Source: Bdellovibrionales bacterium (GTDB taxonomy: Bacteria > Bdellovibrionota > Bdellovibrionia > Bdellovibrionales > JAGQZY01). Taken from it: a stretch of 64,000 nt of DNA. The stretch is taken from positions 1,248,395 through 1,312,394 of the forward strand of contig CAXRHT010000002.1 in assembly GCA_964230645.1 (NCBI GenBank), read 5' to 3'. The notes beneath the pieces are model-generated. The model was not told where the DNA came from and did no database searches. It saw only the letters and a program-made list of their open reading frames with translations. The number at the start of each line of letters is the position of its first letter. The first letter of the stretch is position 1. Below, piece after piece: positions 1 to 64,000 of the stretch. Position numbers and translations under genes: made by a program.

Positions 1-60
1 AACTTCCATGACAAGCCACTCGGAGTCTGAAATTGATGGTAGTTTATTTTTTTTTTCCAT
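1..60 (-). CDS. Partial CDS (5' end only, continues past window start): BlaI/MecI/CopY-family repressor N-terminus
   Basis: Reverse-strand ATG at 60-58 opens MEKKNKLPSISDSEWLVMEV. This resembles the ISxxEWxVM opening of penicillinase-repressor family proteins. Only 20 codons are visible. An A10 run lies at 47-56. Confidence 0.4.
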   Translation of the reverse strand, partial: MEKKNKLPSISDSEWLVMEV

Positions 61-144
61 GGAATCAATACTAAGGAGAATTGATTACACTTGTAAACCC
101 AAAGATTACATCCGTAATTTTTCTAGACTAAAGATAGGGAAACT

Positions 145-750
145 TTAGAGAAGACCATCCTGACACATCTCGATGGTCTTTTGATGATTCATATAATAGA
201 CATCCGCCTGCCCTGCCCGTAAAGAGATAAAACCAGAGACTCCAACAACAAATGTCGAATCAGTTGTACTCATCCCCCCTAGGCCAGCACAAACAAAACA
301 GGCCACACAGTCCACACCAATCCTCGAGTGTCCGGCATTGGTTATCTCTGTCCAGGTTTTAAAATTAGGACAGTCGCCGCCACAATCACAGTCTTTATCA
401 TTGGCGGTGTTCCAGCAGTCATTGTCGTTGAAAGGCAAATTAACGTCCGTTCCGTCATTGGACCGGAAGCGATAAAACAAATCGCCAGTGGGTTGAAAAC
501 CCGTTTGAACAAGGTTTCCAGGATACACTCCGAACTCAGAACGTGTCGCTTGGGCGGCTGCGTAAAAAGAATTCATTAAAGCAAATCCTTCTTTTTGACG
601 AGCACGAGCCTGAAAGCCCTCGTATGAGGGAACGGCAATCATCATCACGATCCCGATAATAGCAACTGTGATCATCATTTCAACCAGAGTAAAACCTTGC
701 GAGTTCAGCGCTGGGAGTTTTGAATGTCGGCTAGAAATAGGTGTAAACAC
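145..750 (-). CDS. Type IV pilin-like protein (prepilin N-terminus, Cys-rich C-terminal domain)
   Basis: GTG start. Prepilin signature ...NSQG|FTLVEMMITVAIIGIVMMIAVPSY with Glu at +5. The C-terminal half has 8 Cys (DCDCGGDCPNFKTW, VDCVACFVC). It is a paralogue of the next gene. Confidence 0.85.
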   Translation of the reverse strand: MFTPISSRHSKLPALNSQGFTLVEMMITVAIIGIVMMIAVPSYEGFQARARQKEGFALMNSFYAAAQATRSEFGVYPGNLVQTGFQPTGDLFYRFRSNDGTDVNLPFNDNDCWNTANDKDCDCGGDCPNFKTWTEITNAGHSRIGVDCVACFVCAGLGGMSTTDSTFVVGVSGFISLRAGQADVYYMNHQKTIEMCQDGLL

Positions 751-758
751 TATTTATC

Positions 759-786
759 ACATCGGAAAAGCCAATAGGAAACTTTA
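759..786 (-). promoter_or_regulatory. Candidate sigma-28 (FliA)-type promoter upstream of pilin 145..750
   Basis: Minus strand reads TAAAGTTT-N12-TCCGATGT. The consensus I recall is TAAAGTTT-N11-GCCGATAA. The -10 element ends 8 nt before the GTG start. Confidence 0.4.
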
Positions 787-853
787 AATACATCTCAATC
801 TGAAACAGATCCGAAAGGTCGAAAAACGAAATACTTTTTAAGTAAGCATTGAA

Positions 854-1483
854 CTAGCGGAGTCCATCCTGACAGTTCTCTATCGTTTTTAGCTCGTTCA
901 TATAATAGACATCAGAGACTCCCGCTCTGAGAGAGATCACTCCAGACACCCCGACAACAAAACTACTATCATTTGTAACGAGGGTACCGAGGACAGCACA
1001 TGGAAAACAACCTACACAGGAGGTTCCAATCTGAGAGCCCCCACTAAACTTTTCCTCCCAGGTTTTATACCTTGGACAGGCCCCTCCACAATCGCAAATC
1101 TTGTCGGCCGCTGTATCAAAACAGGCATCATCATTGATCGGTAGTCCGATATTGGTCCCATCATTGGAGCGCAATCGATAATTCAATTCCCCTGCAGGCT
1201 GAAAGCCTGTCTGTATAAGATTGCCGGGAAAAACTCCAAATTCCGCACGTGTTGTGTGAGCCGCTACAAAAAAGGCATCCAAATGGGCAAAACCCTCTTT
1301 TTGACGAGCGCGCGCTTGAAACCCCTCAAAGGAGGGAACGGCGATCATCATAATAATTCCGATGATGGCCACAGTGATCATCATTTCAACGAGGGTAAAT
1401 CCTTTCGAATTGCGAAAAAGAAAACTCTTAGATTGGGCCTGCTTGCAATGGCCCCACTTTATTTTATTTTGATTCACGCTCAC
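854..1483 (-). CDS. Type IV pilin-like protein, tandem paralogue
   Basis: ...RNSKG|FTLVEMMITVAIIGIIMMIAVPSF. The Cys-rich C-terminus (ICDCGGACPRYKTW, SCVGCFPC) is collinear with 145..750. An in-frame GTG at 1477 sits 5 nt after GAGG and may be the true start. Confidence 0.85.
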   Translation of the reverse strand: MSVNQNKIKWGHCKQAQSKSFLFRNSKGFTLVEMMITVAIIGIIMMIAVPSFEGFQARARQKEGFAHLDAFFVAAHTTRAEFGVFPGNLIQTGFQPAGELNYRLRSNDGTNIGLPINDDACFDTAADKICDCGGACPRYKTWEEKFSGGSQIGTSCVGCFPCAVLGTLVTNDSSFVVGVSGVISLRAGVSDVYYMNELKTIENCQDGLR

Positions 1484-1586
1484 CTCAACTCAACATCCAA
1501 TCACGAATGCAAAGCAGCTAAAGCAAAGCCCATTTTATCCCTAAAGCCTGAAATAGTCTCCTCTATTGTATCAATATCGGTCAGTA

Positions 1587-4166
1587 TTAGGTCTCAAACT
1601 TCAATCCTAGGTCATGGCCTAGGACTTTTATTTGACTTCCTTTTTGAATATCTCCTGCAAGAAGTTTTTTCGAAAGAACATTAACAATCTCTTTTTGAAT
1701 GACTCGCTTAAGGGGGCGAGCTCCAAAAATAGGATCATAACCTTTATCGGCTAGATACTGAACGCCGGCTTCATCGATTTCAAGAGTGATGCCTTGGTCT
1801 TTTAGGCGAGCAAGGAATCGGTCCAATTGGATTTTAACAATGCCTTCGATGTTTTCCTGGCTCAACTTTTTAAACACCACTCGTTCATCAATACGATTGA
1901 GAAACTCGGGACGGAAAAAGTCCCCAAGGTTTTCATCAATCTTTTGCTCAATGTCTTTTTCGGTAAGCTTTTCATCCATTATAAACTCAGAACCTACATT
2001 GGATGTCATGATAATGATCGTGTTTTTGAAATCAACTGTTCTCCCCTGACCATCAGTCAGACGACCTTCGTCAAAAACCTGCAACAAAACGTTGAAAACA
2101 TCGCGATGAGCTTTTTCGACCTCATCAAGTAAAACTACACTATAAGGACGCCGCCTGACCGCTTCGGTGAGCTGCCCTCCCTCATCATAGCCAACATAGC
2201 CCGGAGGCGCTCCAATCAAACGGGAGACACTGTGTTTTTCCATATACTCACTCATGTCGATACGAACGATATTTTCTTCACTATCAAACATAAACTCAGC
2301 CAAAGCCTTCACCACTTCTGTCTTTCCAACGCCTGTTGGTCCGAGAAAAAGAAAAGCTCCAATGGGTTTATTGGGGTCAGAGAGTGCCGAGCGAGATCTG
2401 CGAATGGCATCAGAAACAACCTCTAGGGCATGATCCTGTCCAATGACCCGCTGTTTGAGAAGCTCTTCCATATTAAGAAGCTTTTCTGATTCACTTTTTA
2501 TCATCTTTTCAACAGGTATTCCCGTCCATGTGGAAACCACATGGGAGATGAGTTCAGGATCAACAATCTCTCGAAGTAAGCGGTTGTCATTGTCTTCTTT
2601 TTCAACGTTGGCTTCATCAAGACTTTGCTTTTCTTTTTCTAAATTTGGAAGCTCTCCGTATTTGAGCTGTGCGGCCCTCTCTAGATCTCCTTCCCTTTCG
2701 GCTCTTTCAATTTGAGCTTTCGTTTCTTCAATTCTCTGTTTGACCTCTTTGAGCCCATCAATACTTTGACGTTCTTTTTTCCATTGGGTTTCAAGCTCAT
2801 TCAACTGCTCTTTGAGAGAACTGATTTCTGATTCAATCTTTTCCAATCTTTCTGGCTGGTCCCCTTCATTTTTGAGGGCCTTTTCCTCAATTTGCAACTG
2901 CATGATCTTTCTTTGCACCTGATCAATTTCAGCAGGAACACTTTTAATTTCCATACTGAGTTTACTAGCGGCCTCATCGACCAAATCAATGGCTTTGTCC
3001 GGAAGAAAACGATTGGCTATATAGCGATCAGAAAGTTGAGCGGCAGCTATCAGTGCGCTATCGGTGATTCTTACGCCATGATGGACTTCGTATTTTTCTT
3101 TGAGTCCTCGTAGGATCGTCACCGTGTCTTCTACGGTGGGCTCGCCCACAAAAACTGTTTGAAAACGTCTCTCTAAGGCTTTGTCTTTTTCAATATACTC
3201 GCGGTACTCATCAAGCGTGGTCGCACCAATACAACGCAACTCCCCTCGGGCAAGAGCTGGTTTGAGCAACTGGCCAGCATCCATGGCACCGTCAGTTTTG
3301 CCCGCGCCAACAAGAGTGTGAAGCTCATCGATGAATAGAATAATCTGCCCATTGCTTTTTCCCACTTCAGCAATGACTCCTTTGAGGCGCTCTTCAAACT
3401 CCCCGCGATACTTTGCTCCCGCAACAAGTGCTCCCATATCAAGGCTGAGGATTTTTTTATCGTTTAAAACCTCAGGAACATCTTTACTGATAATCCGTAA
3501 GGCCAATCCTTCGGCGATGGCTGTCTTACCCACTCCAGGCTCTCCGATGAGAACCGGATTATTTTTCTTTCTACGAGCCAGCACTTGGATGGTGCGACGA
3601 ATTTCATTGTTGCGTCCAATTACAGGATCCAAACTTCCTTGCGCGGCAAGATCGGTAAGATCCCGCGTATACTTTTCTAATACTTTGTACTGGCTGTCCG
3701 GATCTTCTGAATCAATCGTCTCGCCACCACGGATTTCACGGTAGGCTTGATCTAATTTCTTTTCATCAAGACCGGCTGTCTTATATATATTGTTTAACTC
3801 TTTATCGCCAAGCTTCAGAGAACAGATCACAAAATGCTCTACGGAAATAAATTGATCTCCAAGATCCCCTGCAAAGTTTTCAGCTAACTTGAAAAGCCTT
3901 TGTAAACGTGGACTGGCCATTAAATTATTGTCACCGGAGGTCACCTTGGGAAGTGAGGAGAGTCGATCCTTCAGAGCCTTTGCCAGAATGGTTGTTTGAA
4001 CATTGACGGCTTTAAGCATATCCATCACGCGATGAGTGGGTGTGGCAAAAATCTCCGCCAATAAATGCTCGGGCTCAACAGAAGGGTGCTTCATGGATTC
4101 GGCCGTTTTGGCCGCTTTTTGCATGGCTTGCTTTGCTGGAACTGTCATTTTTTCTATATCGTTCAT
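1587..4166 (-). CDS. clpB: ATP-dependent chaperone/disaggregase ClpB
   Basis: Two AAA+ modules (GEPGVGKT and GPTGVGKT Walker A) flank a long coiled-coil middle domain, with a Clp_N-like N-terminus. I place the start at ATG 4166 (GAGGAG just upstream, sigma-32-like promoter at 4208-4234), not at 4295. Confidence 0.95.
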
Positions 4167-4207
4167 AATCTCCTCAAATGGGTTTACTCCACTACCCTCT
4201 TTCATTA

Positions 4208-4234
4208 AGATGGGGCCGAATCGGGAGTTGTCAA
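4208..4234 (-). promoter_or_regulatory. Sigma-32 (heat-shock)-type promoter for clpB
   Basis: Minus strand reads TTGACA-N13-CCCCATCT. The -10 matches the CCCCATNT heat-shock consensus. It lies inside the over-long 902-aa ORF and about 40 nt upstream of ATG 4166. Confidence 0.55.
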
Positions 4235-4335
4235 TGTCCAACAAAGCACTGAATCCACGCGCCTTTACCCCTAAACGGATCCGCAGAAGTATCAAATTGG
4301 ACCGGGTTCAGGCGAGTGATTTTCTCAATTATGAT

Positions 4336-4491
4336 ATGATTTTCTGCTGCGAACAATGTTCCTTTTATAATGAAGACGACAAGGAATGCATGATGGGATT
4401 TCGTCCCGAGAACCATTTACGGGAGCAGCAGTTAAAAACCTTTACCACCAATGGTCATATGGCCTTCTGCCGTTTTCTTGAAATCGAATAG
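4336..4491 (+). CDS. Possible small Cys-rich protein (51 aa), unknown function
   Basis: This is the 3' part of ORF 4036..4491 that does not overlap clpB: MIFCCEQCSFYNEDDKECMMGF...AFCRF, with 5 Cys. No clear RBS and no recognisable family. Confidence 0.25.
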   Translation: MIFCCEQCSFYNEDDKECMMGFRPENHLREQQLKTFTTNGHMAFCRFLEIE

Positions 4492-4507
4492 TTAGTACCT
4501 AATATAT

Positions 4508-5407
4508 ATGATGAACGAAACTCTTCTTGGTCTTTTATTTCTCGCACTCGTTATTATTCTTCTCGCCCTTATCTTTCACTTACGGGCGGAAAAGGAAGTT
4601 AGCGAAAAAGAGATCGAGGGAAAATATTTTGACTCTCCTTGTGGCCCCCTCTTTTACCAAACCCATGGTAAAAAGGGACCCTGGATTCTTATGGTTCACG
4701 GCATTGGCTCCTCGACTTACTGCTGGCGAAACATTGTTCCCGAGTTCAAAGATAACTATAGAATTTTGACAGTGGACCTTTGGGGCTTTGGTTATAGCAG
4801 TAAAGACCTCTCCACTCCTATGTCTTTGGATGAACAAGTAAACCTGTTAAAAGCTCTAATCACTTATCTTAATATTGCTAACTATTATTATGTGGGTCAC
4901 TCTTTGGGGGGTGAAATAGGGCTATGGCTTGCACTCAAGGATCAAAGAATGGAGAAATGTATCGCCATAACCCCATCGGCTCACCCGAAACTGGTCTCTA
5001 ATATAGTCAAAAAATTCACTTGGGTGGCGAAGTGGACCCCAGTATGGCTGAGCAAGAAAACAATCCATCGCCTTTTAATGAACCTGATCCGCGAGAAATC
5101 CTTAATCGATGAAGAAATGATCGAATCCTATTATAGGCCCTACCAGGAGGCTTCGGCCCATCTGAGTTTTGCTGCCGCCTTAAATATTATTAGTGATCCC
5201 AGGGTTTTTAATAGCCTTCATAAAGTTCCTAAAGGAACAGTGATGCTTTGGGGAAAGACAGATCAAGTGATTCCAAAGAGGATCGCTCAAAAAATCCAAT
5301 CCAAAACACCTCAAGTTGAGCATTTTACCCATCCAACAGCGGGTCACCTTCCCACCGAAGACGATTATCCATGGGTTGTCGCCCATCTAAAAGCCCAGCT
5401 CAAATAA
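4508..5407 (+). CDS. Alpha/beta-fold hydrolase with N-terminal membrane anchor
   Basis: HGIGSS oxyanion region, GHSLGG nucleophile elbow, C-terminal AGH. Hydrophobic N-terminus LLGLLFLALVIILLALIF. Confidence 0.8.
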   Translation: MMNETLLGLLFLALVIILLALIFHLRAEKEVSEKEIEGKYFDSPCGPLFYQTHGKKGPWILMVHGIGSSTYCWRNIVPEFKDNYRILTVDLWGFGYSSKDLSTPMSLDEQVNLLKALITYLNIANYYYVGHSLGGEIGLWLALKDQRMEKCIAITPSAHPKLVSNIVKKFTWVAKWTPVWLSKKTIHRLLMNLIREKSLIDEEMIESYYRPYQEASAHLSFAAALNIISDPRVFNSLHKVPKGTVMLWGKTDQVIPKRIAQKIQSKTPQVEHFTHPTAGHLPTEDDYPWVVAHLKAQLK

Positions 5408-5446
5408 CAAAACTTCCGCTCCAGGCGAAAGTTTTGTAATCTTTTT
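5407..5446 (+). terminator. Rho-independent terminator after hydrolase gene
   Basis: ACAAAACTT...AAAGTTTTGT stem enclosing a CGC/GCG stem, followed by AATCTTTTT. Confidence 0.5.
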
Positions 5447-5547
5447 GTCACTTTCTCTCTGGACTTTCTTATTGATTTTAGGACGACTGTCCTAAGACGT
5501 GAATCCAGTTTTACCCCTATAGGTCTGAAAACCAGACTGTCGTCTCG

Positions 5548-5574
5548 TCAAGAGACTGACAGAAACCCCGATGG
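5548..5574 (+). promoter_or_regulatory. Weak candidate sigma-28-type promoter for flagellin
   Basis: TCAA-N15-CCCGATGG, about 52 nt upstream of the fliC ATG. This is the only CCGAT core in the intergenic region. Confidence 0.3.
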
Positions 5575-5626
5575 GTGTTTTGTCCAGTTTGGAAACTTTT
5601 AAAACAAAAAAACGGGAGGAAACATT

Positions 5627-6460
5627 ATGTCCATGCGAGTAGCGACAAACCTATCAGCCATTAACGCACAGCGAACGATGGCAAATAATAACAGAAACAT
5701 TGCTAACAGCTATGAGAAACTTTCTAGCGGTAGCCGAATTAACAAAGCGGCCGACGATGCCGCAGGTCTTGCGATCTCTGAAGGATTGAACGCTCAAATT
5801 CGTTCAGCTCGTCAGGCGAAAAGAAACTCAGAAGATGGAATCTCTTTGATTCAAACCGCTGAGGGTGGATTGGCCGAAATCGGTAACATGATCACACGCC
5901 TTAGAGAGTTAGGAATCCAAGCGGCTTCTGACACTGTTGGTTCTGAAGAAAGAAAGTTCATCAACGCTGAAGTAGATCAGCTAAAAGATGAAATGCAGCG
6001 TATCGCTGAAACAACGAAATGGGGAACAACCAATCTTCTTGACGGTTCAACACCTGTTTTTGACTTCCAGGTCGGTATTTTTAACAGCGATTCTGCTGAC
6101 AGAATCAGTTTTGATTCCTCTGGAAACGTAGCCACCATTGATGCTCTTGGGCTTTCTGGCCTAGATTTCACTGACAAAGTGGGAGCTCAAGGAGGTCTTG
6201 AAGAGCTAGATGCGGCTCAAAACGAAGTAAACCGTATTCGAGCCAATATGGGTGCTCTACAGAACCGATTAACAAACACGGTTTCCAACCTAGGAACCAT
6301 GCATGAGAACCTTTCTGCGGCCAACAGTCGTATTCGTGACACAGACGTGGCGGAAGTCTCTGCAGAACTGACTAAAAATCAAATTTTAATGCAGGCAAGT
6401 ACGGCAACACTCGCGCAAGCGAACCAGAAGAACAGCTTAGCATTACAACTACTTGGTTAA
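5627..6460 (+). CDS. fliC: Flagellin (short form, conserved N- and C-terminal helical domains)
   Basis: MSMRVATNLSAINAQR...SSGSRINKAADDAAGLAISE N-terminus and ...LTKNQILMQASTATLAQANQ...LQLLG C-terminus. GGGAGGA RBS. Confidence 0.93.
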   Translation: MSMRVATNLSAINAQRTMANNNRNIANSYEKLSSGSRINKAADDAAGLAISEGLNAQIRSARQAKRNSEDGISLIQTAEGGLAEIGNMITRLRELGIQAASDTVGSEERKFINAEVDQLKDEMQRIAETTKWGTTNLLDGSTPVFDFQVGIFNSDSADRISFDSSGNVATIDALGLSGLDFTDKVGAQGGLEELDAAQNEVNRIRANMGALQNRLTNTVSNLGTMHENLSAANSRIRDTDVAEVSAELTKNQILMQASTATLAQANQKNSLALQLLG

Positions 6461-6480
6461 ACTTAAATGCCCGTTTTTCA

Positions 6481-6512
6481 GGGGGAGGACGTCCATCCTC
6501 CTCCTGTTTTTT
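6481..6512 (+). terminator. Rho-independent terminator after fliC
   Basis: GGAGGA-cgtcca-TCCTCC hairpin followed by TGTTTTTT. Confidence 0.7.
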
Positions 6513-6667
6513 AACAGGCATTTTTCCTTTTATCCCCTATCCAGGGCCTTTCAAATGACTGATTCTCTCTTCTGAGGTTGGTGCGTTAATTCCCTTTTTT
6601 TTTGACAATTCTCCGAGCCTATCGAAAATATCCATTGTCTATATAGAAAATCGAGGGAGTTCATCCT

Positions 6668-7519
6668 ATGGCAAAGAGAAAGAAGAAAGTGACTAAAAAG
6701 AAGGCATCCCGCAAGAAAGTCACCAAAAAGAAGTCCGCCCGTAAAAAGGCCACAAAAAAGAAAACTAAGAAGAAAAGCAAAAAGAAAGCTTCGGTGAGTA
6801 AAAAGAATAAGGCTTCAAAAAAGAAGACCACTCGTAAAAAAACGAAGAAAAAGGCCACTTCTAAAAAGAAGAAAAAAGCGACCAAGAAAAAGAAGAGCGC
6901 TAAAAAGGCCACCAAAAAGAAAACGAAGAAAAAGAAAAAAAAGGCCACAAAGAAAAAGGCGGCTAAAAAAGTAAAAAAGAAAGCCACCAAAAAGAAAAAG
7001 AAGAAGGCTTCCAAAAAGAAAGTCGCTAAGAAAAAAGCGATAAAAAAGAAGACCACTAAAAAAAAGGTCTCCAAGAAAAAAACCACTAAAAAGAAGGCTG
7101 TAAAAAAAGCGCCTAAAAAGGCTCAGCCAAAACCAGAAGAAAAGAAGGAAATTGCTCAGGCCAATGACGAAGCCTCCAAGGCTTTAACAAAACCTGAGGT
7201 TCCTTCGTTTGAAGACATTGTTTCATCCAAAGATGATGGTAAGCCTGTCGTTGCTGGCAACCCCTTCAAGGTGGAAGAATCAAAAGGCTCTCAAGGATCC
7301 TTCTTTGATGATGAAGATGATCTTGATAATGACATGGAAGAGCTTCGCGGAGATATGGATAGCCTGGGTGCTGTTGAAGACAGTGAAGACTATGAGGATA
7401 TCGATGAAGATGATAATGAAGACGATGATCTTTTCGATGATCCCGAATTAAACCCATTTGATGATCTGGACGATGAGCCCGATTATGACGATGATGACGA
7501 CGATGGAAGTTATTTCTAA
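6668..7519 (+). CDS. Lys-rich (histone H1-like low-complexity) protein with poly-acidic C-terminal tail
   Basis: GAGGGAG RBS. The first ~150 aa are almost entirely K/A/T/S repeats (KKKATKKK...). The last ~80 aa are D/E-rich (DDEDDLDNDMEE...DYDDDDDDGSYF). A strong terminator follows. Confidence 0.75.
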   Translation: MAKRKKKVTKKKASRKKVTKKKSARKKATKKKTKKKSKKKASVSKKNKASKKKTTRKKTKKKATSKKKKKATKKKKSAKKATKKKTKKKKKKATKKKAAKKVKKKATKKKKKKASKKKVAKKKAIKKKTTKKKVSKKKTTKKKAVKKAPKKAQPKPEEKKEIAQANDEASKALTKPEVPSFEDIVSSKDDGKPVVAGNPFKVEESKGSQGSFFDDEDDLDNDMEELRGDMDSLGAVEDSEDYEDIDEDDNEDDDLFDDPELNPFDDLDDEPDYDDDDDDGSYF

Positions 7520-7523
7520 GTCC

Positions 7524-7555
7524 AAAAAGCCTACCCTTCGGTAGGCTTTTTTTTT
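7524..7555 (+). terminator. Rho-independent terminator
   Basis: AAGCCTACC-cttc-GGTAGGCTT followed by a T run. Confidence 0.85.
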
Positions 7556-7568
7556 GAAAGATATCCCT

Positions 7569-8240
7569 ATGAAAGCACAAGGAAAAAACCTTTGGACCCT
7601 TCAATGCTCCCAGAAAGTCATGGGGGTGGATCTTGGAGCCCGAATGACTCTTGTTCGAGATGACAACGACGAGAGTTTACTGGCACACTCCCCCATCCCC
7701 CTTGAGCCTGAGCAAATTGAAAAAATAGCTAATCTGGGTGAGGTAAAATGGATTGTCGCTCCTAACAAGTTTCATCATCTCTATATCAAAGAATTTCAAA
7801 ATTATTTTAAAAACAGTCAATTGTATTTGGCCCCTGGCCTGAAAGAAAAAAGAGAGGACCTCAAAGAGGGAATCGATATTCTTGTTGATAAGACCTATCC
7901 CTGGTCCACTTTCTTAGACTTCCATATTGTTGAGGGCGCTCCCCTTATGAACGAGGTCGTTTTTTATCACAAAACTTCTCGCTCTTTGATCGTGACCGAT
8001 TTAGGACTCAATATTGGCCCTAATAGCCCCCTTAAAACCAAAATCTTCGCAAAAATATTTTTGACCTACAATCAGTTTGGGTGGTCGAAGCTTGAGAAAA
8101 AACTTTTGATTAAGGACAATAAACTCTTTAAAGAGTCGATGGAAAAGATCACGTCTTGGGACTTTGAACAAATCATTCTCCCTCATGGAAATGTGGTGAA
8201 TCACAAAGCTCACGAAAAATTTGTCCAAGCCTTTTTATAG
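7569..8240 (+). CDS. Conserved hypothetical protein (DUF4336-like by recollection)
   Basis: Start moved to ATG 7569 because 7554 lies inside the upstream terminator. The motif KWIVAPNKFHHLYIKEF resembles DUF4336 family proteins. Function unknown. Confidence 0.55.
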   Translation: MKAQGKNLWTLQCSQKVMGVDLGARMTLVRDDNDESLLAHSPIPLEPEQIEKIANLGEVKWIVAPNKFHHLYIKEFQNYFKNSQLYLAPGLKEKREDLKEGIDILVDKTYPWSTFLDFHIVEGAPLMNEVVFYHKTSRSLIVTDLGLNIGPNSPLKTKIFAKIFLTYNQFGWSKLEKKLLIKDNKLFKESMEKITSWDFEQIILPHGNVVNHKAHEKFVQAFL

Positions 8241-8271
8241 CAATCTCTTTTTATTATATTAACTGAATTGG

Positions 8272-9102
8272 CTATTCGGGCTCTGATAACCCAAGGCCTG
8301 GAGCATACTCCAATACGGCTCCAATACCATAGGCAGCATAAGTCTGGCGAAGTTCCGAATAGATCTCCGAGGTAGAAAGGTTGGCACTAGAATCTGCTTT
8401 TGAATGATTGATGAAATAGATCCATCGGCGACGAACTAAGTACAGCTCTCGGTCCATTCGTCGATCATATTCTATCTGTTCTGAGCTGCCTAAATACTGA
8501 TAAGGTGTTTCTCCTTGAAAGCCTGGAAAAAGGCGCACTTTTTCTTCAGTCCCCTCGAACAATCGATGTTTGTAGGCTCCCGAAGGATCAACCACCACTC
8601 CAAACACTCGTGTTTGTCCAAGCTCCTTCCTGTTTAAAATTTGCTGTAATACATAAGGGGCAGCAAGGTCGTCACGACTGGGGGGATTGGTTATCTTATT
8701 ATCGATATCAATAAAGTCTATAAGGGGTTGTCCCTTTTTAAACACCTCTTGGTCCTCGGCAATTTGTGCTAAGACCGTTTTACGGGGATGGGTATGAGCC
8801 ACGATTAGAAGCGCTTGGCCAGCGTTTCCACCCATATCTTTTAAATAATTCTCAAAAATGGAAACAAGGTGGTTGCCCGATAAACTAACCCTAGCCTCAC
8901 TTGTGGATTTGGGTGTTGGGAAAAACCACCGGCTATTCTCCTCGCCGACTTTTATGTAAAGAGCAAAAGTTTCTTTGGAATCTGTAAGTGAGGCCTGCTG
9001 CAACCGACTTAAACCCTGCCTCCAAGACAAGCTCGATTCGTTTGCTTGAACAAGATATCCTTGCAAGAGCACACAACAGATCAAAAATAGTTTTCTTGGC
9101 AT
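8272..9102 (-). CDS. Secreted hypothetical protein with JAB/MPN-like HTHP...PSxxD motif
   Basis: Signal peptide MPRKLFLICCVLLQGYLVQA. AHTHP (res 102-106) and PPSRDD (res 140-145) resemble a JAMM metal site carrying a ~35-aa insertion. Confidence 0.65.
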   Translation of the reverse strand: MPRKLFLICCVLLQGYLVQANESSLSWRQGLSRLQQASLTDSKETFALYIKVGEENSRWFFPTPKSTSEARVSLSGNHLVSIFENYLKDMGGNAGQALLIVAHTHPRKTVLAQIAEDQEVFKKGQPLIDFIDIDNKITNPPSRDDLAAPYVLQQILNRKELGQTRVFGVVVDPSGAYKHRLFEGTEEKVRLFPGFQGETPYQYLGSSEQIEYDRRMDRELYLVRRRWIYFINHSKADSSANLSTSEIYSELRQTYAAYGIGAVLEYAPGLGLSEPE

Positions 9103-9114
9103 ATGTTCCCGTGG

Positions 9115-9148
9115 GTTAAAATAAAACCCACATCAATGGATGTGGGTT
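9115..9148 (-). terminator. Rho-independent terminator after sigma-54 activator gene
   Basis: Perfect 10-bp stem AACCCACATC/GATGTGGGTT with a 4-nt loop. The minus strand then reads TTATTTTA. Confidence 0.75.
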
Positions 9149-9191
9149 TAGAAAGCTCAAAGGCTTTTTAAAAATGATAAACCTTAAAATA

Positions 9192-10226
9192 TTAGGCTTT
9201 TTTAGGTTTGCTATGAATAGCGAACTTTTCAAACTCTCCGTACTCATGCAACTTGTTATAAAGGGTCTTAATGGTAATTCCCAGTGCATTAGCTGCTTGA
9301 GTTTTGTTTCCTTCGAAATAGTTCAGCGCTTTAATGATGTGGCGCTTTTCTAGCTCATAAAGAGTCATTGAAGGATCGTACTCGTCCATGGAAATTCTGT
9401 TTTCAGGATTTACGATGGAGTTTGGTAGATCACTGGCAAGAATGACTTCGCCATCAGCAAGAATTTGTAACCTTTCACAAAGGTTTTGCAACTCACGAAT
9501 ATTACCTGGCCAATCATATTTCATTATGATGGACATAGCTTCTTCACTCATTTTGCGACCACGATTGAGAATACGGCTGGTGTTCTTAGATAAGAAGTGC
9601 TCCACAAGTAAGGGAATATCTTCTTTTCTTCTTCTTAGGGGCGGTGAGTGAACTGTGATGGTATTGATTCGATAATAAAGGTCTTCTCTGAATGTTCCCT
9701 TCATCACTTCAGCATCTAACTCCCGGTTAGTCGCCGAGATTAAGCGAATATCGACTTTAATGGGCTCTTTTCCACCCACTCGGTAAACTTCACCTTCTTG
9801 GATAAAACGAAGAAGCTTGGCCTGCATACCAGGACTTAGTTCTCCAATTTCATCAAGAAAAAGGGTTCCTCCGGAGGCCATTTCGGCCAGACCGATTTTT
9901 TTAGAGTAAGCACCTGTAAAGGCTCCTTTCTCATGTCCAAATAGTTCACTTTCTAGAAGAGTTTCTCTGAGGGCTCCACAGTTGATTGCCACAAAGGGCT
10001 TGTCTCGACGCTGACTTTTAGAGTGAATGGCATGGGCTAAAAGCTCTTTTCCGGTTCCGCTTTCACCTAAAACAAGGACGGAAGCATTACTCGGGGCCAC
10101 CCGGTCAACCATCCTCATGACCTGTTTCATCAGGTCCGATTTGTGAATAACTTTATTTCCCGCTAAAATGGGATTCGAGGCGCCACCAGTTATTTGCTGA
10201 CCGCCTGGAAAAGTTGAATTTGACAT
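9192..10226 (-). CDS. Sigma-54-dependent transcriptional activator (AAA+ plus Fis-type HTH, no receiver/sensor domain)
   Basis: GESGTGKE Walker A, GAFTGA loop (EKGAFTGA), C-terminal [26 protein letters not shown] 10226 follows GAGGTGG, so I prefer it to GTG 10235. Confidence 0.9.
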
Positions 10227-10363
10227 ACGTTCCACCTCATTTGTTTTATTATGATACGCTGTATCAATTTGACACGAAGTATAAGTGCGGCGCGTAAAAA
10301 ATGCAAGAAAAAATTATATTTTTTTTGCAGCTTTTTCATAAGGTCGAAATTAGAGGGGTTAGA

Positions 10364-11293
10364 GTGAAAATCCCACTCCCAGAATATATATGTAAATACT
10401 TGAAATACAATGACTTTCATAAAGGTTTGTCTCGTCATTCACTCAGAGCTTACGCCAGTGATTTGCTGCAAGTTTTTCAACTTTCGGACGATTGTACTTT
10501 TTACGGTCCCCTCTTAAATGGTGAGCCCGACTATGGGTTCAGCTCAAAAAATAAGCACTCAGAAGTCGAACAATTCTGGGCCGAACAGGTTCAAAATAGC
10601 CTGAGAAGCTGGGACAAGCTCTCTGCCCGCAGCCGAAAAAGAAAGATCTCAAGCCTGAAGGGCTTTCTCGATTGGCTAAAATCCTATGAGAAAATAGTGA
10701 TCCCTCTACCGGAGTTTCATACCGGTAAGATCGCAATGAAAGTTCCCAATTTTCTGTCTGTGGACGAGTGCTTGAGTTTAGTTCACTATTTAAAAAATCA
10801 AAAAACAGACTCAGAGGAAATTCGAAGACAACGCCTTCTCTTCTTTCTTCTTTATGGCTGTGGGTTGCGTGTATCAGAGGCCTGCTCGCTCAAGTGGAGT
10901 GATCTCTCCCGTTCAAGAGGAGCCCTGAGAATTTTAGGAAAAGGCAATCGCGAAAGATGGGCTATTGTCCCCAAACCGACATTAGGTGTGCTTGAAAAAT
11001 ATTACCGCGATGAAGACACCTATGTTTTTGGTAAGAAAGCCTTGTCCACAAGAACGGCTTACGAAGACATTCGAAATTTGGGAAAAAAAGCAGGGCTTTT
11101 TAAACCGATTCACCCTCACGCTCTCAGGCACAGTTACGCCACCCATTTACTCTCTAGTGGGTCCGACCTACGGGTTTTACAACAGCTTCTCGGTCATCAA
11201 AGCTTAGGTGCCACCGAGCTTTACACTCACCTAGATATTGACTCTTTAGCTCGCTCTATGGAACAACATCACCCACTATCAAAAAAATCTTAA
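10364..11293 (+). CDS. Tyrosine recombinase, XerC/XerD family
   Basis: Catalytic region ...HPHALRHSYATHLL...LLGHQSLGATELYTH. GTG 10364 has GAGGGG 5 nt upstream. ATG 10301 is an alternative start. Confidence 0.85.
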   Translation: MKIPLPEYICKYLKYNDFHKGLSRHSLRAYASDLLQVFQLSDDCTFYGPLLNGEPDYGFSSKNKHSEVEQFWAEQVQNSLRSWDKLSARSRKRKISSLKGFLDWLKSYEKIVIPLPEFHTGKIAMKVPNFLSVDECLSLVHYLKNQKTDSEEIRRQRLLFFLLYGCGLRVSEACSLKWSDLSRSRGALRILGKGNRERWAIVPKPTLGVLEKYYRDEDTYVFGKKALSTRTAYEDIRNLGKKAGLFKPIHPHALRHSYATHLLSSGSDLRVLQQLLGHQSLGATELYTHLDIDSLARSMEQHHPLSKKS

Positions 11294-11305
11294 TGGGAGT
11301 GCAGG

Positions 11306-11842
11306 ATGAAAAAGGTCGTCTTTTTTGATCGGGATGGAACTTTAATATATGACAAAATTTACCTCAATGACCCCGACCAAATTGAATACCTCCCGAATGT
11401 CTTTGAAGGCGTGAAGCGTTTACGTGACCACGGTTTTGAATTTGTTATTGTAACGAATCAGTCGGGAGTTCCCCGTGGACTTGTCGAGGTTGAAAATTTA
11501 AAAAAAATCCATCAAATCATTCGATCAGACTTTGCCAAACATGGTGTTGATATCCTTAACTTTTACTACGCTCCCTTTTTAGTCGAATCCAATCATCATT
11601 GGAGAAAACCAAACCCAGGTATGCTCGAAGCTGGTATTCGCGACTATAATATTAACCCAGAAAAGTCTTGGATGGTGGGTGATCGAATGACAGATGTCGA
11701 AGCTGGACGCAGGGCTGGAGTTCAAAATGTGTTTCTTTATGGGACAGAGGATCCCGCCGAGTCTCCATTTGAACGAACCACTTTTGAGGCTAAAAACTTT
11801 AGCGAAGTCTGTGATCTTATTATTGAGAACTCAAAAGACTAG
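11306..11842 (+). CDS. gmhB: D,D-heptose 1,7-bisphosphate phosphatase (HAD-IIIA)
   Basis: FFDRDGTL, VTNQSGVPRG, RKPNPGM and MVGDRMTDVEAG motifs. Confidence 0.75.
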   Translation: MKKVVFFDRDGTLIYDKIYLNDPDQIEYLPNVFEGVKRLRDHGFEFVIVTNQSGVPRGLVEVENLKKIHQIIRSDFAKHGVDILNFYYAPFLVESNHHWRKPNPGMLEAGIRDYNINPEKSWMVGDRMTDVEAGRRAGVQNVFLYGTEDPAESPFERTTFEAKNFSEVCDLIIENSKD

Positions 11843-11944
11843 AGGGGACTCGTTTAATCGCCTTCCCTTAGCCCCTTTCTCTATTTTTTAGAACGGATGC
11901 TCGTTTTCAAAGCGTCTTAATATAGAGCAAATCAATTAAATCCT

Positions 11945-11971
11945 TTAAGTTAAGTTCCAATACACCGATAA
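11945..11971 (+). promoter_or_regulatory. Candidate sigma-28-type promoter upstream of FecR-like gene
   Basis: TTAAGTTA-N11-ACCGATAA, 34 nt upstream of ATG 12006, which has a GAGGAG RBS. Confidence 0.4.
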
Positions 11972-12005
11972 AAAGTGGTAGGAAAACGCATATTTCGAGG
12001 AGCCT

Positions 12006-13034
12006 ATGATTCGCTTTTTATTTATTCCTTTAATCTTTTTTCTCTTAAGTTCTCAGTCCTATGGAGCCGACTGTGGTCAGTTCAAGGTGGTTAAGGGAAA
12101 GGTGACCTTTCAGAAAAAGGGGCGCAAGCGTTTTCGAAAAGCCCGTATCAATAAAAAAGTCTGCCAAGGTGACAAGGTCAAAACCGAAACCGATTCTCGT
12201 GCCAAAATTGTTATGGCCGACCAAAACGAGATTAATATTTCTCCGCAGACAGAGCTTCTCATTGAGGTTTATGAAAAAGATCAAAAAGCAGTCCTCAATG
12301 TCCTCAATGGTAAGGTTCGCTCTAATGTAAAAAGGAAATATAAAGATGATGAGGACAATCACTACCGTGTAAAAACCAAGAGTGCCGTCGCTGGAGTTCG
12401 GGGAACCGAGTTTTTGGCAAGCTTTTCACGAGCGACCAACGAATCAAAAATTGTGACCTTTGAAGGAATCGTTAAAGTTGGAAGATTGCAAGGCCGCCGC
12501 ATTGTCGGAAGTGTGTTGGTTAAACCAGGCCACTTTACCTCCAATCGCGTGGGAAAGAATCCGCATCCGGCTAGGGAGATTCCTATTCAAGAGCTCTCGC
12601 AAATGGATCAGGAGACCAACCTTTTAGACACCCCTCGCGACGTTTCTAGTGATAGCGCGGGTGAGACTATTGATAGTAACGAAGAGGCGACACCAGAAAA
12701 CGGTGACAACAGTGGCAGTAAAAAGCCTAAACAAAGACAACCTGACTCGACCCAGCCTGATAGTGATGGCAACCTGGAATCTGGAGACTCTCGAGCTAAC
12801 AGAGGTGGACAAGCAAATACTAGAAAGCCTGATAGCATGCCTAATAAATTACCTCCTCCTGATCTTTCAATGAACGGACCAGAGCAAGGGCCCATTGATA
12901 TACCGAAAGCCCCAAGTATGATGATGCCGCCTCCTCCACCGATGATGGACGATACCATCTGCCAAAACTGCAAAGATCCGTTGATGAACCAGAAGGTGAA
13001 TCTAACGATTGTCCCCAGACTTCCGGGGCAATAG
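12006..13034 (+). CDS. Secreted FecR-domain protein with Pro-rich C-terminal tail
   Basis: Signal peptide. FecR-like pattern (KGKVTF...VCQGDKVKTETDSRAKIVMADQNEINISPQTEL...AGVRGTEF). C-terminal low-complexity PPPPPMM region. Confidence 0.75.
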   Translation: MIRFLFIPLIFFLLSSQSYGADCGQFKVVKGKVTFQKKGRKRFRKARINKKVCQGDKVKTETDSRAKIVMADQNEINISPQTELLIEVYEKDQKAVLNVLNGKVRSNVKRKYKDDEDNHYRVKTKSAVAGVRGTEFLASFSRATNESKIVTFEGIVKVGRLQGRRIVGSVLVKPGHFTSNRVGKNPHPAREIPIQELSQMDQETNLLDTPRDVSSDSAGETIDSNEEATPENGDNSGSKKPKQRQPDSTQPDSDGNLESGDSRANRGGQANTRKPDSMPNKLPPPDLSMNGPEQGPIDIPKAPSMMMPPPPPMMDDTICQNCKDPLMNQKVNLTIVPRLPGQ

Positions 13035-13054
13035 ATAATAAAAATTTTTAAACT

Positions 13055-13092
13055 AAAAAGCCAAGGCCTAGGTCTTGGCTTTTTTATTTTTT
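13055..13092 (+). terminator. Rho-independent terminator
   Basis: AGCCAAG-gcctaggt-CTTGGCT followed by TTTTTATTTTTT. Confidence 0.8.
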
Positions 13093-13189
13093 ATCTCCCG
13101 AACGAGTGTCTTTTTCACTTATCTTTTGCCCAGTCCCTCTCAAGCTTTGATTGTCTCAAAGTATTGAAGCCTTTAGACTATTTATATTA

Positions 13190-13455
13190 TTCGTCACTGC
13201 TGTCTGGTGGACTTTGAGCTGCTGGTCAAAAGCTTGTCGTCTTTAGTTAAGCGAAAGACCTAAGATCCTTCGCTGCGCTCAGGATGACATTGGCTAGGAT
13301 GCTGGGTGGGACACTGGGTGAAGCGCAGGTAAAAAGATCCTTCGCTACGCTTCAGGATGACATTGGCTAGGAAATTGGCCAGGACACTGGGTGGGACACT
13401 GGGTGAAACGCGGGAAAAAAGATCCTTCGCTGCGCTCAGGATGACATTTGGTGAA
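13190..13455. repeat. Intergenic repeat element with three tandem cores, related to the element at 28030..28188
   Basis: Left end is TTCGTCACTGCTGTCT. The core AAGATCCTTCGCT(G/A)CGCT(T)CAGGATGACATTGG occurs at 13262, 13334 and 13419, with GGGTGGGACACTGGGTGAA spacers also repeated. It ends ~18 nt before ATG 13473. Confidence 0.7.
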
Positions 13456-13472
13456 GTGAAAGGGGCCTCTTC

Positions 13473-15602
13473 ATGAATCAACAATTTTTCTTACTGTTTT
13501 TGCTTCTCGTTTCTCTACCCGGCTGGACTCAAGGCGGACGCTTTCATGTCTACAAAGAAGACTCAAAGAAGAGAGCCCAAATCAGAAATTCTCGTAAACT
13601 TGAAGTTTTCTATGAAAAGCTCTCGTGGAATCAAAAAAGCACTGAAATCGAGTCCGGCTATCTTTATTTAAAAGACCGTAAAACAGGAAAAGTCATCGAG
13701 ATGAAACTGAGTGAAACTCAACCAGACTCAGGTGTCTTTAATATCGAATATCCAATTGGTGTGTTGAAATTGAAAACGATCGAAGCGGAGATTTACTCGC
13801 CTCCTCAAGGCATGCTTAAAGACGATGGACGACTGAGTATGGCTGAAAACCTGATTGAGGATGGTTCTGTTAAACGAAAACCTTTTCTTCTCAGGGTTTT
13901 ACGTCAGCGCGGTCAAATCGTCGATGTCTTTGACGATAAGGAAAAAGCACTGGCCGCCTTTGAAAGATACAAAGAAGAAATGGGAATTGATAAAGACAGT
14001 GTTGAGAGTGAAAGTATTATTGAAGTGGCCAATAAAGATAAGCCCGAGAGAACGAAAGTTGTCGATTCCTCCACACTACAATCTATGTTTCTCGCTAATG
14101 AAAATGACTTGGAAGCCACTAATGAAAAAAACAAAGAGCTTCGTGAGGTACTAAGAAATCTTGAGTTAAAGCGCAGGAAAACCATAGAAGAAAATGCAAA
14201 GCTGTGGAGCTCGGCTCAGGAAAAAGCCAATGCTAAAGAGGCCAATGATCTTATCGGAAAAGGAGTGGCCCAACTCAATAACACCAACTATGAAGAGTCC
14301 ATGGAGGCCTTTCTTAAAGCTTCCGACCTTGACCCCGATGATGAGGATATTTATGAGCAGTATGGTATTTCTCTTTATCGATTGAAAAAATACAATCAGG
14401 CGATTGTTGTTTTAGATATTTCCAAACCCACAGCCGAACGCGTTGATGAAAAGAATTATTACATAGGCATGTCCTACTTTCAGCTCAAAGACTATGGCAA
14501 TGCTGTCGCCTCTCTTGAAAAAGTGATTCAAAATAAAAACGAAGCTTTCGGACCAACTGCCGCCTTCTATAAGGGTTTAAGTCTTATAGAATTACAAAAA
14601 TACGATGAAGCGAAGCTTGCCTTCCAGTATGTTTTAGATCATTCAAAAAATCCTGAAATGGATAAAAGAGCGGAAAGCTATATTGAGTACACCCTGGACC
14701 GCAAATCCATTGCCGAGAAGCAGTCTCATTGGTTTTTTATGGATGGCGTGCTTGGCTTAATGTATGACTCCAATATTGTTTTAGCCAGAGACCAAGCCAG
14801 GGAATTGGGACTGGTTACCAATGAAGAGGGTTTTCGTGGTTTAGTGCAGCTCTCCCCTCGCTTGCGCCCTTATTATTCGAATTCGGATGAGATCAACATT
14901 CGCTTTGATTTCACAATGTTGCAGAGCCGTGATGAGGATTTTTCAACCAATGCCGTTGCTGAAACGGCTGATCCTATTATCATGAGCCTGTCAGTTCCTT
15001 GGACCCATAGGGGCAGCCTTGATGGTAAAGGCTACTTTTTTGACCTAGCTCCCGCCTATGAGCAGATCATCATGGATTTAGATGGCACAGGTAATGCCAC
15101 AATCACCAATTCAATCAAACTACGATTTGATAACACTTTAGTAATAAGTAAAAGTTGGATTGCTAAGGGTGATTGGTTTTTCGCACAAAATGATTCTAAC
15201 ATTCTGGGAGACGAGACCAGTGCGGACTCTTTCTCTGGAGGGCTGAGGCTTTCAAGCATTTTTGTACTTAATAAAGATGCTGAGAGATATATTATCCCCG
15301 AATTTTCCTATCAAATTAATGACGCCAAAGCGGCGATCTACCATTTTAACCGTGTGGATATCGCTACTACCTTCACAACCGGAGTCTTTGCAGGCTTTAT
15401 TTGGAATTCAAGAGCCGGTTACTACTTGGCCAACTACGAGAGCCGGCGAACGGATAATAACTACACTCTTTCGACCGGTCTTACTAAACGCTTGAACTCC
15501 CATTGGAACTGGGGAATCAACGGTTCTTATATAATCAATGATTCCAATACGAACTACTACAATAAGCACAATATTGTGACGACATTCTCTTTTTCTTACT
15601 AA
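13473..15602 (+). CDS. Secreted TPR-repeat protein with C-terminal beta-barrel-like domain
   Basis: Signal peptide MNQQFFLLFLLLVSLPGWTQG. TPR-like repeats around res 260-400. The beta-rich C-terminal half ends ...VTTFSFSY. Confidence 0.8.
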   Translation: MNQQFFLLFLLLVSLPGWTQGGRFHVYKEDSKKRAQIRNSRKLEVFYEKLSWNQKSTEIESGYLYLKDRKTGKVIEMKLSETQPDSGVFNIEYPIGVLKLKTIEAEIYSPPQGMLKDDGRLSMAENLIEDGSVKRKPFLLRVLRQRGQIVDVFDDKEKALAAFERYKEEMGIDKDSVESESIIEVANKDKPERTKVVDSSTLQSMFLANENDLEATNEKNKELREVLRNLELKRRKTIEENAKLWSSAQEKANAKEANDLIGKGVAQLNNTNYEESMEAFLKASDLDPDDEDIYEQYGISLYRLKKYNQAIVVLDISKPTAERVDEKNYYIGMSYFQLKDYGNAVASLEKVIQNKNEAFGPTAAFYKGLSLIELQKYDEAKLAFQYVLDHSKNPEMDKRAESYIEYTLDRKSIAEKQSHWFFMDGVLGLMYDSNIVLARDQARELGLVTNEEGFRGLVQLSPRLRPYYSNSDEINIRFDFTMLQSRDEDFSTNAVAETADPIIMSLSVPWTHRGSLDGKGYFFDLAPAYEQIIMDLDGTGNATITNSIKLRFDNTLVISKSWIAKGDWFFAQNDSNILGDETSADSFSGGLRLSSIFVLNKDAERYIIPEFSYQINDAKAAIYHFNRVDIATTFTTGVFAGFIWNSRAGYYLANYESRRTDNNYTLSTGLTKRLNSHWNWGINGSYIINDSNTNYYNKHNIVTTFSFSY

Positions 15603-15611
15603 AGGAGACTG

Positions 15612-16214
15612 TTAGAAACTTTCAAACTCTTCTCTGAGGGTTAGATCCATCTCTCTGAGGAGATTTTTAGTCTTTTGATCAATAAAATTAAACTCATCGT
15701 CTGTTAAATGGATCTTGTGGTTTTCACTCACTGGTCTTGCAATGAATTCATTGCTGTCTTCATTAAGGTCAAGAAAGCCGAGATAGTAAAGAAACTTGAT
15801 CTCAAAATGAAGTTTTAAATGCAGTGGGTTTTCAGTCGTCTCTAAGGTTTTTAGGCTATTTCCGAGGAGATCAAAAAGCCTACGGTTGTCACCTAGCCCT
15901 TCTCTTGTACCCTTAGAGATTAACTTCAAAAAATGAAAAGCCCATTGCAGTTTCTGGTAATTTTTTCGAAGCTCCGGAAAGCCTTCAATAACCTTAGCCT
16001 CTTGTATATAAAAGAAACCCGCTTTTGATTCTGTATAAAAAATCTCCACGAAATTGATAGGCTCTAGCACTCCCCCACTGAATCTTCTTTTGCTTTTCAA
16101 TGCATTTTTGGCTGTAAAAACCCACTTTTCTCCCTCTTTACTGATGGCGTCGATCAATAAATCGGAGTCATTAAAGGGCTTCGCACGAAGATTGATAAAT
16201 TTACCAGATGGCAT
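15612..16214 (-). CDS. recO: DNA repair protein RecO (short form)
   Basis: N-terminal OB-fold pattern ...LRAKPFNDSDLLIDAISKEGEKWVFTAKNALKSKRRFSGGVLEPINF is typical of RecO. Confidence 0.65.
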   Translation of the reverse strand: MPSGKFINLRAKPFNDSDLLIDAISKEGEKWVFTAKNALKSKRRFSGGVLEPINFVEIFYTESKAGFFYIQEAKVIEGFPELRKNYQKLQWAFHFLKLISKGTREGLGDNRRLFDLLGNSLKTLETTENPLHLKLHFEIKFLYYLGFLDLNEDSNEFIARPVSENHKIHLTDDEFNFIDQKTKNLLREMDLTLREEFESF

Positions 16215-17541
16215 AATAGAAAACGAGAATAAGGACAGAGAAAATGTTCGAGACGATCAAAGAAATCGATGGCCCCGAGACGATCGGATCAAAGCGCAAC
16301 CGACTGATAAGAAGTGGAATGGCCATTGAAACTAGAAGAGTGGCGAGCAATTGGATCGCTAATACAGCGCCTAAAATTGAGGGCACCTGCATCCACTCCC
16401 CTGTTGAAACACTCCCTAACACGAACAGAAGACTCATAAAGGCCAGAAGACTCAGTCCAATTAAAAATTCTTTTTTTAATAAGGCCAGGGACTTTTGAGT
16501 GGAGGTGGCATGAATTCGTAAAAGAGAGATAATCATCGTTACCGTTTGGCTAGAGGAGGTTGATACCAAAAAGAAAGCCAAAGGCAGTAAGCAAATCGCA
16601 TTGTTTAATACGGGTTCAAGCTCGAAGGGCTTAAGTGTTGTCCAAAGAAGGAAAAAACAGATGGCTCCACCAAAACCAGCCAATAAAAGCCAAGGTAAAC
16701 GCGCTTGAAGGTGTACCCAATAAGACTCCTCCAAGTCCGCCCCTCCCATTCCGAGAGCTTGGATATCCTCTGCCGCCTCTTCCCTAATAACATCGATCAC
16801 GTCATCAACAGTGATCACTCCGACAAGATCGTTGTTTTCATCAATTACCGGAAGAGAGAGGAAGTCATATTTTTCAACCACACGCGCCACCTCGTTCTGG
16901 CTCGTGGTCAGATCCACAGAGATAACATCAGTAGACATGATGTCCTTGAGTCGATCTTGAGGACGAGAGAGGAGAAGCTGCTTAAGGCTTAGCACTCCCA
17001 CAAGGCGAGAGGTCTCAGTGATCACGTAAATATAAAAAGAAATTAGATCCTCATCCATGGTTTGAATTTTTTGAATGGATTCGCTGACAGTGAGGGACTC
17101 TTCGATGGTGAGGTATTCTGAACTCATCAGTCCACCGGCGGAATCCTCAGGGTAGCTCATGAGTTCCTCAACATCTTGGAGCTCATCTTTTTTAAGGCCA
17201 CTTAAGACTTTTTGAGAAAGTTCATCGGGAAGGTGACCAAGAAGGTCGGCGGCATCATCGCTGTCCATAATTCCCAAAAGCTTTTGAAGTTTGGACACTT
17301 CATAAATTTCGGCAATTTCTAATTGGTATTTTTTGTTCAAATGGCTGAGAATTTCGGCCTGGCGTTCTGGATCAGAGATCAATTGAAAAACGGAGATTCG
17401 CCCTTCTGTATCAAGAACCTCAAGTACACTGGCCACGTCGGCATCGTGAGTCTTATTGATAATCCTTCGGATGTTTCTCTCGGCTCCCCGTCTCTGTAAC
17501 TTGATAATGCTGTTGGCGAGAAGTTTCGTTCGCTGATCCAT
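16201..17541 (-). CDS. mgtE: Magnesium transporter MgtE
   Basis: MgtE N-domain, tandem CBS pair (res ~150-270) and C-terminal multi-TM MgtE channel domain. Confidence 0.9.
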   Translation of the reverse strand: MDQRTKLLANSIIKLQRRGAERNIRRIINKTHDADVASVLEVLDTEGRISVFQLISDPERQAEILSHLNKKYQLEIAEIYEVSKLQKLLGIMDSDDAADLLGHLPDELSQKVLSGLKKDELQDVEELMSYPEDSAGGLMSSEYLTIEESLTVSESIQKIQTMDEDLISFYIYVITETSRLVGVLSLKQLLLSRPQDRLKDIMSTDVISVDLTTSQNEVARVVEKYDFLSLPVIDENNDLVGVITVDDVIDVIREEAAEDIQALGMGGADLEESYWVHLQARLPWLLLAGFGGAICFFLLWTTLKPFELEPVLNNAICLLPLAFFLVSTSSSQTVTMIISLLRIHATSTQKSLALLKKEFLIGLSLLAFMSLLFVLGSVSTGEWMQVPSILGAVLAIQLLATLLVSMAIPLLISRLRFDPIVSGPSISLIVSNIFSVLILVFYYAIW

Positions 17542-17544
17542 GGT

Positions 17545-18498
17545 TTAAACCTCTTCTTTTTTGTATAACACAAAAACAAGGCCACCGAATAGTCCCACCA
17601 CAAACTGCACGGCCTGATAAAAGGTAATTAAAAGCACACCAAATTCACCGTTACCAGCCACTTCTTTAAATAAGTAATAGAAGGCCGCCTGCCCCACACC
17701 AATCCCAGCAGGCGAAATAGGTAAAATGGTCGCAAGGAAACCAAAAGGGAAAATAATAAGGATTTCCCACCAGGGGATGTCGACTCCAAGAAAGAGGCCG
17801 AGAAAAATCCCAATTCCAATCACAACACCTTGGCCGATGAGGCTCAATAAAAAGGGAACGACCACTTTCTTTGGTCGTTGGAAGAAAAAGAAGAGAGGGA
17901 GTAGGACCTTCTCCACAAAAGGGTGAGACTTTAGAAGGCCTTCAATTTTCTTTTTAGGACTAAGAAGCAGAAACAGGATAAGGACCACAAACCCAACCAG
18001 AATGAGCGAACTCATGGTAAAGACGCCCATTTGCAGCTTCTCGGGCAAATCTTGGTAGAAGAACAAACCCGCAATACCTGAATACAGCATAAGAGCGAGG
18101 AGTCCAAAAATGCGATCCACCAAGGTGGACCAACCAATGAACCATTTTTTTGCTTTTACGTCTCCCATGAGAAAACCGGCCTTCACCACATCTCCTCCGA
18201 CTCCTCCAGGCATAAAGAAGTTAAAGAAAATCCCAATCAGGGAAAGTTTGTAAATTTTGGAGAAAGTCACAGGGATCGATTCAAAGGAAAGAAGGATTTG
18301 CCATCTTTTAGAGTTCACGGCCAGAACTCCAAAAAATAACAAAACCCCGACAATCCAAATCCATGGGGAGCTGATCTTCTTTAATTCATTGAGGTCGAAA
18401 CGCCCGGATTGGACCAACCAGTAGATGAGAGCTCCAGCCAGGGATATCTTAAATAAGGGTGTCAGCCATTGCCTCCACCGACTTTCCTTGCTAACCAT
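17545..18498 (-). CDS. Integral membrane protein, UPF0104 / lysyl-PG-synthase-TM (flippase-like) family
   Basis: About 8 TM helices with an FFMPGGVGGDVVKA motif. Start set to ATG 18498 because the 18618 start would overlap ugd. Confidence 0.7.
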   Translation of the reverse strand: MVSKESRWRQWLTPLFKISLAGALIYWLVQSGRFDLNELKKISSPWIWIVGVLLFFGVLAVNSKRWQILLSFESIPVTFSKIYKLSLIGIFFNFFMPGGVGGDVVKAGFLMGDVKAKKWFIGWSTLVDRIFGLLALMLYSGIAGLFFYQDLPEKLQMGVFTMSSLILVGFVVLILFLLLSPKKKIEGLLKSHPFVEKVLLPLFFFFQRPKKVVVPFLLSLIGQGVVIGIGIFLGLFLGVDIPWWEILIIFPFGFLATILPISPAGIGVGQAAFYYLFKEVAGNGEFGVLLITFYQAVQFVVGLFGGLVFVLYKKEEV

Positions 18499-18546
18499 AA
18501 ACCTTGTATCTAAGCTTTTTAAAGGACTCTTGCCAAGGTAAAGATT

Positions 18547-19851
18547 ATGGAAATTGCTGTAGTAGGAACAGGTTACGTGGGACTCGTTGCTGGCGTCTGT
18601 TTTGCTGACGTGGGTCATAAAGTGACATGTGTTGATAACAACTCGGAGAAAATTAATGCCTTAAAGGACGGCAAAATCCCTATTTTTGAGCCAGGCCTTG
18701 AAGACATTCTCAAATCAGCAAAAAGTCGAATACAGTTCACTACAAATTTGAGCGAGGGGATTGAAAAAGCGGAGGTCGTATTTATCGCCGTGGGAACGCC
18801 TGAGACAGAAGATGGAAGTGCGGACCTTGGCCCGACCTTCTCTGTGCTTGAGGGTATTTGTGAAGCCGCTCAAAGTGAAAAAATAGTGGTGTTAAAAAGC
18901 ACGGTTCCCGTGGGAACCAATAAAAAAGTTCGCGACTTTATCAAAGAAAAAAGCACTTACGCTCACGAGGTGGTCAATAATCCTGAGTTCTTGAAAGAAG
19001 GGGCGGCGATTGATGACTTTCTTCGTCCCGACCGTGTCGTTATTGGTTGTGGCTCTGAGAAAGCGAAAAAAGTGATGGGAAAACTCTACGCACCTTTCGT
19101 GCGAAACGGGCACCCTATTTTATACATGTCCAACACGGCCGCCGAACTCACCAAGTATGCCGCTAACTCTTTCCTTTCCGTAAAGATCAGTTTTGCCAAT
19201 GAGCTGGCGGCCCTGGCTGACCAAGTGGGTGCAGATATCGACGAAGTTCGTGCGGGTTTCACCTCAGACAACAGAATTAACCCGGCCTTTTTCTACCCGG
19301 GCTCTGGTTACGGCGGAAGTTGCTTTCCTAAAGACGTGCAAGCTCTGATTCATACGGCTGAGGAAAACAATACAACCATGAGTATTGTCAAAGCCGCTGA
19401 CAAAGTAAACGATCAACAAAAAACCGTCTTGGTTGAAAAGGTTATGAAGAAGTTTGGAGACGTCAAAGGAAAAACTTTTGCTCTTTGGGGCCTTTCTTTT
19501 AAACCAAGAACAGACGATGTGCGAGAAGCTCCTGCAGGGTACATCATTAAAAGTTTAACAGAAAAAGGGGCGAAGATTGTGGCCTACGATCCCATTGCCA
19601 TGGAGTCTGCCAAAAAGAATTTTGAGGGCGAGTTCGAACTCGCCGAATCGGCTAATGAGGCTTGTAAAGATGCTGATGCTCTCTTAATTGTGACTGAGTG
19701 GAATGAATTCCGGAATCCTGATTTTGAGGGACTTAAAAAAACGTTAAAAGACAAAGTCATTTTTGACGGACGCAATGCTCTCAATCCAAAAGATGTTAAA
19801 AAGCACGGCTTTGAATACTACTGTGTGGGCCGTCAATCTCTATTCACTTAA
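18547..19851 (+). CDS. ugd: UDP-glucose 6-dehydrogenase
   Basis: N-terminal GTGYVG Rossmann motif and catalytic GGSCFPKD. Confidence 0.92.
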   Translation: MEIAVVGTGYVGLVAGVCFADVGHKVTCVDNNSEKINALKDGKIPIFEPGLEDILKSAKSRIQFTTNLSEGIEKAEVVFIAVGTPETEDGSADLGPTFSVLEGICEAAQSEKIVVLKSTVPVGTNKKVRDFIKEKSTYAHEVVNNPEFLKEGAAIDDFLRPDRVVIGCGSEKAKKVMGKLYAPFVRNGHPILYMSNTAAELTKYAANSFLSVKISFANELAALADQVGADIDEVRAGFTSDNRINPAFFYPGSGYGGSCFPKDVQALIHTAEENNTTMSIVKAADKVNDQQKTVLVEKVMKKFGDVKGKTFALWGLSFKPRTDDVREAPAGYIIKSLTEKGAKIVAYDPIAMESAKKNFEGEFELAESANEACKDADALLIVTEWNEFRNPDFEGLKKTLKDKVIFDGRNALNPKDVKKHGFEYYCVGRQSLFT

Positions 19852-19862
19852 GGTTTTAAACG

Positions 19863-20783
19863 ATGAAAGTTCTTGTTGCCGGCGGCGCCGGTTTTATTGG
19901 TAGTCATCTGGTCGACGCTCTTCTTAAAGAGGGCCACCAAGTCGATATTCTCGACAACTTTGTAACTGGGCGAAGAGAAAACATTGCTCACCTCTCTGAT
20001 GTCGAAGTGATTGAAATGGATATCTCAGAAAGAGTGCCTGATAAAAAATACGACCGCATTTACAATCTAGCCTCGCCCGCCTCACCTGTGGACTTTGCAA
20101 AAATTCCCTTAGAAATTTTATTAGTGGGCTCCTATGGTCATAAAAACCTTTTGGACTTAGCGGAAAAAACAGGAGCTCGTATTTTATTTGCAAGCACCAG
20201 CGAAGTTTATGGTGACCCTCAAATCAACCCACAACATGAAGACTACTTTGGCAACGTCAACTGTCGAGGGGCAAGAGCCTGTTATGATGAGGCGAAAAGG
20301 TTTGGTGAGGCCCTTACAGTCAACTATCAGAACCACAAGAATGTGGACACTCGCACCATCCGAATCTTTAATACCTATGGTCCCCGCATGGCGCCCAAAG
20401 ATGGCCGCGTCATACCCAATTTTTTCACCCAGGCTTTAAAAAATAACCCCCTCACTGTTTACGGTGACGGTAGCCAAACCAGAAGCCTTTGCTACGTGAG
20501 CGATATGGTTGCGGGCTTTATAACTTTAATGGAAAGTGATGAGACACGTCCTGTAAACATTGGTAACTCGGTTGAGCGAACTATCTTAGAGATTGGTGAA
20601 ATGATTAACGATCTTACAGGCAATGAAGCCGGCTTTACCTACAAAGAGCTTCCCGAAAATGACCCAAAATTAAGACGTCCTGATACCACTCGGGCCAAAG
20701 AGGTACTAAGTTGGGAAGCCAAAGTCAGCGCGGATGAGGGCTTAGCAAAAACACTGGAATATTTTAAAGGGCTTGAAGCCTAA
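19863..20783 (+). CDS. UDP-glucuronate decarboxylase (UDP-xylose synthase-like SDR)
   Basis: GGAGFIGSHL, STSEVYG and YDEAKR catalytic motif. Lies directly downstream of ugd. Confidence 0.88.
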   Translation: MKVLVAGGAGFIGSHLVDALLKEGHQVDILDNFVTGRRENIAHLSDVEVIEMDISERVPDKKYDRIYNLASPASPVDFAKIPLEILLVGSYGHKNLLDLAEKTGARILFASTSEVYGDPQINPQHEDYFGNVNCRGARACYDEAKRFGEALTVNYQNHKNVDTRTIRIFNTYGPRMAPKDGRVIPNFFTQALKNNPLTVYGDGSQTRSLCYVSDMVAGFITLMESDETRPVNIGNSVERTILEIGEMINDLTGNEAGFTYKELPENDPKLRRPDTTRAKEVLSWEAKVSADEGLAKTLEYFKGLEA

Positions 20784-20789
20784 TCCACT

Positions 20790-21755
20790 TTATTCCGACA
20801 GAGAGCGAATTTGTTTCAAACACTGAGTGAAGCACTCTTGGAAGGCGGCGTGAAGAACGCGGCCATCGATCGCGACTAAGCCTCTTAACTCATCAGGACT
20901 TCTTTCAAAATCTGGAGCCTGTTTAAACCAACTATCGTTGTGCCAACGACAAAAACTGGTGGATTCGAAATCTTGATGCTCTCCGGGGTATTTCTTTTTG
21001 GTCTGTAGAGAGTTGTGAAGAAGATCCACGAAAGCTGAGCCATCGGCATCATTGATTACGACCACACTACGATCATAAATTCTCTTTTGCATATTCTTGG
21101 GAAACCAAGGAGTGGCTCCTGAGGGTAAAGTGTTTTCAAATTCAGTGATCTCCTTTTGATAAAGAGAGCTTTTCCGATCAATAGCTTGAATCACCTTCTT
21201 AAAGTCTCTTTGAAAATTCCACGGGATTTGTTCAACAGACAAAGTGGGAAGAGAAACCTTTTCACCAGTGAAGACCAGAGCATGACCGGGGTCCAATGAA
21301 GCGATAATAATGTCGTATTCTGAGAGATTTTTTACAAAGGCTCGTCGAGTATGGAAAAGATGATGGGCCACATGAATCCGATACATTTTTGAAGAGGCAA
21401 TTTTCTTAAGAGTTTCAATATGATCAAAGAGTTCGCCGGTGAGTGCATCATCGAGATCGTGAACGTAAGCTAAGCAGGCCTTCTCTTCCTTTTTCATGTC
21501 GTCTTCAAATTGGTCTTTGAATCGGACACCAAGCTTTGCCATTTCTAATTCTATCTTACGCAAATGATTGCCTAAGCCCATTTCTTTTACGATTTTTCTT
21601 TTGTGACTGTATTTTAAATGAAGCCCAAGACAAATCTCATAGAGGGCGAAGTTCAATCCAGGATAAAGGTAAACCTTGGACTGACACTCCAATTTTTCTT
21701 TGATTCCTTGATTAATCTTATTCCAGTCATGGGAGACCTGAGCATCGATTCGCAT
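20790..21755 (-). CDS. Hypothetical cytoplasmic protein
   Basis: Long ORF without a signal peptide. No motif that I can assign. Confidence 0.6.
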   Translation of the reverse strand: MRIDAQVSHDWNKINQGIKEKLECQSKVYLYPGLNFALYEICLGLHLKYSHKRKIVKEMGLGNHLRKIELEMAKLGVRFKDQFEDDMKKEEKACLAYVHDLDDALTGELFDHIETLKKIASSKMYRIHVAHHLFHTRRAFVKNLSEYDIIIASLDPGHALVFTGEKVSLPTLSVEQIPWNFQRDFKKVIQAIDRKSSLYQKEITEFENTLPSGATPWFPKNMQKRIYDRSVVVINDADGSAFVDLLHNSLQTKKKYPGEHQDFESTSFCRWHNDSWFKQAPDFERSPDELRGLVAIDGRVLHAAFQECFTQCLKQIRSLSE

Positions 21756-21818
21756 TCTCTCATGTTAACGTAAGAAACTTGCAGAGATCAAACCCTTTCA
21801 GATCTCTGACAAACTTCC

Positions 21819-22898
21819 TTAAAACGGGTGAGCCGCCTCATCAAGGCTCTTCCAGGTCATCTCAATTTTATCATCTAGAGAGTAGAGGAAACATTCCCTG
21901 TTGACGGTTGTGGGAAGCTTCTCTGTGCAGTCATTGATCGTGTTATTTATCTGAGCTTGAGTTAAAGGACTGTCAGAGGTTTTTATCGAATAGTAGCCGT
22001 ATTTATCAAAAGCTATGGCCACATGTTTTCCCTCTTGGATATCCTGATAGGCTTTTACAAAAGGGGCCATTTTACTTTTATCAACAAAAGGCACTGTATC
22101 TGGATGAAAAACAGAAGGGCTGTATAGCACTTGATTGGGTTGATACTGAGGATTGCCGGGATCAAAAATTAAAGCGCCCGCTTCTGCGTATACGGCACAG
22201 CCTTCATTTCTTAGTGTTTCACAAAAAACAAGGGCTCTTCTTGTGGCATCCGCCTGAGAGTGCTCACTATAACCAATGGCCGTATTACCATAAGGGCCAA
22301 TAGCATAGGCTTTAAAGCGACCCGCTTCTATCGGGAAATAGGTGTCGTTGGCATAATTACGCCAGTGAAAAATAAGACCTGGAATTTTCAATGGATCAAA
22401 ACCATTGGGACTTTCAATTACATTATTAAAATTAACTAGAAAATCATCCTTACTTTGAGCAAAAACATCGCCCGATACAAGAAGCGAGCAAGGCTTATTG
22501 CCATTAGAAAGTTGGCACCTTTCTAATATCACCTGATTGAACTCTTCTTGACCCGAAATAAGGTCATTGCTCGACCACTCGACCATACCGCCACCCTCTC
22601 TGGTAAGAGCTATGGCCTTAAAGCCTGTGGCACTGCTATAGGCTTTAATTTTATTGAGAACAGTTGCATCGGTAAGGGCAAAGGGTATTTTGTTAGCGTC
22701 AAATGTCTCCCCTTTTTGAAAATTCACCGGAAGCTCACTTGGTCCCTCGCCATCAGTAGTATCACTGAGATCGGTAGAGTCACCACTGGAGCCTCCTGAG
22801 GCTTCTTGTGCCTTCTGAAGAGAGTTGCCACAGTTCTGAAAACCGATAGACAAAAACAAAAGTGCCAACACTATGACAAAGGCTTTACTAAATTTCAT
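21819..22898 (-). CDS. Lipoprotein with three two-cysteine (DUF4189-like) domains
   Basis: Lipobox LSIGFQNC. Three segments share the pattern strand-G...S...A...AL..C(x6-11)C (ERCQLSNGNKPC, VFCETLRNEGC, NDCTEKLPTTVNREC). GGGGGA RBS. Confidence 0.75.
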   Translation of the reverse strand: MKFSKAFVIVLALLFLSIGFQNCGNSLQKAQEASGGSSGDSTDLSDTTDGEGPSELPVNFQKGETFDANKIPFALTDATVLNKIKAYSSATGFKAIALTREGGGMVEWSSNDLISGQEEFNQVILERCQLSNGNKPCSLLVSGDVFAQSKDDFLVNFNNVIESPNGFDPLKIPGLIFHWRNYANDTYFPIEAGRFKAYAIGPYGNTAIGYSEHSQADATRRALVFCETLRNEGCAVYAEAGALIFDPGNPQYQPNQVLYSPSVFHPDTVPFVDKSKMAPFVKAYQDIQEGKHVAIAFDKYGYYSIKTSDSPLTQAQINNTINDCTEKLPTTVNRECFLYSLDDKIEMTWKSLDEAAHPF

Positions 22899-23042
22899 GA
22901 TTTCCCCCGAAACTTGATAGCCTCTAGTTTAGGAGATCTTTAATGAAAAAGAAAAATATTAAGAGACGATTCTCGCGATGAGAATTAAAATACACTCGTC
23001 CTTTCAGTAGGATATGTATTTAAAAGCAACTGAATGAATGTG

Positions 23043-23075
23043 AAAATAAAAAACCAGCTCGCAAGTGGAGCTGGT
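23043..23075 (-). terminator. Rho-independent terminator after 23107..23619
   Basis: ACCAGCTC-7 nt-GAGCTGGT. The minus strand then reads TTTTTTATTTT. Confidence 0.75.
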
Positions 23076-23106
23076 CTTAAAATGTTTTTGATTGGTACTC
23101 TCGAAA

Positions 23107-23619
23107 CTACTCTTTTTTGCCCGTGACTTGAAAATGAATTCCAATGTTTTCACTTCCGCAAGCCATTTGTGAGTTTGAAAAAGGAACGTAAACGGCCACT
23201 CTTCCATGCAGGTATTTATAGTCGTTCATCTCAAAAGTTTGATCCATTAGCTCTTTTCCAGAGGCACAGCTATCGGCTGGATAAACGCGAGACTCTACCA
23301 ATTCAACAGTCCAAGCGTCGTTGTCAGCAAAAAGAATGGAGGAGTAGTTACAAGTCACCCCATTTTCTTGGTACTGGGCTCTAATGGTCACGTTATCAAG
23401 GCTGTAGTCAGCTCCGATATGAGTGAACTCCACTCCATAGTCCATGAGTTCCGCCGGAGCTTCAGCGGCTTCTGTGTTACCGTCATCACAAACATATCCT
23501 GTCCACTTTCCAACCCAACGCTCGCCCTCTAATACAAGGTCGGTTTGAGCCTGAGCATTTGCATTATTAAAGGCCAGTGCAATCAAAGCTATAAGACTTA
23601 ATCGTTTAAAATTCTGCAT
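23107..23619 (-). CDS. Secreted hypothetical protein
   Basis: Signal peptide MQNFKRLSLIALIALAFNNANA, GGGAGA RBS, 6 Cys. Confidence 0.75.
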   Translation of the reverse strand: MQNFKRLSLIALIALAFNNANAQAQTDLVLEGERWVGKWTGYVCDDGNTEAAEAPAELMDYGVEFTHIGADYSLDNVTIRAQYQENGVTCNYSSILFADNDAWTVELVESRVYPADSCASGKELMDQTFEMNDYKYLHGRVAVYVPFSNSQMACGSENIGIHFQVTGKKE

Positions 23620-23890
23620 TATTATCTCCCATCTTTTCTGTTAGTGCTCTATCCCTATTCACAGGACTCGGAAGGGTCAAGAAATCAGGCTATAAGGGCC
23701 TTTCTTTTTGCTTAGTAAAAACAAATTGAACATTAGCTGAGAAGGCAGCCTCCCTAGATGACTATGAAACCAGGAGAATCCAGCCCAAATCACGACCTCT
23801 CTGGGGCCTGGTACCACCAATGGCCAAAATATTATGTTTCATTGCGGGGTTTCGCTTGGATCAAGGCTCTGTTCCATTTAAAATCAGGGA

Positions 23891-24406
23891 ATGGACAGAC
23901 GAACCCTACGAGTTCTCATATTCACAATACTATTTCCTCTGCTGGCCTCCGGGATCGCATCCTGTGCTGCAAGTGATGAGGAGGTGGATGGCAGTCTCTT
24001 TTGCAATATTAATCAGACAGAAACCTACCAGATCGGAACAAGCCCGGCTGTTGACTTTAATGTGACCAATTTGCAAATGGCCACAAGCTTTAATCAAGCC
24101 AACTGCCCGGATATAAATACTGATAGCTTTTCCACCTTTGTAAGTCGAGTAAAGCGAACCGGTGACATTCTAACGGTTTTTGACAATCAATACCAAGGCA
24201 ACCAGATGGAGCTTACTTTTAACATTTCTGGTACGGAACTCGACTCCATTCGCAATGTCTTCACTATCAATAACTGTTCTATCGTAAGAACTTGGACCGG
24301 TGAAATATCTCCAGGAACCAACGAAGTCATATTGAACGAGAACATTGATTACAAAGGCCTATGCAATCATGTTTTTATTCTTCCTATCGAACGTCCCGAC
24401 AACTGA
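23891..24406 (+). CDS. Putative lipoprotein, unknown function
   Basis: N-terminus ...LFPLLASGIASC is lipobox-like. Confidence 0.6.
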   Translation: MDRRTLRVLIFTILFPLLASGIASCAASDEEVDGSLFCNINQTETYQIGTSPAVDFNVTNLQMATSFNQANCPDINTDSFSTFVSRVKRTGDILTVFDNQYQGNQMELTFNISGTELDSIRNVFTINNCSIVRTWTGEISPGTNEVILNENIDYKGLCNHVFILPIERPDN

Positions 24407-24549
24407 TCCTCGTCCTCAATGGAGAATTTAATTTCTCAAAACGAGACGTCTAAAAAGTGGACAAGGTTTTGATCAGTTTTCAGTCTCGTGTCTCTTTTCA
24501 ACCAGTTAGCCTTTAGAAATGCTGGTACGGCAGTTGCATTTTTTGTCAT

Positions 24550-26355
24550 GTGGGTGGTGAAAGCGGGGATCGCCAAGTGAAGAGCCATATCTTTTTCACC
24601 AAAGTTTGTAGGATTTTATTCATTCTATTTTTTCAAACCATTCTTTTTCAAGGCTGTAGTGAGCCGGAGTCATTTAGTGAACTCGCCTCCGGCCCCTCTC
24701 TGAGTGAATTTAGCAAAACTATAAGTGCTGTTGAAGGTGATAACGTCGACCTTAGTATTCCTGATGACACTATGGAAACTCTTGGCTTCAAAGAGGGAGA
24801 CGAATTAGCTGTGAAATGGATTTACATCGGGGATGACGAGGTAGAAACAGAAATTCCTCATAAGGATTTAACCCTGACATTGCCTACGGTAAAACTCACT
24901 GACTCTGGAAGTTATGCTGTCACGGTGGAGGCTGAAGACAAAACTCTTATCTTTCTTTTTAGTCTTTTCGTTCAAGAAAAAAATGTCACTCCCGAGCCTC
25001 CTCAGCCCAACCCTAGTCTTGAAACCTACGAGGGCTTTTTCATAGAAGACGGAAAAAAGAGACTTTTTATTCGCACGGAAAATATTACTAAAGAAGAGGC
25101 CTTGGCTAATTGTAAGAAAAATGCCCAGAGCAATCCTACTCGTAGTATTGTTTGCGAATGGAACGGCGATGAAATTTTTGAACGAATTGTTACTCCAAAG
25201 CCAAAAACGCCTCGCGGTGTTTATAGAGGTTACTTTCTTATCGGTGCTAAAAAGCATATGTTCATTCAAACCAAGAACATCACTAAAAACCAAGCTCTTA
25301 GCAATTGTAAAATCAATGCTAAAAACAACCCCTCAAGAAGCATTCTTTGTACTTGGAGAAACCAAGAGATCCTGAAACGAATCGTAAAGCCTAAGCCTCA
25401 ACCAGTGCGTGGTCTTTACCGAGGATTCTTTTTAAACGGCTCGAAGAGGCATATGTTCATCCAAACTAAGAACATCACTAAAAACCAGGCTCTTAGCAAT
25501 TGTAAAACTAATGCAAAGAACAATCCTGCTAAAAGCATTCTTTGTACTTGGAGAAATCAAGAGATCTTAAAACGAATCGTAAAGCCTAAGCCACAGCCTG
25601 TCCGTGGACTCTACCAGGGATTCTTTTTAAATGGCTCTAAGAGACATATGTTCATTCAAACCAAGAACATCACCAAAAACCAAGCTCTTAGCAATTGTAA
25701 AATCAATGCTAAAAACAACCCATCAAGAAGCATTCTTTGTACTTGGAGAAACCAAGAGATCCTGAAACGAATCGTAAAGCCTAAGCCTCAACCAGTGCGT
25801 GGTCTTTACCGAGGATTCTTTTTAAACGGTTCCAAGAGACATATGTTCATTCAAACCAAGAACATCACTAAAAACCAAGCTCTTAGCAATTGTAAAACTA
25901 ATGCAAAGAACAATCCTACTAAAAGCATTCTTTGTACTTGGAGAAACCAAGAGATCCTGAAACGAATCGTAAAGCCTAAACCACAACCTGTTCTTGGTCT
26001 TTACCGAGGATTCTTTTTAAACGGTTCCAAGAGACATATGTTCATTCAAACCAAGAACATCACTAAAAACCAAGCTCTTAGTAATTGTAAAACCAATGCG
26101 AAGAACAATCCTACTAAAAGCATTCTTTGCACCTGGAAGAGCCAACTAATTTTTAAGAGAGTGGTAAAAACTCCGAAGCTTGGAACTTATCGCGGTTATT
26201 TTTTAAATGGATCTTCCAAGCGTGTCTTTATTGTGACTAAAAATATTAGTCGTGAAAACGCTTTGGCAAACTGCAAGATCAATGCACGCAACAACCCGAG
26301 CAAAGGTATCATGTGCACCTTTAATGGATCCTATATTTATCGTCGCAATCCATAA
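24550..26355 (+). CDS. Lipoprotein with Ig-like N-terminal domain and seven tandem 65-aa two-Cys repeats
   Basis: Lipobox ILFQGC (a GTG at 24577 is an alternative start). LTLPTVKLTDSGSYAVTVEA is an Ig I-set-like strand motif. It is followed by repeats of YRGFFLNGSKRHMFIQTKNITKNQALSNCKTNAKNNPTKSILCTWRNQEILKRIVKPKPQPVRGL. Confidence 0.85.
   Translation: MGGESGDRQVKSHIFFTKVCRILFILFFQTILFQGCSEPESFSELASGPSLSEFSKTISAVEGDNVDLSIPDDTMETLGFKEGDELAVKWIYIGDDEVETEIPHKDLTLTLPTVKLTDSGSYAVTVEAEDKTLIFLFSLFVQEKNVTPEPPQPNPSLETYEGFFIEDGKKRLFIRTENITKEEALANCKKNAQSNPTRSIVCEWNGDEIFERIVTPKPKTPRGVYRGYFLIGAKKHMFIQTKNITKNQALSNCKINAKNNPSRSILCTWRNQEILKRIVKPKPQPVRGLYRGFFLNGSKRHMFIQTKNITKNQALSNCKTNAKNNPAKSILCTWRNQEILKRIVKPKPQPVRGLYQGFFLNGSKRHMFIQTKNITKNQALSNCKINAKNNPSRSILCTWRNQEILKRIVKPKPQPVRGLYRGFFLNGSKRHMFIQTKNITKNQALSNCKTNAKNNPTKSILCTWRNQEILKRIVKPKPQPVLGLYRGFFLNGSKRHMFIQTKNITKNQALSNCKTNAKNNPTKSILCTWKSQLIFKRVVKTPKLGTYRGYFLNGSSKRVFIVTKNISRENALANCKINARNNPSKGIMCTFNGSYIYRRNP
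25027..26352 (+). repeat. Tandem 195-bp coding repeat, 7 units (5 near-identical, 2 diverged terminal units)
   Basis: Units start at residues 160, 225, 290, 355, 420, 485 and 547. Alternate units are most alike (KINAKNNPSRS versus KTNAKNNP(A/T)KS), giving a 390-bp higher-order period. Confidence 0.9.
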
Positions 26356-26542
26356 ACCGACCCTGATGAGGAGCCTAGCCAGGCTCCTTTAACGCCCATA
26401 AAGCACTAAAACAACTGTACTAATTCTATCAAACCTCTATATTTTCGAGTTCTCCTGCTGAATCCTGACGCAGCTTTTATTTTCTTGATAACCAGCGTCA
26501 AGAGGAATAGCTATAAGCAAATTTTACCAATGGAGAACTGAT

Positions 26543-27400
26543 ATGAAAAAAATACTTTTCATTTTAACAACTGTATTAACAAGCTCCTTGGCCTTTGCCG
26601 GTCCAAGTATCAAACAAATTAATAAATCCAGTGACCAGATTGCGGTTCAAAAAACAAATGAAACCACTATTGGTTCTCAATGGGTGGTCTCAGAGAAATC
26701 CGGAAGTCAGTGTTTATTTGAGGTCGTGCAAGCCAATTCTCAATCGGCCGTTCTAGAAACATCCGACTGCGATCTTGCGCAAATTCGAGTCGGCCAAAAA
26801 ATTGAAAAAAGTCTTTTCTCAAGTGCCGACAATCAAAACACAACATCTGGAAAAGCTCCTATTTGGATGAAAAAACTGGATGGATTTTCACTCATTGGAT
26901 TCTATAGCTTTTCTGATGAATTAAAATACAAAGCCAACAGCCAAGATTACACAGGTGCTGCTGAAACCTCTTTTGGTTTTGGTGCTGAGTACAAATACAG
27001 CCTCGTCCGTCCCACAGGTGGGCTTCCCCTGTCTTTAATTGGTGGTCTTACTTATGAGCTCTCAAGAGAGCAAAAATCGGAAACCGTTAATAACCAAACC
27101 CAAAACTTTCAAGGTACAAAGCCGAACTTTTCTCTTTGGCTAGCCTACCTTAACGGTCAATACGATGTGAATGAGTGGTTTGGAGCTTTCTTTGGTTTTA
27201 ACTACTCTTTTCCTGTTGAGTCTGACTACGGCAACATTAACCTTAAGTCCGATCTTGGCTATCAGCTAGGAGCCAGCTTTAGCCTCAGTAACAATTTCGC
27301 TGTCGATGGCCTTTACCGTTGGGTCAACATTAAAGCAAATAACGGCATCACGGATGTAAGCCTTGATGGGCTCACCATCCGCGGACGATACATTTTCTAA
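26543..27400 (+). CDS. Outer-membrane beta-barrel protein
   Basis: Signal peptide ...SSLAFA. Alternating beta-strand pattern. C-terminus is ...LTIRGRYIF with a terminal Phe. Confidence 0.8.
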   Translation: MKKILFILTTVLTSSLAFAGPSIKQINKSSDQIAVQKTNETTIGSQWVVSEKSGSQCLFEVVQANSQSAVLETSDCDLAQIRVGQKIEKSLFSSADNQNTTSGKAPIWMKKLDGFSLIGFYSFSDELKYKANSQDYTGAAETSFGFGAEYKYSLVRPTGGLPLSLIGGLTYELSREQKSETVNNQTQNFQGTKPNFSLWLAYLNGQYDVNEWFGAFFGFNYSFPVESDYGNINLKSDLGYQLGASFSLSNNFAVDGLYRWVNIKANNGITDVSLDGLTIRGRYIF

Positions 27401-27417
27401 AATAAAAGTAATTATTA

Positions 27418-27446
27418 GAAGCCACTCTCTTGAGTGGCTTTTTTTT
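27418..27446 (+). terminator. Rho-independent terminator
   Basis: GCCACTC-tctt-GAGTGGC followed by T8. Confidence 0.85.
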
Positions 27447-27459
27447 GGAGGAATTTCTT

Positions 27460-27966
27460 ATGAAAAAATCTATTTTTATCTTACTTCCCTTAGTTTTTGT
27501 CCTCTGCCAATGCTCCTCTGATAGCGACGGTGGTGGCGGTGGAAATGGTGGTATTGGCGGAGCTGGTGGCAACCCAAAAGGGGGTGGTAACGGGCAAGTG
27601 AATTTGCAGGGCTCTTGGAGTGGAACTGGTCAAATCATTGTTAATAACAACCAAACTTTTCAATGCAACAATGTGGTTTTTGAATTCAATCAAAACAGCA
27701 ATCAAATTGAAGTGGTCCGCGGTGATTACACTTGTGAACAAAATATTAATTACAACTGGAATCCTATGACGGTTGAACTCAGCGGCAACAAAGTTCTTTT
27801 TCAATCTCAAGAAATTGGAACAATCAACGGCAGCACGATCAGTATCACTGAGGGCAACGAGCAACTGACTATTGAAAAAGTCGGTGTGGACGCATTGAAT
27901 ATCCAAGAAGTGAAAATTGAAAACGGCAACACCTTCAATGTGAGTGCCCAACTTATGAAGCAATAA
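27460..27966 (+). CDS. Lipoprotein with Gly-rich linker, unknown function
   Basis: GGAGGA RBS then ATG 27460: MKKSIFILLPLVFVLCQCSSDSDGGGGGNGG... The 27430 start would lie inside the upstream terminator. Confidence 0.75.
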   Translation: MKKSIFILLPLVFVLCQCSSDSDGGGGGNGGIGGAGGNPKGGGNGQVNLQGSWSGTGQIIVNNNQTFQCNNVVFEFNQNSNQIEVVRGDYTCEQNINYNWNPMTVELSGNKVLFQSQEIGTINGSTISITEGNEQLTIEKVGVDALNIQEVKIENGNTFNVSAQLMKQ

Positions 27967-27980
27967 CGAGCTATCAAATA

Positions 27981-28017
27981 AAAAAAAAGGCTTAACTCCA
28001 TAGTTAAGCCTTTTTTA
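27981..28017. terminator. Bidirectional rho-independent terminator
   Basis: An A9 run, then GGCTTAACT-ccat-AGTTAAGCC, then a T6 run. Confidence 0.85.
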
Positions 28018-28029
28018 TTTCAACTTTCG

Positions 28030-28188
28030 TTACTGCTGTCTCCTGGGTTTTCCGCTACAAGGCTGAAGTATGGGGCTGTTCGAAAGAGCTAAGATCCTTC
28101 GCTACGCTCAGGATGACTGTAGACATTGCTCGGGAGGACTGTAGACATTGCTCGGGAGGACTCTGCGCAATTCAGCGGATAGCAGTGA
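28030..28188. mobile_element. MITE-like non-autonomous element (159 bp) with imperfect terminal inverted repeats and 7-8 bp flanking direct repeat
   Basis: Left end is TTACTGCTGTC and right end is GATAGCAGTGA (inverted, about 9/11 match). It is flanked on both sides by (A)ACTTTCG (28022-28029 and 28088/9-28195). It contains one AAGATCCTTCGCTACGCTCAGGATGAC core (28091-28117) and a perfect 22-bp tandem duplication (28118-28139 and 28140-28161). Confidence 0.6.
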
Positions 28189-28203
28189 ACTTTCGCGCCA
28201 AAT

Positions 28204-28740
28204 CTAAATTCCAAAATTGTGTCTTTCGGTGTCTTCAACCACTGACTTCACACCTTTGCCCTCATTGAGATTATTTCGGTAGGCGAGATGTTTGATGTCA
28301 TAGATAAAGTTATCACCATTGTCTCCAGGAGTTTGCCACTCAGGCCCCATACGGATCGCGTCAACAGGACATGCCTCTTCGCAATAGCCACAAAAAACAC
28401 AGCGAAGCATGTCGATTTCGTAGTTAATCGGATATTTTTCAACACTCGGGTCCTCATCTTCAGAGGCAATGATGGTGATACAGTCCGCGGGACAAGCTGT
28501 TGCACAAAGCATACAGGCCGTACAGCGGATATCCCCATCCTCTTTAACCGTAAGAACATGGTTTCCTTTAAAGCGCGGTGAATAATCGTACTTTTGCTCA
28601 GGATAATTGAGGGTTGGCATCTTTTTTTGGGTGAAAAGGTTTTTCACCATTGTTTTAAAAGTAAACCCCATTCCAGATAATATTCCTGGCAAATACCAAG
28701 AGCTACTTAATTTTGGTCTTTCAACTTTAATTACACTCAC
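28204..28740 (-). CDS. nuoI: NADH-quinone oxidoreductase subunit I
   Basis: Two 4Fe-4S ferredoxin motifs: CTACMLCATACP and CVFCGYCEEACP. Confidence 0.92.
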   Translation of the reverse strand: MSVIKVERPKLSSSWYLPGILSGMGFTFKTMVKNLFTQKKMPTLNYPEQKYDYSPRFKGNHVLTVKEDGDIRCTACMLCATACPADCITIIASEDEDPSVEKYPINYEIDMLRCVFCGYCEEACPVDAIRMGPEWQTPGDNGDNFIYDIKHLAYRNNLNEGKGVKSVVEDTERHNFGI

Positions 28741-30305
28741 GCTCTTCCCCTTTCATGCACAAATTCGTTATGGACGCGCTCTACTTGCTCATAGGCCTTC
28801 CACTGGACATCTTTGCCACTCAATATTTGACTGACCTCGGATAAATTCAGAGCTTGATCCACAAAGACATCGACTTTTTCAAAACTCTGCTCTGTCCCCG
28901 CGTAATTCGTAAAAGTTCCTGATTTCTCGGCAAAGGTTTTTAGTGGTACGAAAAGAAAGTCGCCTTGGATGTCATCAAGCTCAGGAACAAGACAAGCGCT
29001 CATCCAAACCACTTTTTTGTTTTTGGCTAGGATTTGACCTTTTTCCTTTATGTCATCATAGACCCACTGGTTTTCAGGGCCGGCAACTACGACAAGGTCT
29101 TGATCAGAGATTTTTGTAAGATCTTTTTCCGCCTTAATGCCCTGTTTTTCAAGAGCGGCTTCAAGGCCTTTTGTATTAGGATTCTTATCTCCTCTTTTTA
29201 AAAGGCCATCAAACTCATCCCACTTTTCTTCGTGGTTGGTCCAGTGGTAGACGCTATCGATACCAAACTTATCTTTCCAAAATTTCAACAAGCTTTCATA
29301 CTCTTCATTGGTGTACTGCCCCGTCAGAACAAGGCTTGCTTTTTTATTATCTGCCAACTGATCTCTTAGTTTTTTCAGAGCATCAAGGGTGAGACTGTAT
29401 TCCTTATTATTATCGGCTCGATGAATAACTTGAGTGAGACGATTTTGTTTTTTAATCGCCTTTTTCTCCCCTCTAGGTCCTTCAAATTCAGTATTCATCA
29501 AATTGGTGGACTTATAAATCTTCCGACCTTCATCACACATCCAGTATTCGTTGATCTCCGAGTACCTGGGTTTTACTCTCCATAGCCCTTCTTTATTGTA
29601 GTAGACATCAACATTACATCCTGTGGAACAGCCCGTACAAACAGAGGGCTTATCTTTTAAAAACCAAACCCTTTGGCGAAAGCGAAAATCTTTTGAGGTT
29701 AAAGCTCCCACAGGGCAAATATCCACAGTATTGACAGCGTAGTCATTTTCAAGTGGTTTACCAGCGTAGGTTCCAATTTCAGAGTGATCGCCACGGTTAA
29801 AAATTCCTAGTTCATGGGTTTTTGAAACTTCATCGGTAAAACGCACACAACGGGAACAAAGAATACAGCGTTCGGAATCCAGAACAATTTTACTGCCCAA
29901 GTCCACAACCTTTTTCTTTTTCACTTTTTGCTGGCCCATTTCGGAATCGTATTGTCCATACTGCATATACTGATCCTGCAGACCACACTCCCCGGCTTGA
30001 TCACAAATAGGACAGTCCAGAGGGTGATTAATAAGGTGAAAGTCTAAGCCCCATTTGACCGCATCTTTAACTTTCTCACTTTGGTTGGTGATAACCATTC
30101 CATCCTGAATGGGCGTATTACAAGCGATTTGCAAGCGAGGATTTCCCTCGATCTCCACCATACAAAGACGACAAACACCAGCAACACTCAATCCTGGGTG
30201 CCAGCAGTAATGGGCAATGTCCTGTTCGAGCTTTTTAAAAGCTTCGATAATGGACGTTCCCTTTTCCACCTCGATTTCTTGACCATTGATCGTACACTTA
30301 AGCAT
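28737..30305 (-). CDS. nuoG: NADH-quinone oxidoreductase subunit G (short form, 522 aa)
   Basis: 2Fe-2S and 4Fe-4S motifs: CWHPGLSVAGVCRLCMVE, HPLDCPICDQAGEC, CILCSRCVRF, CPVGALT. Start is MLKCTINGQEIEV at 30305, overlapping the nuoF stop. Confidence 0.9.
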   Translation of the reverse strand: MLKCTINGQEIEVEKGTSIIEAFKKLEQDIAHYCWHPGLSVAGVCRLCMVEIEGNPRLQIACNTPIQDGMVITNQSEKVKDAVKWGLDFHLINHPLDCPICDQAGECGLQDQYMQYGQYDSEMGQQKVKKKKVVDLGSKIVLDSERCILCSRCVRFTDEVSKTHELGIFNRGDHSEIGTYAGKPLENDYAVNTVDICPVGALTSKDFRFRQRVWFLKDKPSVCTGCSTGCNVDVYYNKEGLWRVKPRYSEINEYWMCDEGRKIYKSTNLMNTEFEGPRGEKKAIKKQNRLTQVIHRADNNKEYSLTLDALKKLRDQLADNKKASLVLTGQYTNEEYESLLKFWKDKFGIDSVYHWTNHEEKWDEFDGLLKRGDKNPNTKGLEAALEKQGIKAEKDLTKISDQDLVVVAGPENQWVYDDIKEKGQILAKNKKVVWMSACLVPELDDIQGDFLFVPLKTFAEKSGTFTNYAGTEQSFEKVDVFVDQALNLSEVSQILSGKDVQWKAYEQVERVHNEFVHERGRA

Positions 30306-31575
30306 GGGCTTTTCCTTTAACCTTCGAATATCCTTCTTTAATAAAAAACTCGAACTCATCACGAAATTTCGGAACAATTCCTAAAACAGGAAGTGCCGCT
30401 GCATCGGAAAGAGCACAAATCGTACGCCCTTTCATTTGATTAGCGACCTGACAGAGAAGATCGATATCACTGACACTGGCGGACCCGTCTATAACACTGC
30501 CAACAAGCTTATGAAGCCAACCTGTGCCCTCGCGACAGGGGGTGCATTGGCCGCAGGATTCATGATGATAAAAATGGGAGATGACTTTCAGCATATCCAC
30601 CATGCAGCGAGTGTCATCCATTATAACGATGGAGCCTGATCCCAGCATCGTTCCCATCTCTGAAAGACATTCGTAATCAAGTGTCGCTTTTTTAATTTCC
30701 TCGGCTGTAATAATAGGAGCTGAAGTTCCACCGGGGATAGCGGCTTTTAAAGAGCGACCATCCTTCATTCCACCACATTCTTTTTCTATAAGGTCCATCA
30801 GGGGATACCCTAAGGGAACTTCGTAATTTCCAGGTTTGTTAACATCTCCCGCTACGGAAAATAGCTTAGTCCCTGCTGACTTTTCAGTGCCATGTTTTTT
30901 GTAAGCCGCAGAACCATCTCGAATGATATATTTAACCGCTGCTAACGTTTCTACATTGTTTACAATGGTTGGTTTGCCTAAGTAGCCCTGTACCGCTGGA
31001 AAGGGAGGCTTGAGTTTAGGCTGCCCCTTTTTACCTTCAAGAGAGGAGATCATACCTGTCTCTTCCCCACAAATATAGGCTCCAGCGCCTCGATAAATAT
31101 CCATATCGTGATCAAAACCGGAACCGAGAATATTTTTTCCTAAAAAACCAGCGTCGTAGGCTTCCTGAATAGCTTTTTCCACCACGTTTGCGGCATAGAC
31201 ATACTCGCCTCGAATATAAATATAGGACTTAGGAGAATTGATGGCGAAGGCCGAGATGATCATTCCTTCAATGAGTTGGTGCGGAGCTCTTTCCATCATC
31301 ATGCGATCTTTAAATGTACAAGGCTCGCCTTCATCCGCATTACAGAGAAGATAACGAGTTTCTCCATTGTCAGGTAAAAATCCCCACTTCACTCCTGTGG
31401 GAAAACCAGCTCCACCACGCCCACGGAGACCAGCGGCTTTTACTTCGGCCACAATATCAGCCGGCTTCATCTTTAGTGCATTCGGGAGGACATCGTAACC
31501 TCCTTTTGCTTTGTAACCTTCAAGACTTCTAAAATTATCATCGTCGTAGTGTTCAGAGAGTAATTTAACTTCCAT
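30298..31575 (-). CDS. nuoF: NADH-quinone oxidoreductase subunit F
   Basis: GRGGAGFPTG (FMN/NADH site) and SCGQCTPCREG (N3 cluster). Confidence 0.95.
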   Translation of the reverse strand: MEVKLLSEHYDDDNFRSLEGYKAKGGYDVLPNALKMKPADIVAEVKAAGLRGRGGAGFPTGVKWGFLPDNGETRYLLCNADEGEPCTFKDRMMMERAPHQLIEGMIISAFAINSPKSYIYIRGEYVYAANVVEKAIQEAYDAGFLGKNILGSGFDHDMDIYRGAGAYICGEETGMISSLEGKKGQPKLKPPFPAVQGYLGKPTIVNNVETLAAVKYIIRDGSAAYKKHGTEKSAGTKLFSVAGDVNKPGNYEVPLGYPLMDLIEKECGGMKDGRSLKAAIPGGTSAPIITAEEIKKATLDYECLSEMGTMLGSGSIVIMDDTRCMVDMLKVISHFYHHESCGQCTPCREGTGWLHKLVGSVIDGSASVSDIDLLCQVANQMKGRTICALSDAAALPVLGIVPKFRDEFEFFIKEGYSKVKGKAHA

Positions 31576-32048
31576 TATTTTAAGTCCTTTAAAAGTTTTC
31601 TTGCGGATTCCGGCGTGAGATCTTCATGATAGTCGTCATTGATTTGCATCATTGGGGCCTTATCACAGGCTCCTAAACACTCCACGCGAGTGAATGTGAA
31701 ACGCCCGTCACTGGTGACCTCGCCCTCTTTGACCGAATATTCATCGAGGAAAGTGTCAGTGATCTCTCGAGTGCCCGCCATTGCACAAGCCACATTACAA
31801 CAAACTTGTACATGGTATTTACCCACAGGCTTTTTATTGAACATGGTGTAGAAATGAAAAACTTCGTTTATTTTTGACTCGGGAATTCCCATAAGATCAC
31901 TCAAGTAGCCAATGGCCTCTTCACTGACCCAACCGTCATTTTCTTTTTGAACCTGATAAAGAGACGGTATGATCGCCGACTCAATGGTTTCATAACGTTT
32001 TAATTCTTTTTTAACGAGCTCTTGGCCTTCAGTTGATAACTCAAACAT
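31575..32048 (-). CDS. nuoE: NADH-quinone oxidoreductase subunit E
   Basis: Thioredoxin-like 2Fe-2S ligands: VQVCCNVAC ... ECLGACDKAPMMQIN. Confidence 0.93.
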   Translation of the reverse strand: MFELSTEGQELVKKELKRYETIESAIIPSLYQVQKENDGWVSEEAIGYLSDLMGIPESKINEVFHFYTMFNKKPVGKYHVQVCCNVACAMAGTREITDTFLDEYSVKEGEVTSDGRFTFTRVECLGACDKAPMMQINDDYHEDLTPESARKLLKDLK

Positions 32049-32056
32049 AACTTCCT

Positions 32057-33751
32057 CTACCGATCCAATTCACCAGCAATAAGATTCATACTTCCAAGCA
32101 CAGCAATAACATCCGCCACCAATCCCCCTGTGATCGAGTCAGGAAAAGATTGGTAAATTGCAAAACAAGGGGGACGCACTTTCAGACGGTAGGGTGCCCC
32201 ACTACCATCACTGACACAGTAAAAACCAAGTTCTCCATTAGCCGCTTCGGTCGCGTCGTACACCTCTCCAGCCGGTGGCCTTAAACCATTAATGACGAGC
32301 ATAAAGTGATTCATTAGTCCTTCGATGTTTCCATAAACATCTTTTTTCTCAGGAAGCACGATATCTTTATCACGAATGGTGTAGTCACCTTCAGGTACAT
32401 TCTTACAGATTTGTTCAACAATTTTTAAAGACTGTTTCATTTCTTCAATACGAACCAAATAACGATCGTAAACGTCACCGGTTGAACCAATGGGAATATC
32501 AAAATCCAATTGCTCATAACCATAGTAAGGAGCCGCTTTTCTTAAATCTAAAGGAACGCCTGCCGCTCTTAAGCAAGGCCCAGTGTATCCCCACTCTATG
32601 GCGTCTTCAGCTGAGATCGCTCCTACACCAATTGTTCTCTGCATCCAAATTTTGTTGCGACTTAAAAGGCCCTCAATATTCGCAACCCCTTTTTTTAGCT
32701 CTTTACAAGTTTCCATGACATCATCAAACCAACCGTCCGGCGCGTCTTGAGCCATTCCTCCGATTCTCGTCATTGAAACTGTAAGCCTTGCGCCACAAAG
32801 TTTTTCAAAAAGAGTGTAGACTTTTTCGCGCATAGTAAAGAGTTGGAAAAATCCCGTTAAGGCTCCTAAGTCCACAGCGTTTGCACCAATACAAACCACA
32901 TGATCGATAAATCGCGACAACTCACAAAGTAAAACGCGCATGGCTTGTGCTTTAGGAGGAATCTCGACATCTAATAGCTTTTCCACGGCCTTACAGTAAC
33001 CCACATTGTTCATTGGGGCTGAGCAATAATTGAGTCTATCCGTGTAGGGAATGACCTGATTGTAGGCGTGAGTTTCGGCCATCTTTTCAAAACAACGATG
33101 TAAATATCCAAGCTCTACATTGGCACGATTCACATACTCGCCCTTTAGTTCGGCCATCACCCTCAATGTACCGTGAGTGGCTGGATGAGAAGGTCCGATG
33201 TTTAATGTGACAAGACCTTCTTCATTGGGCTTTTCTTTGTTGCCCTCCGGTTTATTATCAAAATGAATAGGCAAAGCTTCTGTGCATGGTTGTTGGCGAT
33301 CGGCCGGATAGTCTTTCCTTAGGGCATGACCTTCAAACTGATGATGAGTCAGGATTCTTCTCATATTGAGGTGGCCGGTGAACTTGATGCCAAACATATC
33401 GTAGACTTCTCTTTCAAACCAATCCGCCCCTCTCCAAAGTTTCGTTAGAGTCGGAACTTCTTCTTCGAGTGCTAGAAGAACTTTAACTCGAAGTCGTTTG
33501 TAGGTGGTCGTGCTAAAAAATTCGTAGACCACTTCAAAGCGTTTTTCTTTTCCTGGATAATCAACAGCAGTAACATCCATTAGAAGGTCAAAAAAGTTTT
33601 CTTGAAGATGAGTGGCCAAAGGCACTAAGTGGTCTTTGGGGACAACGAGAATGTCTGCTCCAAAGCTATACATCCACTGCCACTGAGAGCTTTCGCTTTT
33701 GAATTCTTTTTCTAGGGCTAATTGAAGATTGCTATTATTGAGTTTGCTCAT
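32057..33751 (-). CDS. nuoCD: Fused NADH-quinone oxidoreductase subunit C/D
   Basis: The N-terminal ~170 aa are NuoC-like (ERE(V)YDMFGIKF). The rest is NuoD-like ([14 protein letters not shown] ... ends ELDR). Confidence 0.93.
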
Positions 33752-34280
33752 AAGGATTCACCCAGTTGTCTCGCCATGGTCTTGGTTTATGGTCTGCTAT
33801 CATTTTTTGAAGAGAAATCACGCCGTCTAAAACCGCTTCCGGTGTCGGAGGACAACCAGGAACGTAGACATCCACAGGAATGACTCGGTCGATCCCTTGC
33901 ATAACGTGGTAGGCTCGGTAAAAACCACCCGAACTGGCACAGGCACCCATGGAGATCACGTATTTCGGCTCCAGCATTTGCTCGTAAATATTTACAAGTA
34001 TAGGACCCATTTTTTCAGTGATCGTTCCTGCAACGATCAAAAGATCGGCCTGTCTTGGTGAGAATCGAACAACCTCAGCACCAAAACGGGCCAGGTCATA
34101 TTTGGGGCCCATCACGGACATAAGTTCAATCCCACAACAGGCGGTCCCATAGGGCATCGGCCACAGGGAGTTTCGTCTTCCCCAAGCAATGAGATCATCA
34201 ATTTTTGTGGTGAACGCAAAGGACTTTGAAATTTCATCGATGTTCTGTTGCCGCTCTGGCAACGATTGAGTCTGAGCCAT
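33735..34280 (-). CDS. nuoB: NADH-quinone oxidoreductase subunit B
   Basis: [13 protein letters not shown] and VPGCPP cluster N2 motifs. ATG 34280 lies 8 nt after GAGGAG, so I prefer it to 34307. Confidence 0.93.
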
Positions 34281-34450
34281 TGGGACATCTCCTCTTTGAA
34301 CGAGCATTATCGTTTTCTTTTCATCTCCTTAAATGCTTAAAAATTCAAGCGATTTCGGGGTATTTATGATGATTGTCATAGGGAAATGGCGAGAGCTGAA
34401 AGCCCTTTTCAACAAGATCTAAATGAGTACCAAGAGACTCTTTAAAGGGC

Positions 34451-35026
34451 CTATTTTTTAGTGAGCTTTAAGAGGCGTTCAAAAAAACTTGGCTTATCCT
34501 TAACCATGACTCCCTGCCCCCGGTGACGGGCAAAAAAGAGATAATCAGCCTTTTGATAAAATTTCTGCTGTTTCAATTTATTTGAGATCTCCGCCTCCCC
34601 TTTGAAGATTTTATGATCCCCATCAAAAATGAGTGAGTCCCCTACAAAGCAGAGTCGCCTTCCTCTTTGCCGAACTGACAAGAACCAACACTCTTGCCAC
34701 TGCTCGAAAACCAAATGGTGGTCGAAATGATCTCGCCCAAACTGATCCATAGGAAGAGGGTTAGCATCGTGTTTGCCTTCATCAGTTAGAGTTATCGCTC
34801 TGGCCCCAAAGCGTTCAAAAAGTTCAATATGAACCGAATTCAGAGATTTCTGATTTTGAATAAAAAATCGACGGACACCCCCGCGACTTTTTAAGAAATC
34901 AAAGTCAAAAGGTTGCAAAAAGTCAGCACAGTATATGTCGTTGCCAAAAGGCCTTTCTACGAAAAAACTTGAAGATGATTCGTAATTGCGGAATTGATGA
35001 ACTCCCAATCTCGAAGGCTCTTTCAT
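34451..35026 (-). CDS. Hypothetical protein
   Basis: ORF whose start overlaps the upstream gene's stop by 4 nt. It contains RDHFDHH, a degenerate HxHxDH-like string. No confident family. Confidence 0.55.
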   Translation of the reverse strand: MKEPSRLGVHQFRNYESSSSFFVERPFGNDIYCADFLQPFDFDFLKSRGGVRRFFIQNQKSLNSVHIELFERFGARAITLTDEGKHDANPLPMDQFGRDHFDHHLVFEQWQECWFLSVRQRGRRLCFVGDSLIFDGDHKIFKGEAEISNKLKQQKFYQKADYLFFARHRGQGVMVKDKPSFFERLLKLTKK

Positions 35027-35571
35027 TTTGCTTTTTCTAAGAGCTCGTTAAAAGATTCATGAGCTTGCCCTTTTCTTTTTAACTGACCTTGTTCTTGAAC
35101 TTGCCCCAGCTTTATTGCAAAGGAAGGCAATTCCAACCGATCTTGCTTTGCCCACTGAAAAAGTTTTTCAAGGTTTGCCCCCTGATAAAACACAATCCTC
35201 AAAACAGCAGAGATGTTCCAATGTCCCAACGCCAATAGGGTGAGCAGGGCTTGAGTGGGTGTGACAAAAAGATAATCAAATTCTTTAATGGACTCGATCA
35301 CCTTATCGGCAGGATTGCATCCTAGGGTATGGGAGGGTTTAGCGAAACCACAAACAAGGGAGTCTTTATAAAAATAACGGGAACCTTTGGCCTGCCAGCC
35401 CTTGGCTATAAGCACTCTTCGAATAAGACTTCTTTCTGGGCCCGGCAAGATATCGTAATCATAGTTACTAAACTCACGATCATCATAGAGCGAGATCAAT
35501 CCAAGCTCGCCCACATCGAGCGCCTGTAAACCACCCGATCTCAATACACTAGCCAGTGTTTCCGCATCCAT
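35023..35571 (-). CDS. Hypothetical protein (possible minimal nucleotidyltransferase-like fold)
   Basis: The N-terminal SGGLQALDVGELG...REFSNYDYDIL loosely resembles the GG...DxD nucleotidyltransferase pattern. Weak. Confidence 0.55.
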   Translation of the reverse strand: MDAETLASVLRSGGLQALDVGELGLISLYDDREFSNYDYDILPGPERSLIRRVLIAKGWQAKGSRYFYKDSLVCGFAKPSHTLGCNPADKVIESIKEFDYLFVTPTQALLTLLALGHWNISAVLRIVFYQGANLEKLFQWAKQDRLELPSFAIKLGQVQEQGQLKRKGQAHESFNELLEKAK

Positions 35572-35611
35572 ACCTCAAACTAACTCGTTTCAGTCCTAAT
35601 GGTAAGAGAAA

Positions 35612-35643
35612 ATAAAAAAAGCCCATGAGGATCACTCATGGGC
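35612..35643 (-). terminator. Rho-independent terminator after protease gene
   Basis: GCCCATGAG-gatca-CTCATGGGC. The minus strand is then followed by T7. Confidence 0.8.
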
Positions 35644-35668
35644 TTTTAGATTTGATTGTAGTTTGGTT

Positions 35669-37135
35669 TTACTGTTGCATTACCGCTTGCACGTTAAGTT
35701 TTCCGTTGGAAACGGCTTTTCCATTCAATGCGTTAATGGGAGTGGCTGAGTTTAACACAGCGTCTTTTAGCTCTCTCCAGTCCGCATTTGGATACTTAGA
35801 AAGATAAAGAGCAGCAGCTCCGGAAACGTGAGGAGCGGCCATAGAGGTTCCGTCCCAAGTGGCAGTGATCAGTCCAGGAATATCAATGACTGTGTCTTGA
35901 TAAACATTGTCTGGAACAGTTGAGAAAACAGCCACACCAGGAGCTCCGATATCAACGGTTTGTCTACCCCAGTTGGAGAAAGATCCCAATTGGTCACTGG
36001 AATCAAGAGCCGCCACACTGATGATGTTCTCTTGCGGATAAGAAGCGGGGTAAGCCGGCTTAGCATCCGTATCGTTATCATAACCAACACCTTGATGTCC
36101 GTTACCAGCAGCCGCTACGAAAAGAACGCCGGCGTCTCTGGCATATTCAATGGCATCTTGAAGAGCTTGACTGGCTTGTTGGTCTCCACCATCACCTTCG
36201 CTTCCCCAAGAGTTCGAAAGAATTTGAGCCCCGTTATCAACAGCGTAACGAATGGAACCGATCGCACCATCAATGGAACCTTGACCATCTTCTGTTAAAA
36301 AGCGCATCGCCATAACTTTTACGTTTGGAGCCACACCTGAAATTCCTTTTCCGTTGTCCCCTGTGGCGGCTACGTTTCCAGCACAGTGAGTTCCGTGTCC
36401 AGGGTTTCCACCAAGAAGAAGTTGGATTCCTGTTTTATGAAGGTCATAAGGTTTGTTGTCGTCTGTGGCAAAGTCCCAACCAACAACGTCATCAACGTAA
36501 CCGTTTCCATCATCGTCAATTCCGTTTGTGGCTAGAGAGTTTCCATTGGCATCAACACCCATTTCCCCTGGGTTTCTCCACATATTGTCGACAAGGTCTT
36601 CGTGAGTGTAATCAACACCAGTATCGATCACAGCAACAACCACTTGATCATTTCCTTTTGTTCCAGAGTTATCCCAAGCTCCTTGAACATTGTTGTCAGC
36701 CATTCCCCACTGTTTGTTAAAAAGTGGATCACTTCCTGAACCACCCACTGGCTCGAGTGGAATCGCAGGATTATCTTCCCCACGCTCGGTCTGAACTTTT
36801 CCTTCAGCGATTTGTTTATCAAGCTCAGCTTTTACCATTTCACGAAGAATGGGATCTTGGACTTCAATGTTTGTTTGAAGTTTTACAATCCAGTTTCTTT
36901 CAATGGCCACAACATCCGAGTGAGCTTTAAGCTGCTCGGCCTCTTGATCTGAGATATCTAATTTGACCCAGTTTTTGAGATGAAGATCTTTCATCGCCAC
37001 ACCGGAACGACCCATTTCAGCCGTAAATTCGTTCATACTTCTTTGGTCTTTTAATTTTACAAGCCAGCCATTGGAGTCAGCACCGTAGGCGCTCATTGAG
37101 GCTAGTAGCACTACAATTATAGACAAGAATTTCAT
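35669..37135 (-). CDS. Secreted subtilisin-like serine protease (S8) with I9-type propeptide
   Basis: Signal peptide. Catalytic triad contexts VAVIDTGVDYTHEDL (Asp), HGTHCAGNVAA (His) and GTSMAAPHVSGAAAL (Ser). Confidence 0.92.
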   Translation of the reverse strand: MKFLSIIVVLLASMSAYGADSNGWLVKLKDQRSMNEFTAEMGRSGVAMKDLHLKNWVKLDISDQEAEQLKAHSDVVAIERNWIVKLQTNIEVQDPILREMVKAELDKQIAEGKVQTERGEDNPAIPLEPVGGSGSDPLFNKQWGMADNNVQGAWDNSGTKGNDQVVVAVIDTGVDYTHEDLVDNMWRNPGEMGVDANGNSLATNGIDDDGNGYVDDVVGWDFATDDNKPYDLHKTGIQLLLGGNPGHGTHCAGNVAATGDNGKGISGVAPNVKVMAMRFLTEDGQGSIDGAIGSIRYAVDNGAQILSNSWGSEGDGGDQQASQALQDAIEYARDAGVLFVAAAGNGHQGVGYDNDTDAKPAYPASYPQENIISVAALDSSDQLGSFSNWGRQTVDIGAPGVAVFSTVPDNVYQDTVIDIPGLITATWDGTSMAAPHVSGAAALYLSKYPNADWRELKDAVLNSATPINALNGKAVSNGKLNVQAVMQQ

Positions 37136-37354
37136 AGTTCCCCCTAAAAGAATTTTGTTTGTCGTCGAGTATTTGAACCCAGAAAAAAGAACTTTTCTGC
37201 GCCCTTACCGACTGAAGTCCCAACGAGAATTAAGTCTAAGGAGGCTGCGGAGAGTCTATCAATCAAATGAGACGGAACTAGCCCCAGGTCGGAGGCTATT
37301 CTAGACTATCGTCTTAGCTAATGAGTGATTATTATTATTTTAGATAGGTGAAGC

Positions 37355-38104
37355 TTAAAGTTTAGGCACTCTTTTTTGGATAAAATCGTTGAGAAAATCG
37401 TTCTGATCATCAAACTCAACGGCCACTCTTTCGTAATTGGTCTCTTTGCGAATGTTGACCACCCGGCCTTTAACCTGAACAGCTCCGTGTTCATTATTAC
37501 TATTCACAATAATGTTCACCTTGTGATCAAGACCAATATCGGTCGTACCATCGGTCACAAGCCCTAAACCCTGACAAGATAAACTCCAGGTCACTCCACG
37601 ATAAAGCTCCGCTCGCGAGCTTAAAAAGACCTCGTTGGTGTAGGGAATTCTTGGATGTCTTCTGCGGGAGATGACATTTTTAATAGGCTCATTATTAATA
37701 AGTGCTTCAAGTGCCCCTTCATTAAAAGGGTGGGCTTTGGCAAGCTCAAGCCAGGCTTCAAAACTTGAGTGCCTGATGAGATTATCCAAATGCAACCTTT
37801 TCTGCTGATAAAACTCCAGCATCTGTATCAATGAAAAAGGGCCGAAACTTCTTGAGCCATCTTTGACATACCAGTGATTAAATAGTGAATCATAGGAATA
37901 ACCATTGGAGGCTAACATAAGCTTGCCAACTAAAAATTGCGAAAAGTCTTGAAAGTCTAAAAGAGGGACCCAGATTTTTTCACCGGGTAGACTGGCTTTA
38001 GCAACGAAAGGAATCGCTCCTGACGATAGCTGAGATAAAACGTCTAAATAAGATTGATCACTATGAAGCGACCGACCCACCTGAATATCGCATTTCTTTT
38101 CCAA
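37355..38104 (-). CDS. GYF_2-domain / PilZ-domain protein (putative c-di-GMP effector)
   Basis: WYVKDGSRSFGPFSLIQMLEFYQQ (GYF_2-like) sits mid-protein. The C-terminal part has RRRHPR plus SLSCQG, a PilZ RxxxR / (D/N)xSxxG-like pair. TTG start, so the 5' end is uncertain. Confidence 0.65.
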   Translation of the reverse strand: MEKKCDIQVGRSLHSDQSYLDVLSQLSSGAIPFVAKASLPGEKIWVPLLDFQDFSQFLVGKLMLASNGYSYDSLFNHWYVKDGSRSFGPFSLIQMLEFYQQKRLHLDNLIRHSSFEAWLELAKAHPFNEGALEALINNEPIKNVISRRRHPRIPYTNEVFLSSRAELYRGVTWSLSCQGLGLVTDGTTDIGLDHKVNIIVNSNNEHGAVQVKGRVVNIRKETNYERVAVEFDDQNDFLNDFIQKRVPKL

Positions 38105-38258
38105 AATATAATCCCACTTTTAATGCAGCAATAACCCCAGAATTTATTATACGGGTGACTTATAGAAATTGGGAAGACCATTCCCTCTTTGAGACAGTCT
38201 AAAGAAGAGGAATTTATAACCCCTTGAAATGGTTTGGAGATTCCTGTAAGAATCTTGT

Positions 38259-38963
38259 ATGAATTCTAGCCAATTATCCGAGCGCTTAAAAAATCCAAAT
38301 AACGATGATTTCTTTGTCTTAGATATCGACTCAACTTTGGTCACTACATTTCAGCGCAACCAAGCCATTCTTGATCAATTCATTGAGGATTACTGTGAAA
38401 CACACCCCAGTGAGTGCGAGAAACTTAGGAAAGCATCTTGTCAGCTTGGTGATTATGGCATCAATACGGCTCTTAAAAGAATAGGGTTTAAAAGCGACAA
38501 TGCAGACTTTGACGATTTTCTCCATAACTATTGGAGAGAACGCTTTTTTACCAATGACTATTTACACTCTGATCAACCCACTGAGGGAGCGATCGACTGG
38601 ACCAATAGTCTTTTAGAAAAAGAGATCAATTTTGTGTTTCTAACAGCAAGACACTTTAAAAATATGTGGCCAGGCACTCTGTCTTCCCTCAAGGCACTCA
38701 ACTTTCCCATCCACGAACAGAATCTGATATTAAAAGAGAACCTTAGTGTCGACGATGAAATTTATAAAACCCAAACTCTTCAACGCCTAAAAGAAGAGAA
38801 TAAAGACAAAACCATTTGGTTCATCGATAACGAGCCTGTGGTGCTGCACCAAATTAAGAAAGATCACCCTGAGGTTCAATTGGTCTGGTTTGACTCCTGC
38901 CATTCTGGTAGAATGCAAGCGCCCCCGAACACGCCTTCAATAAAGAGTTTTAACTTTTTATAG
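38259..38963 (+). CDS. HAD-superfamily hydrolase-like protein
   Basis: FFVLDIDSTLV (DxDxT nucleophile motif) near the N-terminus. Confidence 0.6.
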   Translation: MNSSQLSERLKNPNNDDFFVLDIDSTLVTTFQRNQAILDQFIEDYCETHPSECEKLRKASCQLGDYGINTALKRIGFKSDNADFDDFLHNYWRERFFTNDYLHSDQPTEGAIDWTNSLLEKEINFVFLTARHFKNMWPGTLSSLKALNFPIHEQNLILKENLSVDDEIYKTQTLQRLKEENKDKTIWFIDNEPVVLHQIKKDHPEVQLVWFDSCHSGRMQAPPNTPSIKSFNFL

Positions 38964-39111
38964 GTTTGAACCTACCTTAGTCCTGCATTGAAACACTTGA
39001 AAAATGAGCCCGCCCTAAAGCTCTTTTCTATTTGATTTTCTTGAAGTTTTTCCGAAAAAAACTAAAATAGTATATAGGTGCTAAAAAGAATTTTACCCTT
39101 GTAGGTTTAAG

Positions 39112-39969
39112 ATGAACTCAACCATTCGAAAATGGATTCTCCTTGCTGATGGCGACGATAAATTTCGTAAGTCCATTAGTGATCTTTTGGTCTCTCATTT
39201 TGGCGATCAAATTAAAATCATTCAGACAGACAATGGTGGCACGGCTATTTCCAAAATTAAAAATCAGGTGTTTCACCTCATTATTTCTTCGCTCGATCTA
39301 CCCAAAAAAAGTGGTAAAGAATTAGTTCAGGCTGTGAGACAAAATCAGTTCAATCAGACCTCTCCCATTGTCCTTCTCTCAGAAGGGACCGAGGAGGAGA
39401 ATGCAAAGATTGAAAAATCATTTGAATTTGTAAACTGTGTCACTAAGCCTGTTGACCCTTATGAGTTTGCCAAAGTAATTCGAAACATTTTTAGTATTGG
39501 CTCAACAGAGAAAATGATTTCCGCGAGTATTTTCTCAAGCCTCCTTGATTCGTCACTCGGGTTTTTGAAAGAGGCACTGAAAAGAGATGATTTCAAAGTC
39601 GGAGAGATGAAATTTAAGAAAAAAGGCGAAGAGCTTACAGCGGACCAAGCGGCAATCATTACCGTTCATATTGGAAAGGTCTCCAACACCTTCTCGGTTT
39701 TGTGTAGTGCTGAAACCTTGGAAGCTCTCATGCAAGGCTCAGAAAAAATTTCTGGAAAATCTTTGAATGTAATTTGCAAGTCGCTTGGTTACGTCATTTT
39801 AAAGCACGTCTTAACCGAATGTGGGATTATCAATCATAATGAAGTCAAAACCAAAGACATCACTCAAGACCCCATGCTTTTAACGGAAAAACAGGGAATT
39901 ATTGTTCCCATCTCTGCTAACAATATCAATTACAAAATATTTGCCACCACAAAAGGTGATGAGATTTAA
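39112..39969 (+). CDS. Response regulator: receiver domain plus uncharacterised C-terminal domain (possibly CheX/CheC-like)
   Basis: REC signatures: LLADGDD, phospho-acceptor context IISSLDLP, IVLLS, VTKP. The ~150-aa C-terminal domain is unassigned. Confidence 0.75.
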   Translation: MNSTIRKWILLADGDDKFRKSISDLLVSHFGDQIKIIQTDNGGTAISKIKNQVFHLIISSLDLPKKSGKELVQAVRQNQFNQTSPIVLLSEGTEEENAKIEKSFEFVNCVTKPVDPYEFAKVIRNIFSIGSTEKMISASIFSSLLDSSLGFLKEALKRDDFKVGEMKFKKKGEELTADQAAIITVHIGKVSNTFSVLCSAETLEALMQGSEKISGKSLNVICKSLGYVILKHVLTECGIINHNEVKTKDITQDPMLLTEKQGIIVPISANNINYKIFATTKGDEI

Positions 39970-40520
39970 ATCTTTTTTTGAGTCTCAAGATAGTGTAGCG
40001 CCTTTGAAATCGAGGCAATCATAATACTGTGATCGACATCCCCGTTTAGTAAATGCTCTTTGAGTTTATCAAGAGAGCAGAAATAGAGACTTAAATCTTC
40101 AAACTCATCGAGATTCTGTTCTTGTACTTTCTCGGAGTCAAAAGCAATAAAGGTGTGCATGCGGTTACTCTGTAGAGCAGGATTAGGGAAATGACTGCCG
40201 ATTGAGACAATATTTTTAGAATTAAACCCTGTCTCTTCGAGCATCTCTCTTCTGGCTCCCTCTAAAAAACTTTCTTGAAGGGAGGGATCCATTGAGCCTC
40301 CTGGTACTTCGAGGTGCTCCTTTTTAGAGGCATGACGGTACTGCTTCACCAAAATAGCTTCTCCGTCTTTTGTAATCGGCAGTATGTTGACCCAATCAGG
40401 GAAATCCATCACATAATAGCGTGGCATCACTCGACCGTCGGGAAGCTCGCACTTTTCAGATTTGAGTGTAAAAAGGCCTGATGAGAACAGTTTTTTTGTG
40501 GAGAGCACTTTCCAGGTCAT
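39966..40520 (-). CDS. NUDIX hydrolase (ADP-ribose pyrophosphatase-like)
   Basis: Nudix box GGSMDPSLQESFLEGARREMLEETGF. ATG 40520 has AAAGGA 5 nt upstream. 40526 is an alternative start. Confidence 0.85.
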   Translation of the reverse strand: MTWKVLSTKKLFSSGLFTLKSEKCELPDGRVMPRYYVMDFPDWVNILPITKDGEAILVKQYRHASKKEHLEVPGGSMDPSLQESFLEGARREMLEETGFNSKNIVSIGSHFPNPALQSNRMHTFIAFDSEKVQEQNLDEFEDLSLYFCSLDKLKEHLLNGDVDHSIMIASISKALHYLETQKKI

Positions 40521-40629
40521 AATCATCCTTTTTCAATTGATTAAGAAACCTCAATTTTTTACAGGAAGACTCTAATGTCAATGGATGTTTTCTAAGAATA
40601 GAGGCAATGGATTTTAATTCAATGAGTGA

Positions 40630-43600
40630 TTAGTCAAACGCAGTAACCCAAGCAAAATAAGCGTGAGTGCCCATGACCATAATTGTGTAGACCGTATGCT
40701 CACCGGCTGTGGTCGCACCGTGTCCGCTTGGTAAGTGAACTGTTAAAGATGTGGAGCCCGCATCACTATAGGCATTAAATGCACAGGTGCCGGATGTGGT
40801 TCCTTGCACTGCGAACGAATACGTTCCACCATCTTTTAAATTATGAAGATCAAAGGTTTGGCAGTTTTCACTTGTGTACTGTAAATTTCCATCATCAAAA
40901 TCGATGGTGGTCACAGCTGCACCATTAGAAATAGAGGCTGAGTTGCGAATGGCACCATTGACTTCAAGGGCGGATTGAGGACTCGCTGTACCTATTCCAA
41001 CGTTTCCAGCAAAATAGTTCGTATCGGAGGCTCCGACTTGGTAAACTCCATACTGATTGGTCCCTGACAAATCATCAATATAAAGTCCATAAGCATTTGT
41101 TAAAGTGCCGGAGTTTGAGTTTTTTGCACGAAAGCCGTAGGCATCAGTAACTGTTCCGCCGTTGACCTTGATTTCACTCAAAACACCAGTGTAGTCACCC
41201 ACTGTTCCAGCTAAATTTTCCATCTCGTTATAGCTACCTATACCCTGATTGAGACTTGTAGCCCAGTTCGAATTAATGTTGTAACTGCTAATTTGTTGGT
41301 CCTGGGCATTTGGAGAGTCACCACGGATAAGATTTCTAATTCCGATAATTTTACCTGAATGAGGATCACCATTTTTATACATCTCGTTGTTGATGTGCGC
41401 GTAGTCACCAGAGGCATCGAAGGGATTACTCTCGACACGGACCAAAGCTCCACCAAGATTTATCATATTTGCACTACCTACTAAGAAACTACCATCACTT
41501 CTTGCTGTTGCCACGGTCGAACCGTTTGCTTCTAAATTGAAATTGTAGTTATCATTTGTACCGATTGTTATTGCTGCACCATTTGAATTTCCACCATCAG
41601 CAATATCGCCAGAACCGCCACTGATTCCACTGGAGAGATCAAGACAGTTGGAGTTATTTTCATCACAAATTTCAGACGCATTGATCGACCCGGTTCCAAC
41701 ATCTAGAGCGACGGCCGGAGCTGTTGTACCAATCCCTACCCTTCCGTTTGGTGCCAAGGTGACGTAGTCCTGATAGGTACTGCCATCGAAATAATTAAAC
41801 ATTAACTTATCGGCATCAGCGCCGACGGTCGATCCGTTGCGGTAGTTAATGCTCCACTGATTTGCGTTGACCGTATTAGCCAGATTAAAATACGAATAGT
41901 TGTAGGCATCTAAAGAGCCTCCTGTTGAAGTGACCACGCCCGCGCCTGTGTCGCCATAAGCTTCCACCGCTGCCGCTGAAAAATCACCTGACACCTCTAG
42001 CATTTTACTAGGACTTCCCGTGCCAATTCCAACATTTCCAGAGGCTGTCACTCTTAATCTCTCACTACCCGCTGTGGTTAAGGCAATACTGTTGGCCACG
42101 GGGTCATGGATACCGGTATCGTTATCACCAGTAAAACTATAATCAAGATCCGCTCCGGCACCATAGCCGGCGTCAATTCTATTGAAAAAACTAAAGGAAC
42201 CCGTATTCCAACGGAGAACCTGTCCTCCGTTTAACGCAAATCCCAGATCGTCTTCCGCAAATCGAAAAAAACCCATATCCTGATCACTATTAAATGTAAG
42301 GGCAGGACTTGCTCCTGTACCATCTGCGAGTAAGAGACTATCAGTCATTGGCACCGATCCGTCAGCGAGGAAGTCTCCCCCTGAACCGCCGCCAGATGTA
42401 TCCACCCAAGTGGAGCCATCATAAAACTTCAGTTTATTAGAATCAGCACTATCAACAGCTATATCCCCTGCAGCAGGAGATCCTGGAAGAGTCGTTGGTG
42501 TAATTCGTGCGGGACCATCTACATGTAGCAGGCGTGCTGGAGCTGTTGTTCCGATTCCTACATTACCCGAGCTATCGATACGAACCCTTTCATCGTAAGC
42601 TGTGGCCCCTGTCTGCTGCCCAATAACAATGTCAGGTGTTCTTCCAGAAGAGTTTGCAATCGCTCCTATGTAAGCCTCTTGTTGGTCAGACGCCAAGTTT
42701 CTAGCTTGTAAACTTAATCCTGCCATTGCAGAGTCTAAATTGTCGGTATTTTGCACATGAGGTCCTACCATCACCGGACGATAATTACTTGATGAAGAAG
42801 GGGCATAGACTCCCCAGGTTCCTGGATAGGAAACCAACAAAGGATTTAAAACGCTTATTCCACCACTATGGGCGTACATCTGCATCGTACCAGCCGCACT
42901 TAATCCCAATGAATCTCCGAAAGGTCTAAAAATACCTGTGTCTTCATCACCTTCAAAGGCGACACCTGGAAAAGAGGCCGAACCGAAGTCAGCCTCAAGG
43001 GCACCCGTCATTGGCACACTACCATCAGCTAGGAAGTCACCAGAACCCGAACTCCACCCTGCTGAAATATCTTGGCAATTGGCTCCTGTTTCATCACAGA
43101 TTTGTTCGGCTCTTATACTACCAGCCACATCCAACAGAGAGCCTGGAGCTGTGGTTCCGATTCCAACATTACCACTATCATCGATTCTGAATCTTTCCTG
43201 ATAAGACGTGGCTCCGGTTTTTTGCCCGAGAACTATTGCCGGTGAGCTTCCAGTAGACTCTGCAACAACTCCTAAGTAGGCACTCTGATTTGTTGAACCA
43301 CTGTTGGTAACCTGAAGTGAAACCCCTCCATAGGAATTATCTAGTGAGTTTGTATTATAGAAAGTCGCTGTACCTCCATCAGGGCCATATAAACTACCAC
43401 TTGAAGGAGAGTAGGTACTTGAACTCCAAATTCCTGAAAAGAGGGGACGGAATAGCGTAATAGCGGATCCGTTAAGAGCCATCACTCCATTGCCTCCCAC
43501 GCTCAGAGCCATTTCATCAGAACCCGATCGAGTGATGCCAGTATCCTCGTCACCATCGAATGTGATACCTGGTGAAGCTGAAGTTCCGTACACAGCCTCA

Positions 43601-46600
43601 AGGGCTCCGGTCATGGGCACACTACCGTCAGCTAGGAAGTCACCAGAACCCGAACTCCACCCTGCTGAAATATCTTGGCAATTGGCTCCGGTTTCATCAC
43701 AGATTTGTTCGGCTCTTATAATCCCTGCCACATCTAACAGAGAGCCTGGAGCTGTGGTACCAATTCCGACATTTCCTGTCTGAGTAATTTCCATAATATG
43801 GTTGTTATTAGCGGCAATAGCTATGTCGGAATTCACCGACTCTAAATACAAATGGTCTCGGGCCCAAGGCACTCCGACCGCGTCGTTTCCGTAACCAACC
43901 CATCCAGCTACAGCTCCCAGTTCGTCTTGAAACTCTATTGTGTTGTAATTACTGTTTGATGTGGACTGAAGAACAACTGTGGTATCGGCGCTGACGATCT
44001 CAAGAGGCCAAGAAGGATTGTTCGTACCAATTCCCACAAAACCTGAGGAATTAATTCTCATGGCCTCAGATCCTCCAACGGAGAAACCAAGTGTATCAGC
44101 TCCGGCTCTATAAATTCCTGTGTCTTCATCACTATTAAATGTGTAACTGGGAAAACCTTCACTTGATCCAGAGTTCAATCTAAACGAGCCAGCATTGTTA
44201 TACTCGATACCTGTCTGATTAAAAGTCATACGCTGAACGCCGTTGACGCTAACACCCATATTATCAGGCGCTGCAGAAAAGAAACCAGTATTGCTGTCGT
44301 TCGCAAAAGAAATACTTGGGGCAGCCCCTGTGCCGTCACCAGCTAGTAAAGTGTCACCATCAGTGTATCCTGTACTTATACCAGCGGACAAATCGATACA
44401 GTTAGTATTGTTCTCATCACATATGGAGGCGGCATTTATTGTTCCTGTGTCGACATCTAACTCAACTCCAGGATTGAGAGTATTGATACCCACATGGCCG
44501 GTATCTTCTACAACCAATCTATGAGCATTGTTATCAATATCATAAACAGCAAACCAGTTATCGACACCATCATCCAAAACATCGATCTTAAAACCTTTTC
44601 CACTCGTTGCATTTGGAGTCAAAGCTAAGCTAGCTGTATTGTCTCCGCTTGGGCGATCTCCAATGACCACGGACTCGTTGACGGTGGGAGCCCTTTTCTC
44701 TCCACCGGCAAGAAGTTGGCCGGCAACATCTAATTTACCAGCAGGAGTTTGAGAGCCTATTCCGACTTGTCCTGTGGCATCGATTCGAACAGCTTCATTA
44801 CCACCGGTAGTAAAGGCCAATTGGTCGGCAGCACCAAGGAACATTCCTGTGTTGGCATCACTTGCAAATGAAACGGCAGGGTTTCCCTGGTTTCCATCGA
44901 TGGCATCAAATTGACCCGTCATTGCCACTGAGCCATCAGCCATAAAATCGCCAGAACCAGAACTCCAGCCCGTTGAAATATCTTGGCAATTGGCTCCAGA
45001 TTCATCACAAATTTGCTCTGCACGAATAATTCCTGCAACATCCAATTCAGAAGCTGGGCTCGTTGTACCAATTCCAACATTTCCAGTAGAACCAATCAAA
45101 GTCATCAATTCCGTGAGAGCACTGGATTGCCTAACATAAAAATGAATATCTCCTGAGGCACTATTGGCACCCCTCGTAGAAGCTAAACGGCCAGAGTCCA
45201 CACCACCACTTTCAAATAATATTCCGGAACCTCTGGAATCACCAGCGCTTGTGTTTGTAAGCTTAAGACTGTCACTGATCCCCGTAAAATTTCTGAATAT
45301 CTCAACTTTTTCATCGGGGGTTGTGGTACCTATACCAAGATTTCCGACACTATTGATACGCATTCGTTCACTACCACCATCAGTGCTGAAACTTATGGAT
45401 TCGCCGGTATCGGCATCAATATTAATTAAACTTCCATTCCAGCCGATTGCACCATAATAACCACCACCAAAATGACGGAAATTAATTCTATTAGCATTGC
45501 CTGAAGAGCCATTTCTTAGATTTAACTCAACTCCGTTGGTATCACTGGCTCCACCGTAGCCGAACATTTGAAAAACTTCGGAACCATTCATATCAAAACG
45601 AATATCATCATCATCGGGCCCTGCCTCTAACCGAATTCGTGTGTCACCATCAGTGTCTTGGAGGACTGATCCTGGAGAATTGCTACCTACTAAATCAATC
45701 CAGGCCCCACTTTCATACCCCTCAAGCTTGGAAGTAGTAGTATTATAACGAAGCATCCCGTTTTCACCGGTGCCAGGTCGCTCACCGGTTGTCCCCTGAG
45801 GAACGACAATCGCATCAGTACCTGATACATCGAGGATAGCGGCGGGATTTGTTGTCCCAATCCCCACATTGCCTGAGGTATCCACTGTAATCGCTGTTGA
45901 ACCATTGGTAAGTAGGCTCAAGTTTTGAGCGTTTGTGGTTCCAATTTCGAGATCTCCTGCAGGAGCATTTCCACCGTCAATCACGTAACCATCATCAGCT
46001 ATAATCGCTTCGACTTCTGCGTTGGAAAGAACGAAGTTTGAGCGAGTCATCTTCCTTAAAGCACCAACGGAGGCATCATAGATAAGAATTTCATCACCTG
46101 CGGCGACTGAGGCCTCGGCGGTTTCGTTAGTAATATCTACGTTGACCCCTGTTCCATCCACTGTGATCGCATCTCCACCTTGCACGGCTAGAGTGCGATC
46201 GACGGAAAGATCACCACCACCGGTTAATCCATTACCCGCTGTGATTGATCTTGAATCAGAAACTTTGTCAGCCTCTAGCTCCACAAGGGCTGCTTGTAAA
46301 GTTGTTGCAGTTAATGGTGTGGTTCCTACAGGAATCACTGTCGGATCAAAAGCACTTTCATCAAGTGTTAAGATGACATTGTCGGCATCAGAAGAAACGG
46401 CAATTTTGCCATTGGCAGAACCGACAGATTTGAATTCAAGATTTAATCCGTTCTTAGCTTTAAAAACACCTTCACCCGTTCCAACATTAGCCCCATCGTT
46501 GACTTCACCACCTGCAGCGGTTCCAAAGGCTGTCCAAGTGGAGCCATCACAAAATGAAACGGCTCCGCCTACGTATTTTAATGTTCCCTCTTTTGTACCA

Positions 46601-49600
46601 TTACAGAGAGCCGCATCGTTACCAATTTGCACCCCACCAGCAACTTGTAATTGCGAGGTGGGAGTTGTGGTTCCGATACCAACAAGACCGCTGTTTTGAA
46701 TAGTCATTCGGTTAGAGGCATTGGTACCAAAATGTAGATCTGTGTTTGCGAGATTCCAAACATAGGCGTCTCCTCCCCCAGCTACACTCGCAATACCTAA
46801 AGCTAAAGTGCCGGCATCTGACGCCGTACCTATTGTCGCTTCAGCATTAACCCCTGGATCTAAATTGATAACACCAACACCCGTGGACGCATTGTCTGAA
46901 TCAACAATCTCCAGTTTACCACTAGGATTAGAAGTTCCAATTCCCACATTTCCTGAGGAGTCGACGGTCATTACTGTCGAATTATTTGTTAAGAAAGTTA
47001 AGTCTTCGGCGTTTGTTGTACCAATATCTAACGAGCCAGTTGGTGCATTTCCACCATCGATAACATAACCGTCATCAGCAATAATCGCTTCCACTTCTGC
47101 ATTTGAAAGTACAAAGTTCGAACGAGTCATTTTTCTTAAGGCACCAGCGGAGGCATCGTAAATTAAAACTTCATCACCTGCCGCAACTGACGCTTCTGCG
47201 GTTTCGTTGGTTATATCGACATTAACGCCTGATCCGTCCACTGTGATAGCATTGCCACCAACTACTTCGATATCATCCGCATTTACATTAATACCGTTTC
47301 CAGCACCGACGGCTAAAGTTCGGTCCGTACTTAAATCGCCGCCACCAACAAGACCTCCACCAGAGACGACGGCTCTTGAGTCAGAAACTTTATCGGCTTC
47401 AAGTTCTACAAGTGCTGCCTGTAAAGTCGTTGCGGTTAACGGTGTTGTCCCTACAGGAATCACTGTTGGATCAAAAGCATTTTCATCAATTGTTAAGGTG
47501 ACATTATCAGTATCAGAGGAAACAGCTATCTTTGTATTAGCTGAGCCAATCGATTTGAATTCAAGATTCAGACCGTTTTTCGATTTAAAAACTCCCTCAC
47601 CGGTTCCAACATTGGCTCCATCATTGACCTCTCCACCAGCAGCGGTTCCAAAAGCTTCCCAGGTTGTACCATCACAAAAAGAAACAGATCCTGCGTCGTA
47701 CTTTAAAGTTCCGGCTTTTGTTCCATCGCATAGGGCTACATCATCACCAATTTGTACACCACCAGTTACCTGTAACTGAGCTGTTGGAGTTGATGTGCCG
47801 ATACCAACGTTTCCATCCTCTCGAATTATCATTCTTTGAGTGTTGGAGCCGCCACTTGCAGTTGAAAATGAAATTCGGCCATCATTATCCGGGTCAGCCC
47901 CTGTCGAAATATCTATACCGGCTATTCGAGTTCCATCATTGTTTGCTCTTAAAGAAAAAACACCCGCACCAGAAAATGTCCTGTCTGCATCTACCAGCAA
48001 TTTTACATCATTATTACCAGTGTTTGTTAAAGCTATATTCGAGCTAGTTGCACTGTATATTTGGAGTTTAGAAGTCGGTGCCGTCGTTCCAATACCGACA
48101 TTCCCATTGTCATCAACAATAAAACTGGTTGCTCCGTTATCTTGTACTTGAAAGTTATTAGTGCCAGTCAGGTTCCACACAACATCCGTGGAGTCCACTG
48201 TTATCGCAGAACCATTGTTGTAGGCATCGTCTAAACTTTGAGTTTCCGCAGTTAAGTATCCTGCGGCCGCATGATCTCCCCAAGCAAAGGCCTGATCCCA
48301 ATCTGCCGAGTTATCGGTGATACTGCTATAAGTTCCAGGTGCTGTGCGAACTAAAATACCATTTCCAGACCACACAGTATCAAGCTCAGTTCCAGTGATG
48401 TTTTGTAAAAATCCTTCATTGGAAGCGAAGGTTCCAACCTCACTTTGACTCAGTACAAAATTTGACCTTGTGATTTCTTTTAAATTCCCAGCGTCTTCAC
48501 TGTCTCTAATTAAAAGACTATCGGCAGCAACGGCAGAAGTTAATTTGTCAGCCGTTCCAGCGACATCAACATTAACACCTGTACCATCCACACTTATTCC
48601 GTTTCCAGCTCTGACTTCAATGTCGTCAGCATTCACTGTAATACCGTTGCCAGCTCCTATATCAAAAGTGCGATCAGAGCTTAGGTCACCACCACCAGTT
48701 AAACCTTGACCTGCTGTTACACTTCTTGATTCTGCAGCCACACTTGTCCAAGAGAGAACTCCGGCACCACTTGTTTGTAGCACTTGCCCTGCTCCACCGT
48801 CGTCATCCGGGAGAGTCCACACAAAGGAAGACACTGCATTTACAGTGTTCGGCGCCTGGAAACCAACGTACTTTGTTCCCGTATCCTGAAATCTTAATTC
48901 TGTAGTCACACCACCATTAAGATCCATCACCAGATTTCCGGTCATAGAGTCGCCACTTTTAGCGACCTTTTCAGCACTTAATTCTTCAATCGCTCCCTGA
49001 ACTTCTGTGGCTGTATCCACATCACCACCATAGGTGTTATCAAAAGTGATCAGGTCAGCATCGTAGTCGCCGGCTGTAGCTATAACATTGCCTGTGCGAC
49101 CGAAAACTTGAGTGACTCCCGCGTTGACATCCTGCCAGGAGAGCACTCCACTTCCATCGGTTTGTAAGTATTGTCCAGGGTCACCATCGTTATCCGGTAG
49201 AATTAAATTAACCGGTGCCGCAAGGGCTGCTGGTGATTTTAAAGAGACATAATCAGAACCGTTTCCGGTAGCCTCAGCAAGTTGTAACTCACTTTCGTTT
49301 TCTAAGTTAATATTACCAGCAGAATTAATCCCGTTGGTAACACCAATCCCACCCGAGACGGTAAGGTTGTTGCCTATACTAGCATCTTGGCCCGCACTTA
49401 AATTATTGGTGGCAGAAATATTGTTGTTAGCTGAAATATCATTCGCATTGGTGATGTCTTGATTTCCCATGTTGATGGAACCAGTCATGGTTCCACCCCC
49501 CAATGGGAGTTTATTCACATCGTTTATCACTTGCGAGTTCCACTGCGTGCCATCCCAGGTCAGGACTTCGCCATTCTGACCGGCACCAAGAGCACCGAGG

Positions 49601-50373
49601 TCCGCGGTATCGACCTGTTGTCCACCGATGTAGCTGCGAGCATAGCCGACGTTCACAGCGTCGGAATCTGTGGCTGGATTAGGATCCGCGAGATTAACTA
49701 TTTTTTGGTTGTTGTTGTCGACGTCTGCTGTTGGAGCGCCCGCTGTAAAACTCGTGCTTGTTCCATCAAGAAGAGCTTGTAGCTCGTTCCAGTTGCTATC
49801 GCTAAAGACAAACTCAAGATTTGTTTGGTCTAGATTAAATCCAGTCCCACTATTGATTCTTAGAATTTCAGGAGCACTAAGACCACCAATGGTCGAAGCA
49901 CTGGTGGCGTAGGGAACGCTGACAACATTGTGATCTTGAGCCACTGTCACAGGACCTGAACCATCATCAAAGGTCACTCGCAGTTTTCTGCCATCAGTGG
50001 AATCCGCCGTGTAGCTGGGACCCATCACACAATCCGTGGGAGTGACCGTACCGATAGCATTATCGAGAGCGTCGGAAAGGCTGGTCAGGTCTTCGTAAGA
50101 TCCATCACCAGGCTTGGAGCCCTCACCGACTATCAGACTGAAAATTCCATTAGAATTAGTCATGTTAAGAGTGTGAGATTCTTTATAAAGCACACAAAGC
50201 TCTGGCTCTGGGGAAAGAACTTCAATGGTAAATTGTACGGTGCTCGCCTCAAGGGCTTGACCGTTGGGTTTGATGATTTGACCTTGATAGGTAAATTTTG
50301 CAGGCCCTGCGAGAGCTTGAGCGGCTGCGAAAAAGGTCAAAAATAGAATCAATAAATATCTTTTAACGTGCAC
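40630..50373 (-). CDS. Giant secreted fibre protein (3247 aa) built from tail-fibre-like modules
   Basis: GTG start. Sec signal MHVKRYLLILFLTFFAAAQALA|G. 16 copies of G(N)VGIGTxxPxxxLxV, 7 copies of FxxDxDTG(I/M/F)(F/Y), 5 disulfide-loop motifs ICDExxxNCxDxS, and (G)GTMTG / GDSMTG, LTGGGDLSxDRT and ERPxxxxxGMLRYN...W motifs. G/T/S/N/D-rich. All opposite-strand ORFs are shadows. Confidence 0.9.
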   Translation of the reverse strand: MHVKRYLLILFLTFFAAAQALAGPAKFTYQGQIIKPNGQALEASTVQFTIEVLSPEPELCVLYKESHTLNMTNSNGIFSLIVGEGSKPGDGSYEDLTSLSDALDNAIGTVTPTDCVMGPSYTADSTDGRKLRVTFDDGSGPVTVAQDHNVVSVPYATSASTIGGLSAPEILRINSGTGFNLDQTNLEFVFSDSNWNELQALLDGTSTSFTAGAPTADVDNNNQKIVNLADPNPATDSDAVNVGYARSYIGGQQVDTADLGALGAGQNGEVLTWDGTQWNSQVINDVNKLPLGGGTMTGSINMGNQDITNANDISANNNISATNNLSAGQDASIGNNLTVSGGIGVTNGINSAGNINLENESELQLAEATGNGSDYVSLKSPAALAAPVNLILPDNDGDPGQYLQTDGSGVLSWQDVNAGVTQVFGRTGNVIATAGDYDADLITFDNTYGGDVDTATEVQGAIEELSAEKVAKSGDSMTGNLVMDLNGGVTTELRFQDTGTKYVGFQAPNTVNAVSSFVWTLPDDDGGAGQVLQTSGAGVLSWTSVAAESRSVTAGQGLTGGGDLSSDRTFDIGAGNGITVNADDIEVRAGNGISVDGTGVNVDVAGTADKLTSAVAADSLLIRDSEDAGNLKEITRSNFVLSQSEVGTFASNEGFLQNITGTELDTVWSGNGILVRTAPGTYSSITDNSADWDQAFAWGDHAAAGYLTAETQSLDDAYNNGSAITVDSTDVVWNLTGTNNFQVQDNGATSFIVDDNGNVGIGTTAPTSKLQIYSATSSNIALTNTGNNDVKLLVDADRTFSGAGVFSLRANNDGTRIAGIDISTGADPDNDGRISFSTASGGSNTQRMIIREDGNVGIGTSTPTAQLQVTGGVQIGDDVALCDGTKAGTLKYDAGSVSFCDGTTWEAFGTAAGGEVNDGANVGTGEGVFKSKNGLNLEFKSIGSANTKIAVSSDTDNVTLTIDENAFDPTVIPVGTTPLTATTLQAALVELEADKVSDSRAVVSGGGLVGGGDLSTDRTLAVGAGNGINVNADDIEVVGGNAITVDGSGVNVDITNETAEASVAAGDEVLIYDASAGALRKMTRSNFVLSNAEVEAIIADDGYVIDGGNAPTGSLDIGTTNAEDLTFLTNNSTVMTVDSSGNVGIGTSNPSGKLEIVDSDNASTGVGVINLDPGVNAEATIGTASDAGTLALGIASVAGGGDAYVWNLANTDLHFGTNASNRMTIQNSGLVGIGTTTPTSQLQVAGGVQIGNDAALCNGTKEGTLKYVGGAVSFCDGSTWTAFGTAAGGEVNDGANVGTGEGVFKAKNGLNLEFKSVGSANGKIAVSSDADNVILTLDESAFDPTVIPVGTTPLTATTLQAALVELEADKVSDSRSITAGNGLTGGGDLSVDRTLAVQGGDAITVDGTGVNVDITNETAEASVAAGDEILIYDASVGALRKMTRSNFVLSNAEVEAIIADDGYVIDGGNAPAGDLEIGTTNAQNLSLLTNGSTAITVDTSGNVGIGTTNPAAILDVSGTDAIVVPQGTTGERPGTGENGMLRYNTTTSKLEGYESGAWIDLVGSNSPGSVLQDTDGDTRIRLEAGPDDDDIRFDMNGSEVFQMFGYGGASDTNGVELNLRNGSSGNANRINFRHFGGGYYGAIGWNGSLINIDADTGESISFSTDGGSERMRINSVGNLGIGTTTPDEKVEIFRNFTGISDSLKLTNTSAGDSRGSGILFESGGVDSGRLASTRGANSASGDIHFYVRQSSALTELMTLIGSTGNVGIGTTSPASELDVAGIIRAEQICDESGANCQDISTGWSSGSGDFMADGSVAMTGQFDAIDGNQGNPAVSFASDANTGMFLGAADQLAFTTGGNEAVRIDATGQVGIGSQTPAGKLDVAGQLLAGGEKRAPTVNESVVIGDRPSGDNTASLALTPNATSGKGFKIDVLDDGVDNWFAVYDIDNNAHRLVVEDTGHVGINTLNPGVELDVDTGTINAASICDENNTNCIDLSAGISTGYTDGDTLLAGDGTGAAPSISFANDSNTGFFSAAPDNMGVSVNGVQRMTFNQTGIEYNNAGSFRLNSGSSEGFPSYTFNSDEDTGIYRAGADTLGFSVGGSEAMRINSSGFVGIGTNNPSWPLEIVSADTTVVLQSTSNSNYNTIEFQDELGAVAGWVGYGNDAVGVPWARDHLYLESVNSDIAIAANNNHIMEITQTGNVGIGTTAPGSLLDVAGIIRAEQICDETGANCQDISAGWSSGSGDFLADGSVPMTGALEAVYGTSASPGITFDGDEDTGITRSGSDEMALSVGGNGVMALNGSAITLFRPLFSGIWSSSTYSPSSGSLYGPDGGTATFYNTNSLDNSYGGVSLQVTNSGSTNQSAYLGVVAESTGSSPAIVLGQKTGATSYQERFRIDDSGNVGIGTTAPGSLLDVAGSIRAEQICDETGANCQDISAGWSSGSGDFLADGSVPMTGALEADFGSASFPGVAFEGDEDTGIFRPFGDSLGLSAAGTMQMYAHSGGISVLNPLLVSYPGTWGVYAPSSSSNYRPVMVGPHVQNTDNLDSAMAGLSLQARNLASDQQEAYIGAIANSSGRTPDIVIGQQTGATAYDERVRIDSSGNVGIGTTAPARLLHVDGPARITPTTLPGSPAAGDIAVDSADSNKLKFYDGSTWVDTSGGGSGGDFLADGSVPMTDSLLLADGTGASPALTFNSDQDMGFFRFAEDDLGFALNGGQVLRWNTGSFSFFNRIDAGYGAGADLDYSFTGDNDTGIHDPVANSIALTTAGSERLRVTASGNVGIGTGSPSKMLEVSGDFSAAAVEAYGDTGAGVVTSTGGSLDAYNYSYFNLANTVNANQWSINYRNGSTVGADADKLMFNYFDGSTYQDYVTLAPNGRVGIGTTAPAVALDVGTGSINASEICDENNSNCLDLSSGISGGSGDIADGGNSNGAAITIGTNDNYNFNLEANGSTVATARSDGSFLVGSANMINLGGALVRVESNPFDASGDYAHINNEMYKNGDPHSGKIIGIRNLIRGDSPNAQDQQISSYNINSNWATSLNQGIGSYNEMENLAGTVGDYTGVLSEIKVNGGTVTDAYGFRAKNSNSGTLTNAYGLYIDDLSGTNQYGVYQVGASDTNYFAGNVGIGTASPQSALEVNGAIRNSASISNGAAVTTIDFDDGNLQYTSENCQTFDLHNLKDGGTYSFAVQGTTSGTCAFNAYSDAGSTSLTVHLPSGHGATTAGEHTVYTIMVMGTHAYFAWVTAFD
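42991..43776 (-). repeat. Two adjacent 603-bp (201-aa) units whose first 183 bp are near-identical
   Basis: 42991-43173 versus 43594-43776: 13 mismatches by hand count and 60/61 aa identical (GNVGIGTTAPGSLLDVAG(I/S)IRAEQICDETGANCQDISAGWSSGSGDFLADGSVPMTGALEA). The remaining ~140 aa of each unit are far more diverged. Confidence 0.85.
44908..45084 (-). repeat. Third, more diverged copy of the 183-bp cassette
   Basis: Residues 1764-1824: GNVGIGTTSPASELDVAGIIRAEQICDESGANCQDISTGWSSGSGDFMADGSVAMTGQFDA. Confidence 0.8.
45844..47814 (-). repeat. Large internal duplication (period 1125 bp / 375 aa)
   Basis: Residues 854-1150 versus 1229-1510 are collinear. Protein is mostly identical apart from a 15-aa indel, while the DNA carries many synonymous differences. 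A partial third copy lies at 48436-48723 (res 551-646). Confidence 0.85.
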
Positions 50374-50379
50374 AAATAG

Positions 50380-50406
50380 TTATCGGACTAAGTGCTTAAG
50401 AGTTTA
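50380..50406 (-). promoter_or_regulatory. Sigma-28 (FliA)-type promoter of the giant fibre gene
   Basis: Minus strand reads TAAA-N15-TCCGATAA (equivalently TAAACTCT-N11-TCCGATAA). It is followed by CTATTT and then the GTG start codon. Confidence 0.5.
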
Positions 50407-50670
50407 GGATTTTTGTGCATTTACTCGATAATTTATAGGAATTTTTGTGCTTTTTTGTCTCTCCATGAGCCGGAGTCTCAATACTTTCCGCTAGCTGTCT
50501 TTTTATGATACAGACTTTTCAAGGCTGTCAGAAAATAGACAAGCTTAGTAAAATTCTGAAGAGCTGAGGTCGAGGTATATATAGACTAAAGTTAGCTCCC
50601 CCTACATTTGATTCCAGTAGTGAGACAATTCTTGTTTGCTAATCACTGTAATAAATAATAGAAAAAGTCC

Positions 50671-51330
50671 ATGGCATTGACTCTTATTTCAGTTCCTATT
50701 GGAAATCTAGGGGATATCACCCTACGAGCTTTAGAAAGCCTCAAATCGGCTGACCTTTATATTGGTGAGGAACGTAAACCTATGTTTCGCCTATTAAAAG
50801 AATTAGGCGTGGCCACTCCTAAAAACTTTGAACTTCTCAATGAGCATTCCGAAAAAGAAGACATCAAAAGACTGGCGCAACTCTGCAAGAATCAAAATGT
50901 GGTTCTACTCACCGACTGTGGCACGCCTGGCTTTAGTGATCCGGGGGCTGAACTCGTCAGTGAATGTTATAAACAAGAAATTTTAGTGACCGCCAACCCT
51001 GGTGCTTCAGCACTCACAACATTCTTAAGTCTTAGTGGCGTTCGATTAGAAAAATTTAATTACTATGGGTTTTTACCAAGAGAAAAAAACGAAAGGCAAA
51101 AAGCCATCCAGAGCCTTTGCAAAGTCAAAACGCCCACAATTATCATGGACACAGCCTACCGCCTAAAAAAAACTCTCACCCAATTTGATCAGGTGAATTC
51201 AAACTCAGAATTCGTGCTTGGTATGGATTTAACCAAGCCCAGTGAAAAAGTATTGAGTGGGAAAATGAGCCAGATTTTAAGGGATTATGATGGTGAAAAA
51301 AGAGAGTTTTTGTTGTTGATTCTTCCCTAG
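50671..51330 (+). CDS. rsmI: 16S rRNA 2'-O-methyltransferase RsmI-like (tetrapyrrole-methylase fold, short form)
   Basis: LISVPIGNLGDITLRALESLKSADLYIGEERK N-terminus and ...LLTDCGTPGFSDPG. Confidence 0.7.
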   Translation: MALTLISVPIGNLGDITLRALESLKSADLYIGEERKPMFRLLKELGVATPKNFELLNEHSEKEDIKRLAQLCKNQNVVLLTDCGTPGFSDPGAELVSECYKQEILVTANPGASALTTFLSLSGVRLEKFNYYGFLPREKNERQKAIQSLCKVKTPTIIMDTAYRLKKTLTQFDQVNSNSEFVLGMDLTKPSEKVLSGKMSQILRDYDGEKREFLLLILP

Positions 51331-51340
51331 GGAAGCAAAT

Positions 51341-51886
51341 TTAGCTTAAGGAGGCTCTCTGGGTCTCTTGCTTTTCTTGTGTAGGACCTTTTGAAATTAT
51401 TTTACCAGGGATTCCTGCAACTGTGACTCCCTCAGGAGCATTCATCATTACCACAGAATTCGCTCCCACTTTCACATTGTTTTCAAGCGTAATGGGTCCA
51501 AGTATTTTTGCCCCAGCCCCCACCATAACATTGTTTTTTAGGGTTGGATGACGTTTGACTCTATTGTTGCTCACTCCACCGAGAGTCACTCCGTGATAAA
51601 GCACACAGTCGTCTCCAACTTCCGCTGTTTCTCCGACAACAATTCCCGCTCCGTGGTCAATGACGAGGCGACGACCGATTTTTGCACCTGGATGAATTTC
51701 GATCAGGGTAAGGACTCTAGAAATTTCGGATATCAAGCGCGCAATGAAGTAGAGTTTTAATTTATAAAAAAAGTGAGCCATCCGGTGCATAAACATGGCT
51801 TTGGGTCCTGGATAAAGGAGAGCCACTTCGAAAATTGATCGAGCGGCAGGATCATAATTTTTATAGGCTTTTAAAAAATCGATCAT
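51341..51886 (-). CDS. cysE: Serine O-acetyltransferase
   Basis: Hexapeptide-repeat core IHPGAKIGRRLVIDHGAGIVVGETAEVGDDCVLYHGVTLGG. Confidence 0.88.
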   Translation of the reverse strand: MIDFLKAYKNYDPAARSIFEVALLYPGPKAMFMHRMAHFFYKLKLYFIARLISEISRVLTLIEIHPGAKIGRRLVIDHGAGIVVGETAEVGDDCVLYHGVTLGGVSNNRVKRHPTLKNNVMVGAGAKILGPITLENNVKVGANSVVMMNAPEGVTVAGIPGKIISKGPTQEKQETQRASLS

Positions 51887-52851
51887 GAATCAGAGTCTTT
51901 GAAATTGTTTTTATAAAAGTGACGAGTGTATAAGTTATTAAAAGATGTCCAATCACCCTCACCGGAATGATCCTGGCCCATAAACTGAGTGATTGAATCA
52001 ACTTTTGAATCAAAATCGTCGATCATCCAAACCACATAAGCCTCAAGCATCATGGGTACTTTAGGAGATCCGTATTCGAGTTTTCCATGGTGACTTAAAA
52101 TGATGTGTTTTAAAACCATGATCAGATCCTCTGGAAACCCCATTATTTGACTGGCTTTTTTATCTACAAGCTCAGCTGACATCACCAAATGCCCAACAAG
52201 TCTTCCCTGGTCGGTGTAGCGGATGCCTTTTTTGGTCCACTCCAACTCCCAAATCTTTCCAATGTCGTGGAAGATGGCTCCAAAAATTAACAAATCAAAG
52301 TTCAACTGTGGGTACTGCTTCGCCACAAACACCATAATTTTACTGATGGAAAGAATGTGATCAATCAAACCACCCACTTTTACATGATGAATCGATTTCG
52401 CGGCTGGTGATTTCAAAAGCCTTTCTTTAACTTGAGGGTCGTCTAATGTACTTTTGATGAGTTGCTTAATGGGCTCGGATTGAACTTGATTGACGATTTG
52501 AAGGAGTTCTTGCAACACCTCCTCGGGAGACTGACTGATCTCACCGACATAGTCTTCAAAATTTAAGTCCTCATCTTTAATAGGGTCAATACGATGAATG
52601 ATCACCTGCTTTTTGTTCTGAAAAAGTTGAACCTGACCTTTGACAATAACTATATCGCCCGACTCAAAAGTATTTTTCATTCGTTCGATATTGTCCCAAA
52701 TCTTGGCATCAACACTACCACTTTTATCACTAAGATAAAGAGATATATAGGGATTGCCCTTTTTGTCGGTAAGAACTGTCTTATTTTTTGCTAGAAATGT
52801 GGTGTGCAGACTTTGCTTATCTTCCAAGTCTGCAACGAATAACTTCTCCAT
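51883..52851 (-). CDS. OB-fold plus HD-domain 3'-5' exoribonuclease (YhaM-like)
   Basis: N-terminal OB fold (GDIVIVKGQVQLFQNKKQ). HD motifs HH...GGLIDH, FHDIGK and LSHHG. Confidence 0.75.
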   Translation of the reverse strand: MEKLFVADLEDKQSLHTTFLAKNKTVLTDKKGNPYISLYLSDKSGSVDAKIWDNIERMKNTFESGDIVIVKGQVQLFQNKKQVIIHRIDPIKDEDLNFEDYVGEISQSPEEVLQELLQIVNQVQSEPIKQLIKSTLDDPQVKERLLKSPAAKSIHHVKVGGLIDHILSISKIMVFVAKQYPQLNFDLLIFGAIFHDIGKIWELEWTKKGIRYTDQGRLVGHLVMSAELVDKKASQIMGFPEDLIMVLKHIILSHHGKLEYGSPKVPMMLEAYVVWMIDDFDSKVDSITQFMGQDHSGEGDWTSFNNLYTRHFYKNNFKDSDS

Positions 52852-52857
52852 AAACCC

Positions 52858-53520
52858 CTAATTGCCTTTGCATTGAAAACTCGGATAGCGACTATCCGTG
52901 AGGCGAATATAGCCCAAGTAGAGTCGTTCTTCAATAAGCTGAAAGAAGATGTATGTCCCTGCCATTAGATGCAGATAATGGCGACGAGAGGCCGTTAAAT
53001 TGACTCCTGAGCCATAGGTAAACACATCAGCCTTCTCACTGAGGTCAAAAATCTTGCCACAGCCATTGCCCCAGGCATTGCCCTCTTTGACCTCTCCCGG
53101 CGACTCACTCACATAAAGCAAATGAAAATTCTTTTCTTCTTGAAAATCTGGCACCATGCGAAGCTGAAATGGGCCCTTGCCAGAAAGATAATCGAAAAAA
53201 TCAATCTCTCCGCCCCCTTCCACAAAATTGAGGCGATAATTGAGGCCACCTCTCAATACAACGTTGTTTTCGCTATAAAGCTCAACACCCACAGATATGG
53301 GAAGAACAGAAAAATTCTCAAGGATTTTTTTATCAGCCCCATCGGCTTTCATGCCTTCTTTAATCAAGGCCCACACTTTCCGAGGCACCTGGATGTTTTG
53401 GTAATTAAAGGGCATATCGATCACTTTCCAAGAGGACCCCTCCTCTATTTCCTGGGAAAGTGTAGGTGAGGCAACCAAAATGACAATGAAAATAGTGATG
53501 AAAAATCTTATTTTTTTCAC
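52858..53520 (-). CDS. Secreted hypothetical protein
   Basis: Signal peptide MKKIRFFITIFIVILVASPTLSQ. Confidence 0.65.
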   Translation of the reverse strand: MKKIRFFITIFIVILVASPTLSQEIEEGSSWKVIDMPFNYQNIQVPRKVWALIKEGMKADGADKKILENFSVLPISVGVELYSENNVVLRGGLNYRLNFVEGGGEIDFFDYLSGKGPFQLRMVPDFQEEKNFHLLYVSESPGEVKEGNAWGNGCGKIFDLSEKADVFTYGSGVNLTASRRHYLHLMAGTYIFFQLIEERLYLGYIRLTDSRYPSFQCKGN

Positions 53521-53536
53521 TGGTCCTCCTCTAAAA

Positions 53537-55264
53537 CTAAAGCTTTTTTTGCATTTTCAATAAAGGCGCAAAATTGGGGGATTGACCCAGTCCCTCTCTA
53601 ATCGAAGCTCGTGATTCACTTCGGTTGTCTTTGAGCAGCAAACTCGCGTTCCCCCAATGGGAATAAAGAAGGGAGAGATGCTTTGAGTGCTGCCCTTTGA
53701 AAATAGCACGTCCACAGTTCATGTCACCAGCAACCAGACAGCCTCTTAAGATCGTTTCGATCAGAGGCTTCTGTTGATCCATTTGGGAGAGAAAGCCTAA
53801 ACTATTTTTGGCTTGAGACAGCTCTTCGAGTTTCAATAAAGACGAAGCATAAAGAGCTTGCAGAATCCCGTCCTCGTTTTGCTGAGACAAAAGGTCTTCA
53901 AAAATATTCTTTGCTTCAATTGTGCGACGAACTTTTAAAAGGCAAAAACCATTGAGTAGCTTACTATGAAAATCACCAAGTCCGGATGCCAACTTATTGC
54001 ACATGGGAATAAAATCTAGCCAATTGAAGCCCTGAAAGTCTATGAGAGGATCATGTACGTGAAGATTGGTCAGCTCAAAATCAATTTTAAGAAAATTCTT
54101 AACATGTTTGAGTAAATTCTCTGGCTCTGAATCTAATTTTGAATTCGCGATAGCAACAAGAAAGGCCACCTCTTGTTTAAAATCATAGTGCCTCTGCGCG
54201 AATTGATCGGCGACCGATAAAACCTCAGAAAGGATGGCATCATCTTCGTTTTTTAGTCCTAGCTCAAGCAGAGCTCTGATATAAAAAAAGTGTGCGACAG
54301 ATTTTTCTTTGTTTTCGGCAACGACCTGTCTCATTAGGGAAACGGCTTGCTCAGCTTTCTGTACTTTCATAAGAGCATAAGCTTTATTTAATTGAGCTGG
54401 CATGAATTGATTGTCAAAATTCAATGCCTCATCGTAATTTGCCAAAGCTTCGGCAAATTTACCTCGGTAAGAATAAGAGAGTCCAACTATATTGTTGCCA
54501 ATTTTATTAATTGTCTTTTGGCGACTTTTTGCCAACATACTTTCGATATTTGTTTGGACCTGATTGAATTGCCCACCAAACTGGATGGCTAGTGGTGACA
54601 TCTCAATAAGTAGATTCGAGTCATTGGGTGAAATATTGTAGGCCTTGGAAAAGTTTTTAAGAGCTTTCTCATACTCTCCCACCTTAAGGTTTTCCATGCC
54701 TGCATCTGTAAACTGATCGAAGGCTGAAATTTTTTGCTCAATAAGTTTACTCTGCTTGAACTCATAGACTAGATAACCGGCTCCCCCGATCACTAGCAAA
54801 AGAAAGCTAAAGACAAAAACAAGAGGAAAACGCTTTTTCTGACTCTGAGCTGATCTGTGTACCGCCGAATTTGGCGGAATGGGAGCTTCCATGGCCTGCG
54901 GTGGTTGATAAACCCTTGTGGGCTCCATATTATCTTCTTCGCCATGAATATGGGGCGTTTCTGTTGCCGTTTCCTGATCAATGACGGAAACCGTCTGAGT
55001 CGGTGTGTCGGTTTTGGTATGAATATCAAGAGTTGCCGTCATGGTATGCTCACCACGGGCCTGATAAGTACTCGCCTTTAACTTTTCTATGGCTGCGGCA
55101 AATAGAGAATGATCTTTAATTGGGCGCCATCTTTCAAAAGGACCTTTGATTTCATCAAGAAGGTGGATATCACCATTAAATATGTTCTCAACCACACGAT
55201 CAAATTCATAAGGACCAAGAACGCTATCATTTGATTTTACTAACCATTGTTTGTCTGCGTTCAT
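53537..55264 (-). CDS. GYF_2-domain, single-TM, TPR-repeat protein
   Basis: N-terminal WLVKSNDSVLGPYEFDRVVENI (GYF_2-like), a TM segment FPLVFVFSFLLLVIGGAGYLVY, then TPR-like repeats. Confidence 0.7.
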   Translation of the reverse strand: MNADKQWLVKSNDSVLGPYEFDRVVENIFNGDIHLLDEIKGPFERWRPIKDHSLFAAAIEKLKASTYQARGEHTMTATLDIHTKTDTPTQTVSVIDQETATETPHIHGEEDNMEPTRVYQPPQAMEAPIPPNSAVHRSAQSQKKRFPLVFVFSFLLLVIGGAGYLVYEFKQSKLIEQKISAFDQFTDAGMENLKVGEYEKALKNFSKAYNISPNDSNLLIEMSPLAIQFGGQFNQVQTNIESMLAKSRQKTINKIGNNIVGLSYSYRGKFAEALANYDEALNFDNQFMPAQLNKAYALMKVQKAEQAVSLMRQVVAENKEKSVAHFFYIRALLELGLKNEDDAILSEVLSVADQFAQRHYDFKQEVAFLVAIANSKLDSEPENLLKHVKNFLKIDFELTNLHVHDPLIDFQGFNWLDFIPMCNKLASGLGDFHSKLLNGFCLLKVRRTIEAKNIFEDLLSQQNEDGILQALYASSLLKLEELSQAKNSLGFLSQMDQQKPLIETILRGCLVAGDMNCGRAIFKGQHSKHLSLLYSHWGNASLLLKDNRSESRASIREGLGQSPNFAPLLKMQKKL

Positions 55265-55280
55265 ATCCCCACCCTAACCA

Positions 55281-56768
55281 TCAGTGCCTGAAGTGCCTTC
55301 GGCCTGTAAAGACCATAGGAATGTTCAATTCTTTGGCTTTGGCTATGACAGCCTCATCTTTGATCGATCCTCCTGGTTGAATGATCGCTTTCACGCCATG
55401 CTTGGCCGCCAATTCGATCGAGTCTGGAAAAGGGAAAAAGGCATCACTGGCCAGATAAAGATTTTTTTCTTCGGGATGAAACTGCTTTGAACGGGCAAAG
55501 GCCTGCTCAACAGCATCCACTCGATTGACCTGCCCCATACCAAGTCCTAAAGATTGATTCTCGTTGGTTACAGAGATCGCGTTACTTTTTAAACAAGAAC
55601 AAATCTTCCAGGAAAACTCTAGGGCTTTCCAATCTTTCTCACTGAGTTCTCCGCTAACAAGCTTCCAGCTATCACTGCGCTCGGCCACTTGGTCCGGCGT
55701 TTGTATCACTTCGCCGCCAAGAATAGTGCGAGTTAAGTTTTCTAAATCTTGCTTTTTGTGATCGGGCATCTCTGGCCACTCTAAAATGCGCAGGTTCTTT
55801 TTAGTTTTAAAATGTTCTTTTGCCTCTTTAGAAAACTGCGGCGCCACCACACATTCCAAAAAAAGCTGTGTTAACATTTTTGCGCATTCAAGGTCGACCT
55901 CTTCATTAAGAGCGATGATTCCGCCAAAAACGCTGACCGGATCGGCTTTTAATGACTTTTCTAGAGCTGTTTGAATATCTTCGGCTGTGGCCGCTCCGCA
56001 AGGATTATTGTGTTTGACTGAAATCACACAGGGCTTATCGAACAAGAAAAGAGCTCTTAATGCTGCATCTAAATCGAGAAGATTATTATAGGAGAGTTCT
56101 TTACCTTGAAGAATTTCCGCTTGGTGAAGTCCCCAGTGGGTCCGGCTTTGCCACCATCCCTGTTGCTGAGGGTTTTCGCCATAGCGAAGTTCTTTAATCT
56201 CTCCATCACCGCTCAAATAGCTTTGTATAAGATGATCATATTCGCTCACATGACGAAAAACTTTTGCGGCTAGTTTCTGACGATCGGCTTTGTTGAGTTC
56301 TTTTTTTTCGCTTACCCATTTGTAGTCACTGGGGTCGCAAAGAACGGTAACACTTTCAAAGTTTTTTGCCGCAGCCCTTAACAACGTGGGTCCACCAATA
56401 TCAATCTTTTCAATCATCTCTTCCGCACTGGCTTTTTGCTCCAATGCCTCCCGAAAGGGATAAAGATTGACGAGGACAAGGTCAAAGGCCTCTAAGTTAT
56501 ACTCACTCAAGGTTTTTTGATCTTCAGGAACGGATTGTCTTTGTAGTAGTGGCATATGGATATGGGGATGAAGGGTTTTCACTCGCCCGCCCATGACCTC
56601 TGGAAACTGGGTCTGATCGCTGACCTTGACCACTTCAAAGCCTTTTTCTTCCAAATACCGAGCTGTACCACCTGAGGAAACAATTCTTAATCCCTTTTCA
56701 CTCAAGGGTTTTAAAAATTCTTCAAGACCTTCTTTATTTGAAACACTGACTAGGGCATTTTTATACAT
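55281..56768 (-). CDS. purH: Bifunctional AICAR transformylase / IMP cyclohydrolase
   Basis: MGS-like N-terminus ALVSVSNKEGL...GGRVKTLHP and AICARFT C-terminus ending RHFRH. Confidence 0.95.
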   Translation of the reverse strand: MYKNALVSVSNKEGLEEFLKPLSEKGLRIVSSGGTARYLEEKGFEVVKVSDQTQFPEVMGGRVKTLHPHIHMPLLQRQSVPEDQKTLSEYNLEAFDLVLVNLYPFREALEQKASAEEMIEKIDIGGPTLLRAAAKNFESVTVLCDPSDYKWVSEKKELNKADRQKLAAKVFRHVSEYDHLIQSYLSGDGEIKELRYGENPQQQGWWQSRTHWGLHQAEILQGKELSYNNLLDLDAALRALFLFDKPCVISVKHNNPCGAATAEDIQTALEKSLKADPVSVFGGIIALNEEVDLECAKMLTQLFLECVVAPQFSKEAKEHFKTKKNLRILEWPEMPDHKKQDLENLTRTILGGEVIQTPDQVAERSDSWKLVSGELSEKDWKALEFSWKICSCLKSNAISVTNENQSLGLGMGQVNRVDAVEQAFARSKQFHPEEKNLYLASDAFFPFPDSIELAAKHGVKAIIQPGGSIKDEAVIAKAKELNIPMVFTGRRHFRH

Positions 56769-56777
56769 CGCTCTTCC

Positions 56778-58154
56778 TTAGAAACTCATGGTTGATAGAA
56801 GAACTTTTATATCGTCGTTTGTCAGATAGAGTCCAGCTCCAATGAAGCTCGACGCATTGTCATTTCCGTTGGCAAAAATGTACTGCTGCCCACCAACGAC
56901 ATACATTCCTTTAAAGAAACTGTAGCGAAGGTAGGCGCGAACATTAGGTGTTTGAAAATCAAAGGCATCAAAAGAGGCGCGAAAACGGTTATTGTAGAAG
57001 TTGTATTCCACTCCCAAACCACCACGAGACTCCATCATTCCTCCCTTAATGGTCCAATTGTAGAATTTTTTACCGAATAGAGCCGTTAGACGTAATTTGT
57101 AATCATGTCGGGTTTCTTGAACCGTCGTCACAGGAGCTGCACCATCCACTGTGTTTGTTTGAGAAAATCTTGTGATGACTCCGTCAGGAGAGGTAATTCC
57201 AGCCAACTCATAAAAACGGTCTAAGCCTGGCTGAATACGCACGCCAATGTAAGATCTTACACCATCACCATTCATCAAAACGTGAGAGTAGTAATCGAAG
57301 TTTGTTTGAAGTTTATTACCAGCATCAATAAAATTGTTAATTCCTTCGATCGCTGTATTGACCTGCTCAACCGTTTCCTCGTCGTTAATTAATCGTCCAA
57401 TGGTTCCTTCCCCACGATTAATTTTCCCAGATATTTCATCGATATTTCCAAGGGCACTCTCTAGGCGTTCCATGGAGGAATTAAAGCGTGCTCGGAAGCC
57501 GTCATCACTACGGTCATTGATCATTTCATCCAAAGAGGCTGTCACATTATTGAGGTGATCAATAAGATCTCCCACCTCATCCTTTTTGTCTGCCATAAGG
57601 TCGGAAAGATCAGTGGTGATCCTTTCTATATTCTTGACGATCTTACCAATGGGCTTAGTATCATCGCCTTCTGTGGCGTCTCGAATATTATCGATCACCT
57701 CACCTAAGCTTTGAGTGATTTTACTGACCTCTGTAACGATTCGATCAAGGGATGCGTTGTCTTCAACAACAACGATTTGCTCTTTGTTTTCTAATACGGG
57801 GTCATTCATGGAACCAGGAATGATTTCAATATGTTTGTCACCAAGAATCCCGTTGGCACGCACTTCAATTTTTGAAGACTGGGTCAAAACGACATCCGGT
57901 CGAATGGCCATAAGAACAACGGCCTTCCCCTCTTTAAGCTGAATGTCTTCAATGATACCGACCCGGATTCCAGCCACGTTCACTGGAGAGTTTTTGATCA
58001 GCCCCCCGGCATTTTCGATTTCAAACCAAATTCTTTTGGTTCCGCCGATAAAGTTGGGGCTTTCACTCACACGCATGGACATCACACCCACAAGGCAGGC
58101 TACCACAATGACCAGCATTCCAACTTTGAATTCGGGGGTGCGAAGAAGATTCAT
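56778..58154 (-). CDS. mlaD: MCE/MlaD-family protein with long C-terminal extension (458 aa)
   Basis: N-terminal TM plus MCE domain (res ~40-125), a long helical region, and a beta-rich C-terminus ending ...LLSTMSF. Its stop overlaps the end of mlaF. Confidence 0.8.
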   Translation of the reverse strand: MNLLRTPEFKVGMLVIVVACLVGVMSMRVSESPNFIGGTKRIWFEIENAGGLIKNSPVNVAGIRVGIIEDIQLKEGKAVVLMAIRPDVVLTQSSKIEVRANGILGDKHIEIIPGSMNDPVLENKEQIVVVEDNASLDRIVTEVSKITQSLGEVIDNIRDATEGDDTKPIGKIVKNIERITTDLSDLMADKKDEVGDLIDHLNNVTASLDEMINDRSDDGFRARFNSSMERLESALGNIDEISGKINRGEGTIGRLINDEETVEQVNTAIEGINNFIDAGNKLQTNFDYYSHVLMNGDGVRSYIGVRIQPGLDRFYELAGITSPDGVITRFSQTNTVDGAAPVTTVQETRHDYKLRLTALFGKKFYNWTIKGGMMESRGGLGVEYNFYNNRFRASFDAFDFQTPNVRAYLRYSFFKGMYVVGGQQYIFANGNDNASSFIGAGLYLTNDDIKVLLSTMSF

Positions 58155-58915
58155 TTCTTGCGAACTCCTTTAGAAACAAAACGTGAGACTAAAGGGTTAT
58201 CGGATTCCATAAAATCTTTTGGAGTCCCGTAAAGTAATACCTTGCCGCTGTCTAACATTGCTACATAATCTCCGATGCGAAAAGCTGCATGTAAGTCATG
58301 GGACACCACCAATGACGCAGTGTCCTCTTTATGATTATGCGTGCTTAGAATCAAATTATCCACCATTTCCGTTAAAATTGGATCAAGACCCGTCGTTGGT
58401 TCGTCATAAACCAGGATATCTGGATCTAGGGCCAAGGCACGAGCTAGACCACAACGCTTTCTCATTCCTCCCGAAACTTCGCCCGGCAATTTGTTGTAGT
58501 GCTTTTCGTCCAGTCCTGATTGCTTGAGCTTTTCGTAAGCAATCTCTTTTACTTGGTTTTTTGATAATTCTTTACGATGTTCGTTGAGTGGAAATTTCAC
58601 GTTCTCAAGAATTGTTCGGTCGTCAAAAAGTGCGGCGTACTGAAACAAAACACCAAAATGTTTTCTCATTTTGACTGTCTCAGCATCACTCATTTTAGAA
58701 ATATCTCGTCCTAAAATTTTAATGCTTCCCGCTGTCGGTTTAAGCAAACCAAGGATGTGTTTGAGAAGAACACTTTTTCCCGTTCCGCTAAAACCAATAA
58801 TAACGGTGATCTTTCCTTTTGGAATTTCTAAGTTGATACCATTAAGAACATAATCCCCTTCGGTGAAGGATTTTTTTAGATTATTAATCTCAATGGCATT
58901 TTCTTTCTCGCCCAT
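58151..58915 (-). CDS. mlaF: ABC transporter ATP-binding protein (MlaF-like)
   Basis: Walker A GFSGTGKS, signature VSGGMRKR, Walker B ILVYDEPT. Confidence 0.9.
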   Translation of the reverse strand: MGEKENAIEINNLKKSFTEGDYVLNGINLEIPKGKITVIIGFSGTGKSVLLKHILGLLKPTAGSIKILGRDISKMSDAETVKMRKHFGVLFQYAALFDDRTILENVKFPLNEHRKELSKNQVKEIAYEKLKQSGLDEKHYNKLPGEVSGGMRKRCGLARALALDPDILVYDEPTTGLDPILTEMVDNLILSTHNHKEDTASLVVSHDLHAAFRIGDYVAMLDSGKVLLYGTPKDFMESDNPLVSRFVSKGVRKK

Positions 58916-58934
58916 AGGCCCTGCTGCTTCTCCA

Positions 58935-59762
58935 TCATGCTGTCAATTTGTAGTAAATCTCGATAAGGTTCATTAAAAAGAAATCTAGAATAATAATCAT
59001 AACCATACTAAGGACAACACCTCGGTTGGTGGCATCCCCAACACCGCGAGCCCCCCCACTGGTGTTGTAGCCTCTATAGCAGCAGATCAAAGAGAAAACC
59101 GCTCCGAAGACCGCACCCTTTATTAAGCCCTCATTGATGTGGGCTGGGTTGAGCCAAAGAGCTGTTTTATCCCAGAAGATCGCCTCATCCATTTCCAAAA
59201 CTCGAATACATAAAAAGTAGGAGCCGATCATGGCCACAAAATCAAAAACTCCTGTTAGTAGTGGAAGAGAAATGATTGAGGCCCATAACCTTGGAGCCAC
59301 CAAATATTCTTGAGGGTCAACTCCCATTACTTCGAGGGCATCGATCTGCTCGGACACACGCATGGACCCAAGGTTGGCGGCCATAGCTCCACCGGCACGG
59401 GCGGCTACAATTAATCCGGTTAGTACAGGACCTAACTCTCTTGCGATACCCATAGCGACAATGGGACCTGTTAAACTGGTTGCATTGACAAGGCGAAAAC
59501 CGAGATAGACTTGAAAAGATAAGGCCATTCCAGTGAATGTCCCCGTGAGAACAACAATAAAAATGGATTTGTTCCCAATGAACTCCATCTGCTGAATGAA
59601 CTCTTTAAAACGATAGGGCTTTGAAAAAAAGGTTTTAAGAGAGTAGGCTCCAAACGAAAAAACCGCCCCAACTTCATAAATAAAACCTTCAATGGTTTCC
59701 CAGATGGTCCCAAAAACAAGGTCAAAAAAATCATTAACCTTTTGCCTAACCGTTTCGCTCAA
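58935..59762 (-). CDS. mlaE: ABC transporter permease (MlaE-like)
   Basis: MlaE-type multi-TM protein. TTG start 2 nt after the alr stop. Confidence 0.85.
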   Translation of the reverse strand: MSETVRQKVNDFFDLVFGTIWETIEGFIYEVGAVFSFGAYSLKTFFSKPYRFKEFIQQMEFIGNKSIFIVVLTGTFTGMALSFQVYLGFRLVNATSLTGPIVAMGIARELGPVLTGLIVAARAGGAMAANLGSMRVSEQIDALEVMGVDPQEYLVAPRLWASIISLPLLTGVFDFVAMIGSYFLCIRVLEMDEAIFWDKTALWLNPAHINEGLIKGAVFGAVFSLICCYRGYNTSGGARGVGDATNRGVVLSMVMIIILDFFLMNLIEIYYKLTA

Positions 59763-59764
59763 AC

Positions 59765-60892
59765 TTATTCTCCGTAGTGCCTTGGCACTCTCTCACTAAT
59801 TCCCGTTACCACTTCATAAGTGATGCGTCCGGCTTTCCTGGAGAACTCTTCCACCAGGATTTCTTCTTGCCCCTGTTTACCAATAAGGACCACCTCTTCA
59901 CCGATGAGATCTTTTTTCGGAGTTAACCCAGAAAGATCCACCATAGTGTAGTCCATGCAAACACGTCCTCGAATGGGAACTCTTTTTTCTCGCACAAGAA
60001 ACTCCCCTTCATTGGATAGGCTGCGGCAAACACCATCGGCGTACCCAGCCGGAACAATTCCAATCAAAGAGTCTTTGGAAGCTTTCCAAGTTCCACCGTA
60101 AGACACCACTTCTCCTGATTTTACTTCCTGAGTCGCAACAATTTTAGACTTATACTCCATAACAGGACTAACGAGAGGCTTCATCGGCAGATCCTCTTCC
60201 GGATCAATACCATAGGATAGGAGACCCGGACGCAGTCCGTACTCAAGATTGAGACCTTCTAAATGAAGCCTGGCTGTGGCTGCCGAATTATAAGCGTGGA
60301 GAAAAACTGAGGAGTTTTGAAACTGCTGGTAAGCTTTTTTGAAGTTTATAAGTTGCTGATCTGTGGATGAGCCAGTGAGATGAATATTGTCTCCTGAGGC
60401 CAAGTGAGTGCAAAGCCCCTGGACCTTTAGGTGGGAGTTTTTCGCAAGGCTCTTTTTAAGTGCCTCTAATTCACTCAATTGAAAGCCTAAGCGATTCATA
60501 CCGGTATTGAATTTTAAATGGATTTTTGTGTCGGTCTTGGCTTGCTTAACAAGTTCTCCAAGTTGATCAAAGTTTGAAACAATAGCAACAAAATTATTTT
60601 TTAGGATCTCTTCGACGGCTTCTTTTCCAGTAAAGTTAAACACTAATAAATGAGCTTTCACTCCGCTGATATAAAGACCTATGGCCTCTTCTACCGAAGA
60701 CACTCCCAAAAATTGACAGTTTAATTTTTCAACTAGAGTTTGGCTGACAGCCACATCACCATGTCCGTAGGCATTGGCCTTCACCATAGGGCAAAGAAAG
60801 CCAGATGGTTTTGAAAGTTTTTTTAATTCTTTATAGTTTTCCACCAGGCGATCGAGATGAATAACAAGATGGGTGGGGCGCAGCTGATCCAT
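59765..60892 (-). CDS. alr: Alanine racemase
   Basis: PLP-lysine motif MVKANAYGHG. The C-terminal beta-domain contains VSYGG. Confidence 0.92.
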   Translation of the reverse strand: MDQLRPTHLVIHLDRLVENYKELKKLSKPSGFLCPMVKANAYGHGDVAVSQTLVEKLNCQFLGVSSVEEAIGLYISGVKAHLLVFNFTGKEAVEEILKNNFVAIVSNFDQLGELVKQAKTDTKIHLKFNTGMNRLGFQLSELEALKKSLAKNSHLKVQGLCTHLASGDNIHLTGSSTDQQLINFKKAYQQFQNSSVFLHAYNSAATARLHLEGLNLEYGLRPGLLSYGIDPEEDLPMKPLVSPVMEYKSKIVATQEVKSGEVVSYGGTWKASKDSLIGIVPAGYADGVCRSLSNEGEFLVREKRVPIRGRVCMDYTMVDLSGLTPKKDLIGEEVVLIGKQGQEEILVEEFSRKAGRITYEVVTGISERVPRHYGE

Positions 60893-61149
60893 GGTTGTAT
60901 TTTATCGAGCCTCAATGCTTTTGGGCTGTCACAGTGCAGAAGGTTTTTTTGTAAAAAATCATAGTTGAAACCCACTAACTTCTCTCATTTCCTCAAGAAA
61001 TTTTATTTTTCTATTCTCACTTTGAGAATTTTAATTCACTTTTTCTAGCAAGGGATCTTCCTTGGAAGACAGATTAAACGGACTTGAGAAACCCTATTCT
61101 CATTTGGCGACACACTCTAAAAAACTGGCACAAAATAGCCCCGTATTTT

Positions 61150-61176
61150 TTCACTTTTCTCTTATATTGCCGATAA
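61150..61176 (+). promoter_or_regulatory. Sigma-28-type promoter of the second fibre gene
   Basis: TTCACTTT-N11-GCCGATAA, where the -10 is a perfect match to the consensus I recall. It is followed by GTATAT and then GTG 61183. Confidence 0.45.
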
Positions 61177-61182
61177 GTATAT

Positions 61183-64000
61183 GTGCACGTTAGTAGAGGA
61201 TTTTTTTTATTTTTAGGGCTTTTATTATCAGCCTCATTTTCTTTCGCCGCCCCGGCGAAGTTTACCTATCAAGGTCAAATCATCAAACCCAATGGTCAAC
61301 CTCTTGAAGACAGTAATGTGGCCTTCAGAATAGAAATTGTTTCTCCAGGGCCTGAAGCTTGTATTCTCTATGAAGAAACTCATACCTTGAATATGTCAGC
61401 TTCAAACGGAATTTTTAGTGTCACAGTGGGTGAGGGCGCTCGCCCCGGTGACGGAAGTTTTGAAGACCTCACAACTCTTCGCGACGCTCTTGATAATTCC
61501 ACAGGACTTGTTTCTCCCACCGATTGCACAGGGGGGCCTAATTACACCCCTGCGATCGATGATGGCAGAAAATTGAGAGTCACTTTTAACGATGGATCCG
61601 GACCTGTGACTCTGACTCAAGATCACAACGTGGTCAGTGTACCTTTTGCTAGCAGTGCTCACAGTGTGAGTGGGCTCACGGCAACGGACTTATTAACTAT
61701 TCGTGATGATGCCAGTTTTCAATTAAACCAAGCCAATCTGGAAACTGTTTTTTCAAATGCCAACTGGGCGGAACTCCAAGCCCTTCTTGATGGTTCGAGC
61801 AGCAGTTTTGTGCAACCAGCCCCCACGGGGGATGTGGACAATAATAACCAAAAAATCGTCAACCTGGCAGACCCTGATCCAAATGAAGGAAAGGATGCTG
61901 TTAATGTCGATTACGCCAATAGCTACATCGGTGGACAGGCAGTGGACACAGCTGACCTCAGCACTTTGGCCGTTGGGAATGCTGACGAAGTTTTAACCTG
62001 GAACGGAACCCAGTGGACTTCAACCAGTATTCCCGAGGACACGACAAAACTCAACAAAGCCGGTGACACCATGAGTGGCACGCTTAATATGGGCAATAAT
62101 GACATCACCAATATTAACAATCTCTCTGTTAACTCCACCATCTCTGTGACTGGAGGAATTGGAGTGGGCACAGGGATTAATTCCGGTGGGACCATTAATT
62201 TACAAAATGAAAACGCACTTCAGTTTTCTGAAAACTCTGGTAACGGCACTAACTTCGTTTCTTTAAAAGCTCCCAATGCACTCGCTAGCGATTTGAGCTG
62301 GACACTTCCGAGCACTCAAGGCACTCCAGGGCAGATGCTACAAGCCGGAACAGGCGGAACTCTATCCTGGGCAGATCCTAGTGCCATCGGCTATCTTCAA
62401 GATGGTGGTAATAGCACTGGAGCTTCCATTCGTGTGGGAACGAACGATTCACAGTCTCTTGAACTTGAAACTAACAACACTGCGCGAATGACTTTAGACA
62501 GCACAGGTGATGTGGGAATCGGTACGACAAATCCATGGGAACGACTGACCGTTGTAGGTGGAGGAATATCCGTTCAAGATACTATAAATGGAGGGACTGC
62601 GACGGCTTTGTCTCTCAATAACCCCCACGCAGGATTTGGTGGTCCAAGAGTTGGTATGGATTTTAGCTTGGGCACAGGAAGCGTGACCTATTCAAGAATT
62701 TCATCGGGAGCCGAAGCCTCTAACCGTGGGTCTCTTCGCTTTTTTACTCGAGGTACTACACCTTCTATTGGTATTTATGAAAGAATGACTATTAACGAGG
62801 ATGGAAATGTTGGAATCGGTACGTCCGATCCTTCAGAGCGTCTTGAGGTGAACGGTACTATACGTAGCCAGGACTTGGTAGTTCAGGGGACAACTGGTTC
62901 TGCCCATAGTGTTTATATTTCTAATGCTTCCAACGGAATATACTTGGGAGTTGACGGCTATGAAAATGGGACGATAAATGTAGAAAGATCCAACTCCGAC
63001 CTTCGATTCCAAATTGCCGGTTCAGATCAAATGAGAATTCTTGATTCAGGAAATGTAGGTATTGGGACATCAAACCCCTCCACTAAATTAGAGGTAAACG
63101 GGACCCTCACGGCTTCGGCTTATGTCGGAAATGGGTCGGGACTCACAAACGTCACTTCAACAAGCTCTACCTCCTCTACTAATACTAGTAACTATATTAT
63201 TAATTCGGACTCCGACAACACTGGTGCTGATGGAGGAGTGAGTTTTCAAACCAACGGCTCAACCGTCGCTTCCGTAAGTGCCTCAGGTCAGCTTAATGGA
63301 AACTCTGGTTCTGTGGGCTCTGTTGGCATCGGATTTCAAGGAGACTCTGATACCGGGCTCTACTCCCCTATTGTGGATACGGTTTCACTATCCGCTGGTG
63401 GCATTGAGGGGTTGAGAATCAACAATACTCCCAGTGGTGTGAACTATGTTGAACTTTATCCTGGGGCCACTGGAGCTGGACCAACTATCGCTTCGGCTGG
63501 AAGTGATACTAATATTGATATCAATTTTACTCCCAAAGGGTCTGGACATAGTATTTTTACATCAGGACGGGTTGGCCTCGGCGTCTCTAACCCCTCTGAA
63601 CGCCTTGATGTGCAAGGAAACATTAATTTATCAGGTCGTATTTTTGGTGGAGAAACGGATTCGTACCTCGATATCCACGGTGGCGGAGGGCGAATCATAG
63701 GTAACAATAGAACAGTGATTAGTGGCTCAAAAGGCTCACAGCTTAACATTAGTGTAGGCGATGAACTAGAAGCGGGGTCGGGTCGCATTCGAATGAAACT
63801 CGACACTGGCTTTCGTGATGACACGCCCGACGCCACTGTTGAAATTAGTGCGGATGGTTCGACGACCGGAAGTGCTTTTATGGTGAGTTCCGATGATAAT
63901 AATGATGGAGATCTTGTTAATATCTTAAAGAATGGCGATGTCGGCATTGGAACCTCGAGTCCTTCTTCAAAATTTGAGGTGGTTGGAACTGTTACCGCTT
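61183..64000 (+). CDS. Second giant fibre protein, 5' partial (open to window end, at least 939 codons)
   Basis: Not in the ORF track because no stop is reached. My hand translation of the 5' ~440 codons (61183 to about 62500) and of the last ~23 codons, both in frame 1, found no stop; the ORF track lists no competing frame-1 ORF in between. Starts GTGCACGTT: MHVSRGFFLFLGLLLSASFSFA|APAKFTYQGQIIKPNGQPLE..., collinear with the first ~410 aa of 40630..50373. It then reads DGGNSTGASIRVGTND...GDVGIGTTNP, and the last visible motif is GDVGIGTSSPSSKFEVVG. Confidence 0.85.
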   Translation, partial: MHVSRGFFLFLGLLLSASFSFAAPAKFTYQGQIIKPNGQPLEDSNVAFRIEIVSPGPEACILYEETHTLNMSASNGIFSVTVGEGARPGDGSFEDLTTLRDALDNSTGLVSPTDCTGGPNYTPAIDDGRKLRVTFNDGSGPVTLTQDHNVVSVPFASSAHSVSGLTATDLLTIRDDASFQLNQANLETVFSNANWAELQALLDGSSSSFVQPAPTGDVDNNNQKIVNLADPDPNEGKDAVNVDYANSYIGGQAVDTADLSTLAVGNADEVLTWNGTQWTSTSIPEDTTKLNKAGDTMSGTLNMGNNDITNINNLSVNSTISVTGGIGVGTGINSGGTINLQNENALQFSENSGNGTNFVSLKAPNALASDLSWTLPSTQGTPGQMLQAGTGGTLSWADPSAIGYLQDGGNSTGASIRVGTNDSQSLELETNNTARMTLDSTGDVGIGTTNPWERLTVVGGGISVQDTINGGTATALSLNNPHAGFGGPRVGMDFSLGTGSVTYSRISSGAEASNRGSLRFFTRGTTPSIGIYERMTINEDGNVGIGTSDPSERLEVNGTIRSQDLVVQGTTGSAHSVYISNASNGIYLGVDGYENGTINVERSNSDLRFQIAGSDQMRILDSGNVGIGTSNPSTKLEVNGTLTASAYVGNGSGLTNVTSTSSTSSTNTSNYIINSDSDNTGADGGVSFQTNGSTVASVSASGQLNGNSGSVGSVGIGFQGDSDTGLYSPIVDTVSLSAGGIEGLRINNTPSGVNYVELYPGATGAGPTIASAGSDTNIDINFTPKGSGHSIFTSGRVGLGVSNPSERLDVQGNINLSGRIFGGETDSYLDIHGGGGRIIGNNRTVISGSKGSQLNISVGDELEAGSGRIRMKLDTGFRDDTPDATVEISADGSTTGSAFMVSSDDNNDGDLVNILKNGDVGIGTSSPSSKFEVVGTVTA

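Follow-up and report, generated by a model that had tools for sequence, protein, structure and literature searches.

The 9.7-kb gene at positions 40630–50373 (minus strand) of the window, meaning the whole 64-kb stretch of DNA analysed, encodes a protein of 3,247 residues which, on its domain and motif content, is a member of the mosaic adhesive trimer (MAT) family described by Caulton et al. (2024, Nat Microbiol; PMC10769870), of extreme size within that known family and of its non-S74 (NS74) type. The proposal as a whole, that this giant NS74 MAT is an exported, trimeric, prey-binding fibre of a Bdellovibrio-like predator, appears likely to us; that it trimerises, is displayed on the surface and binds prey is predicted from family membership. 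The features that we distinguish are as follows.

50380–50407, minus strand: sigma-28 (FliA)-type promoter-like element, CTAAA-N16-CCGATAA, by comparison with the consensus.
50308–50373, minus strand: Sec signal peptide, aa 1–22, MHVKRYLLILFLTFFAAAQALA with G following, read from its n-, h- and c-regions and A-x-A.
49870–50307, minus strand: MAT N-terminal beta-rich domain, aa 23–168, by NF053851 match.
48736–49869, minus strand: conserved neck and proximal stalk, aa 169–546, with GGTMTG/GDSMTG fibre repeats; homologues align to aa ~300.
45772–48735, minus strand: middle stalk, aa 547–1534, with three GGGDLSxDRT modules, by motif scan and self-comparison.
41584–45771, minus strand: distal stalk, aa 1535–2930, of recurring supermodules (alignment A4).
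41008–41583, minus strand: pre-tip segment, aa 2931–3122, with YG-rich repeats (AYGFRAK...NAYGLYIDD...QYGVYQ), read from the sequence.
40954–41007, minus strand: sixteenth and last capping loop, GNVGIGTASPQSALEVNG, aa 3123–3140, adjoining the tip, by motif.
40633–40953, minus strand: C-terminal tip domain, aa 3141–3247, ~107 residues, 8-stranded all-beta, from homologues and AF2.
61183–64000, plus strand: second MAT-family gene, divergently oriented, at least 939 aa from a GTG at 61183 and running past the window end.

Three features of the MAT family are found in the protein: a signal peptide directly before a conserved beta-rich N-domain of ~130 aa (NCBIfam NF053851, 'Bdello_MAT_N', which matches aa 11–168 with E 5e-38 and scores 130.4 bits where the cutoff is 60), stalk modules of beta-helix type that capping loops delimit (V-G-G/N-pi-x-x-P-x-x-x-L, 16 copies), and a diversified C-terminal end, here the tip rather than S74. 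Homologue searches, which were run with sub-regions of the giant protein, placed the N-domain in 2,344 representative clusters, its nearest named relative coming from a 'Bdellovibrionales bacterium', and the giant's own genome holds three paralogues from the MAT family. The N-terminus (MHVKRYLLILFLTFFAAAQALA followed by GPAKF) reads as a typical Sec signal with an A-L-A end, as the preliminary description of this DNA had proposed in naming a Sec signal ending in AxA, and its opening MHV is common to the giant, its paralogues and its homologues. Moreover, all 18 Cys of the protein form nine local pairs, which together with the Sec signal point to an extracytoplasmic fate. Peptidase_S74 gave no Pfam match at E ≤ 1 in the giant, which also lacks SDxxxK and SDxRxKK motifs, in contrast to the S74-bearing relatives P0066, P0079 and P0057, which carry SDxRxKK.

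The modules lead to the same family. The main motif of the giant is the published MAT capping-loop consensus, and a profile of 15 of its 'GNVGIGTxxPxxxL' modules matched, in the PDB, solely the MAT crystal structures Bd2133 (8OND, E 7e-28), Bd1334 (8OML, 1.5e-18), Bd3182 (8OJN, 1.6e-14) and Bd2439 (8OL4, 2.4e-8), plus MyRF (0.019). A PDB sequence search with the giant likewise returned MAT structures only, with a weak additional match to 8ON5, 'Adenoviral fiber protein' (E 0.0037). Thus, the earlier suggestion of a cellular fibre akin to the chimeric trimeric fibre adhesins is upheld by the NF053851 match and by the homology of the modules to crystallised MAT modules.

Every motif family listed in that description is present in the protein, and in agreeing numbers: 16 capping motifs (G-x-[VL]-G-I-[GN]), seven FxxDx[DN][TM]G, five two-Cys loops (ICDE..NC.D.S), three GGGDLSxDRT, three V[PA]MTG, GGTMTG and GDSMTG once each, and one ERP..GMLRYN hairpin with three degenerate variants. 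Because 1,000 residue shuffles yielded means far below these counts (0.09 capping motifs, 0.08 FxxDx[DN][TM]G, and 0 for both Cys loops and GGGDLSxDRT), the motif repetition is not compositional. At a larger scale, aa 306–418 of the proximal stalk resemble aa 445–547; the middle stalk contains a ~375-aa tandem duplication (about aa 785–1159 and 1160–1534, with 75–87% aa identity) that holds capping loops and Cys-stapled 'GTLKY...CDGTTW' hairpins; and the distal stalk includes a 201-aa tandem pair (aa 2200–2400 and 2401–2602). Each distal supermodule runs from a capping loop through the Cys loop ICDExxxNCxDxS (or an RYN-type hairpin) and GDF(L/M)ADGSVPMTG to FxxDxDTG, a variable beta segment and the next capping loop. 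An AF2 monomer model of a 225-aa stalk unit was all-beta with pLDDT 49, a low score that is expected for an intertwined trimer modelled singly, and the pre-tip segment was partly modelled, at low confidence, as residues 1–50 of the tip model.

The tip, which has a conserved Cys pair (C3171 and C3197), was modelled by AF2 as a beta-sandwich with pLDDT >90 over aa ~3148–3247. Among viral predicted structures, a Foldseek search with this model gave 178 matches at E ≤ 1e-3, for the most part to tail-fibre proteins; the best PDB match was the capsid spike of phage Pa223 (E 1.6e-4). TM-scores of the Foldseek matches were moderate (0.45–0.6), partly since ~55 disordered residues were in the query. 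None of the MAT crystal structures was matched by the tip; the six crystallised MATs end in S74, novel beta-sandwiches (Bd2133 and Bd1334), two TNF-like folds or a C-type lectin, and the tips of Bd0726 and Bd2872 are uncrystallised. CBA120 TSP4, cited as resembling the Bd0726 tip, was a weak match to that of the giant (E 0.33). Alignment A1 comprises 38 tip homologues, and the genomic-locus search for tip relatives (alignment A2) gave 38 loci, 36 of them labelled Bdellovibrionota, Bdellovibrionales, Pseudobdellovibrionaceae, Bdellovibrio, Bacteriovoracaceae or Oligoflexia, a near-confinement to Bdellovibrionota genomes that, with the family membership, would place the giant in the Bdellovibrio-like predator lineage suggested before. 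Among the 150 best N-domain relatives, the tip was found in 19, C-terminal every time. We presume the tip to be the ligand-binding end and the N-domain the end for cell-surface anchoring or presentation, an anchoring role having been proposed for the MAT N-domain (PMC10769870).

The promoter-like element ends 6 nt before the GTG start at 50373, before which no Shine-Dalgarno sequence is visible, and can be compared with the B. bacteriovorus attack-phase consensus, TTAAG-N16-CCGATA (PMC3627812). The second MAT gene (gCCGATAA-N6-GTG) and the MAT genes at L011, L017, L025, L032 and L035 also have a CCGATA[AG] box, 6–9 nt ahead of their starts, and CCGATAA is enriched in the window (17 occurrences versus 5.95 ± 2.6 expected). 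Judged by this element, the giant probably has a FliA attack-phase promoter such as the HD100 'cell-surface anchors' have (PMC3627812), and sigma-28 promoters lying directly against the start codon may give MAT genes mRNAs that are leaderless or nearly so.

In the mechanism that we propose, transcription would begin at this FliA/sigma-28-type attack-phase promoter next to the start codon, the product would be exported by Sec with removal of its 22-residue signal peptide, and three chains would form an intertwined beta-helical fibre, as predicted from homology to the crystallised MAT modules. The N-domain would hold the fibre on the predator surface (a family-level hypothesis of Caulton et al., 2024), while the stalk, with its 16 capping-loop-delimited beta-helix modules joined by putatively disulfide-stapled loops and hairpins and presumably built up via tandem duplication, would project the tip outward to an estimated ~0.13–0.23 µm, scaled from published MAT dimensions (0.4–0.7 Å per residue). 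The beta-sandwich tip, resembling phage receptor-binding ends, would then bind a prey-surface epitope, probably a glycan. For the HD100 MATs, surface display, trimeric fibres (by EM and crystallography) and glycan binding by Bd2439 have been reported (PMC10769870).

A MAT fibre might instead have a role other than first-contact prey recognition, such as holding the predator-derived vesicle, sealing the entry porthole in the prey, attaching to surfaces or biofilms, or mediating predator–predator contacts. MATs occur at varied locations (vesicle, bdelloplast, flagellar pole and mid-cell), and single MAT deletions in HD100 were mostly without phenotype or predation defect (Caulton et al., 2024; PMC10769870). 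Nonetheless, we hold such a role to be unlikely on arguments of design, since the extreme length and phage receptor-binding-type tip suit long-range capture, and a sigma-28 attack-phase-type promoter would put expression before prey entry.

That the gene is an assembly artefact or is decaying, with its length inflated by mis-assembled repeats, is very improbable. The gene has a highly repetitive sequence, and its lineage is apparently poorly sampled or metagenome-derived (the nearest PurH relatives have identities of 97%, 81% and, after these, ≤72%), but its repeat copies differ by 14–31% in DNA and would be easily distinguished in assembly: the 1,125-nt tandem duplication is 76–81% identical and the 603-nt one 86%, divergence that makes repeat collapse or mis-assembly unlikely. 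The frame, moreover, is open throughout its 9.7 kb (3,247 codons and a stop, the GTG being preceded, three codons upstream, by an in-frame TAA), records of a protein identical to the giant exist for three contigs, of up to 2.33 Mb, and the N-domain and tip are both intact and conserved. We reject the artefact or decay reading on these grounds, and the single uninterrupted ORF of 3,247 codons first described stands.

Phage proteins share the modules at low identity, in keeping with the description of the body as modular and tail-fibre-like: PHROG tail-fibre families match the giant with E down to 1e-61, and tblastn found related modules, under the annotations tail fibre or chaperone of endosialidase, in 156 phage genomes. 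With a tip fold that resembles viral fibre tips, this could suggest a phage or tailocin tail fibre left by a prophage rather than a cellular adhesin, which we consider extremely improbable. Identity to the phage proteins is just 26–35% over no more than a third of the giant, no relatives of the tip or N-domain were found in IMG/VR viral contigs, and the protein starts with a Sec signal and a Bdellovibrio-specific MAT N-domain. In addition, none of the annotated genes of the window is a phage structural, terminase, integrase or lysis gene; the annotated neighbours are ClpB, MgtE, the Nuo operon, a subtilase, PilZ, a response regulator, NUDIX, a TP-methylase, PurH, MlaDEF and alanine racemase. 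The earlier remark that no phage genes lie nearby is thus correct for those parts of the window that are annotated, with housekeeping genes around, and a prophage or tailocin fibre is largely refuted, the gene being outside any cluster of phage structural, packaging and lysis genes. S74-type phage fibres and spikes (T5 pb1 L-shaped fibre, K1F endosialidase) and MyRF have an intertwined trimeric beta-helix with the same capping-loop motif, and cyanophage and pelagiphage tail fibres show low-identity module homology with the giant; unlike the S74-type phage fibres, the giant lacks the S74 intramolecular chaperone, has a Sec signal and a non-phage chromosomal setting, and is several-fold longer.

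The second MAT gene at 61183, absent from the preliminary description, encodes an N-domain related to that of the giant (phmmer E 1.7e-79). Comparison of 12 neighbouring proteins with the 38 tip-bearing loci revealed no conserved neighbourhood, and a scan of the window with Rfam gave no RNA family.

A YadA-like trimeric autotransporter or RTX/T1SS adhesin, suggested by size, repetitiveness and one viral Foldseek match of the tip (rank 12) annotated 'YadA-like head', has a practically negligible chance and is ruled out by domain scans that found no YadA anchor, RTX repeats or other Pfam domain at E ≤ 1, by the different architecture, in which the MAT N-domain comes directly after a Sec signal, and by a C-terminus that is a soluble beta-sandwich tip. 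Trimeric autotransporter adhesins (YadA, BadA) resemble the fibre predicted for the giant in being long, repetitive and trimeric, with one adhesive end at the cell surface and a similar way of working, but the giant has neither their C-terminal beta-barrel anchor nor a Pfam TAA domain, and its predicted polarity is reversed, with the anchor N-terminal and the adhesive tip C-terminal.

Within the MAT family, the closest HD100 proteins of the NS74 subgroup (PMC10769870) are Bd0726 by size (1,959 aa) and Bd2133 and Bd1334 by module homology. The giant has in common with the HD100 MATs a signal peptide followed by the N-domain and capping-loop beta-helix modules, with those of the NS74 type the absence of S74 and an independently folding beta-rich tip, and its genome, like that of HD100, has several MAT paralogues. 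It differs in being 1.66 times longer than the longest HD100 MAT and in the added Cys-loop, GDFLADGS and FxxDxDTG supermodules of its stalk. The claim that it is far longer than the described fibre adhesins is accordingly valid against B. bacteriovorus HD100 (longest MAT, Bd0726) but not against the wider family, where 14 of the 150 best N-domain relatives have at least 2,000 aa and one has 3,238 aa, and where a genomic ORF at L004 with the same N-domain and tip has at least 3,456 aa. Among those 150 relatives, the giant is the longest and has the most capping-loop modules (16 versus a median of 2). A different module grammar, also claimed, applies in part, to the extra Cys-loop, GDFLADGS and FxxDxDTG elements; the main motif is the published one, and the extra elements recur in other uncultured Bdellovibrionota MATs.

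Giant MATs of uncultured Bdellovibrionota include P0074 (2,836 aa), P0050 (2,712 aa), P0049 (2,232 aa, from the giant's own genome) and P0055 (2,185 aa). These and the L004 ORF have the N-domain family and tip of the giant, at 48–69% identity, and share its module types, with stalk modules that differ in order and number; in P0055, coiled-coil-like 'TxLDxRVT' repeats replace capping-loop modules. None of the five has been characterised or named. Proteins from 444 aa to the 3,247 aa of the giant bear the same N-domain and tip, and, with the L004 ORF included, the same anchor and tip occur on stalks of ~330 to >3,300 residues (proteins of 444/447 aa to at least 3,456 aa); the giant's genome has two or more of these lengths. 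Such a set could constitute a graded 'reach' series, offering a single binding specificity over a range that would extend from a few tens of nm out to ~0.2 µm. Taken jointly with leaderless sigma-28 MAT mRNAs, this is a tentative idea, of doubtful standing for the present. If true, it would allow a staged capture in which long fibres make contact first and short ones pull prey in, much as phages do with their long and short tail fibres, or alternatively the penetration of capsules of varied thickness, and fibre length would be set evolutionarily by tandem module duplication.

The giant extends the 2024 discovery of the MATs and opens no new category, showing how far their modular design stretches, to an estimated length that would be a substantial fraction of the predator's width. 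It also brings to light a conserved tip domain, nearly limited to Bdellovibrionota and structurally uncharacterised, that recurs on fibres whose lengths differ greatly and, being small and confidently modelled (aa ~3100–3247), would make an easy target for crystallography and glycan arrays. MAT fibres are the best current candidates for broad prey recognition by Bdellovibrio-like predators, a recognition that matters for the use of these predators as 'living antibiotics'.

The 3,247-codon ORF, hereafter the giant, is open without interruption on the minus strand from a GTG at 50373 to a stop at 40630–40632. An in-frame TAA lies three codons 5′ of the GTG, which is well placed because the 'MHV' beginning is common to the giant and its paralogues and homologues. 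The N-terminus, MHVKRYLLILFLTFFAAAQALA followed by GPAKF, reads as a classical Sec signal with A-L-A at its end, so that both the intact frame and the AxA-ending signal of the preliminary description hold. Two tandem duplications lie inside the gene (1,125 nt, or 375 aa, and 603 nt, or 201 aa); their copies share only 76–86% DNA identity and are therefore old and distinguishable, which makes an assembly artefact an unlikely source of the repeats. Three contigs on record, one of them 2.33 Mb, carry a protein identical to the giant. G+C is 0.44–0.48 across the gene span (window 40001–50000) versus 0.39–0.44 in the flanks, and the raised value is consistent with the Gly/Ala-rich composition of the protein (G 13.7%, A 10%) rather than with recent transfer.

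A Pfam scan of the giant gave no match and a PHROGs scan returned several tail-fibre families in many copies, while NCBIfam NF053851 ('Bdello_MAT_N: mosaic adhesive trimer family chimeric fiber protein') matched residues 11–168 with 130 bits (cutoff 60). The mosaic adhesive trimer (MAT) family, established by Caulton et al. (2024), has 21 members in B. bacteriovorus HD100, all with a conserved ~130-aa beta-rich domain directly after the signal peptide and ending in an S74 chaperone/protease in 13 and in other adhesive tips in eight (NS74); the fibres are trimeric intertwined beta-helices with modules bounded by 'capping loops' V-G-G/N-pi-x-x-P-x-x-x-L (PMC10769870). The commonest motif of the giant, GNVGIGTxxPxxxL, is this capping loop (compare NVGIGATSPSAKLQ of Bd0884). 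Searching the PDB with the whole sequence returned MAT crystal structures and one other, weak match (8ON5, 'Adenoviral fiber protein', E 0.0037). Moreover, a profile built from 15 of its own modules matched Bd2133 (8OND) in three stretches (E 7e-28), Bd1334 (1.5e-18), Bd3182 (1.6e-14) and Bd2439 (2.4e-8), the sole non-MAT match being MyRF, the one non-MAT protein in which Caulton et al. found the capping-loop motif (PMC10769870). The proposed kinship with the chimeric trimeric fibres of B. bacteriovorus is thus borne out, and since neither an S74 domain nor an SDxxxK motif was found in the giant, it is an NS74 MAT fibre, an extreme member of a known family and not a new kind of system. Its anatomy is as follows:

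aa 1–22: signal peptide
aa 23–168: MAT N-domain
aa 169–546: conserved neck and GGTMTG-type proximal repeats
aa 547–1534: middle stalk, with three GGGDLSxDRT modules and the 375-aa duplication
aa 1535–2930: distal stalk of supermodules
aa 2931–3122: YG-rich pre-tip segment
aa 3123–3140: last capping loop
aa 3141–3247: tip
aa 1789–1796, 1985–1992, 2225–2232, 2426–2433, 2903–2910: Cys loops ICDExxxNCxDxS
aa 882–900, 1257–1275, 2636–2656: RYN-type hairpins

All the motif families first described were recovered in the same numbers: 16 G-x-[VL]-G-I-[GN], 7 FxxDxDTG, 5 ICDE..NC.D.S and 3 GGGDLSxDRT (means of 0.09, 0.08, 0 and 0 respectively after residue shuffling), together with GGTMTG, GDSMTG, and one ERP...GMLRYN hairpin with three degenerate copies. 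The 18 cysteines all fall in nine local pairs, the pattern expected of an extracytoplasmic protein that would be disulfide-stapled. Alignment of six supermodules gave the order capping loop, Cys loop or RYN-type hairpin (which hold equivalent positions), GDF(L/M)ADGSVPMTG and FxxDxDTG; a variable beta segment then leads to the capping loop that comes next. In S74-type relatives (P0066, P0079) a similar two-Cys loop follows the final capping loop, just ahead of the S74 cleavage site, hinting that these junctions share an origin. The monomer AlphaFold model of one supermodule was all-beta and of low confidence (pLDDT 49, pTM 0.26); the module therefore does not model confidently as a monomeric globular, non-fibrous fold, an outcome that would have counted against a fibre, and the model gives no positive evidence for a trimer.

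The tip comprises the last ~107 residues, directly after the sixteenth capping loop. With pLDDT above 90, AlphaFold2 modelled residues ~3148–3247 as an all-beta domain of eight strands, showing a tip that folds independently. In Foldseek searches of the PDB its single significant match was the phage Pa223 capsid spike (E 1.6e-4), followed by phage tailspikes, including CBA120 TSP4 at E 0.33, with MAT crystal structures absent from the match list. Predicted viral structures yielded 178 matches at E≤1e-3; almost all of them are tail-fibre proteins or uncharacterised proteins of Caudovirales, with 'phage tail fibre C-terminal domain' and Mtd-type entries among them. The fold is therefore of the phage receptor-binding-tip type. 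Scans of IMG/VR viral contigs found neither the tip nor the N-domain. The tip has 38 homologues (29–61% identical, Cys pair conserved), and 36 of the 38 tip-bearing loci are labelled Bdellovibrionales, Pseudobdellovibrionaceae, Bdellovibrio, Bacteriovoracaceae, Bdellovibrionia/Bdellovibrionota or Oligoflexia. Contamination of bins, mislabelling or horizontal transfer could account for the other two, L007 (Proteobacteria bacterium BJ13) and L034 8273–9079 (Limnohabitans sp. MAG20). By these labels the tip sequence is confined almost entirely to Bdellovibrionota. Three short proteins (P0016, P0017, P0019; 213–240 aa) join a hydrophobic signal-peptide-like N-terminus, a Cys-stapled 'FKYCDGTxW' hairpin and one capping loop to this tip family; the MAT N-domain is absent from them, and the tip is therefore used outside anchored fibres too.

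An HMMER scan of giant residues 1–200 against 1.84 billion cluster representatives (E≤1e-3) matched 2,344 clusters. Among the best 150 of these, the median length is 846 aa, 14 reach at least 2,000 aa, and the giant is the longest, narrowly above an S74-type relative of 3,238 aa, and no other has as many capping loops (16; median 2). Its tip occurs in 19 of the same 150, always C-terminally, in proteins of 444 to 3,247 aa. P0006 (447 aa) consists of N-domain, one module and tip only; with P0068 (444 aa) it represents 'mini' MATs that pair the giant's N-domain and tip with a single stalk module. The total length between conserved N-domain and tip thus varies roughly seven-fold. A tip-bearing ORF of at least 3,456 codons, still open where the fetched locus ends, occupies 2–10372 of L004 (Pseudobdellovibrionaceae MAG, contig CAZPOV010000012.1), and because its first residues equal P0050 from ~residue 310, the complete product probably has about 3,770 aa and would be longer than the giant. 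'Far longer' is therefore true against the HD100 MATs (3,247 residues versus 626 to 1,959 aa; PMC10769870) but not against the wider family, of which the giant is an extreme, not a unique, member. The 'different module grammar' holds only in part: the main motif is the published capping loop, and the Cys loop, GDFLADGS and FxxDxDTG recur in several relatives, so this grammar is common to an uncharacterised, mostly metagenomic MAT branch.

Genes annotated across the 64-kb window are of ordinary chromosomal kinds (ClpB, MgtE, UDP-glucose dehydrogenase, NuoCD/F/G, subtilase, PilZ, response regulator, NUDIX, TP-methylase, PurH, MlaDEF, alanine racemase), with no phage genes among them, in agreement with a cellular rather than prophage origin. 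A 601-aa ORF (24550–26355, plus strand) has as its only Pfam match a short stretch of PF18543, 'Intracellular delivery domain' (E 2.9e-8, 34.4 bits, cutoff 31.4), and no NCBIfam match at E≤1e-10. A second MAT gene and two promoter-like elements were identified:

61183–64000, plus strand: second MAT-family gene, divergent from the giant, running past the window end, at least 939 aa
50380–50407, minus strand: sigma-28/FliA-type element CTAAA-N16-CCGATAA, N6 before the giant GTG
61170–61176, plus strand: box of gCCGATAA-N6-GTG upstream of the second MAT gene

The second gene encodes a signal peptide, several capping loops and an N-domain matching that of the giant (E 1.7e-79, ~65% identical). A third paralogue, P0049 (2,232 aa), is 47% identical over residues 7–1246, has a tip of the same family (48% identical) and apparently belongs to the same genome, since its contig equals in length (2,327,744 bp) the longest one bearing the giant; two or more giants with related tips would then be encoded there. 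The element upstream of the giant fits TTAAG-N16-CCGATA, the consensus of attack-phase FliA promoters in B. bacteriovorus, promoters from which 'cell-surface anchors' and further genes are expressed (PMC3627812); CCGATAA occurs 17 times in the window versus ~6 expected. From this match we infer that the giant would be expressed in attack phase, sigma-28-dependently, and its mRNA may be leaderless or near-leaderless, given a −10 box right next to the GTG and no recognisable Shine-Dalgarno sequence upstream of it. Similarly, CCGATA[AG] lies 7–9 nt before predicted MAT starts in five other Bdellovibrionota genomes (L011, L017, L025, L032, L035), again with no Shine-Dalgarno sequence to be seen, which suggests attack-phase, possibly leaderless transcripts for MAT genes of several such genomes.

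With its MAT N-domain, capping-loop modules and a window annotation free of phage genes, the reading of the giant as a secreted, modular cellular fibre is supported. By analogy with its family, it would be exported by Sec, three chains would assemble as an intertwined beta-helical fibre, and the N-domain would keep this on the predator surface while presenting the tip to prey. Scaled from Bd3182 (~780 mature residues, ~550 Å) and a tip fragment of Bd2133 (370 residues, ~142–150 Å; PMC10769870), a fibre of the mature chain, with its ~3,225 residues, would measure roughly 0.13–0.23 µm. The most likely candidate ligand, judging from Bd2439 and phage fibres, would be a prey-surface glycan. The giant is noteworthy for its size, for a single anchor and a single tip that recur on stalks differing greatly in length, and for a Bdellovibrionota-specific, so far uncharacterised tip.

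Follow-up and report, generated by a model that had tools for sequence, protein, structure and literature searches.

A near-identical joint between diverged shaft domains of a giant Bdellovibrionota fiber gene points to intragenic recombination

Mosaic adhesive trimer (MAT) fibers have been proposed as the prey-recognition repertoire of Bdellovibrio. MAT fibers have a conserved β-rich N-terminal domain of ~130 amino acids (aa) that follows a signal peptide (Caulton et al. 2024, PMC10769870). The same paper (Nat Microbiol) provides a capping-loop consensus, the division of these fibers into S74 and non-S74 types, and solved structures (8ond, 8oml, 8ojn, and 8onf). In the gp38 adhesins of T-even phages, conserved glycine-rich motifs flank hypervariable segments (Trojet et al. 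2011, PMC3157838; also Tetart et al. 1998, as cited in that paper). Spider silk genes are an example of intragenic homogenization (concerted evolution) among the tandem repeats of fibrous and surface proteins (PMC3933166).

The 64,000-nucleotide (nt) stretch of DNA that we analyzed, referred to here as the window, contains a giant open reading frame (ORF) that, judged from its sequence, is a MAT fiber of the non-S74 type. The NCBIfam model NF053851 (Bdello_MAT_N) matched it with a score of 130.4 bits (cutoff, 60), sequence matches in the PDB were to the Bd2133, Bd1334, and Bd3182 fibers, and the fiber as a whole matched PHROGs tail-fiber families. A Pfam search found no Peptidase_S74 domain (PF13884) in the protein, which ends in an alternative, Cys-containing tip of 125 aa; together these observations place it in the non-S74 subgroup. 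The tip is 48% identical to the C terminus of another long fiber (P0374), and we found no convincing solved homologue of it. Sixteen capping-loop motifs with the pattern G.[VLI]G[IV][GN][TS] align with the capping-loop regions of 8ond, 8oml, and 8ojn. The top Foldseek matches were all Bdellovibrio MAT fiber structures (probability, 0.97 to 1.00), followed by phage fibers; TM-scores were low because the AF2 model (mean pLDDT, 69; pTM, 0.39) is an extended monomer of a fiber whose trimeric context we infer. The nearest homologues come from Bdellovibrionota MAGs, and the gene may encode a prey-binding surface fiber of a Bdellovibrio-like predatory bacterium.

Like the MAT fibers of Bdellovibrio bacteriovorus, this protein has a signal peptide and N-terminal domain, a capping-loop β-helix shaft, and a non-S74 tip, and it shares their phage-tail-fiber ancestry and mosaic history. 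Unlike the solved examples, it is about three times longer (3247 aa versus 1031 for Bd2133) and comes from an uncultured relative. The gene has chromosomal housekeeping neighbors (nuo, clpB, and purH), and another MAT gene is located at a distance of 11 kb.

TABLE 1 Features of the giant fiber gene, in window coordinates and protein residues
Feature	Coordinates	Strand	Residues	Remarks
Giant fiber gene	40630..50373	−		3247 aa, 9.7 kb, GTG start; contains all features below
Conserved MAT N-terminal domain	49870..50343	−	11-168	NF053851 match; preceded by a signal-peptide-like start
Cassette C	44902..45084	−	1764-1824	Older copy of the same cassette type
Type-II Cys-loop junction ICDENNTNCIDLS	44374..44499	−	1959-2000	Internal negative control
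Cassette A	43594..43776	−	2200-2260	Capping loop GNVGIGTTAP, strand LLDVAG, Cys hairpin IRAEQICDETGANCQDIS, hinge AGWSSGSG, motif DFLADGSVPMTGALEA
Core of homogenized tract in A	43628..43720	−		93 nt, 1 mismatch to B; 62-nt exact run at 43628..43689
Diverged β-helix shaft domain A	43174..43593	−	2261-2400	Aligns to the Bd1334 β-helix (8oml, 8on4)
Cassette B	42991..43173	−	2401-2461	Matches A at 60/61 aa and 170/183 nt
Core of homogenized tract in B	43025..43117	−		62-nt exact run at 43025..43086
Diverged β-helix shaft domain B	42568..42990	−	2462-2602	Synonymous sites saturated versus domain A
Next capping loop	42463..42567	−	2603 onward	28/30 identity to cassette B over its first 30 nt
Type-II Cys-loop junction ICDENNSNCLDLS	41620..41745	−	2877-2918	Internal negative control
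C-terminal tip domain	40633..41007	−	3123-3247	Two Cys; stands where the S74 chaperone would be

The repeated cassette in this gene is a joint between two β-helix shaft domains. The capping loop of the family (GNVGIGTxxP) is part of it, as are a hairpin with a predicted Cys-Cys bond, a hinge rich in Gly and Ser, and a phage-fiber-like GDFLADGSVPMTG motif. In the AF2 model of cassette A, the capping loop and hairpin have pLDDT values of 83 to 94 and the GDF part has values of 54 to 57. The two hairpin strands carry one cysteine each, C2225 and C2232, and a disulfide between them is predicted to staple the hairpin. The first-pass annotation of this DNA had suggested a structural collar or disulfide-loop element, a reading that fits both the MAT capping-loop motif and the modeled hairpin. 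The text of PMC10769870 describes neither the Cys-hairpin joint nor its homogenization at the DNA level.

Cassettes A and B are spaced by 201 aa (603 nt). Their near-identity over 61 aa was already apparent in the initial annotation, and the counts (60 of 61 residues, 13 mismatches in 183 nt) and coordinates proved exact. The differences comprise 12 synonymous third-position changes and one replacement, I2218S. They are unevenly spread, with 1 in the 93-nt core and 12 in the 90 nt of the edges (Fisher P = 0.0011). A breakpoint test had been proposed, and a GENECONV-type permutation, in which the A/B mismatches were shuffled 10,000 times and the longest exact run was scored, returned runs with a mean of 10 nt and a maximum of 26 nt, against the 62 nt observed (P ≤ 1e-4). 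The protein identity alone is weak evidence, because the module is nearly as conserved between unrelated fiber proteins. Tandem Repeats Finder reported no array at A/B, since over their full length the units have diverged too far.

Silent sites separate the cassette from its surroundings. Between A and B, 12 of 45.8 synonymous sites differ in the cassette (dS, 0.32; dN, 0.007), whereas the rest of the unit is saturated (pS, 0.74). Identical residues use the same codon in 46 of 58 cases in the cassette (20.7 expected; P = 1.4e-11) versus 21 of 59 in the rest of the unit (21.2 expected), a contrast with a Fisher P value of 2e-6. Synonymous divergence is therefore not uniform across cassette and flanks, in keeping with the gene-conversion-like step that had been postulated. 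The two type-II junctions, which are 69% identical (29/42 aa), share a codon at only 9 of 29 identical residues (11.3 expected), and most cassette pairs in four other fiber genes are likewise at chance-level codons. Because such copies are kept as protein yet have chance-level codons, protein-level selection cannot explain the A/B step. The core appears unlikely to function at the nucleotide level, for example through RNA structure or an opposite-strand site, since other copies of the module lack codon conservation. The dS of 0.32 implies that the event was not very recent.

The third, more diverged copy reported earlier corresponds to cassette C, which is identical to A at 51 and to B at 50 of 61 residues, with 46 and 45 nt differences, respectively. 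Its dS relative to A/B is 1.2 to 1.5, its same-codon count is 27 of 49 (18 expected; P = 0.008), and a 24-nt exact run (GGAGCCAATTGCCAAGATATTTCA) is common to all three cassettes. Two distant relatives had also been mentioned, and both could be placed: ICDENNTNCIDLS lies at residue ~1984 (44.4 kb) and ICDENNSNCLDLS at residue ~2902 (41.7 kb). The capping loop at residue 2603 is followed by a non-Cys “RITPTTLPGSPAAGD...” knuckle in place of the hairpin and by a fourth GDFLADGSVPMT motif at residue 2666. Duplicated blocks in the gene begin exactly at capping loops.

Outside the cassette, the ~140 aa that complete each unit are distantly similar, as first described, with an identity of ~42%; 63 of 138 residues were identical in one alignment, and BLASTP gave 40 to 44%. 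Their characterization as knob-like is not supported; by sequence and fold, these segments match the β-helix shaft domains of solved MAT fibers. Shaft domain A has 61% identity to a fiber domain from another MAG and is thus nearer to that domain than to domain B, which indicates that the divergence of the shaft domains is old. The ends of the two shaft domains, together with the capping loops that follow them, can be aligned at 74% nt identity. From the pattern of differences, we rejected a diversity-generating retroelement as the source of this variation: every type of substitution, as well as indels, separates the two domains at ~42% identity, whereas such elements target adenines.

Recombinational homogenization, whether by intragenic gene conversion or by an equivalent module swap, is the best explanation of the identity step. 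We infer, with a probability of roughly 0.7, that the cassette underwent intragenic gene conversion between the old tandem duplicates A and B. The giant fiber is a chain of β-helix shaft domains with a capping loop closing every one of them, and a cassette comprises, in order, the capping loop of the preceding domain, the short, putatively stapled hairpin, the Gly/Ser hinge, and the GDFLADGSVPMTG strand that opens the next domain. After an old tandem duplication, the shaft domains of the two units would have diverged to synonymous saturation. Much later, non-reciprocal recombination between direct repeats 603 bp apart may have copied ~165 to 183 bp from joint to joint through misaligned pairing, presumably in a RecA-dependent manner. 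Heteroduplex could have formed at the joint alone, and the tract would be limited to it because purifying selection had left enough DNA similarity only there.

The boundaries of the A/B tract were deduced from only 13 differences. There is no homology 5′ of A; in the 3′ direction, the sequence continues to be homologous but drops from ~93% to ~55% identity. The first 30 nt of B match the capping loop at residue 2603 better than they match A (28/30 versus 26/30), so the homogenized tract proper probably begins ~19 nt inside the cassette. The 93-nt core with its single mismatch suggests a second, shorter, and more recent event or patchy mismatch repair. A second case was found in an unrelated metagenomic fiber gene (P0261; L105), where a ~270-nt tract with 94% nt identity lies within duplicates that are 66 to 72% identical and includes an 82-nt exact run that starts at the Cys loop of that fiber.

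A module swap is another possible history. In this case the whole 603-bp unit would have been duplicated fairly recently (dS, ~0.3), after which a diverged homologue from another fiber gene would have taken the place of one shaft domain, using the conserved joint and the following capping loop as its two homology arms. MAT fibers are a mosaic family in which Bd2133 and Bd1334 share an N terminus and have exchanged C termini (PMC10769870); the nearby second MAT gene means that donors exist, the duplicated blocks start at capping loops, and shaft domain A is closer to the domain of another organism than to domain B. However, the first ~18 nt of B group with the residue-2603 capping loop and not with A, which, together with the alignable domain ends, is more in line with an old tandem array of units in register than with a recent duplication. 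A donor sequence was not found, and the nested core is left unexplained, so we consider this history unlikely. Purifying selection alone, acting on the joint after an old duplication, could be invoked given that a 49-aa query matched 207 representative proteins and that copies in different proteins reach identities of 0.9 to 1.0 over 40 aa. The unsaturated silent sites of the cassette between saturated flanks, and the chance-level codons of equally conserved copies elsewhere, refute this explanation barring strong codon-level selection specific to the A/B pair, and we give it almost no credence.

Assembly of giant, repeat-rich fiber genes is difficult, a 100-N gap occupies precisely this position in a related MAG, and the gene is fragmented in short-read assemblies of the same organism, all of which might indicate that reads of one copy were used to correct the other during assembly or polishing. 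Such an artifact is very improbable, however: the 13 copy-specific differences persist, and a short-read contig from another run (L086), which is 100% identical to window positions 36581..43054, reproduces the 3′ part of B exactly and ends after covering 30 nt of the 62-nt run, the behavior expected of a graph with k=31. This break inside an exact run shows that the repeat is present in independent reads. In the same way, contigs L083 and L084 start at a 32-nt exact repeat common to the giant fiber gene and the second MAT gene. The first-pass annotation had offered as an alternative that the cassettes serve as a recombination substrate, and they might be maintained as in-frame sites at which 201-aa modules are deleted, duplicated, or exchanged, varying fiber length or specificity. 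Direct repeats that match exactly over 62 nt and are spaced by 603 bp could feasibly recombine, with every crossover in frame, and it is physically plausible that the segments between them are deleted, duplicated, or exchanged in this way. Adhesin swapping in T-even gp38 rests on a similar layout of conserved motifs and variable segments (PMC3157838), and congeners differ in whether they carry the gene at all. Nevertheless, no length variant was observed, the window being the one sequence obtained that spans both cassettes; a dS of 0.32 indicates that exchange between A and B is rare, and most multi-copy fibers show no DNA homogenization of the module; maintenance for this role seems quite improbable to us.

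The comparison of A and B was made within the one genome carrying the gene. In a strain at 97 to 98.7% identity, the fiber gene was present in fragmented contigs only; contigs found via neighboring genes were short and ended at the fiber gene. At the syntenic locus of a congener, the fiber gene was absent. A contig scan with the cassette peptide, dominated by the ubiquitous GNVGIGTT pattern, gave no orthologue among the matches listed, the best of which was 63% identical. A metagenome scan for DNA encoding CDETGANCQDISAGW gave 0 matches, and a looser pattern gave two loci, both single-copy and unrelated. The giant protein, queried with each of two alternative starts, had no exact match on record. 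Homologue searches reached proteins up to ~1.75 times the query length, and giant relatives were reached by a representative-protein search. Exact repeats in the joints and in the shared N terminus break short-read assemblies, so giant fiber genes are likely fragmented or missing in MAGs and their diversity is likely underestimated.

The A/B pattern is textbook partial concerted evolution, an ordinary form of repeat evolution that reveals no new mechanism. The locus offers a clean, quantified example of recombination within a MAT fiber gene and marks the conserved joint as the site where DNA similarity lasts long enough for exchange. A bolder and doubtful proposal is that the joints are portable in-frame linkers through which shaft and tip modules are reshuffled, deleted, or duplicated within and between fiber genes. 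If so, fiber length and prey specificity would vary at the population level in a chromosomal counterpart of phage tail-fiber module swapping, the Cys-loop-centered tracts in two unrelated fiber genes would be its footprint, and its users would be predatory bacteria as well as the numerous uncultured lineages that have giant fibers of a similar kind.

Among known systems, phage tail fibers with the GDFLADGSVPMTG motif (IMG/VR L088-L097) match the 3′ third of the cassette at 63 to 83% identity, and PHROG tail-fiber families 9942 and 18345 share this motif; the viral matches lack the capping loop and Cys hairpin, whereas the fiber gene described here is chromosomal. As in T-even gp38, a receptor-binding fiber protein has short, highly conserved structural motifs with diverged segments between them, and recombination appears tied to the motifs; in gp38, exchange between phages swaps specificity loops, while here the event would have taken place between two copies within one bacterial gene, and no exchange of its variable parts was observed. 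As in spider silk repeats, copies within a gene would be kept alike in DNA by recombination. Unlike in silk, only a 183-bp part of the 603-bp unit appears to have been homogenized, while the remainder escaped and became saturated.

Two 183-bp cassettes, A and B, lie wholly within a single minus-strand ORF encoding a giant fiber protein, whose gene has housekeeping neighbors (clpB, the nuo operon, and purH). Residues 11 to 168 of the protein match NCBIfam NF053851 ([quoted passage not shown]) with 130 bits (cutoff, 60). Mosaic adhesive trimer (MAT) fibers are defined by a conserved domain of ~130 aa that follows the signal peptide, shafts built as intertwined trimeric beta-helices whose “capping loops” carry a consensus motif, a C terminus formed by an S74 chaperone-protease or other tip, and a mosaic history (Caulton et al. 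2024, PMC10769870). All three of the MAT-defining features that are readable from sequence are present in the giant fiber. A PDB sequence search returned only Bdellovibrio MAT fiber structures (bd2133 8ond, 8oml, 8ojn, and 8on5) and one phage tail fiber, with alignments that track a recurring “...ERMRIxxSGNVGIGTxxPxxxLxV” element, and PHROGs tail-fiber families matched many stretches of the protein. A Pfam scan of the protein matched no domain, S74 included. Given this and its 16 capping-loop motifs, we regard the protein as a very long non-S74 MAT fiber; it is a MAT family member by sequence, and trimerization and surface display are predicted.

Coordinates of the fiber genes and repeat features in the window
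Feature	Residues	Position	Strand	Remarks
Giant fiber ORF		40630..50373	minus	3,247 aa; GTG start; signal-peptide-like N terminus
Cassette A	2200-2260	43594..43776	minus	
Cassette B	2401-2461	42991..43173	minus	603-nt offset from A
Cassette C	1764-1824	44902..45084	minus	
Older internal duplication	854-1140 and 1229-1500	46954..47814 and 45874..46689	minus	15-aa indel
C-terminal tip		40633..41007	minus	125 aa; two conserved cysteines
Opposite-strand ORFs		46142..46699 and 47207..47779	plus	185 and 190 aa
Second MAT fiber gene		61177..64000	plus	At least 941 aa; runs off window end; NF053851, 144 bits

The closest homologs of the giant fiber come from Bdellovibrionota MAGs, and the PurH encoded beside it is 97% and 81% identical to relatives in MAGs. 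In the congeneric MAG with the 81% identical PurH (GCA_041254115.1), both flanks are syntenic at 72 to 74% nucleotide identity (L100 10268..11697 versus window 39966..51330), and the 9.7-kb fiber gene is missing, with a TP_methylase gene located 200 bp from a NUDIX gene; the giant fiber is thus a presence/absence difference between close species. G+C across the fiber gene (42001..50000) is 0.45 to 0.48, versus 0.39 to 0.44 in the surroundings, and plus-strand GC skew is strongly negative over the same interval, which could reflect a Gly/Ala/Thr-rich composition or foreign origin. The two opposite-strand ORFs fall within the older duplicated blocks and are probably spurious products of repetitive, skewed composition. 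The C-terminal tip is 48% identical to the C terminus of another long fiber (P0374; 1,581 aa) and had no convincing solved homolog (best E value, 0.03 to 0.14); it appears to be a recurrent, uncharacterized non-S74 tip type. A second MAT gene lies 11 kb away in divergent orientation. Over the N-terminal ~300 codons, its nucleotide sequence is 67% identical to that of the giant gene, and the pair share a 32-nt exact run over PAKFTYQGQIIKPNGQ; in this segment, the same codon encodes 12 of the 17 identical residues.

The counts in the first-pass annotation proved exact: cassettes A and B are identical at 60 of 61 residues and differ at 13 of 183 nt. Its more diverged third copy, cassette C, is also present (51/61 and 50/61 residues identical to A and B, respectively), as are two distant Cys-loop relatives at 44.4 and 41.7 kb. 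The ~140-residue unit remainders are only distantly similar, as had been noted, with 63 of 138 residues identical (40 to 44% by BLASTP) in a region that is alignable throughout. Tandem Repeats Finder reported nothing over the A/B units because their overall divergence is too high.

Each cassette consists, in order, of GNVGIGTTAP, GSLLDVAG, IIRAEQICDETGANCQDIS, AGWSSGSG, and DFLADGSVPMTGALEA; the first of these elements, a capping loop, closes off the beta-helix domain before it. AlphaFold2 modeling of the monomer (residues 2186 to 2475; mean pLDDT, 69) gave its best definition over the capping loop and the segment after it (pLDDT, 83 to 94). C2225 and C2232 sit on two short modeled strands (model positions 38 to 40 and 47 to 49) that match the look of a hairpin stapled by a putative disulfide. 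The GDFLADGSVPMTG part is poorly modeled (pLDDT, 54 to 57) and, alone among the cassette's parts, is matched by viral contigs (63 to 83% identity). The intervening segments had been described as knob-like; instead, the remainder of each unit aligns with the Bd1334 beta-helix domain (8oml and 8on4), and Foldseek placed only MAT fiber structures at the top rank, followed by phage fibers. Hence, these segments are domains of the shaft, and each cassette joins two of them. Related joints occur as four tandem copies at other loci (L006 3289..5952 and L032 10001..14878): a Pseudobdellovibrionaceae MAG has a non-Cys “RITPTxLPGSPAAGD” knuckle version, and a Patescibacteria MAG has four identical 42-aa joints with 1,584-nt spacing.

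The joint module is highly conserved as a protein everywhere, which makes the silent sites decisive: a 49-aa query retrieved 207 representative proteins among 1.84 billion, many of them fibers of 2,000 to 4,200 aa with 2 to 15 module copies, and copies from different proteins reach 0.9 to 1.0 identity over 40 aa. The analysis identified 36 multicopy fibers. By the Nei-Gojobori method, cassettes A and B have 12 synonymous differences at 45.8 sites (dS, 0.32; dN, 0.007), whereas the unit remainder is saturated (pS, 0.74). Synonymous divergence is clearly not uniform, in agreement with the gene-conversion-like step proposed earlier, and the ancestor of the two cassettes is therefore far more recent than that of the surrounding sequence. 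We also counted identical residues with degenerate codons that use the same codon, with expectations from gene-wide codon usage. The same codon was used at 46 of 58 such residues in the cassette (20.7 expected; binomial P = 1.4e-11) and at 21 of 59 in the remainder (21.2 expected), a contrast with a Fisher P of 2e-6. The longest exact A/B run is 62 nt; in 10,000 shuffles of the mismatches, the longest run averaged 10 nt and never exceeded 26. As negative controls, the two type-II Cys-loop joints in this gene have 69% amino acid identity and the same codon at 9 of 29 residues (11.3 expected), and in four other multicopy fiber genes (L103 to L106) most cassette pairs are 60 to 87% identical in amino acids, with codons at chance. 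Selection at the protein level alone is refuted by the silent-site data.

Homology between the two units stops at the capping loop on the 5′ side of A, where the preceding module is of a different type (~89 aa). On the 3′ side, A/B nucleotide identity drops from ~93% to ~55% within sequence that is still alignable, and this drop is a true tract end. Mismatches are unevenly spread within the cassette, with one in a 93-nt core and 12 in the 90 nt of the edges (P = 0.0011). Over its first 30 nt, B agrees at 28 positions with the capping loop that follows at residue 2603 and at 26 with A, consistent with an old in-register tandem array and a homogenized tract that starts ~19 nt into the cassette. 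A modest same-codon excess (27/49 versus 18 expected; P = 0.008) is seen in cassette C as well, and all three copies have a 24-nt exact run in common over “GANCQDIS”; C may have been involved in older exchanges.

The most likely history is an old tandem duplication of joint-plus-shaft units that would have been followed, much later, by nonreciprocal recombination between two joints, i.e., intragenic gene conversion, presumably limited to the sole stretch where purifying selection had kept enough nucleotide similarity. Shaft domain A shares 61% identity with a domain of a giant S74-type fiber in a different MAG (P0001 on contig L001) and 40 to 44% with shaft domain B, so the two shaft domains split before those module lineages separated. 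The main rival, which would produce an identical picture, is a recent duplication of the whole unit, after which one shaft domain was replaced from a diverged paralog; the register of the capping loops, together with 74% identity between the ends of the shaft domains, argues mildly against this scenario. The cassettes could also serve as substrates for deletion, duplication, or swapping of modules, as the first-pass annotation suggested, which is physically plausible given a 62-nt exact direct repeat at which any crossover is in frame; the dS of 0.32 shows that exchanges between A and B are rare.

An assembly artifact is unlikely and is countered by L086 (Logan SRR28144588), an independent contig built from short reads of a different sequencing run; it is 100% identical to window 36581..43054 and stops 30 nt into the 62-nt run of cassette B. 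Two further contigs, L083 and L084, start at 50266 and 50264, the edge of the 32-nt run (50264..50295) common to both MAT genes. Because independent contigs break at exact repeats, and the copy-specific 3′ differences of B are reproduced, the repeat is real in independent data; we infer that the breaks reflect the behavior of k=31 assembly graphs at exact repeats. All three contigs, which come from the same organism, end or begin ~30 nt inside 62- or 32-nt repeats, and short-read MAGs are therefore likely to break up such giant fiber genes systematically. In the related MAG contig L001 (188..11965; fiber ORF of at least 3,925 aa with a terminal S74 domain), a 100-N scaffold gap (9824..9923) directly follows GNVGIGT at the cassette-equivalent position, which points to the same joint as the cause of the break in that assembly.

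Similar patterns recur elsewhere. The giant gene contains an older, larger duplication (85% amino acid and 73% nucleotide identity; same codon at 70 of 126 residues, versus 47 expected) that starts exactly at a capping loop and is preceded by unrelated modules. The L001 giant fiber has 1.1-kb internal repeats at 82 to 93% nucleotide identity, with diverged blocks between them. An unrelated metagenomic fiber that lacks the MAT N-domain (P0261; L105 3001..7308) shows this pattern independently: at residues 681 and 1097, a tract of ~270 nt with 94% nucleotide identity, an 82-nt exact run from its Cys loop, and the same codon at 39 of 54 residues (17.5 expected) lies within duplicates that are 66 to 72% identical. 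Two more fiber genes have a weak same-codon excess (P = 0.004 and 0.014). Sporadic DNA-level homogenization centered on the joint is thus recurrent, though not the rule.

The first-pass observation was correct, and its initial interpretation was largely so. Repeats in fibrous proteins are well known to undergo partial concerted evolution, of which PMC3933166 offers an example. The Cys-hairpin joint and its intragenic homogenization are not described in the 2024 MAT paper (PMC10769870) and are details within a known framework. The layout of the cassettes is like that of the gp38 adhesins of T-even phages (PMC3157838), in which conserved structural motifs alternate with diverged segments and recombination occurs at the conserved motifs.

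Follow-up and report, generated by a model that had tools for sequence, protein, structure and literature searches.

Putative FliA-type promoters abutting the GTG start codons of two MAT-family fibre genes in a Bdellovibrionales bacterium suggest leaderless transcripts

Two paralogous MAT-family fibre genes

The 64-kb window (the whole stretch of DNA analyzed here) comes from a Bdellovibrionales lineage distinct from HD100, with a GC content of about 43%, and carries two genes coding for fibres of the mosaic adhesive trimer (MAT) family, which were recently identified as the adhesins by which Bdellovibrio recognizes prey (Caulton 2024, PMC10769870). Fibre 1 (40630..50373, minus strand) is a protein of 3247 aa with the signal peptide MHVKRYLLILFLTFFAAAQALA/GP, and fibre 2 (61183..64000, plus strand) runs past the window end and has at least 939 aa. 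Like the HD100 MAT family (PMC10769870), both combine a signal peptide with the N-terminal domain NF053851 (Bdello_MAT_N), which NCBIfam detects at 130.4 bits in fibre 1 and 144 bits in fibre 2 against a cutoff of 60 bits. A phmmer comparison of fibre 1 with PDB sequences recovered the solved MAT fragments 8OND (Bd2133, 1e-07), 8OML (Bd1334), and 8OJN (Bd3182). Both genes are described here as giant, and the predator as Bdellovibrio-like; fibre 1 is far longer than the HD100 MAT members with retrieved lengths (627-1959 aa). MAT proteins end in an S74 peptidase/chaperone domain or an alternative adhesive tip; no S74 peptidase domain was detected in fibre 1, for which a Pfam search gave no match at all, Peptidase_S74 included.

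The two fibres are paralogues with 58% identity across 419 aa, and their alignment displays repeated GNVGIGTxNP motifs that resemble the NVGIGT-type capping-loop motifs of the published MAT alignment (PMC10769870). Because of this relationship, the two promoters described below do not count as two independent events.

Sigma-28-type promoter elements upstream of the fibres

Upstream of fibre 1, the minus strand reads a -35 element TAAA (50403..50406) in the context CTAAACTC, which aligns with the TTAAG/CTAAA block of HD100 FliA promoters, followed by 15 nt (50402-50388), the -10 octamer TCCGATAA (50380..50387), which agrees with the sigma-28 consensus at 7 of 8 positions, and a 6-nt spacer CTATTT (50374..50379), whose final pyrimidine would be position -1. 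The predicted transcription start and the GTG start codon then fall together inside a conserved GTGCACGTT box (50365..50373). On the plus strand, fibre 2 is preceded by the -35 region TTCACTTT (61150..61157), a TTCA-type block common in mapped HD100 FliA promoters, 11 nt (61158-61168), the octamer GCCGATAA (61169..61176), identical to the sigma-28 consensus at all 8 positions, and the 6-nt spacer GTATAT (61177..61182), after which the predicted transcription start and GTG codon again lie in the GTGCACGTT box (61183..61191). The -35 region of fibre 2 is the weaker element, and its distance to the octamer (N11) is canonical. Re-reading of the sequence found the original prediction exact in its motif strings and positions for both fibres and the pilin discussed below, and its counts of -10 matches were confirmed.

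The same elements and spacing characterize the enterobacterial/Bacillus class 3 sigma-28/sigma-D consensus TAAAGTTT-N11-GCCGATAA. The fibres likewise share their -35/-10 architecture with the HD100 attack-phase FliA promoters, whose consensus is TTAAG-N16-CCGATA and whose targets, as here, include surface fibres (MAT), labelled "cell wall surface anchor family" in the annotation (Karunker 2013, PMC3627812). This study also bears out the statement in the original prediction that transcriptome work found FliA-type promoters on attack-phase genes of Bdellovibrio.

With a weight matrix trained on 87 FliA promoters whose positions were mapped experimentally in B. bacteriovorus HD100 (training median, 15.7), we obtained scores of 15.2 (fixed spacer) and 17.0 (flexible spacer) for the fibre 1 site, one of four sites scoring at least 15 with the fixed-spacer matrix on both strands of the window. 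The fibre 2 promoter, with 17.4, is the top site in the 128 kb of both window strands. With the flexible spacer, four sites in the window reach at least 15, three of which, including both fibres, are intergenic and correctly oriented. This score is attained by just 0.15% of random 73-nt stretches of the window. The exact string CCGATAA-N6-GTG is found in the window only at the two fibre sites, and the GTGCACGTT box occurs exactly twice, both times as a fibre start.

It is conceivable but quite unlikely that the promoter is genuine and yet has no tie to FliA or motility, being read by another sigma factor or needing an additional activator. Consistent with this, we found no fliA gene within the 64-kb window, and no good sigma-28 site (best score, 6.4) was found at the window flagellin gene (5627..6460), flagellin being the classic target of FliA. 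Against it stand the octamer matches given above and a -35 block and spacing that fit the mapped HD100 consensus; to our knowledge, no other known sigma factor recognizes CCGATAA. In HD100, FliA dependence has been demonstrated directly at just two promoters, those of flp1 (tad operon) and fliC, both assayed in a heterologous host (PMC5430801), which leaves some room for such a regulator. A sigma-28-type factor remains our preferred reader of the motif. The co-regulation with motility proposed for the fibres is better worded as membership in the attack-phase FliA regulon, given the missing motif at the flagellin gene. Classical sigma-28 promoters serve genes for flagellin, the motor, and chemotaxis, which have ordinary leaders and ribosome-binding sites; the targets here are adhesin fibres with predicted leaderless transcripts.

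A further candidate site (748..786, minus strand; flexible-spacer score, 14.0) precedes the pilin gene 145..750 and comprises TAAAGTTT (786-779), an 8/8 match to the -35 consensus, a 12-nt spacer, TCCGATGT (766-759), and the 8 nt GATAAATA leading to the GTG (750-748). The encoded protein has N_methyl/PilA domains (PF07963 and TIGR02532 matches) and the prepilin motif ...NSQG/FTLVEMM. Its score exceeds the 99th percentile of random window stretches, and its -10 element, CCGATG, makes it weaker than the fibre sites. The layout attributed to pilin stood as described, and a similar promoter role is plausible there, though weaker than for the fibres: the 8-nt gap would imply a leader of about 1 nt, and HD100 pilA is reported not to be FliA regulated (PMC5430801).

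Start codons and translation signals

The TAA of each octamer is a stop codon in frame with the fibre open reading frame (ORF) that it precedes. Inside the signal peptide of fibre 1, the sole alternative start is a TTG at codon 8, use of which would drop the charged n-region; a scan of the fibre 2 signal peptide found no further ATG, GTG, or TTG. The claim that no alternative start preserves the signal peptide is therefore upheld. So is the predicted lack of a Shine-Dalgarno (SD) sequence, in that no SD-like 4-mer lies upstream of either fibre and the octamer fills positions -14..-7 relative to the start codon; since just 22 of 50 window ORFs have an SD-like 4-mer, this is weak evidence when taken alone. 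Folding of the first 60 nt of the two predicted mRNAs gave minimum free energies of -3.3 and -6.0 kcal/mol, a stability that does not exceed that of shuffled sequence; in seven of nine predicted homologue folds, the 5' GUGCAC stays single-stranded.

Conservation across homologous fibre genes

Every one of the 26 distinct regions upstream of homologous fibre genes reaches a score of 10.5, with 17 of them at 15 or above; at the 10.5 threshold, the corresponding figures are 4 of 48 for control ORFs and 1.5% for random 73-nt stretches. These 26 regions are not fully independent because several members stem from shared genomes or closely related ones. One of them (L026) belongs to an orthologue of fibre 2. 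The distance from octamer to start codon has a bimodal distribution: 11 genes (nine GTG and two ATG) have precisely 6 nt and four have 8-10 nt, and in the other 11, eight of which have an SD-like motif, it amounts to 23-59 nt. The probability that 11 of 26 genes would share a given distance by chance is about 2e-14. In each of the 11 six-nt genes, position -1 is T and position +1 a purine; these genes come from several uncultured Bdellovibrionales, and their flanking DNA has diverged. Mean pairwise identity is 0.89 in the octamer and 0.82 over +1..+9, as opposed to 0.38-0.58 in the flanks and spacer. A homologue from a Bdellovibrio sp. metagenome-assembled genome reads TCCGATAA, 7 nt, and ATG.

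These data also bear on the notion that the upstream likeness is a mere leftover of duplication or gene conversion with no promoter role, the fibres being transcribed from a distance with a long leader. The paralogy of the two fibres would fit this, as would the mosaic, recombining nature of MAT genes, which includes nine near-identical 5' ends in one metagenome-assembled genome (L013-L021). However, outside the octamer and +1..+9, upstream DNA cannot be aligned between the lineages of fibre 1 and fibre 2 (identity of about 0.4), and the same elements recur with different flanks in fibre genes of several other genomes. Moreover, no sigma-70-like promoter was found on the fibre strand in the intergenic regions of about 290 nt upstream of both fibres. 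We regard this origin as highly improbable.

Start-site precedent in HD100

In the published HD100 map, 21 of 93 FliA promoters start transcription on the initial base of the start codon (Karunker 2013 Table S2, PMC3627812). By reference to the HD100 MAT gene list of Caulton 2024 (PMC10769870), we found that eight of these 21 genes are MAT genes (Bd0705, Bd0884, Bd1130, Bd1334, Bd1712, Bd2133, Bd2582, and Bd3266), an enrichment with an odds ratio of 8.2 (p = 0.0012). Their start sites lie 6-7 nt after GCCGATAA-type octamers, matching the position of the octamer ahead of the start codon in the fibres described here, which thus represent a further, GTG-starting example of this layout; the eight precedents begin with A (ATG). 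The MAT leaderless pattern sits in published data but was never described as such: Karunker 2013 (PMC3627812) nowhere calls these MAT transcripts leaderless.

Across HD100, the spacing from octamer to start site is 7 nt in 67 of 87 promoters, 6 nt in 14, and 8 nt in 3, so that the fibres, with 6 nt, differ from the usual arrangement. Promoters with 6- or 7-nt spacing have a purine at +1 and, in 69 of 81 cases, a pyrimidine at -1.

A proposed route to leaderless fibre mRNAs

Taken together, three independent lines, namely the quality of the motif, the 6-nt conservation in 11 genes, and the HD100 start-site maps, support the original prediction that the fibre genes have a sigma-28 (FliA)-type promoter set so that the transcript begins on the GTG and is leaderless, which we consider probable. 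From these lines of analysis, we infer the actual start sites of the fibres, their FliA dependence, and translation from a 5'-terminal GUG in this organism. A FliA-type sigma would read a promoter made up of the -35 TAAA/TTCA block, the spacer, and the -10 octamer (T/G)CCGATAA, and the polymerase carrying it would initiate 7-8 nt past the octamer, on a purine preceded by a pyrimidine. The seventh and eighth positions after the octamer hold 81 of the 87 mapped HD100 starts, and the T-to-G step at the seventh nucleotide is the only such step there, which points to a start on the G of GTG. A second T-to-G step lies two bases further on and would need the rare 8-nt spacing. The resulting mRNA would begin 5'-GUGCACGU..., with neither an untranslated leader nor an SD sequence, and would be translated by a ribosome that binds the 5'-terminal start codon together with initiator tRNA. 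The product would be a signal peptide-bearing MAT fibre, a surface adhesin for prey recognition, whose expression would follow the attack-phase FliA regulon.

Some caution attaches to the exact base, as at the dominant 7-nt spacing of HD100 the fibre transcript would start on the U of GUG, destroying the codon. A real sigma-28 promoter might accordingly initiate 1-2 bases off the G, at the spacer A, the +2 U, or the +3 G, giving an mRNA that has a 1-4 nt leader or misses the start codon, with the fibres made inefficiently or from a subset of transcripts. Besides the prevalence of the 7-nt spacing, this receives support from the T8-G9 step, likewise a pyrimidine-purine step, whose G is the base at +3, and from the 8-10 nt gaps of L029, L009, L016, and L030, which imply 1-4 nt leaders. 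Conversely, 11 genes hold the exact 6-nt distance with the T at -1 and the purine at +1, the combination of 6-nt spacing and purine start is on record in HD100, including at the MAT gene Bd0705, the 8-nt spacing is rare, and fibre 2 would lack a usable start codon if transcription began at +2 or +3. On balance, a displaced start appears unlikely, and initiation on the G of GTG remains the favored position.

With the known leaderless mRNAs of lambda cI, Caulobacter, Deinococcus, mycobacteria, and haloarchaea, the fibre mRNAs would share the predicted 5'-terminal start codon, the lack of an SD sequence, and a 5' end predicted to be weakly structured. They differ in having an alternative-sigma promoter in place of the usual housekeeping promoter and in keeping GUG, since most bacterial leaderless mRNAs outside actinobacteria begin with AUG. 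Non-AUG codons start only 4.4% of Caulobacter leaderless mRNAs, and Caulobacter reporters yield far poorer translation from a leaderless GUG than from an AUG. Leaderless mRNAs with GUG are common in mycobacteria; beyond actinobacteria, the known ones are mostly inefficient (PMC8459731).

The conserved box at +1..+9

The GUG start and the conserved GTGCACGT(T/A) box are the parts that this explanation leaves unexplained. The box, which contains the palindrome GTGCAC, could be a nucleic acid element in itself, beyond encoding the first codons, either as an operator overlapping the start site or as a 5'-terminal RNA signal that tunes initiation at the leaderless GUG. We view this as a minority possibility, and it is compatible with, not exclusive of, transcription initiating on the GTG. 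The box is invariant in eight genes from about seven lineages, in which +10..+30 and the spacer diverge; TGCACGT also occurs 9 nt inside the ORF of the Bdellovibrio sp. homologue L034; and GTG is kept in nine of the 11 six-nt genes, though leaderless mRNAs normally favor AUG (PMC8459731). In contrast, the box is missing from L007, L006, and L031 despite their 6-nt geometry, and synonymous sites do not tell constraint on the nucleotides apart from constraint on the protein (Met-His-Val): CAC is conserved in eight of eight genes, but the CAA of a conserved Gln codon is equally constant. Moreover, no conserved RNA structure was found at the fibre 5' ends among the predicted folds, and the fibre 5' region had no match in Rfam.

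Implications for attack-phase gene expression

The expression of the roughly 20 MAT paralogues had not previously been described, and the fibre promoters would connect leaderless translation with the attack-phase sigma factor in a concrete way that lends itself to testing. FliA-type promoters abutting fibre starts across the order would allow attack-phase surface genes of uncultured predators to be recognized by a simple sequence rule and would help correct start codon calls for fibre genes. They also carry a warning for engineers who reuse fibre promoters, the native transcripts of which probably have no ribosome-binding site; Pbd1130, for example, was given a ribosome-binding site when a 2025 toolbox paper put it to use.

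More speculatively, and with a low probability in our estimation, the attack-phase sigma and leaderless translation may form a coupled expression channel in Bdellovibrionales, with the GUGCACGU box as a 5'-terminal control element. If so, FliA promoters would emit transcripts that start on the start codon, one clade of them bearing a 5'-GUGCACGU signature, and the MAT fibres, perhaps along with pilin, would be translated independently of SD sequences via 70S-type initiation, a route that the non-growing cell of the attack phase would favor or tune specifically. The conserved GUG, unusual for leaderless mRNAs outside actinobacteria, may mean that start codon needs are relaxed in these predators or that translation of the fibres is deliberately throttled.

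The Fibre Genes and Their Setting

Fibre 1 (40630..50373, minus strand) and fibre 2 (61183 onward, plus strand) are paralogues with 58% identity across their first 419 residues; fibre 1 codes for a protein of 3247 aa, and fibre 2 runs off the end of the window. Pfam returned no match for either, and the NCBIfam model NF053851 (Bdello_MAT_N, mosaic adhesive trimer family chimeric fiber protein) recognized the two at 130 and 144 bits (cutoff, 60). Fibre 1 additionally matched the solved fragments of Bd2133, Bd1334, and Bd3182; these results place both in the MAT fibre family, which functions in prey recognition by Bdellovibrio bacteriovorus (Caulton 2024, PMC10769870). Fibre 1 is far longer than the MAT proteins of retrieved length (627-1959 aa) from B. 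bacteriovorus HD100 and contains internal repeats, each ~360 aa long, with LSNAEVEAIIADDGYVIDGGNAP... occurring at residue 1089 and again at 1449; a search of it for an S74 peptidase domain detected none. The remainder of the window is ordinary chromosome (GC, ~43%; nearest relatives, uncultured Bdellovibrionales), with a nuo operon and purH, alr, clpB, recO, and mgtE, along with two PilA-like pilins, a flagellin, a subtilase, and PilZ and response-regulator genes.

A FliA-Type Promoter Abutting the Start Codon

Upon rereading the sequence, we found the promoter strings of both fibres to be exactly as originally described. Fibre 1, on the minus strand, has a TAAA -35 element (50406-50403), N15, the -10 octamer TCCGATAA (50387-50380), the 6-nt spacer CTATTT, and the nonamer GTGCACGTT (50373-50365), which opens with the GTG start. 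On the plus strand, fibre 2 has the -35 element TTCACTTT (61150-61157), N11, the octamer GCCGATAA (61169-61176), the 6-nt spacer GTATAT, and the same GTG-initiated nonamer, GTGCACGTT (61183-61191). The two occurrences of this nonamer in the window are the two fibre starts, which are also the only places in the window with an exact CCGATAA-N6-GTG. The 6-nt spacing puts the TAA of each octamer into the reading frame of the fibre, and as an in-frame stop (fibre 1, 50380-50382, minus strand; fibre 2, 61174-61176, plus strand), it precludes upstream extension of either ORF: the reading frame is closed by the promoter itself, two codons ahead of the fibre start. Downstream candidates are also inadequate, in line with the earlier claim that no alternative in-frame start preserves the signal peptide; the signal peptide of fibre 2 contains no further ATG, GTG, or TTG, and the sole alternative in fibre 1, a TTG at codon 8, would delete the charged n-region. 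A start in the -2 frame from an ATGTG overlap (five of nine spacers end in AT) was rejected, as it is not conserved and opens an 11-codon ORF in fibre 2.

On the basis of this arrangement, the sigma-28 holoenzyme would start at the T|G step, the seventh nucleotide past the octamer, which is the G of GTG. The resulting mRNA, 5'-GUGCACGU, would be leaderless, with the ribosome and initiator tRNA binding its 5'-terminal codon directly. We infer from the sequence and the precedents below the fibre transcription start sites (TSSs), their FliA dependence, and efficient use of a 5'-terminal GUG in this organism.

Comparison with Mapped Promoters and Chance Expectation

The attack-phase FliA promoters invoked in the original prediction match those of Karunker et al. 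2013 (PMC3627812), who mapped 140 attack-phase start sites in HD100 and found TTAAG-N16-CCGATA in two thirds. We scanned the window with a weight matrix built from 87 FliA-positive promoter sequences in Table S2 of that study. The fibre 2 promoter, at 17.4, is the top site in 128 kb (both strands), and that of fibre 1 reaches 15.2 (median of the training set, 15.7); six window sites pass the lower-quartile threshold versus 2.7 expected in Markov-1 random sequence. With a flexible-spacer matrix, a score of at least 15, reached by just 0.15% of random 73-nt stretches, is attained by four window sites, three of them intergenic and correctly oriented, namely, the sites of both fibres and that of a FecR-like ORF (12006). 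A sigma-70 consensus scan of both fibre upstream regions gave no promoter-like match on the fibre strands, and an Rfam scan of the whole window had no hits, giving no sign of a riboswitch or a known leader element.

The CCGATAA 7-mer occurs 17 times in the window (5.95 expected from shuffles), with 14 copies inside coding regions, several within fibre 1 itself; these could be intragenic FliA-like sites or an effect of codon composition. Sigma-28-type sites are also found at 11964-11971 (plus strand; ACCGATAA), 34 nt ahead of the FecR-domain ORF at 12006 with its GAGGAG ribosome-binding site, and at 39051-39058 (plus strand; TCCGAAAA), 53 nt ahead of a response-regulator ORF (39112). Both ORFs have ordinary leaders and are candidate members of the fibres' regulon.

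Parsing of Table S2 (PMC3627812) revealed that the mapped TSS is the first base of the annotated start codon at 21 of 93 FliA promoters and lies 0 to 3 nt from it at 26 of 93, the corresponding figure for non-FliA promoters being 4 of 47. The octamer-to-TSS distance in the FliA set is 7 nt in 67 cases and 6 nt in 14, with a pyrimidine at position -1 in 69 of 81 and a purine nearly always at +1. When cross-referenced with the 21 HD100 MAT genes of Caulton 2024 (PMC10769870), leaderless FliA transcripts proved enriched in MAT genes (odds ratio, 8.2; p = 0.0012): eight are exactly leaderless (Bd0705, Bd0884, Bd1130, Bd1334, Bd1712, Bd2133, Bd2582, and Bd3266), and short leaders are seen in Bd2740 (2 nt) and Bd2735-2734 (3 nt). 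In the rows for Bd0704, Bd2088, and Bd1283, the TSS falls inside the annotated ORF, right behind a good octamer (in Bd2088, ACCGATAA-7 nt-ATG, 6 nt downstream of the annotated TTG), which suggests that such genes have misannotated starts and are really leaderless.

Conservation across the Fibre Family

Homologous fibre loci with upstream DNA were collected from species-representative genomes (L001-L023), a metagenome (L024), and exact-protein look-ups (L026-L036); the metagenome contig scan gave just two loci, the bulk of the comparative data coming from the genome scan and the look-ups. All 26 distinct upstream regions contain, in the 75 nt before the start, a sigma-28 site with a score of 10.5 or more, as do only 4 of 48 control ORFs in the window, and 17 of the 26 have one scoring at least 15. 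The octamer-to-start distance is bimodal: it is exactly 6 nt in 11 genes (9 GTG, 2 ATG) and 8 to 10 nt in 4, and in the other 11, it is 23 to 59 nt, with a Shine-Dalgarno-like motif in 8. The chance of 11 of 26 at one given distance is ~2e-14, a value that treats the loci as more independent than they are, some being paralogues or orthologues. For the nine six-nt GTG genes, mean pairwise identity is 0.89 for the octamer and 0.82 for positions +1 to +9 (counted from the start codon), 0.58 for the spacer, whose last base is invariably T, 0.38 to 0.41 further upstream, and 0.50 for +10 to +30. Selection thus acts on the promoter and first codons but not on the remainder.

One metagenome-assembled genome (MAG), CBDBGT01, has nine fibre genes on three contigs (L013-L021) with near-identical 5' coding ends and two promoter/leader versions: TCCGATAA-9 nt-ATG in L016 and L017 and TCCGATAC-38 nt with AGGA-ATG in the other seven. 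A single genome therefore shows interconversion of the leaderless and leadered forms, apparently, to judge from these sequences, via recombination upstream of a common N-terminal module.

Eight of the nine GTG genes, from about seven lineages, have an invariant GTGCACGT(T/A) box at +1 to +9, which includes the palindrome GTGCAC. Codon analysis of the eight could not separate nucleotide-level constraint on the box from conservation of Met-His-Val. The box is absent from the other 6-nt genes, L007 (GTGAGG), L006 (ATGAACGTT), and L031 (ATGGTG), and hence is not required for the architecture. Protein searches for HD100 MAT genes, aimed at the DNA at +1 to +9, gave only metagenome-assembled Bdellovibrio sp. 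relatives. The MAT gene in one of these (L034:401-430; MAG GCA_016853205.1) reads TCCGATAA-GTTATAC-ATGAAATTCCTGCACGTA, with 7-nt spacing and ATG as in HD100, and has TGCACGTA 9 nt inside the ORF (protein, MKFLHV), as would result from the addition of three codons ahead of an ancestral GTGCACGTA start.

Proposed Leaderless GUG Initiation

The matrix scores, the family-wide conservation, and the HD100 TSS precedent together support the core of the original prediction, a FliA-type promoter giving a leaderless GTG-initiated mRNA. The predicted 5' ends of the fibre mRNAs are weakly structured, with GUGCAC unpaired in seven of nine homologues, and a search among the homologues for a conserved 5' RNA structure found none. 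Against this reading, the modal octamer-to-TSS spacing in HD100 is 7 nt and that of the fibres is 6, the leaderless HD100 precedents begin with A, and Caulobacter translates leaderless GUG poorly, only 4.4% of its leaderless mRNAs being non-AUG (PMC8459731). Leaderless mRNAs normally favour AUG, but in mycobacteria, leaderless GUG is about as common (PMC8459731). We do not use the absence of a Shine-Dalgarno sequence as a strong argument, since an SD-like 4-mer precedes only 22 of 50 ORFs in the window. GTG is retained in 9 of the 11 six-nt genes, perhaps because initiation is tolerant in this lineage or because selection has kept translation of the very large fibres low.

FliA-type attack-phase promoters are already published, and the leaderless layout of MAT genes is present in supplementary data, undescribed there. 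The word "leaderless" is absent from Karunker 2013 (PMC3627812) and likewise from a 2025 toolbox paper that reuses Pbd1130 with an added RBS, and a nonexhaustive literature search combining it with "Bdellovibrio" found nothing relevant. The present analysis adds the family-wide conservation, the bimodal division into leaderless and leadered genes, the GTG variant with 6-nt spacing, and the GTGCACGT box.

Pilin, Flagellin, and the Attack-Phase Regulon

Two PilA-like type IV pilin genes lie in tandem at 145-750 and 854-1483 (both minus strand), the former originally said to share the fibre layout. Its site (TAAAGTTT -35, 12 nt, octamer TCCGATGT, 8 nt, GTG) is plausible, with a perfect -35 block and a flexible-spacer score of 14.0 (>99th percentile of random stretches), but the -10 reads CCGATG, and with a gap of 8 nt the expected leader is ~1 nt. 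No alternative conventional start codon is available to this pilin, whose prepilin leader, at a predicted 19 aa (MFTPISSRHSKLPALNSQG|FTLVEMM), is unusually long. No sigma-28-like site was found for the second pilin, and pilA of HD100 is described as not FliA regulated (PMC5430801).

The flagellin gene (5627-6460, plus strand; Pfam Flagellin_N and Flagellin_C), taken as a positive control for sigma-28 within the window, failed: the best site upstream of it (5407-5626) is a weak TCAAG-N15-CCGATG scoring 6.4. The lack of a good site is unexpected for a classic FliA target; the gene's leader is long and includes a strong GGGAGG ribosome-binding site. With this flagellin lacking a good site, the suggested coregulation of the fibres with motility should be read as predicted membership in the attack-phase FliA regulon.
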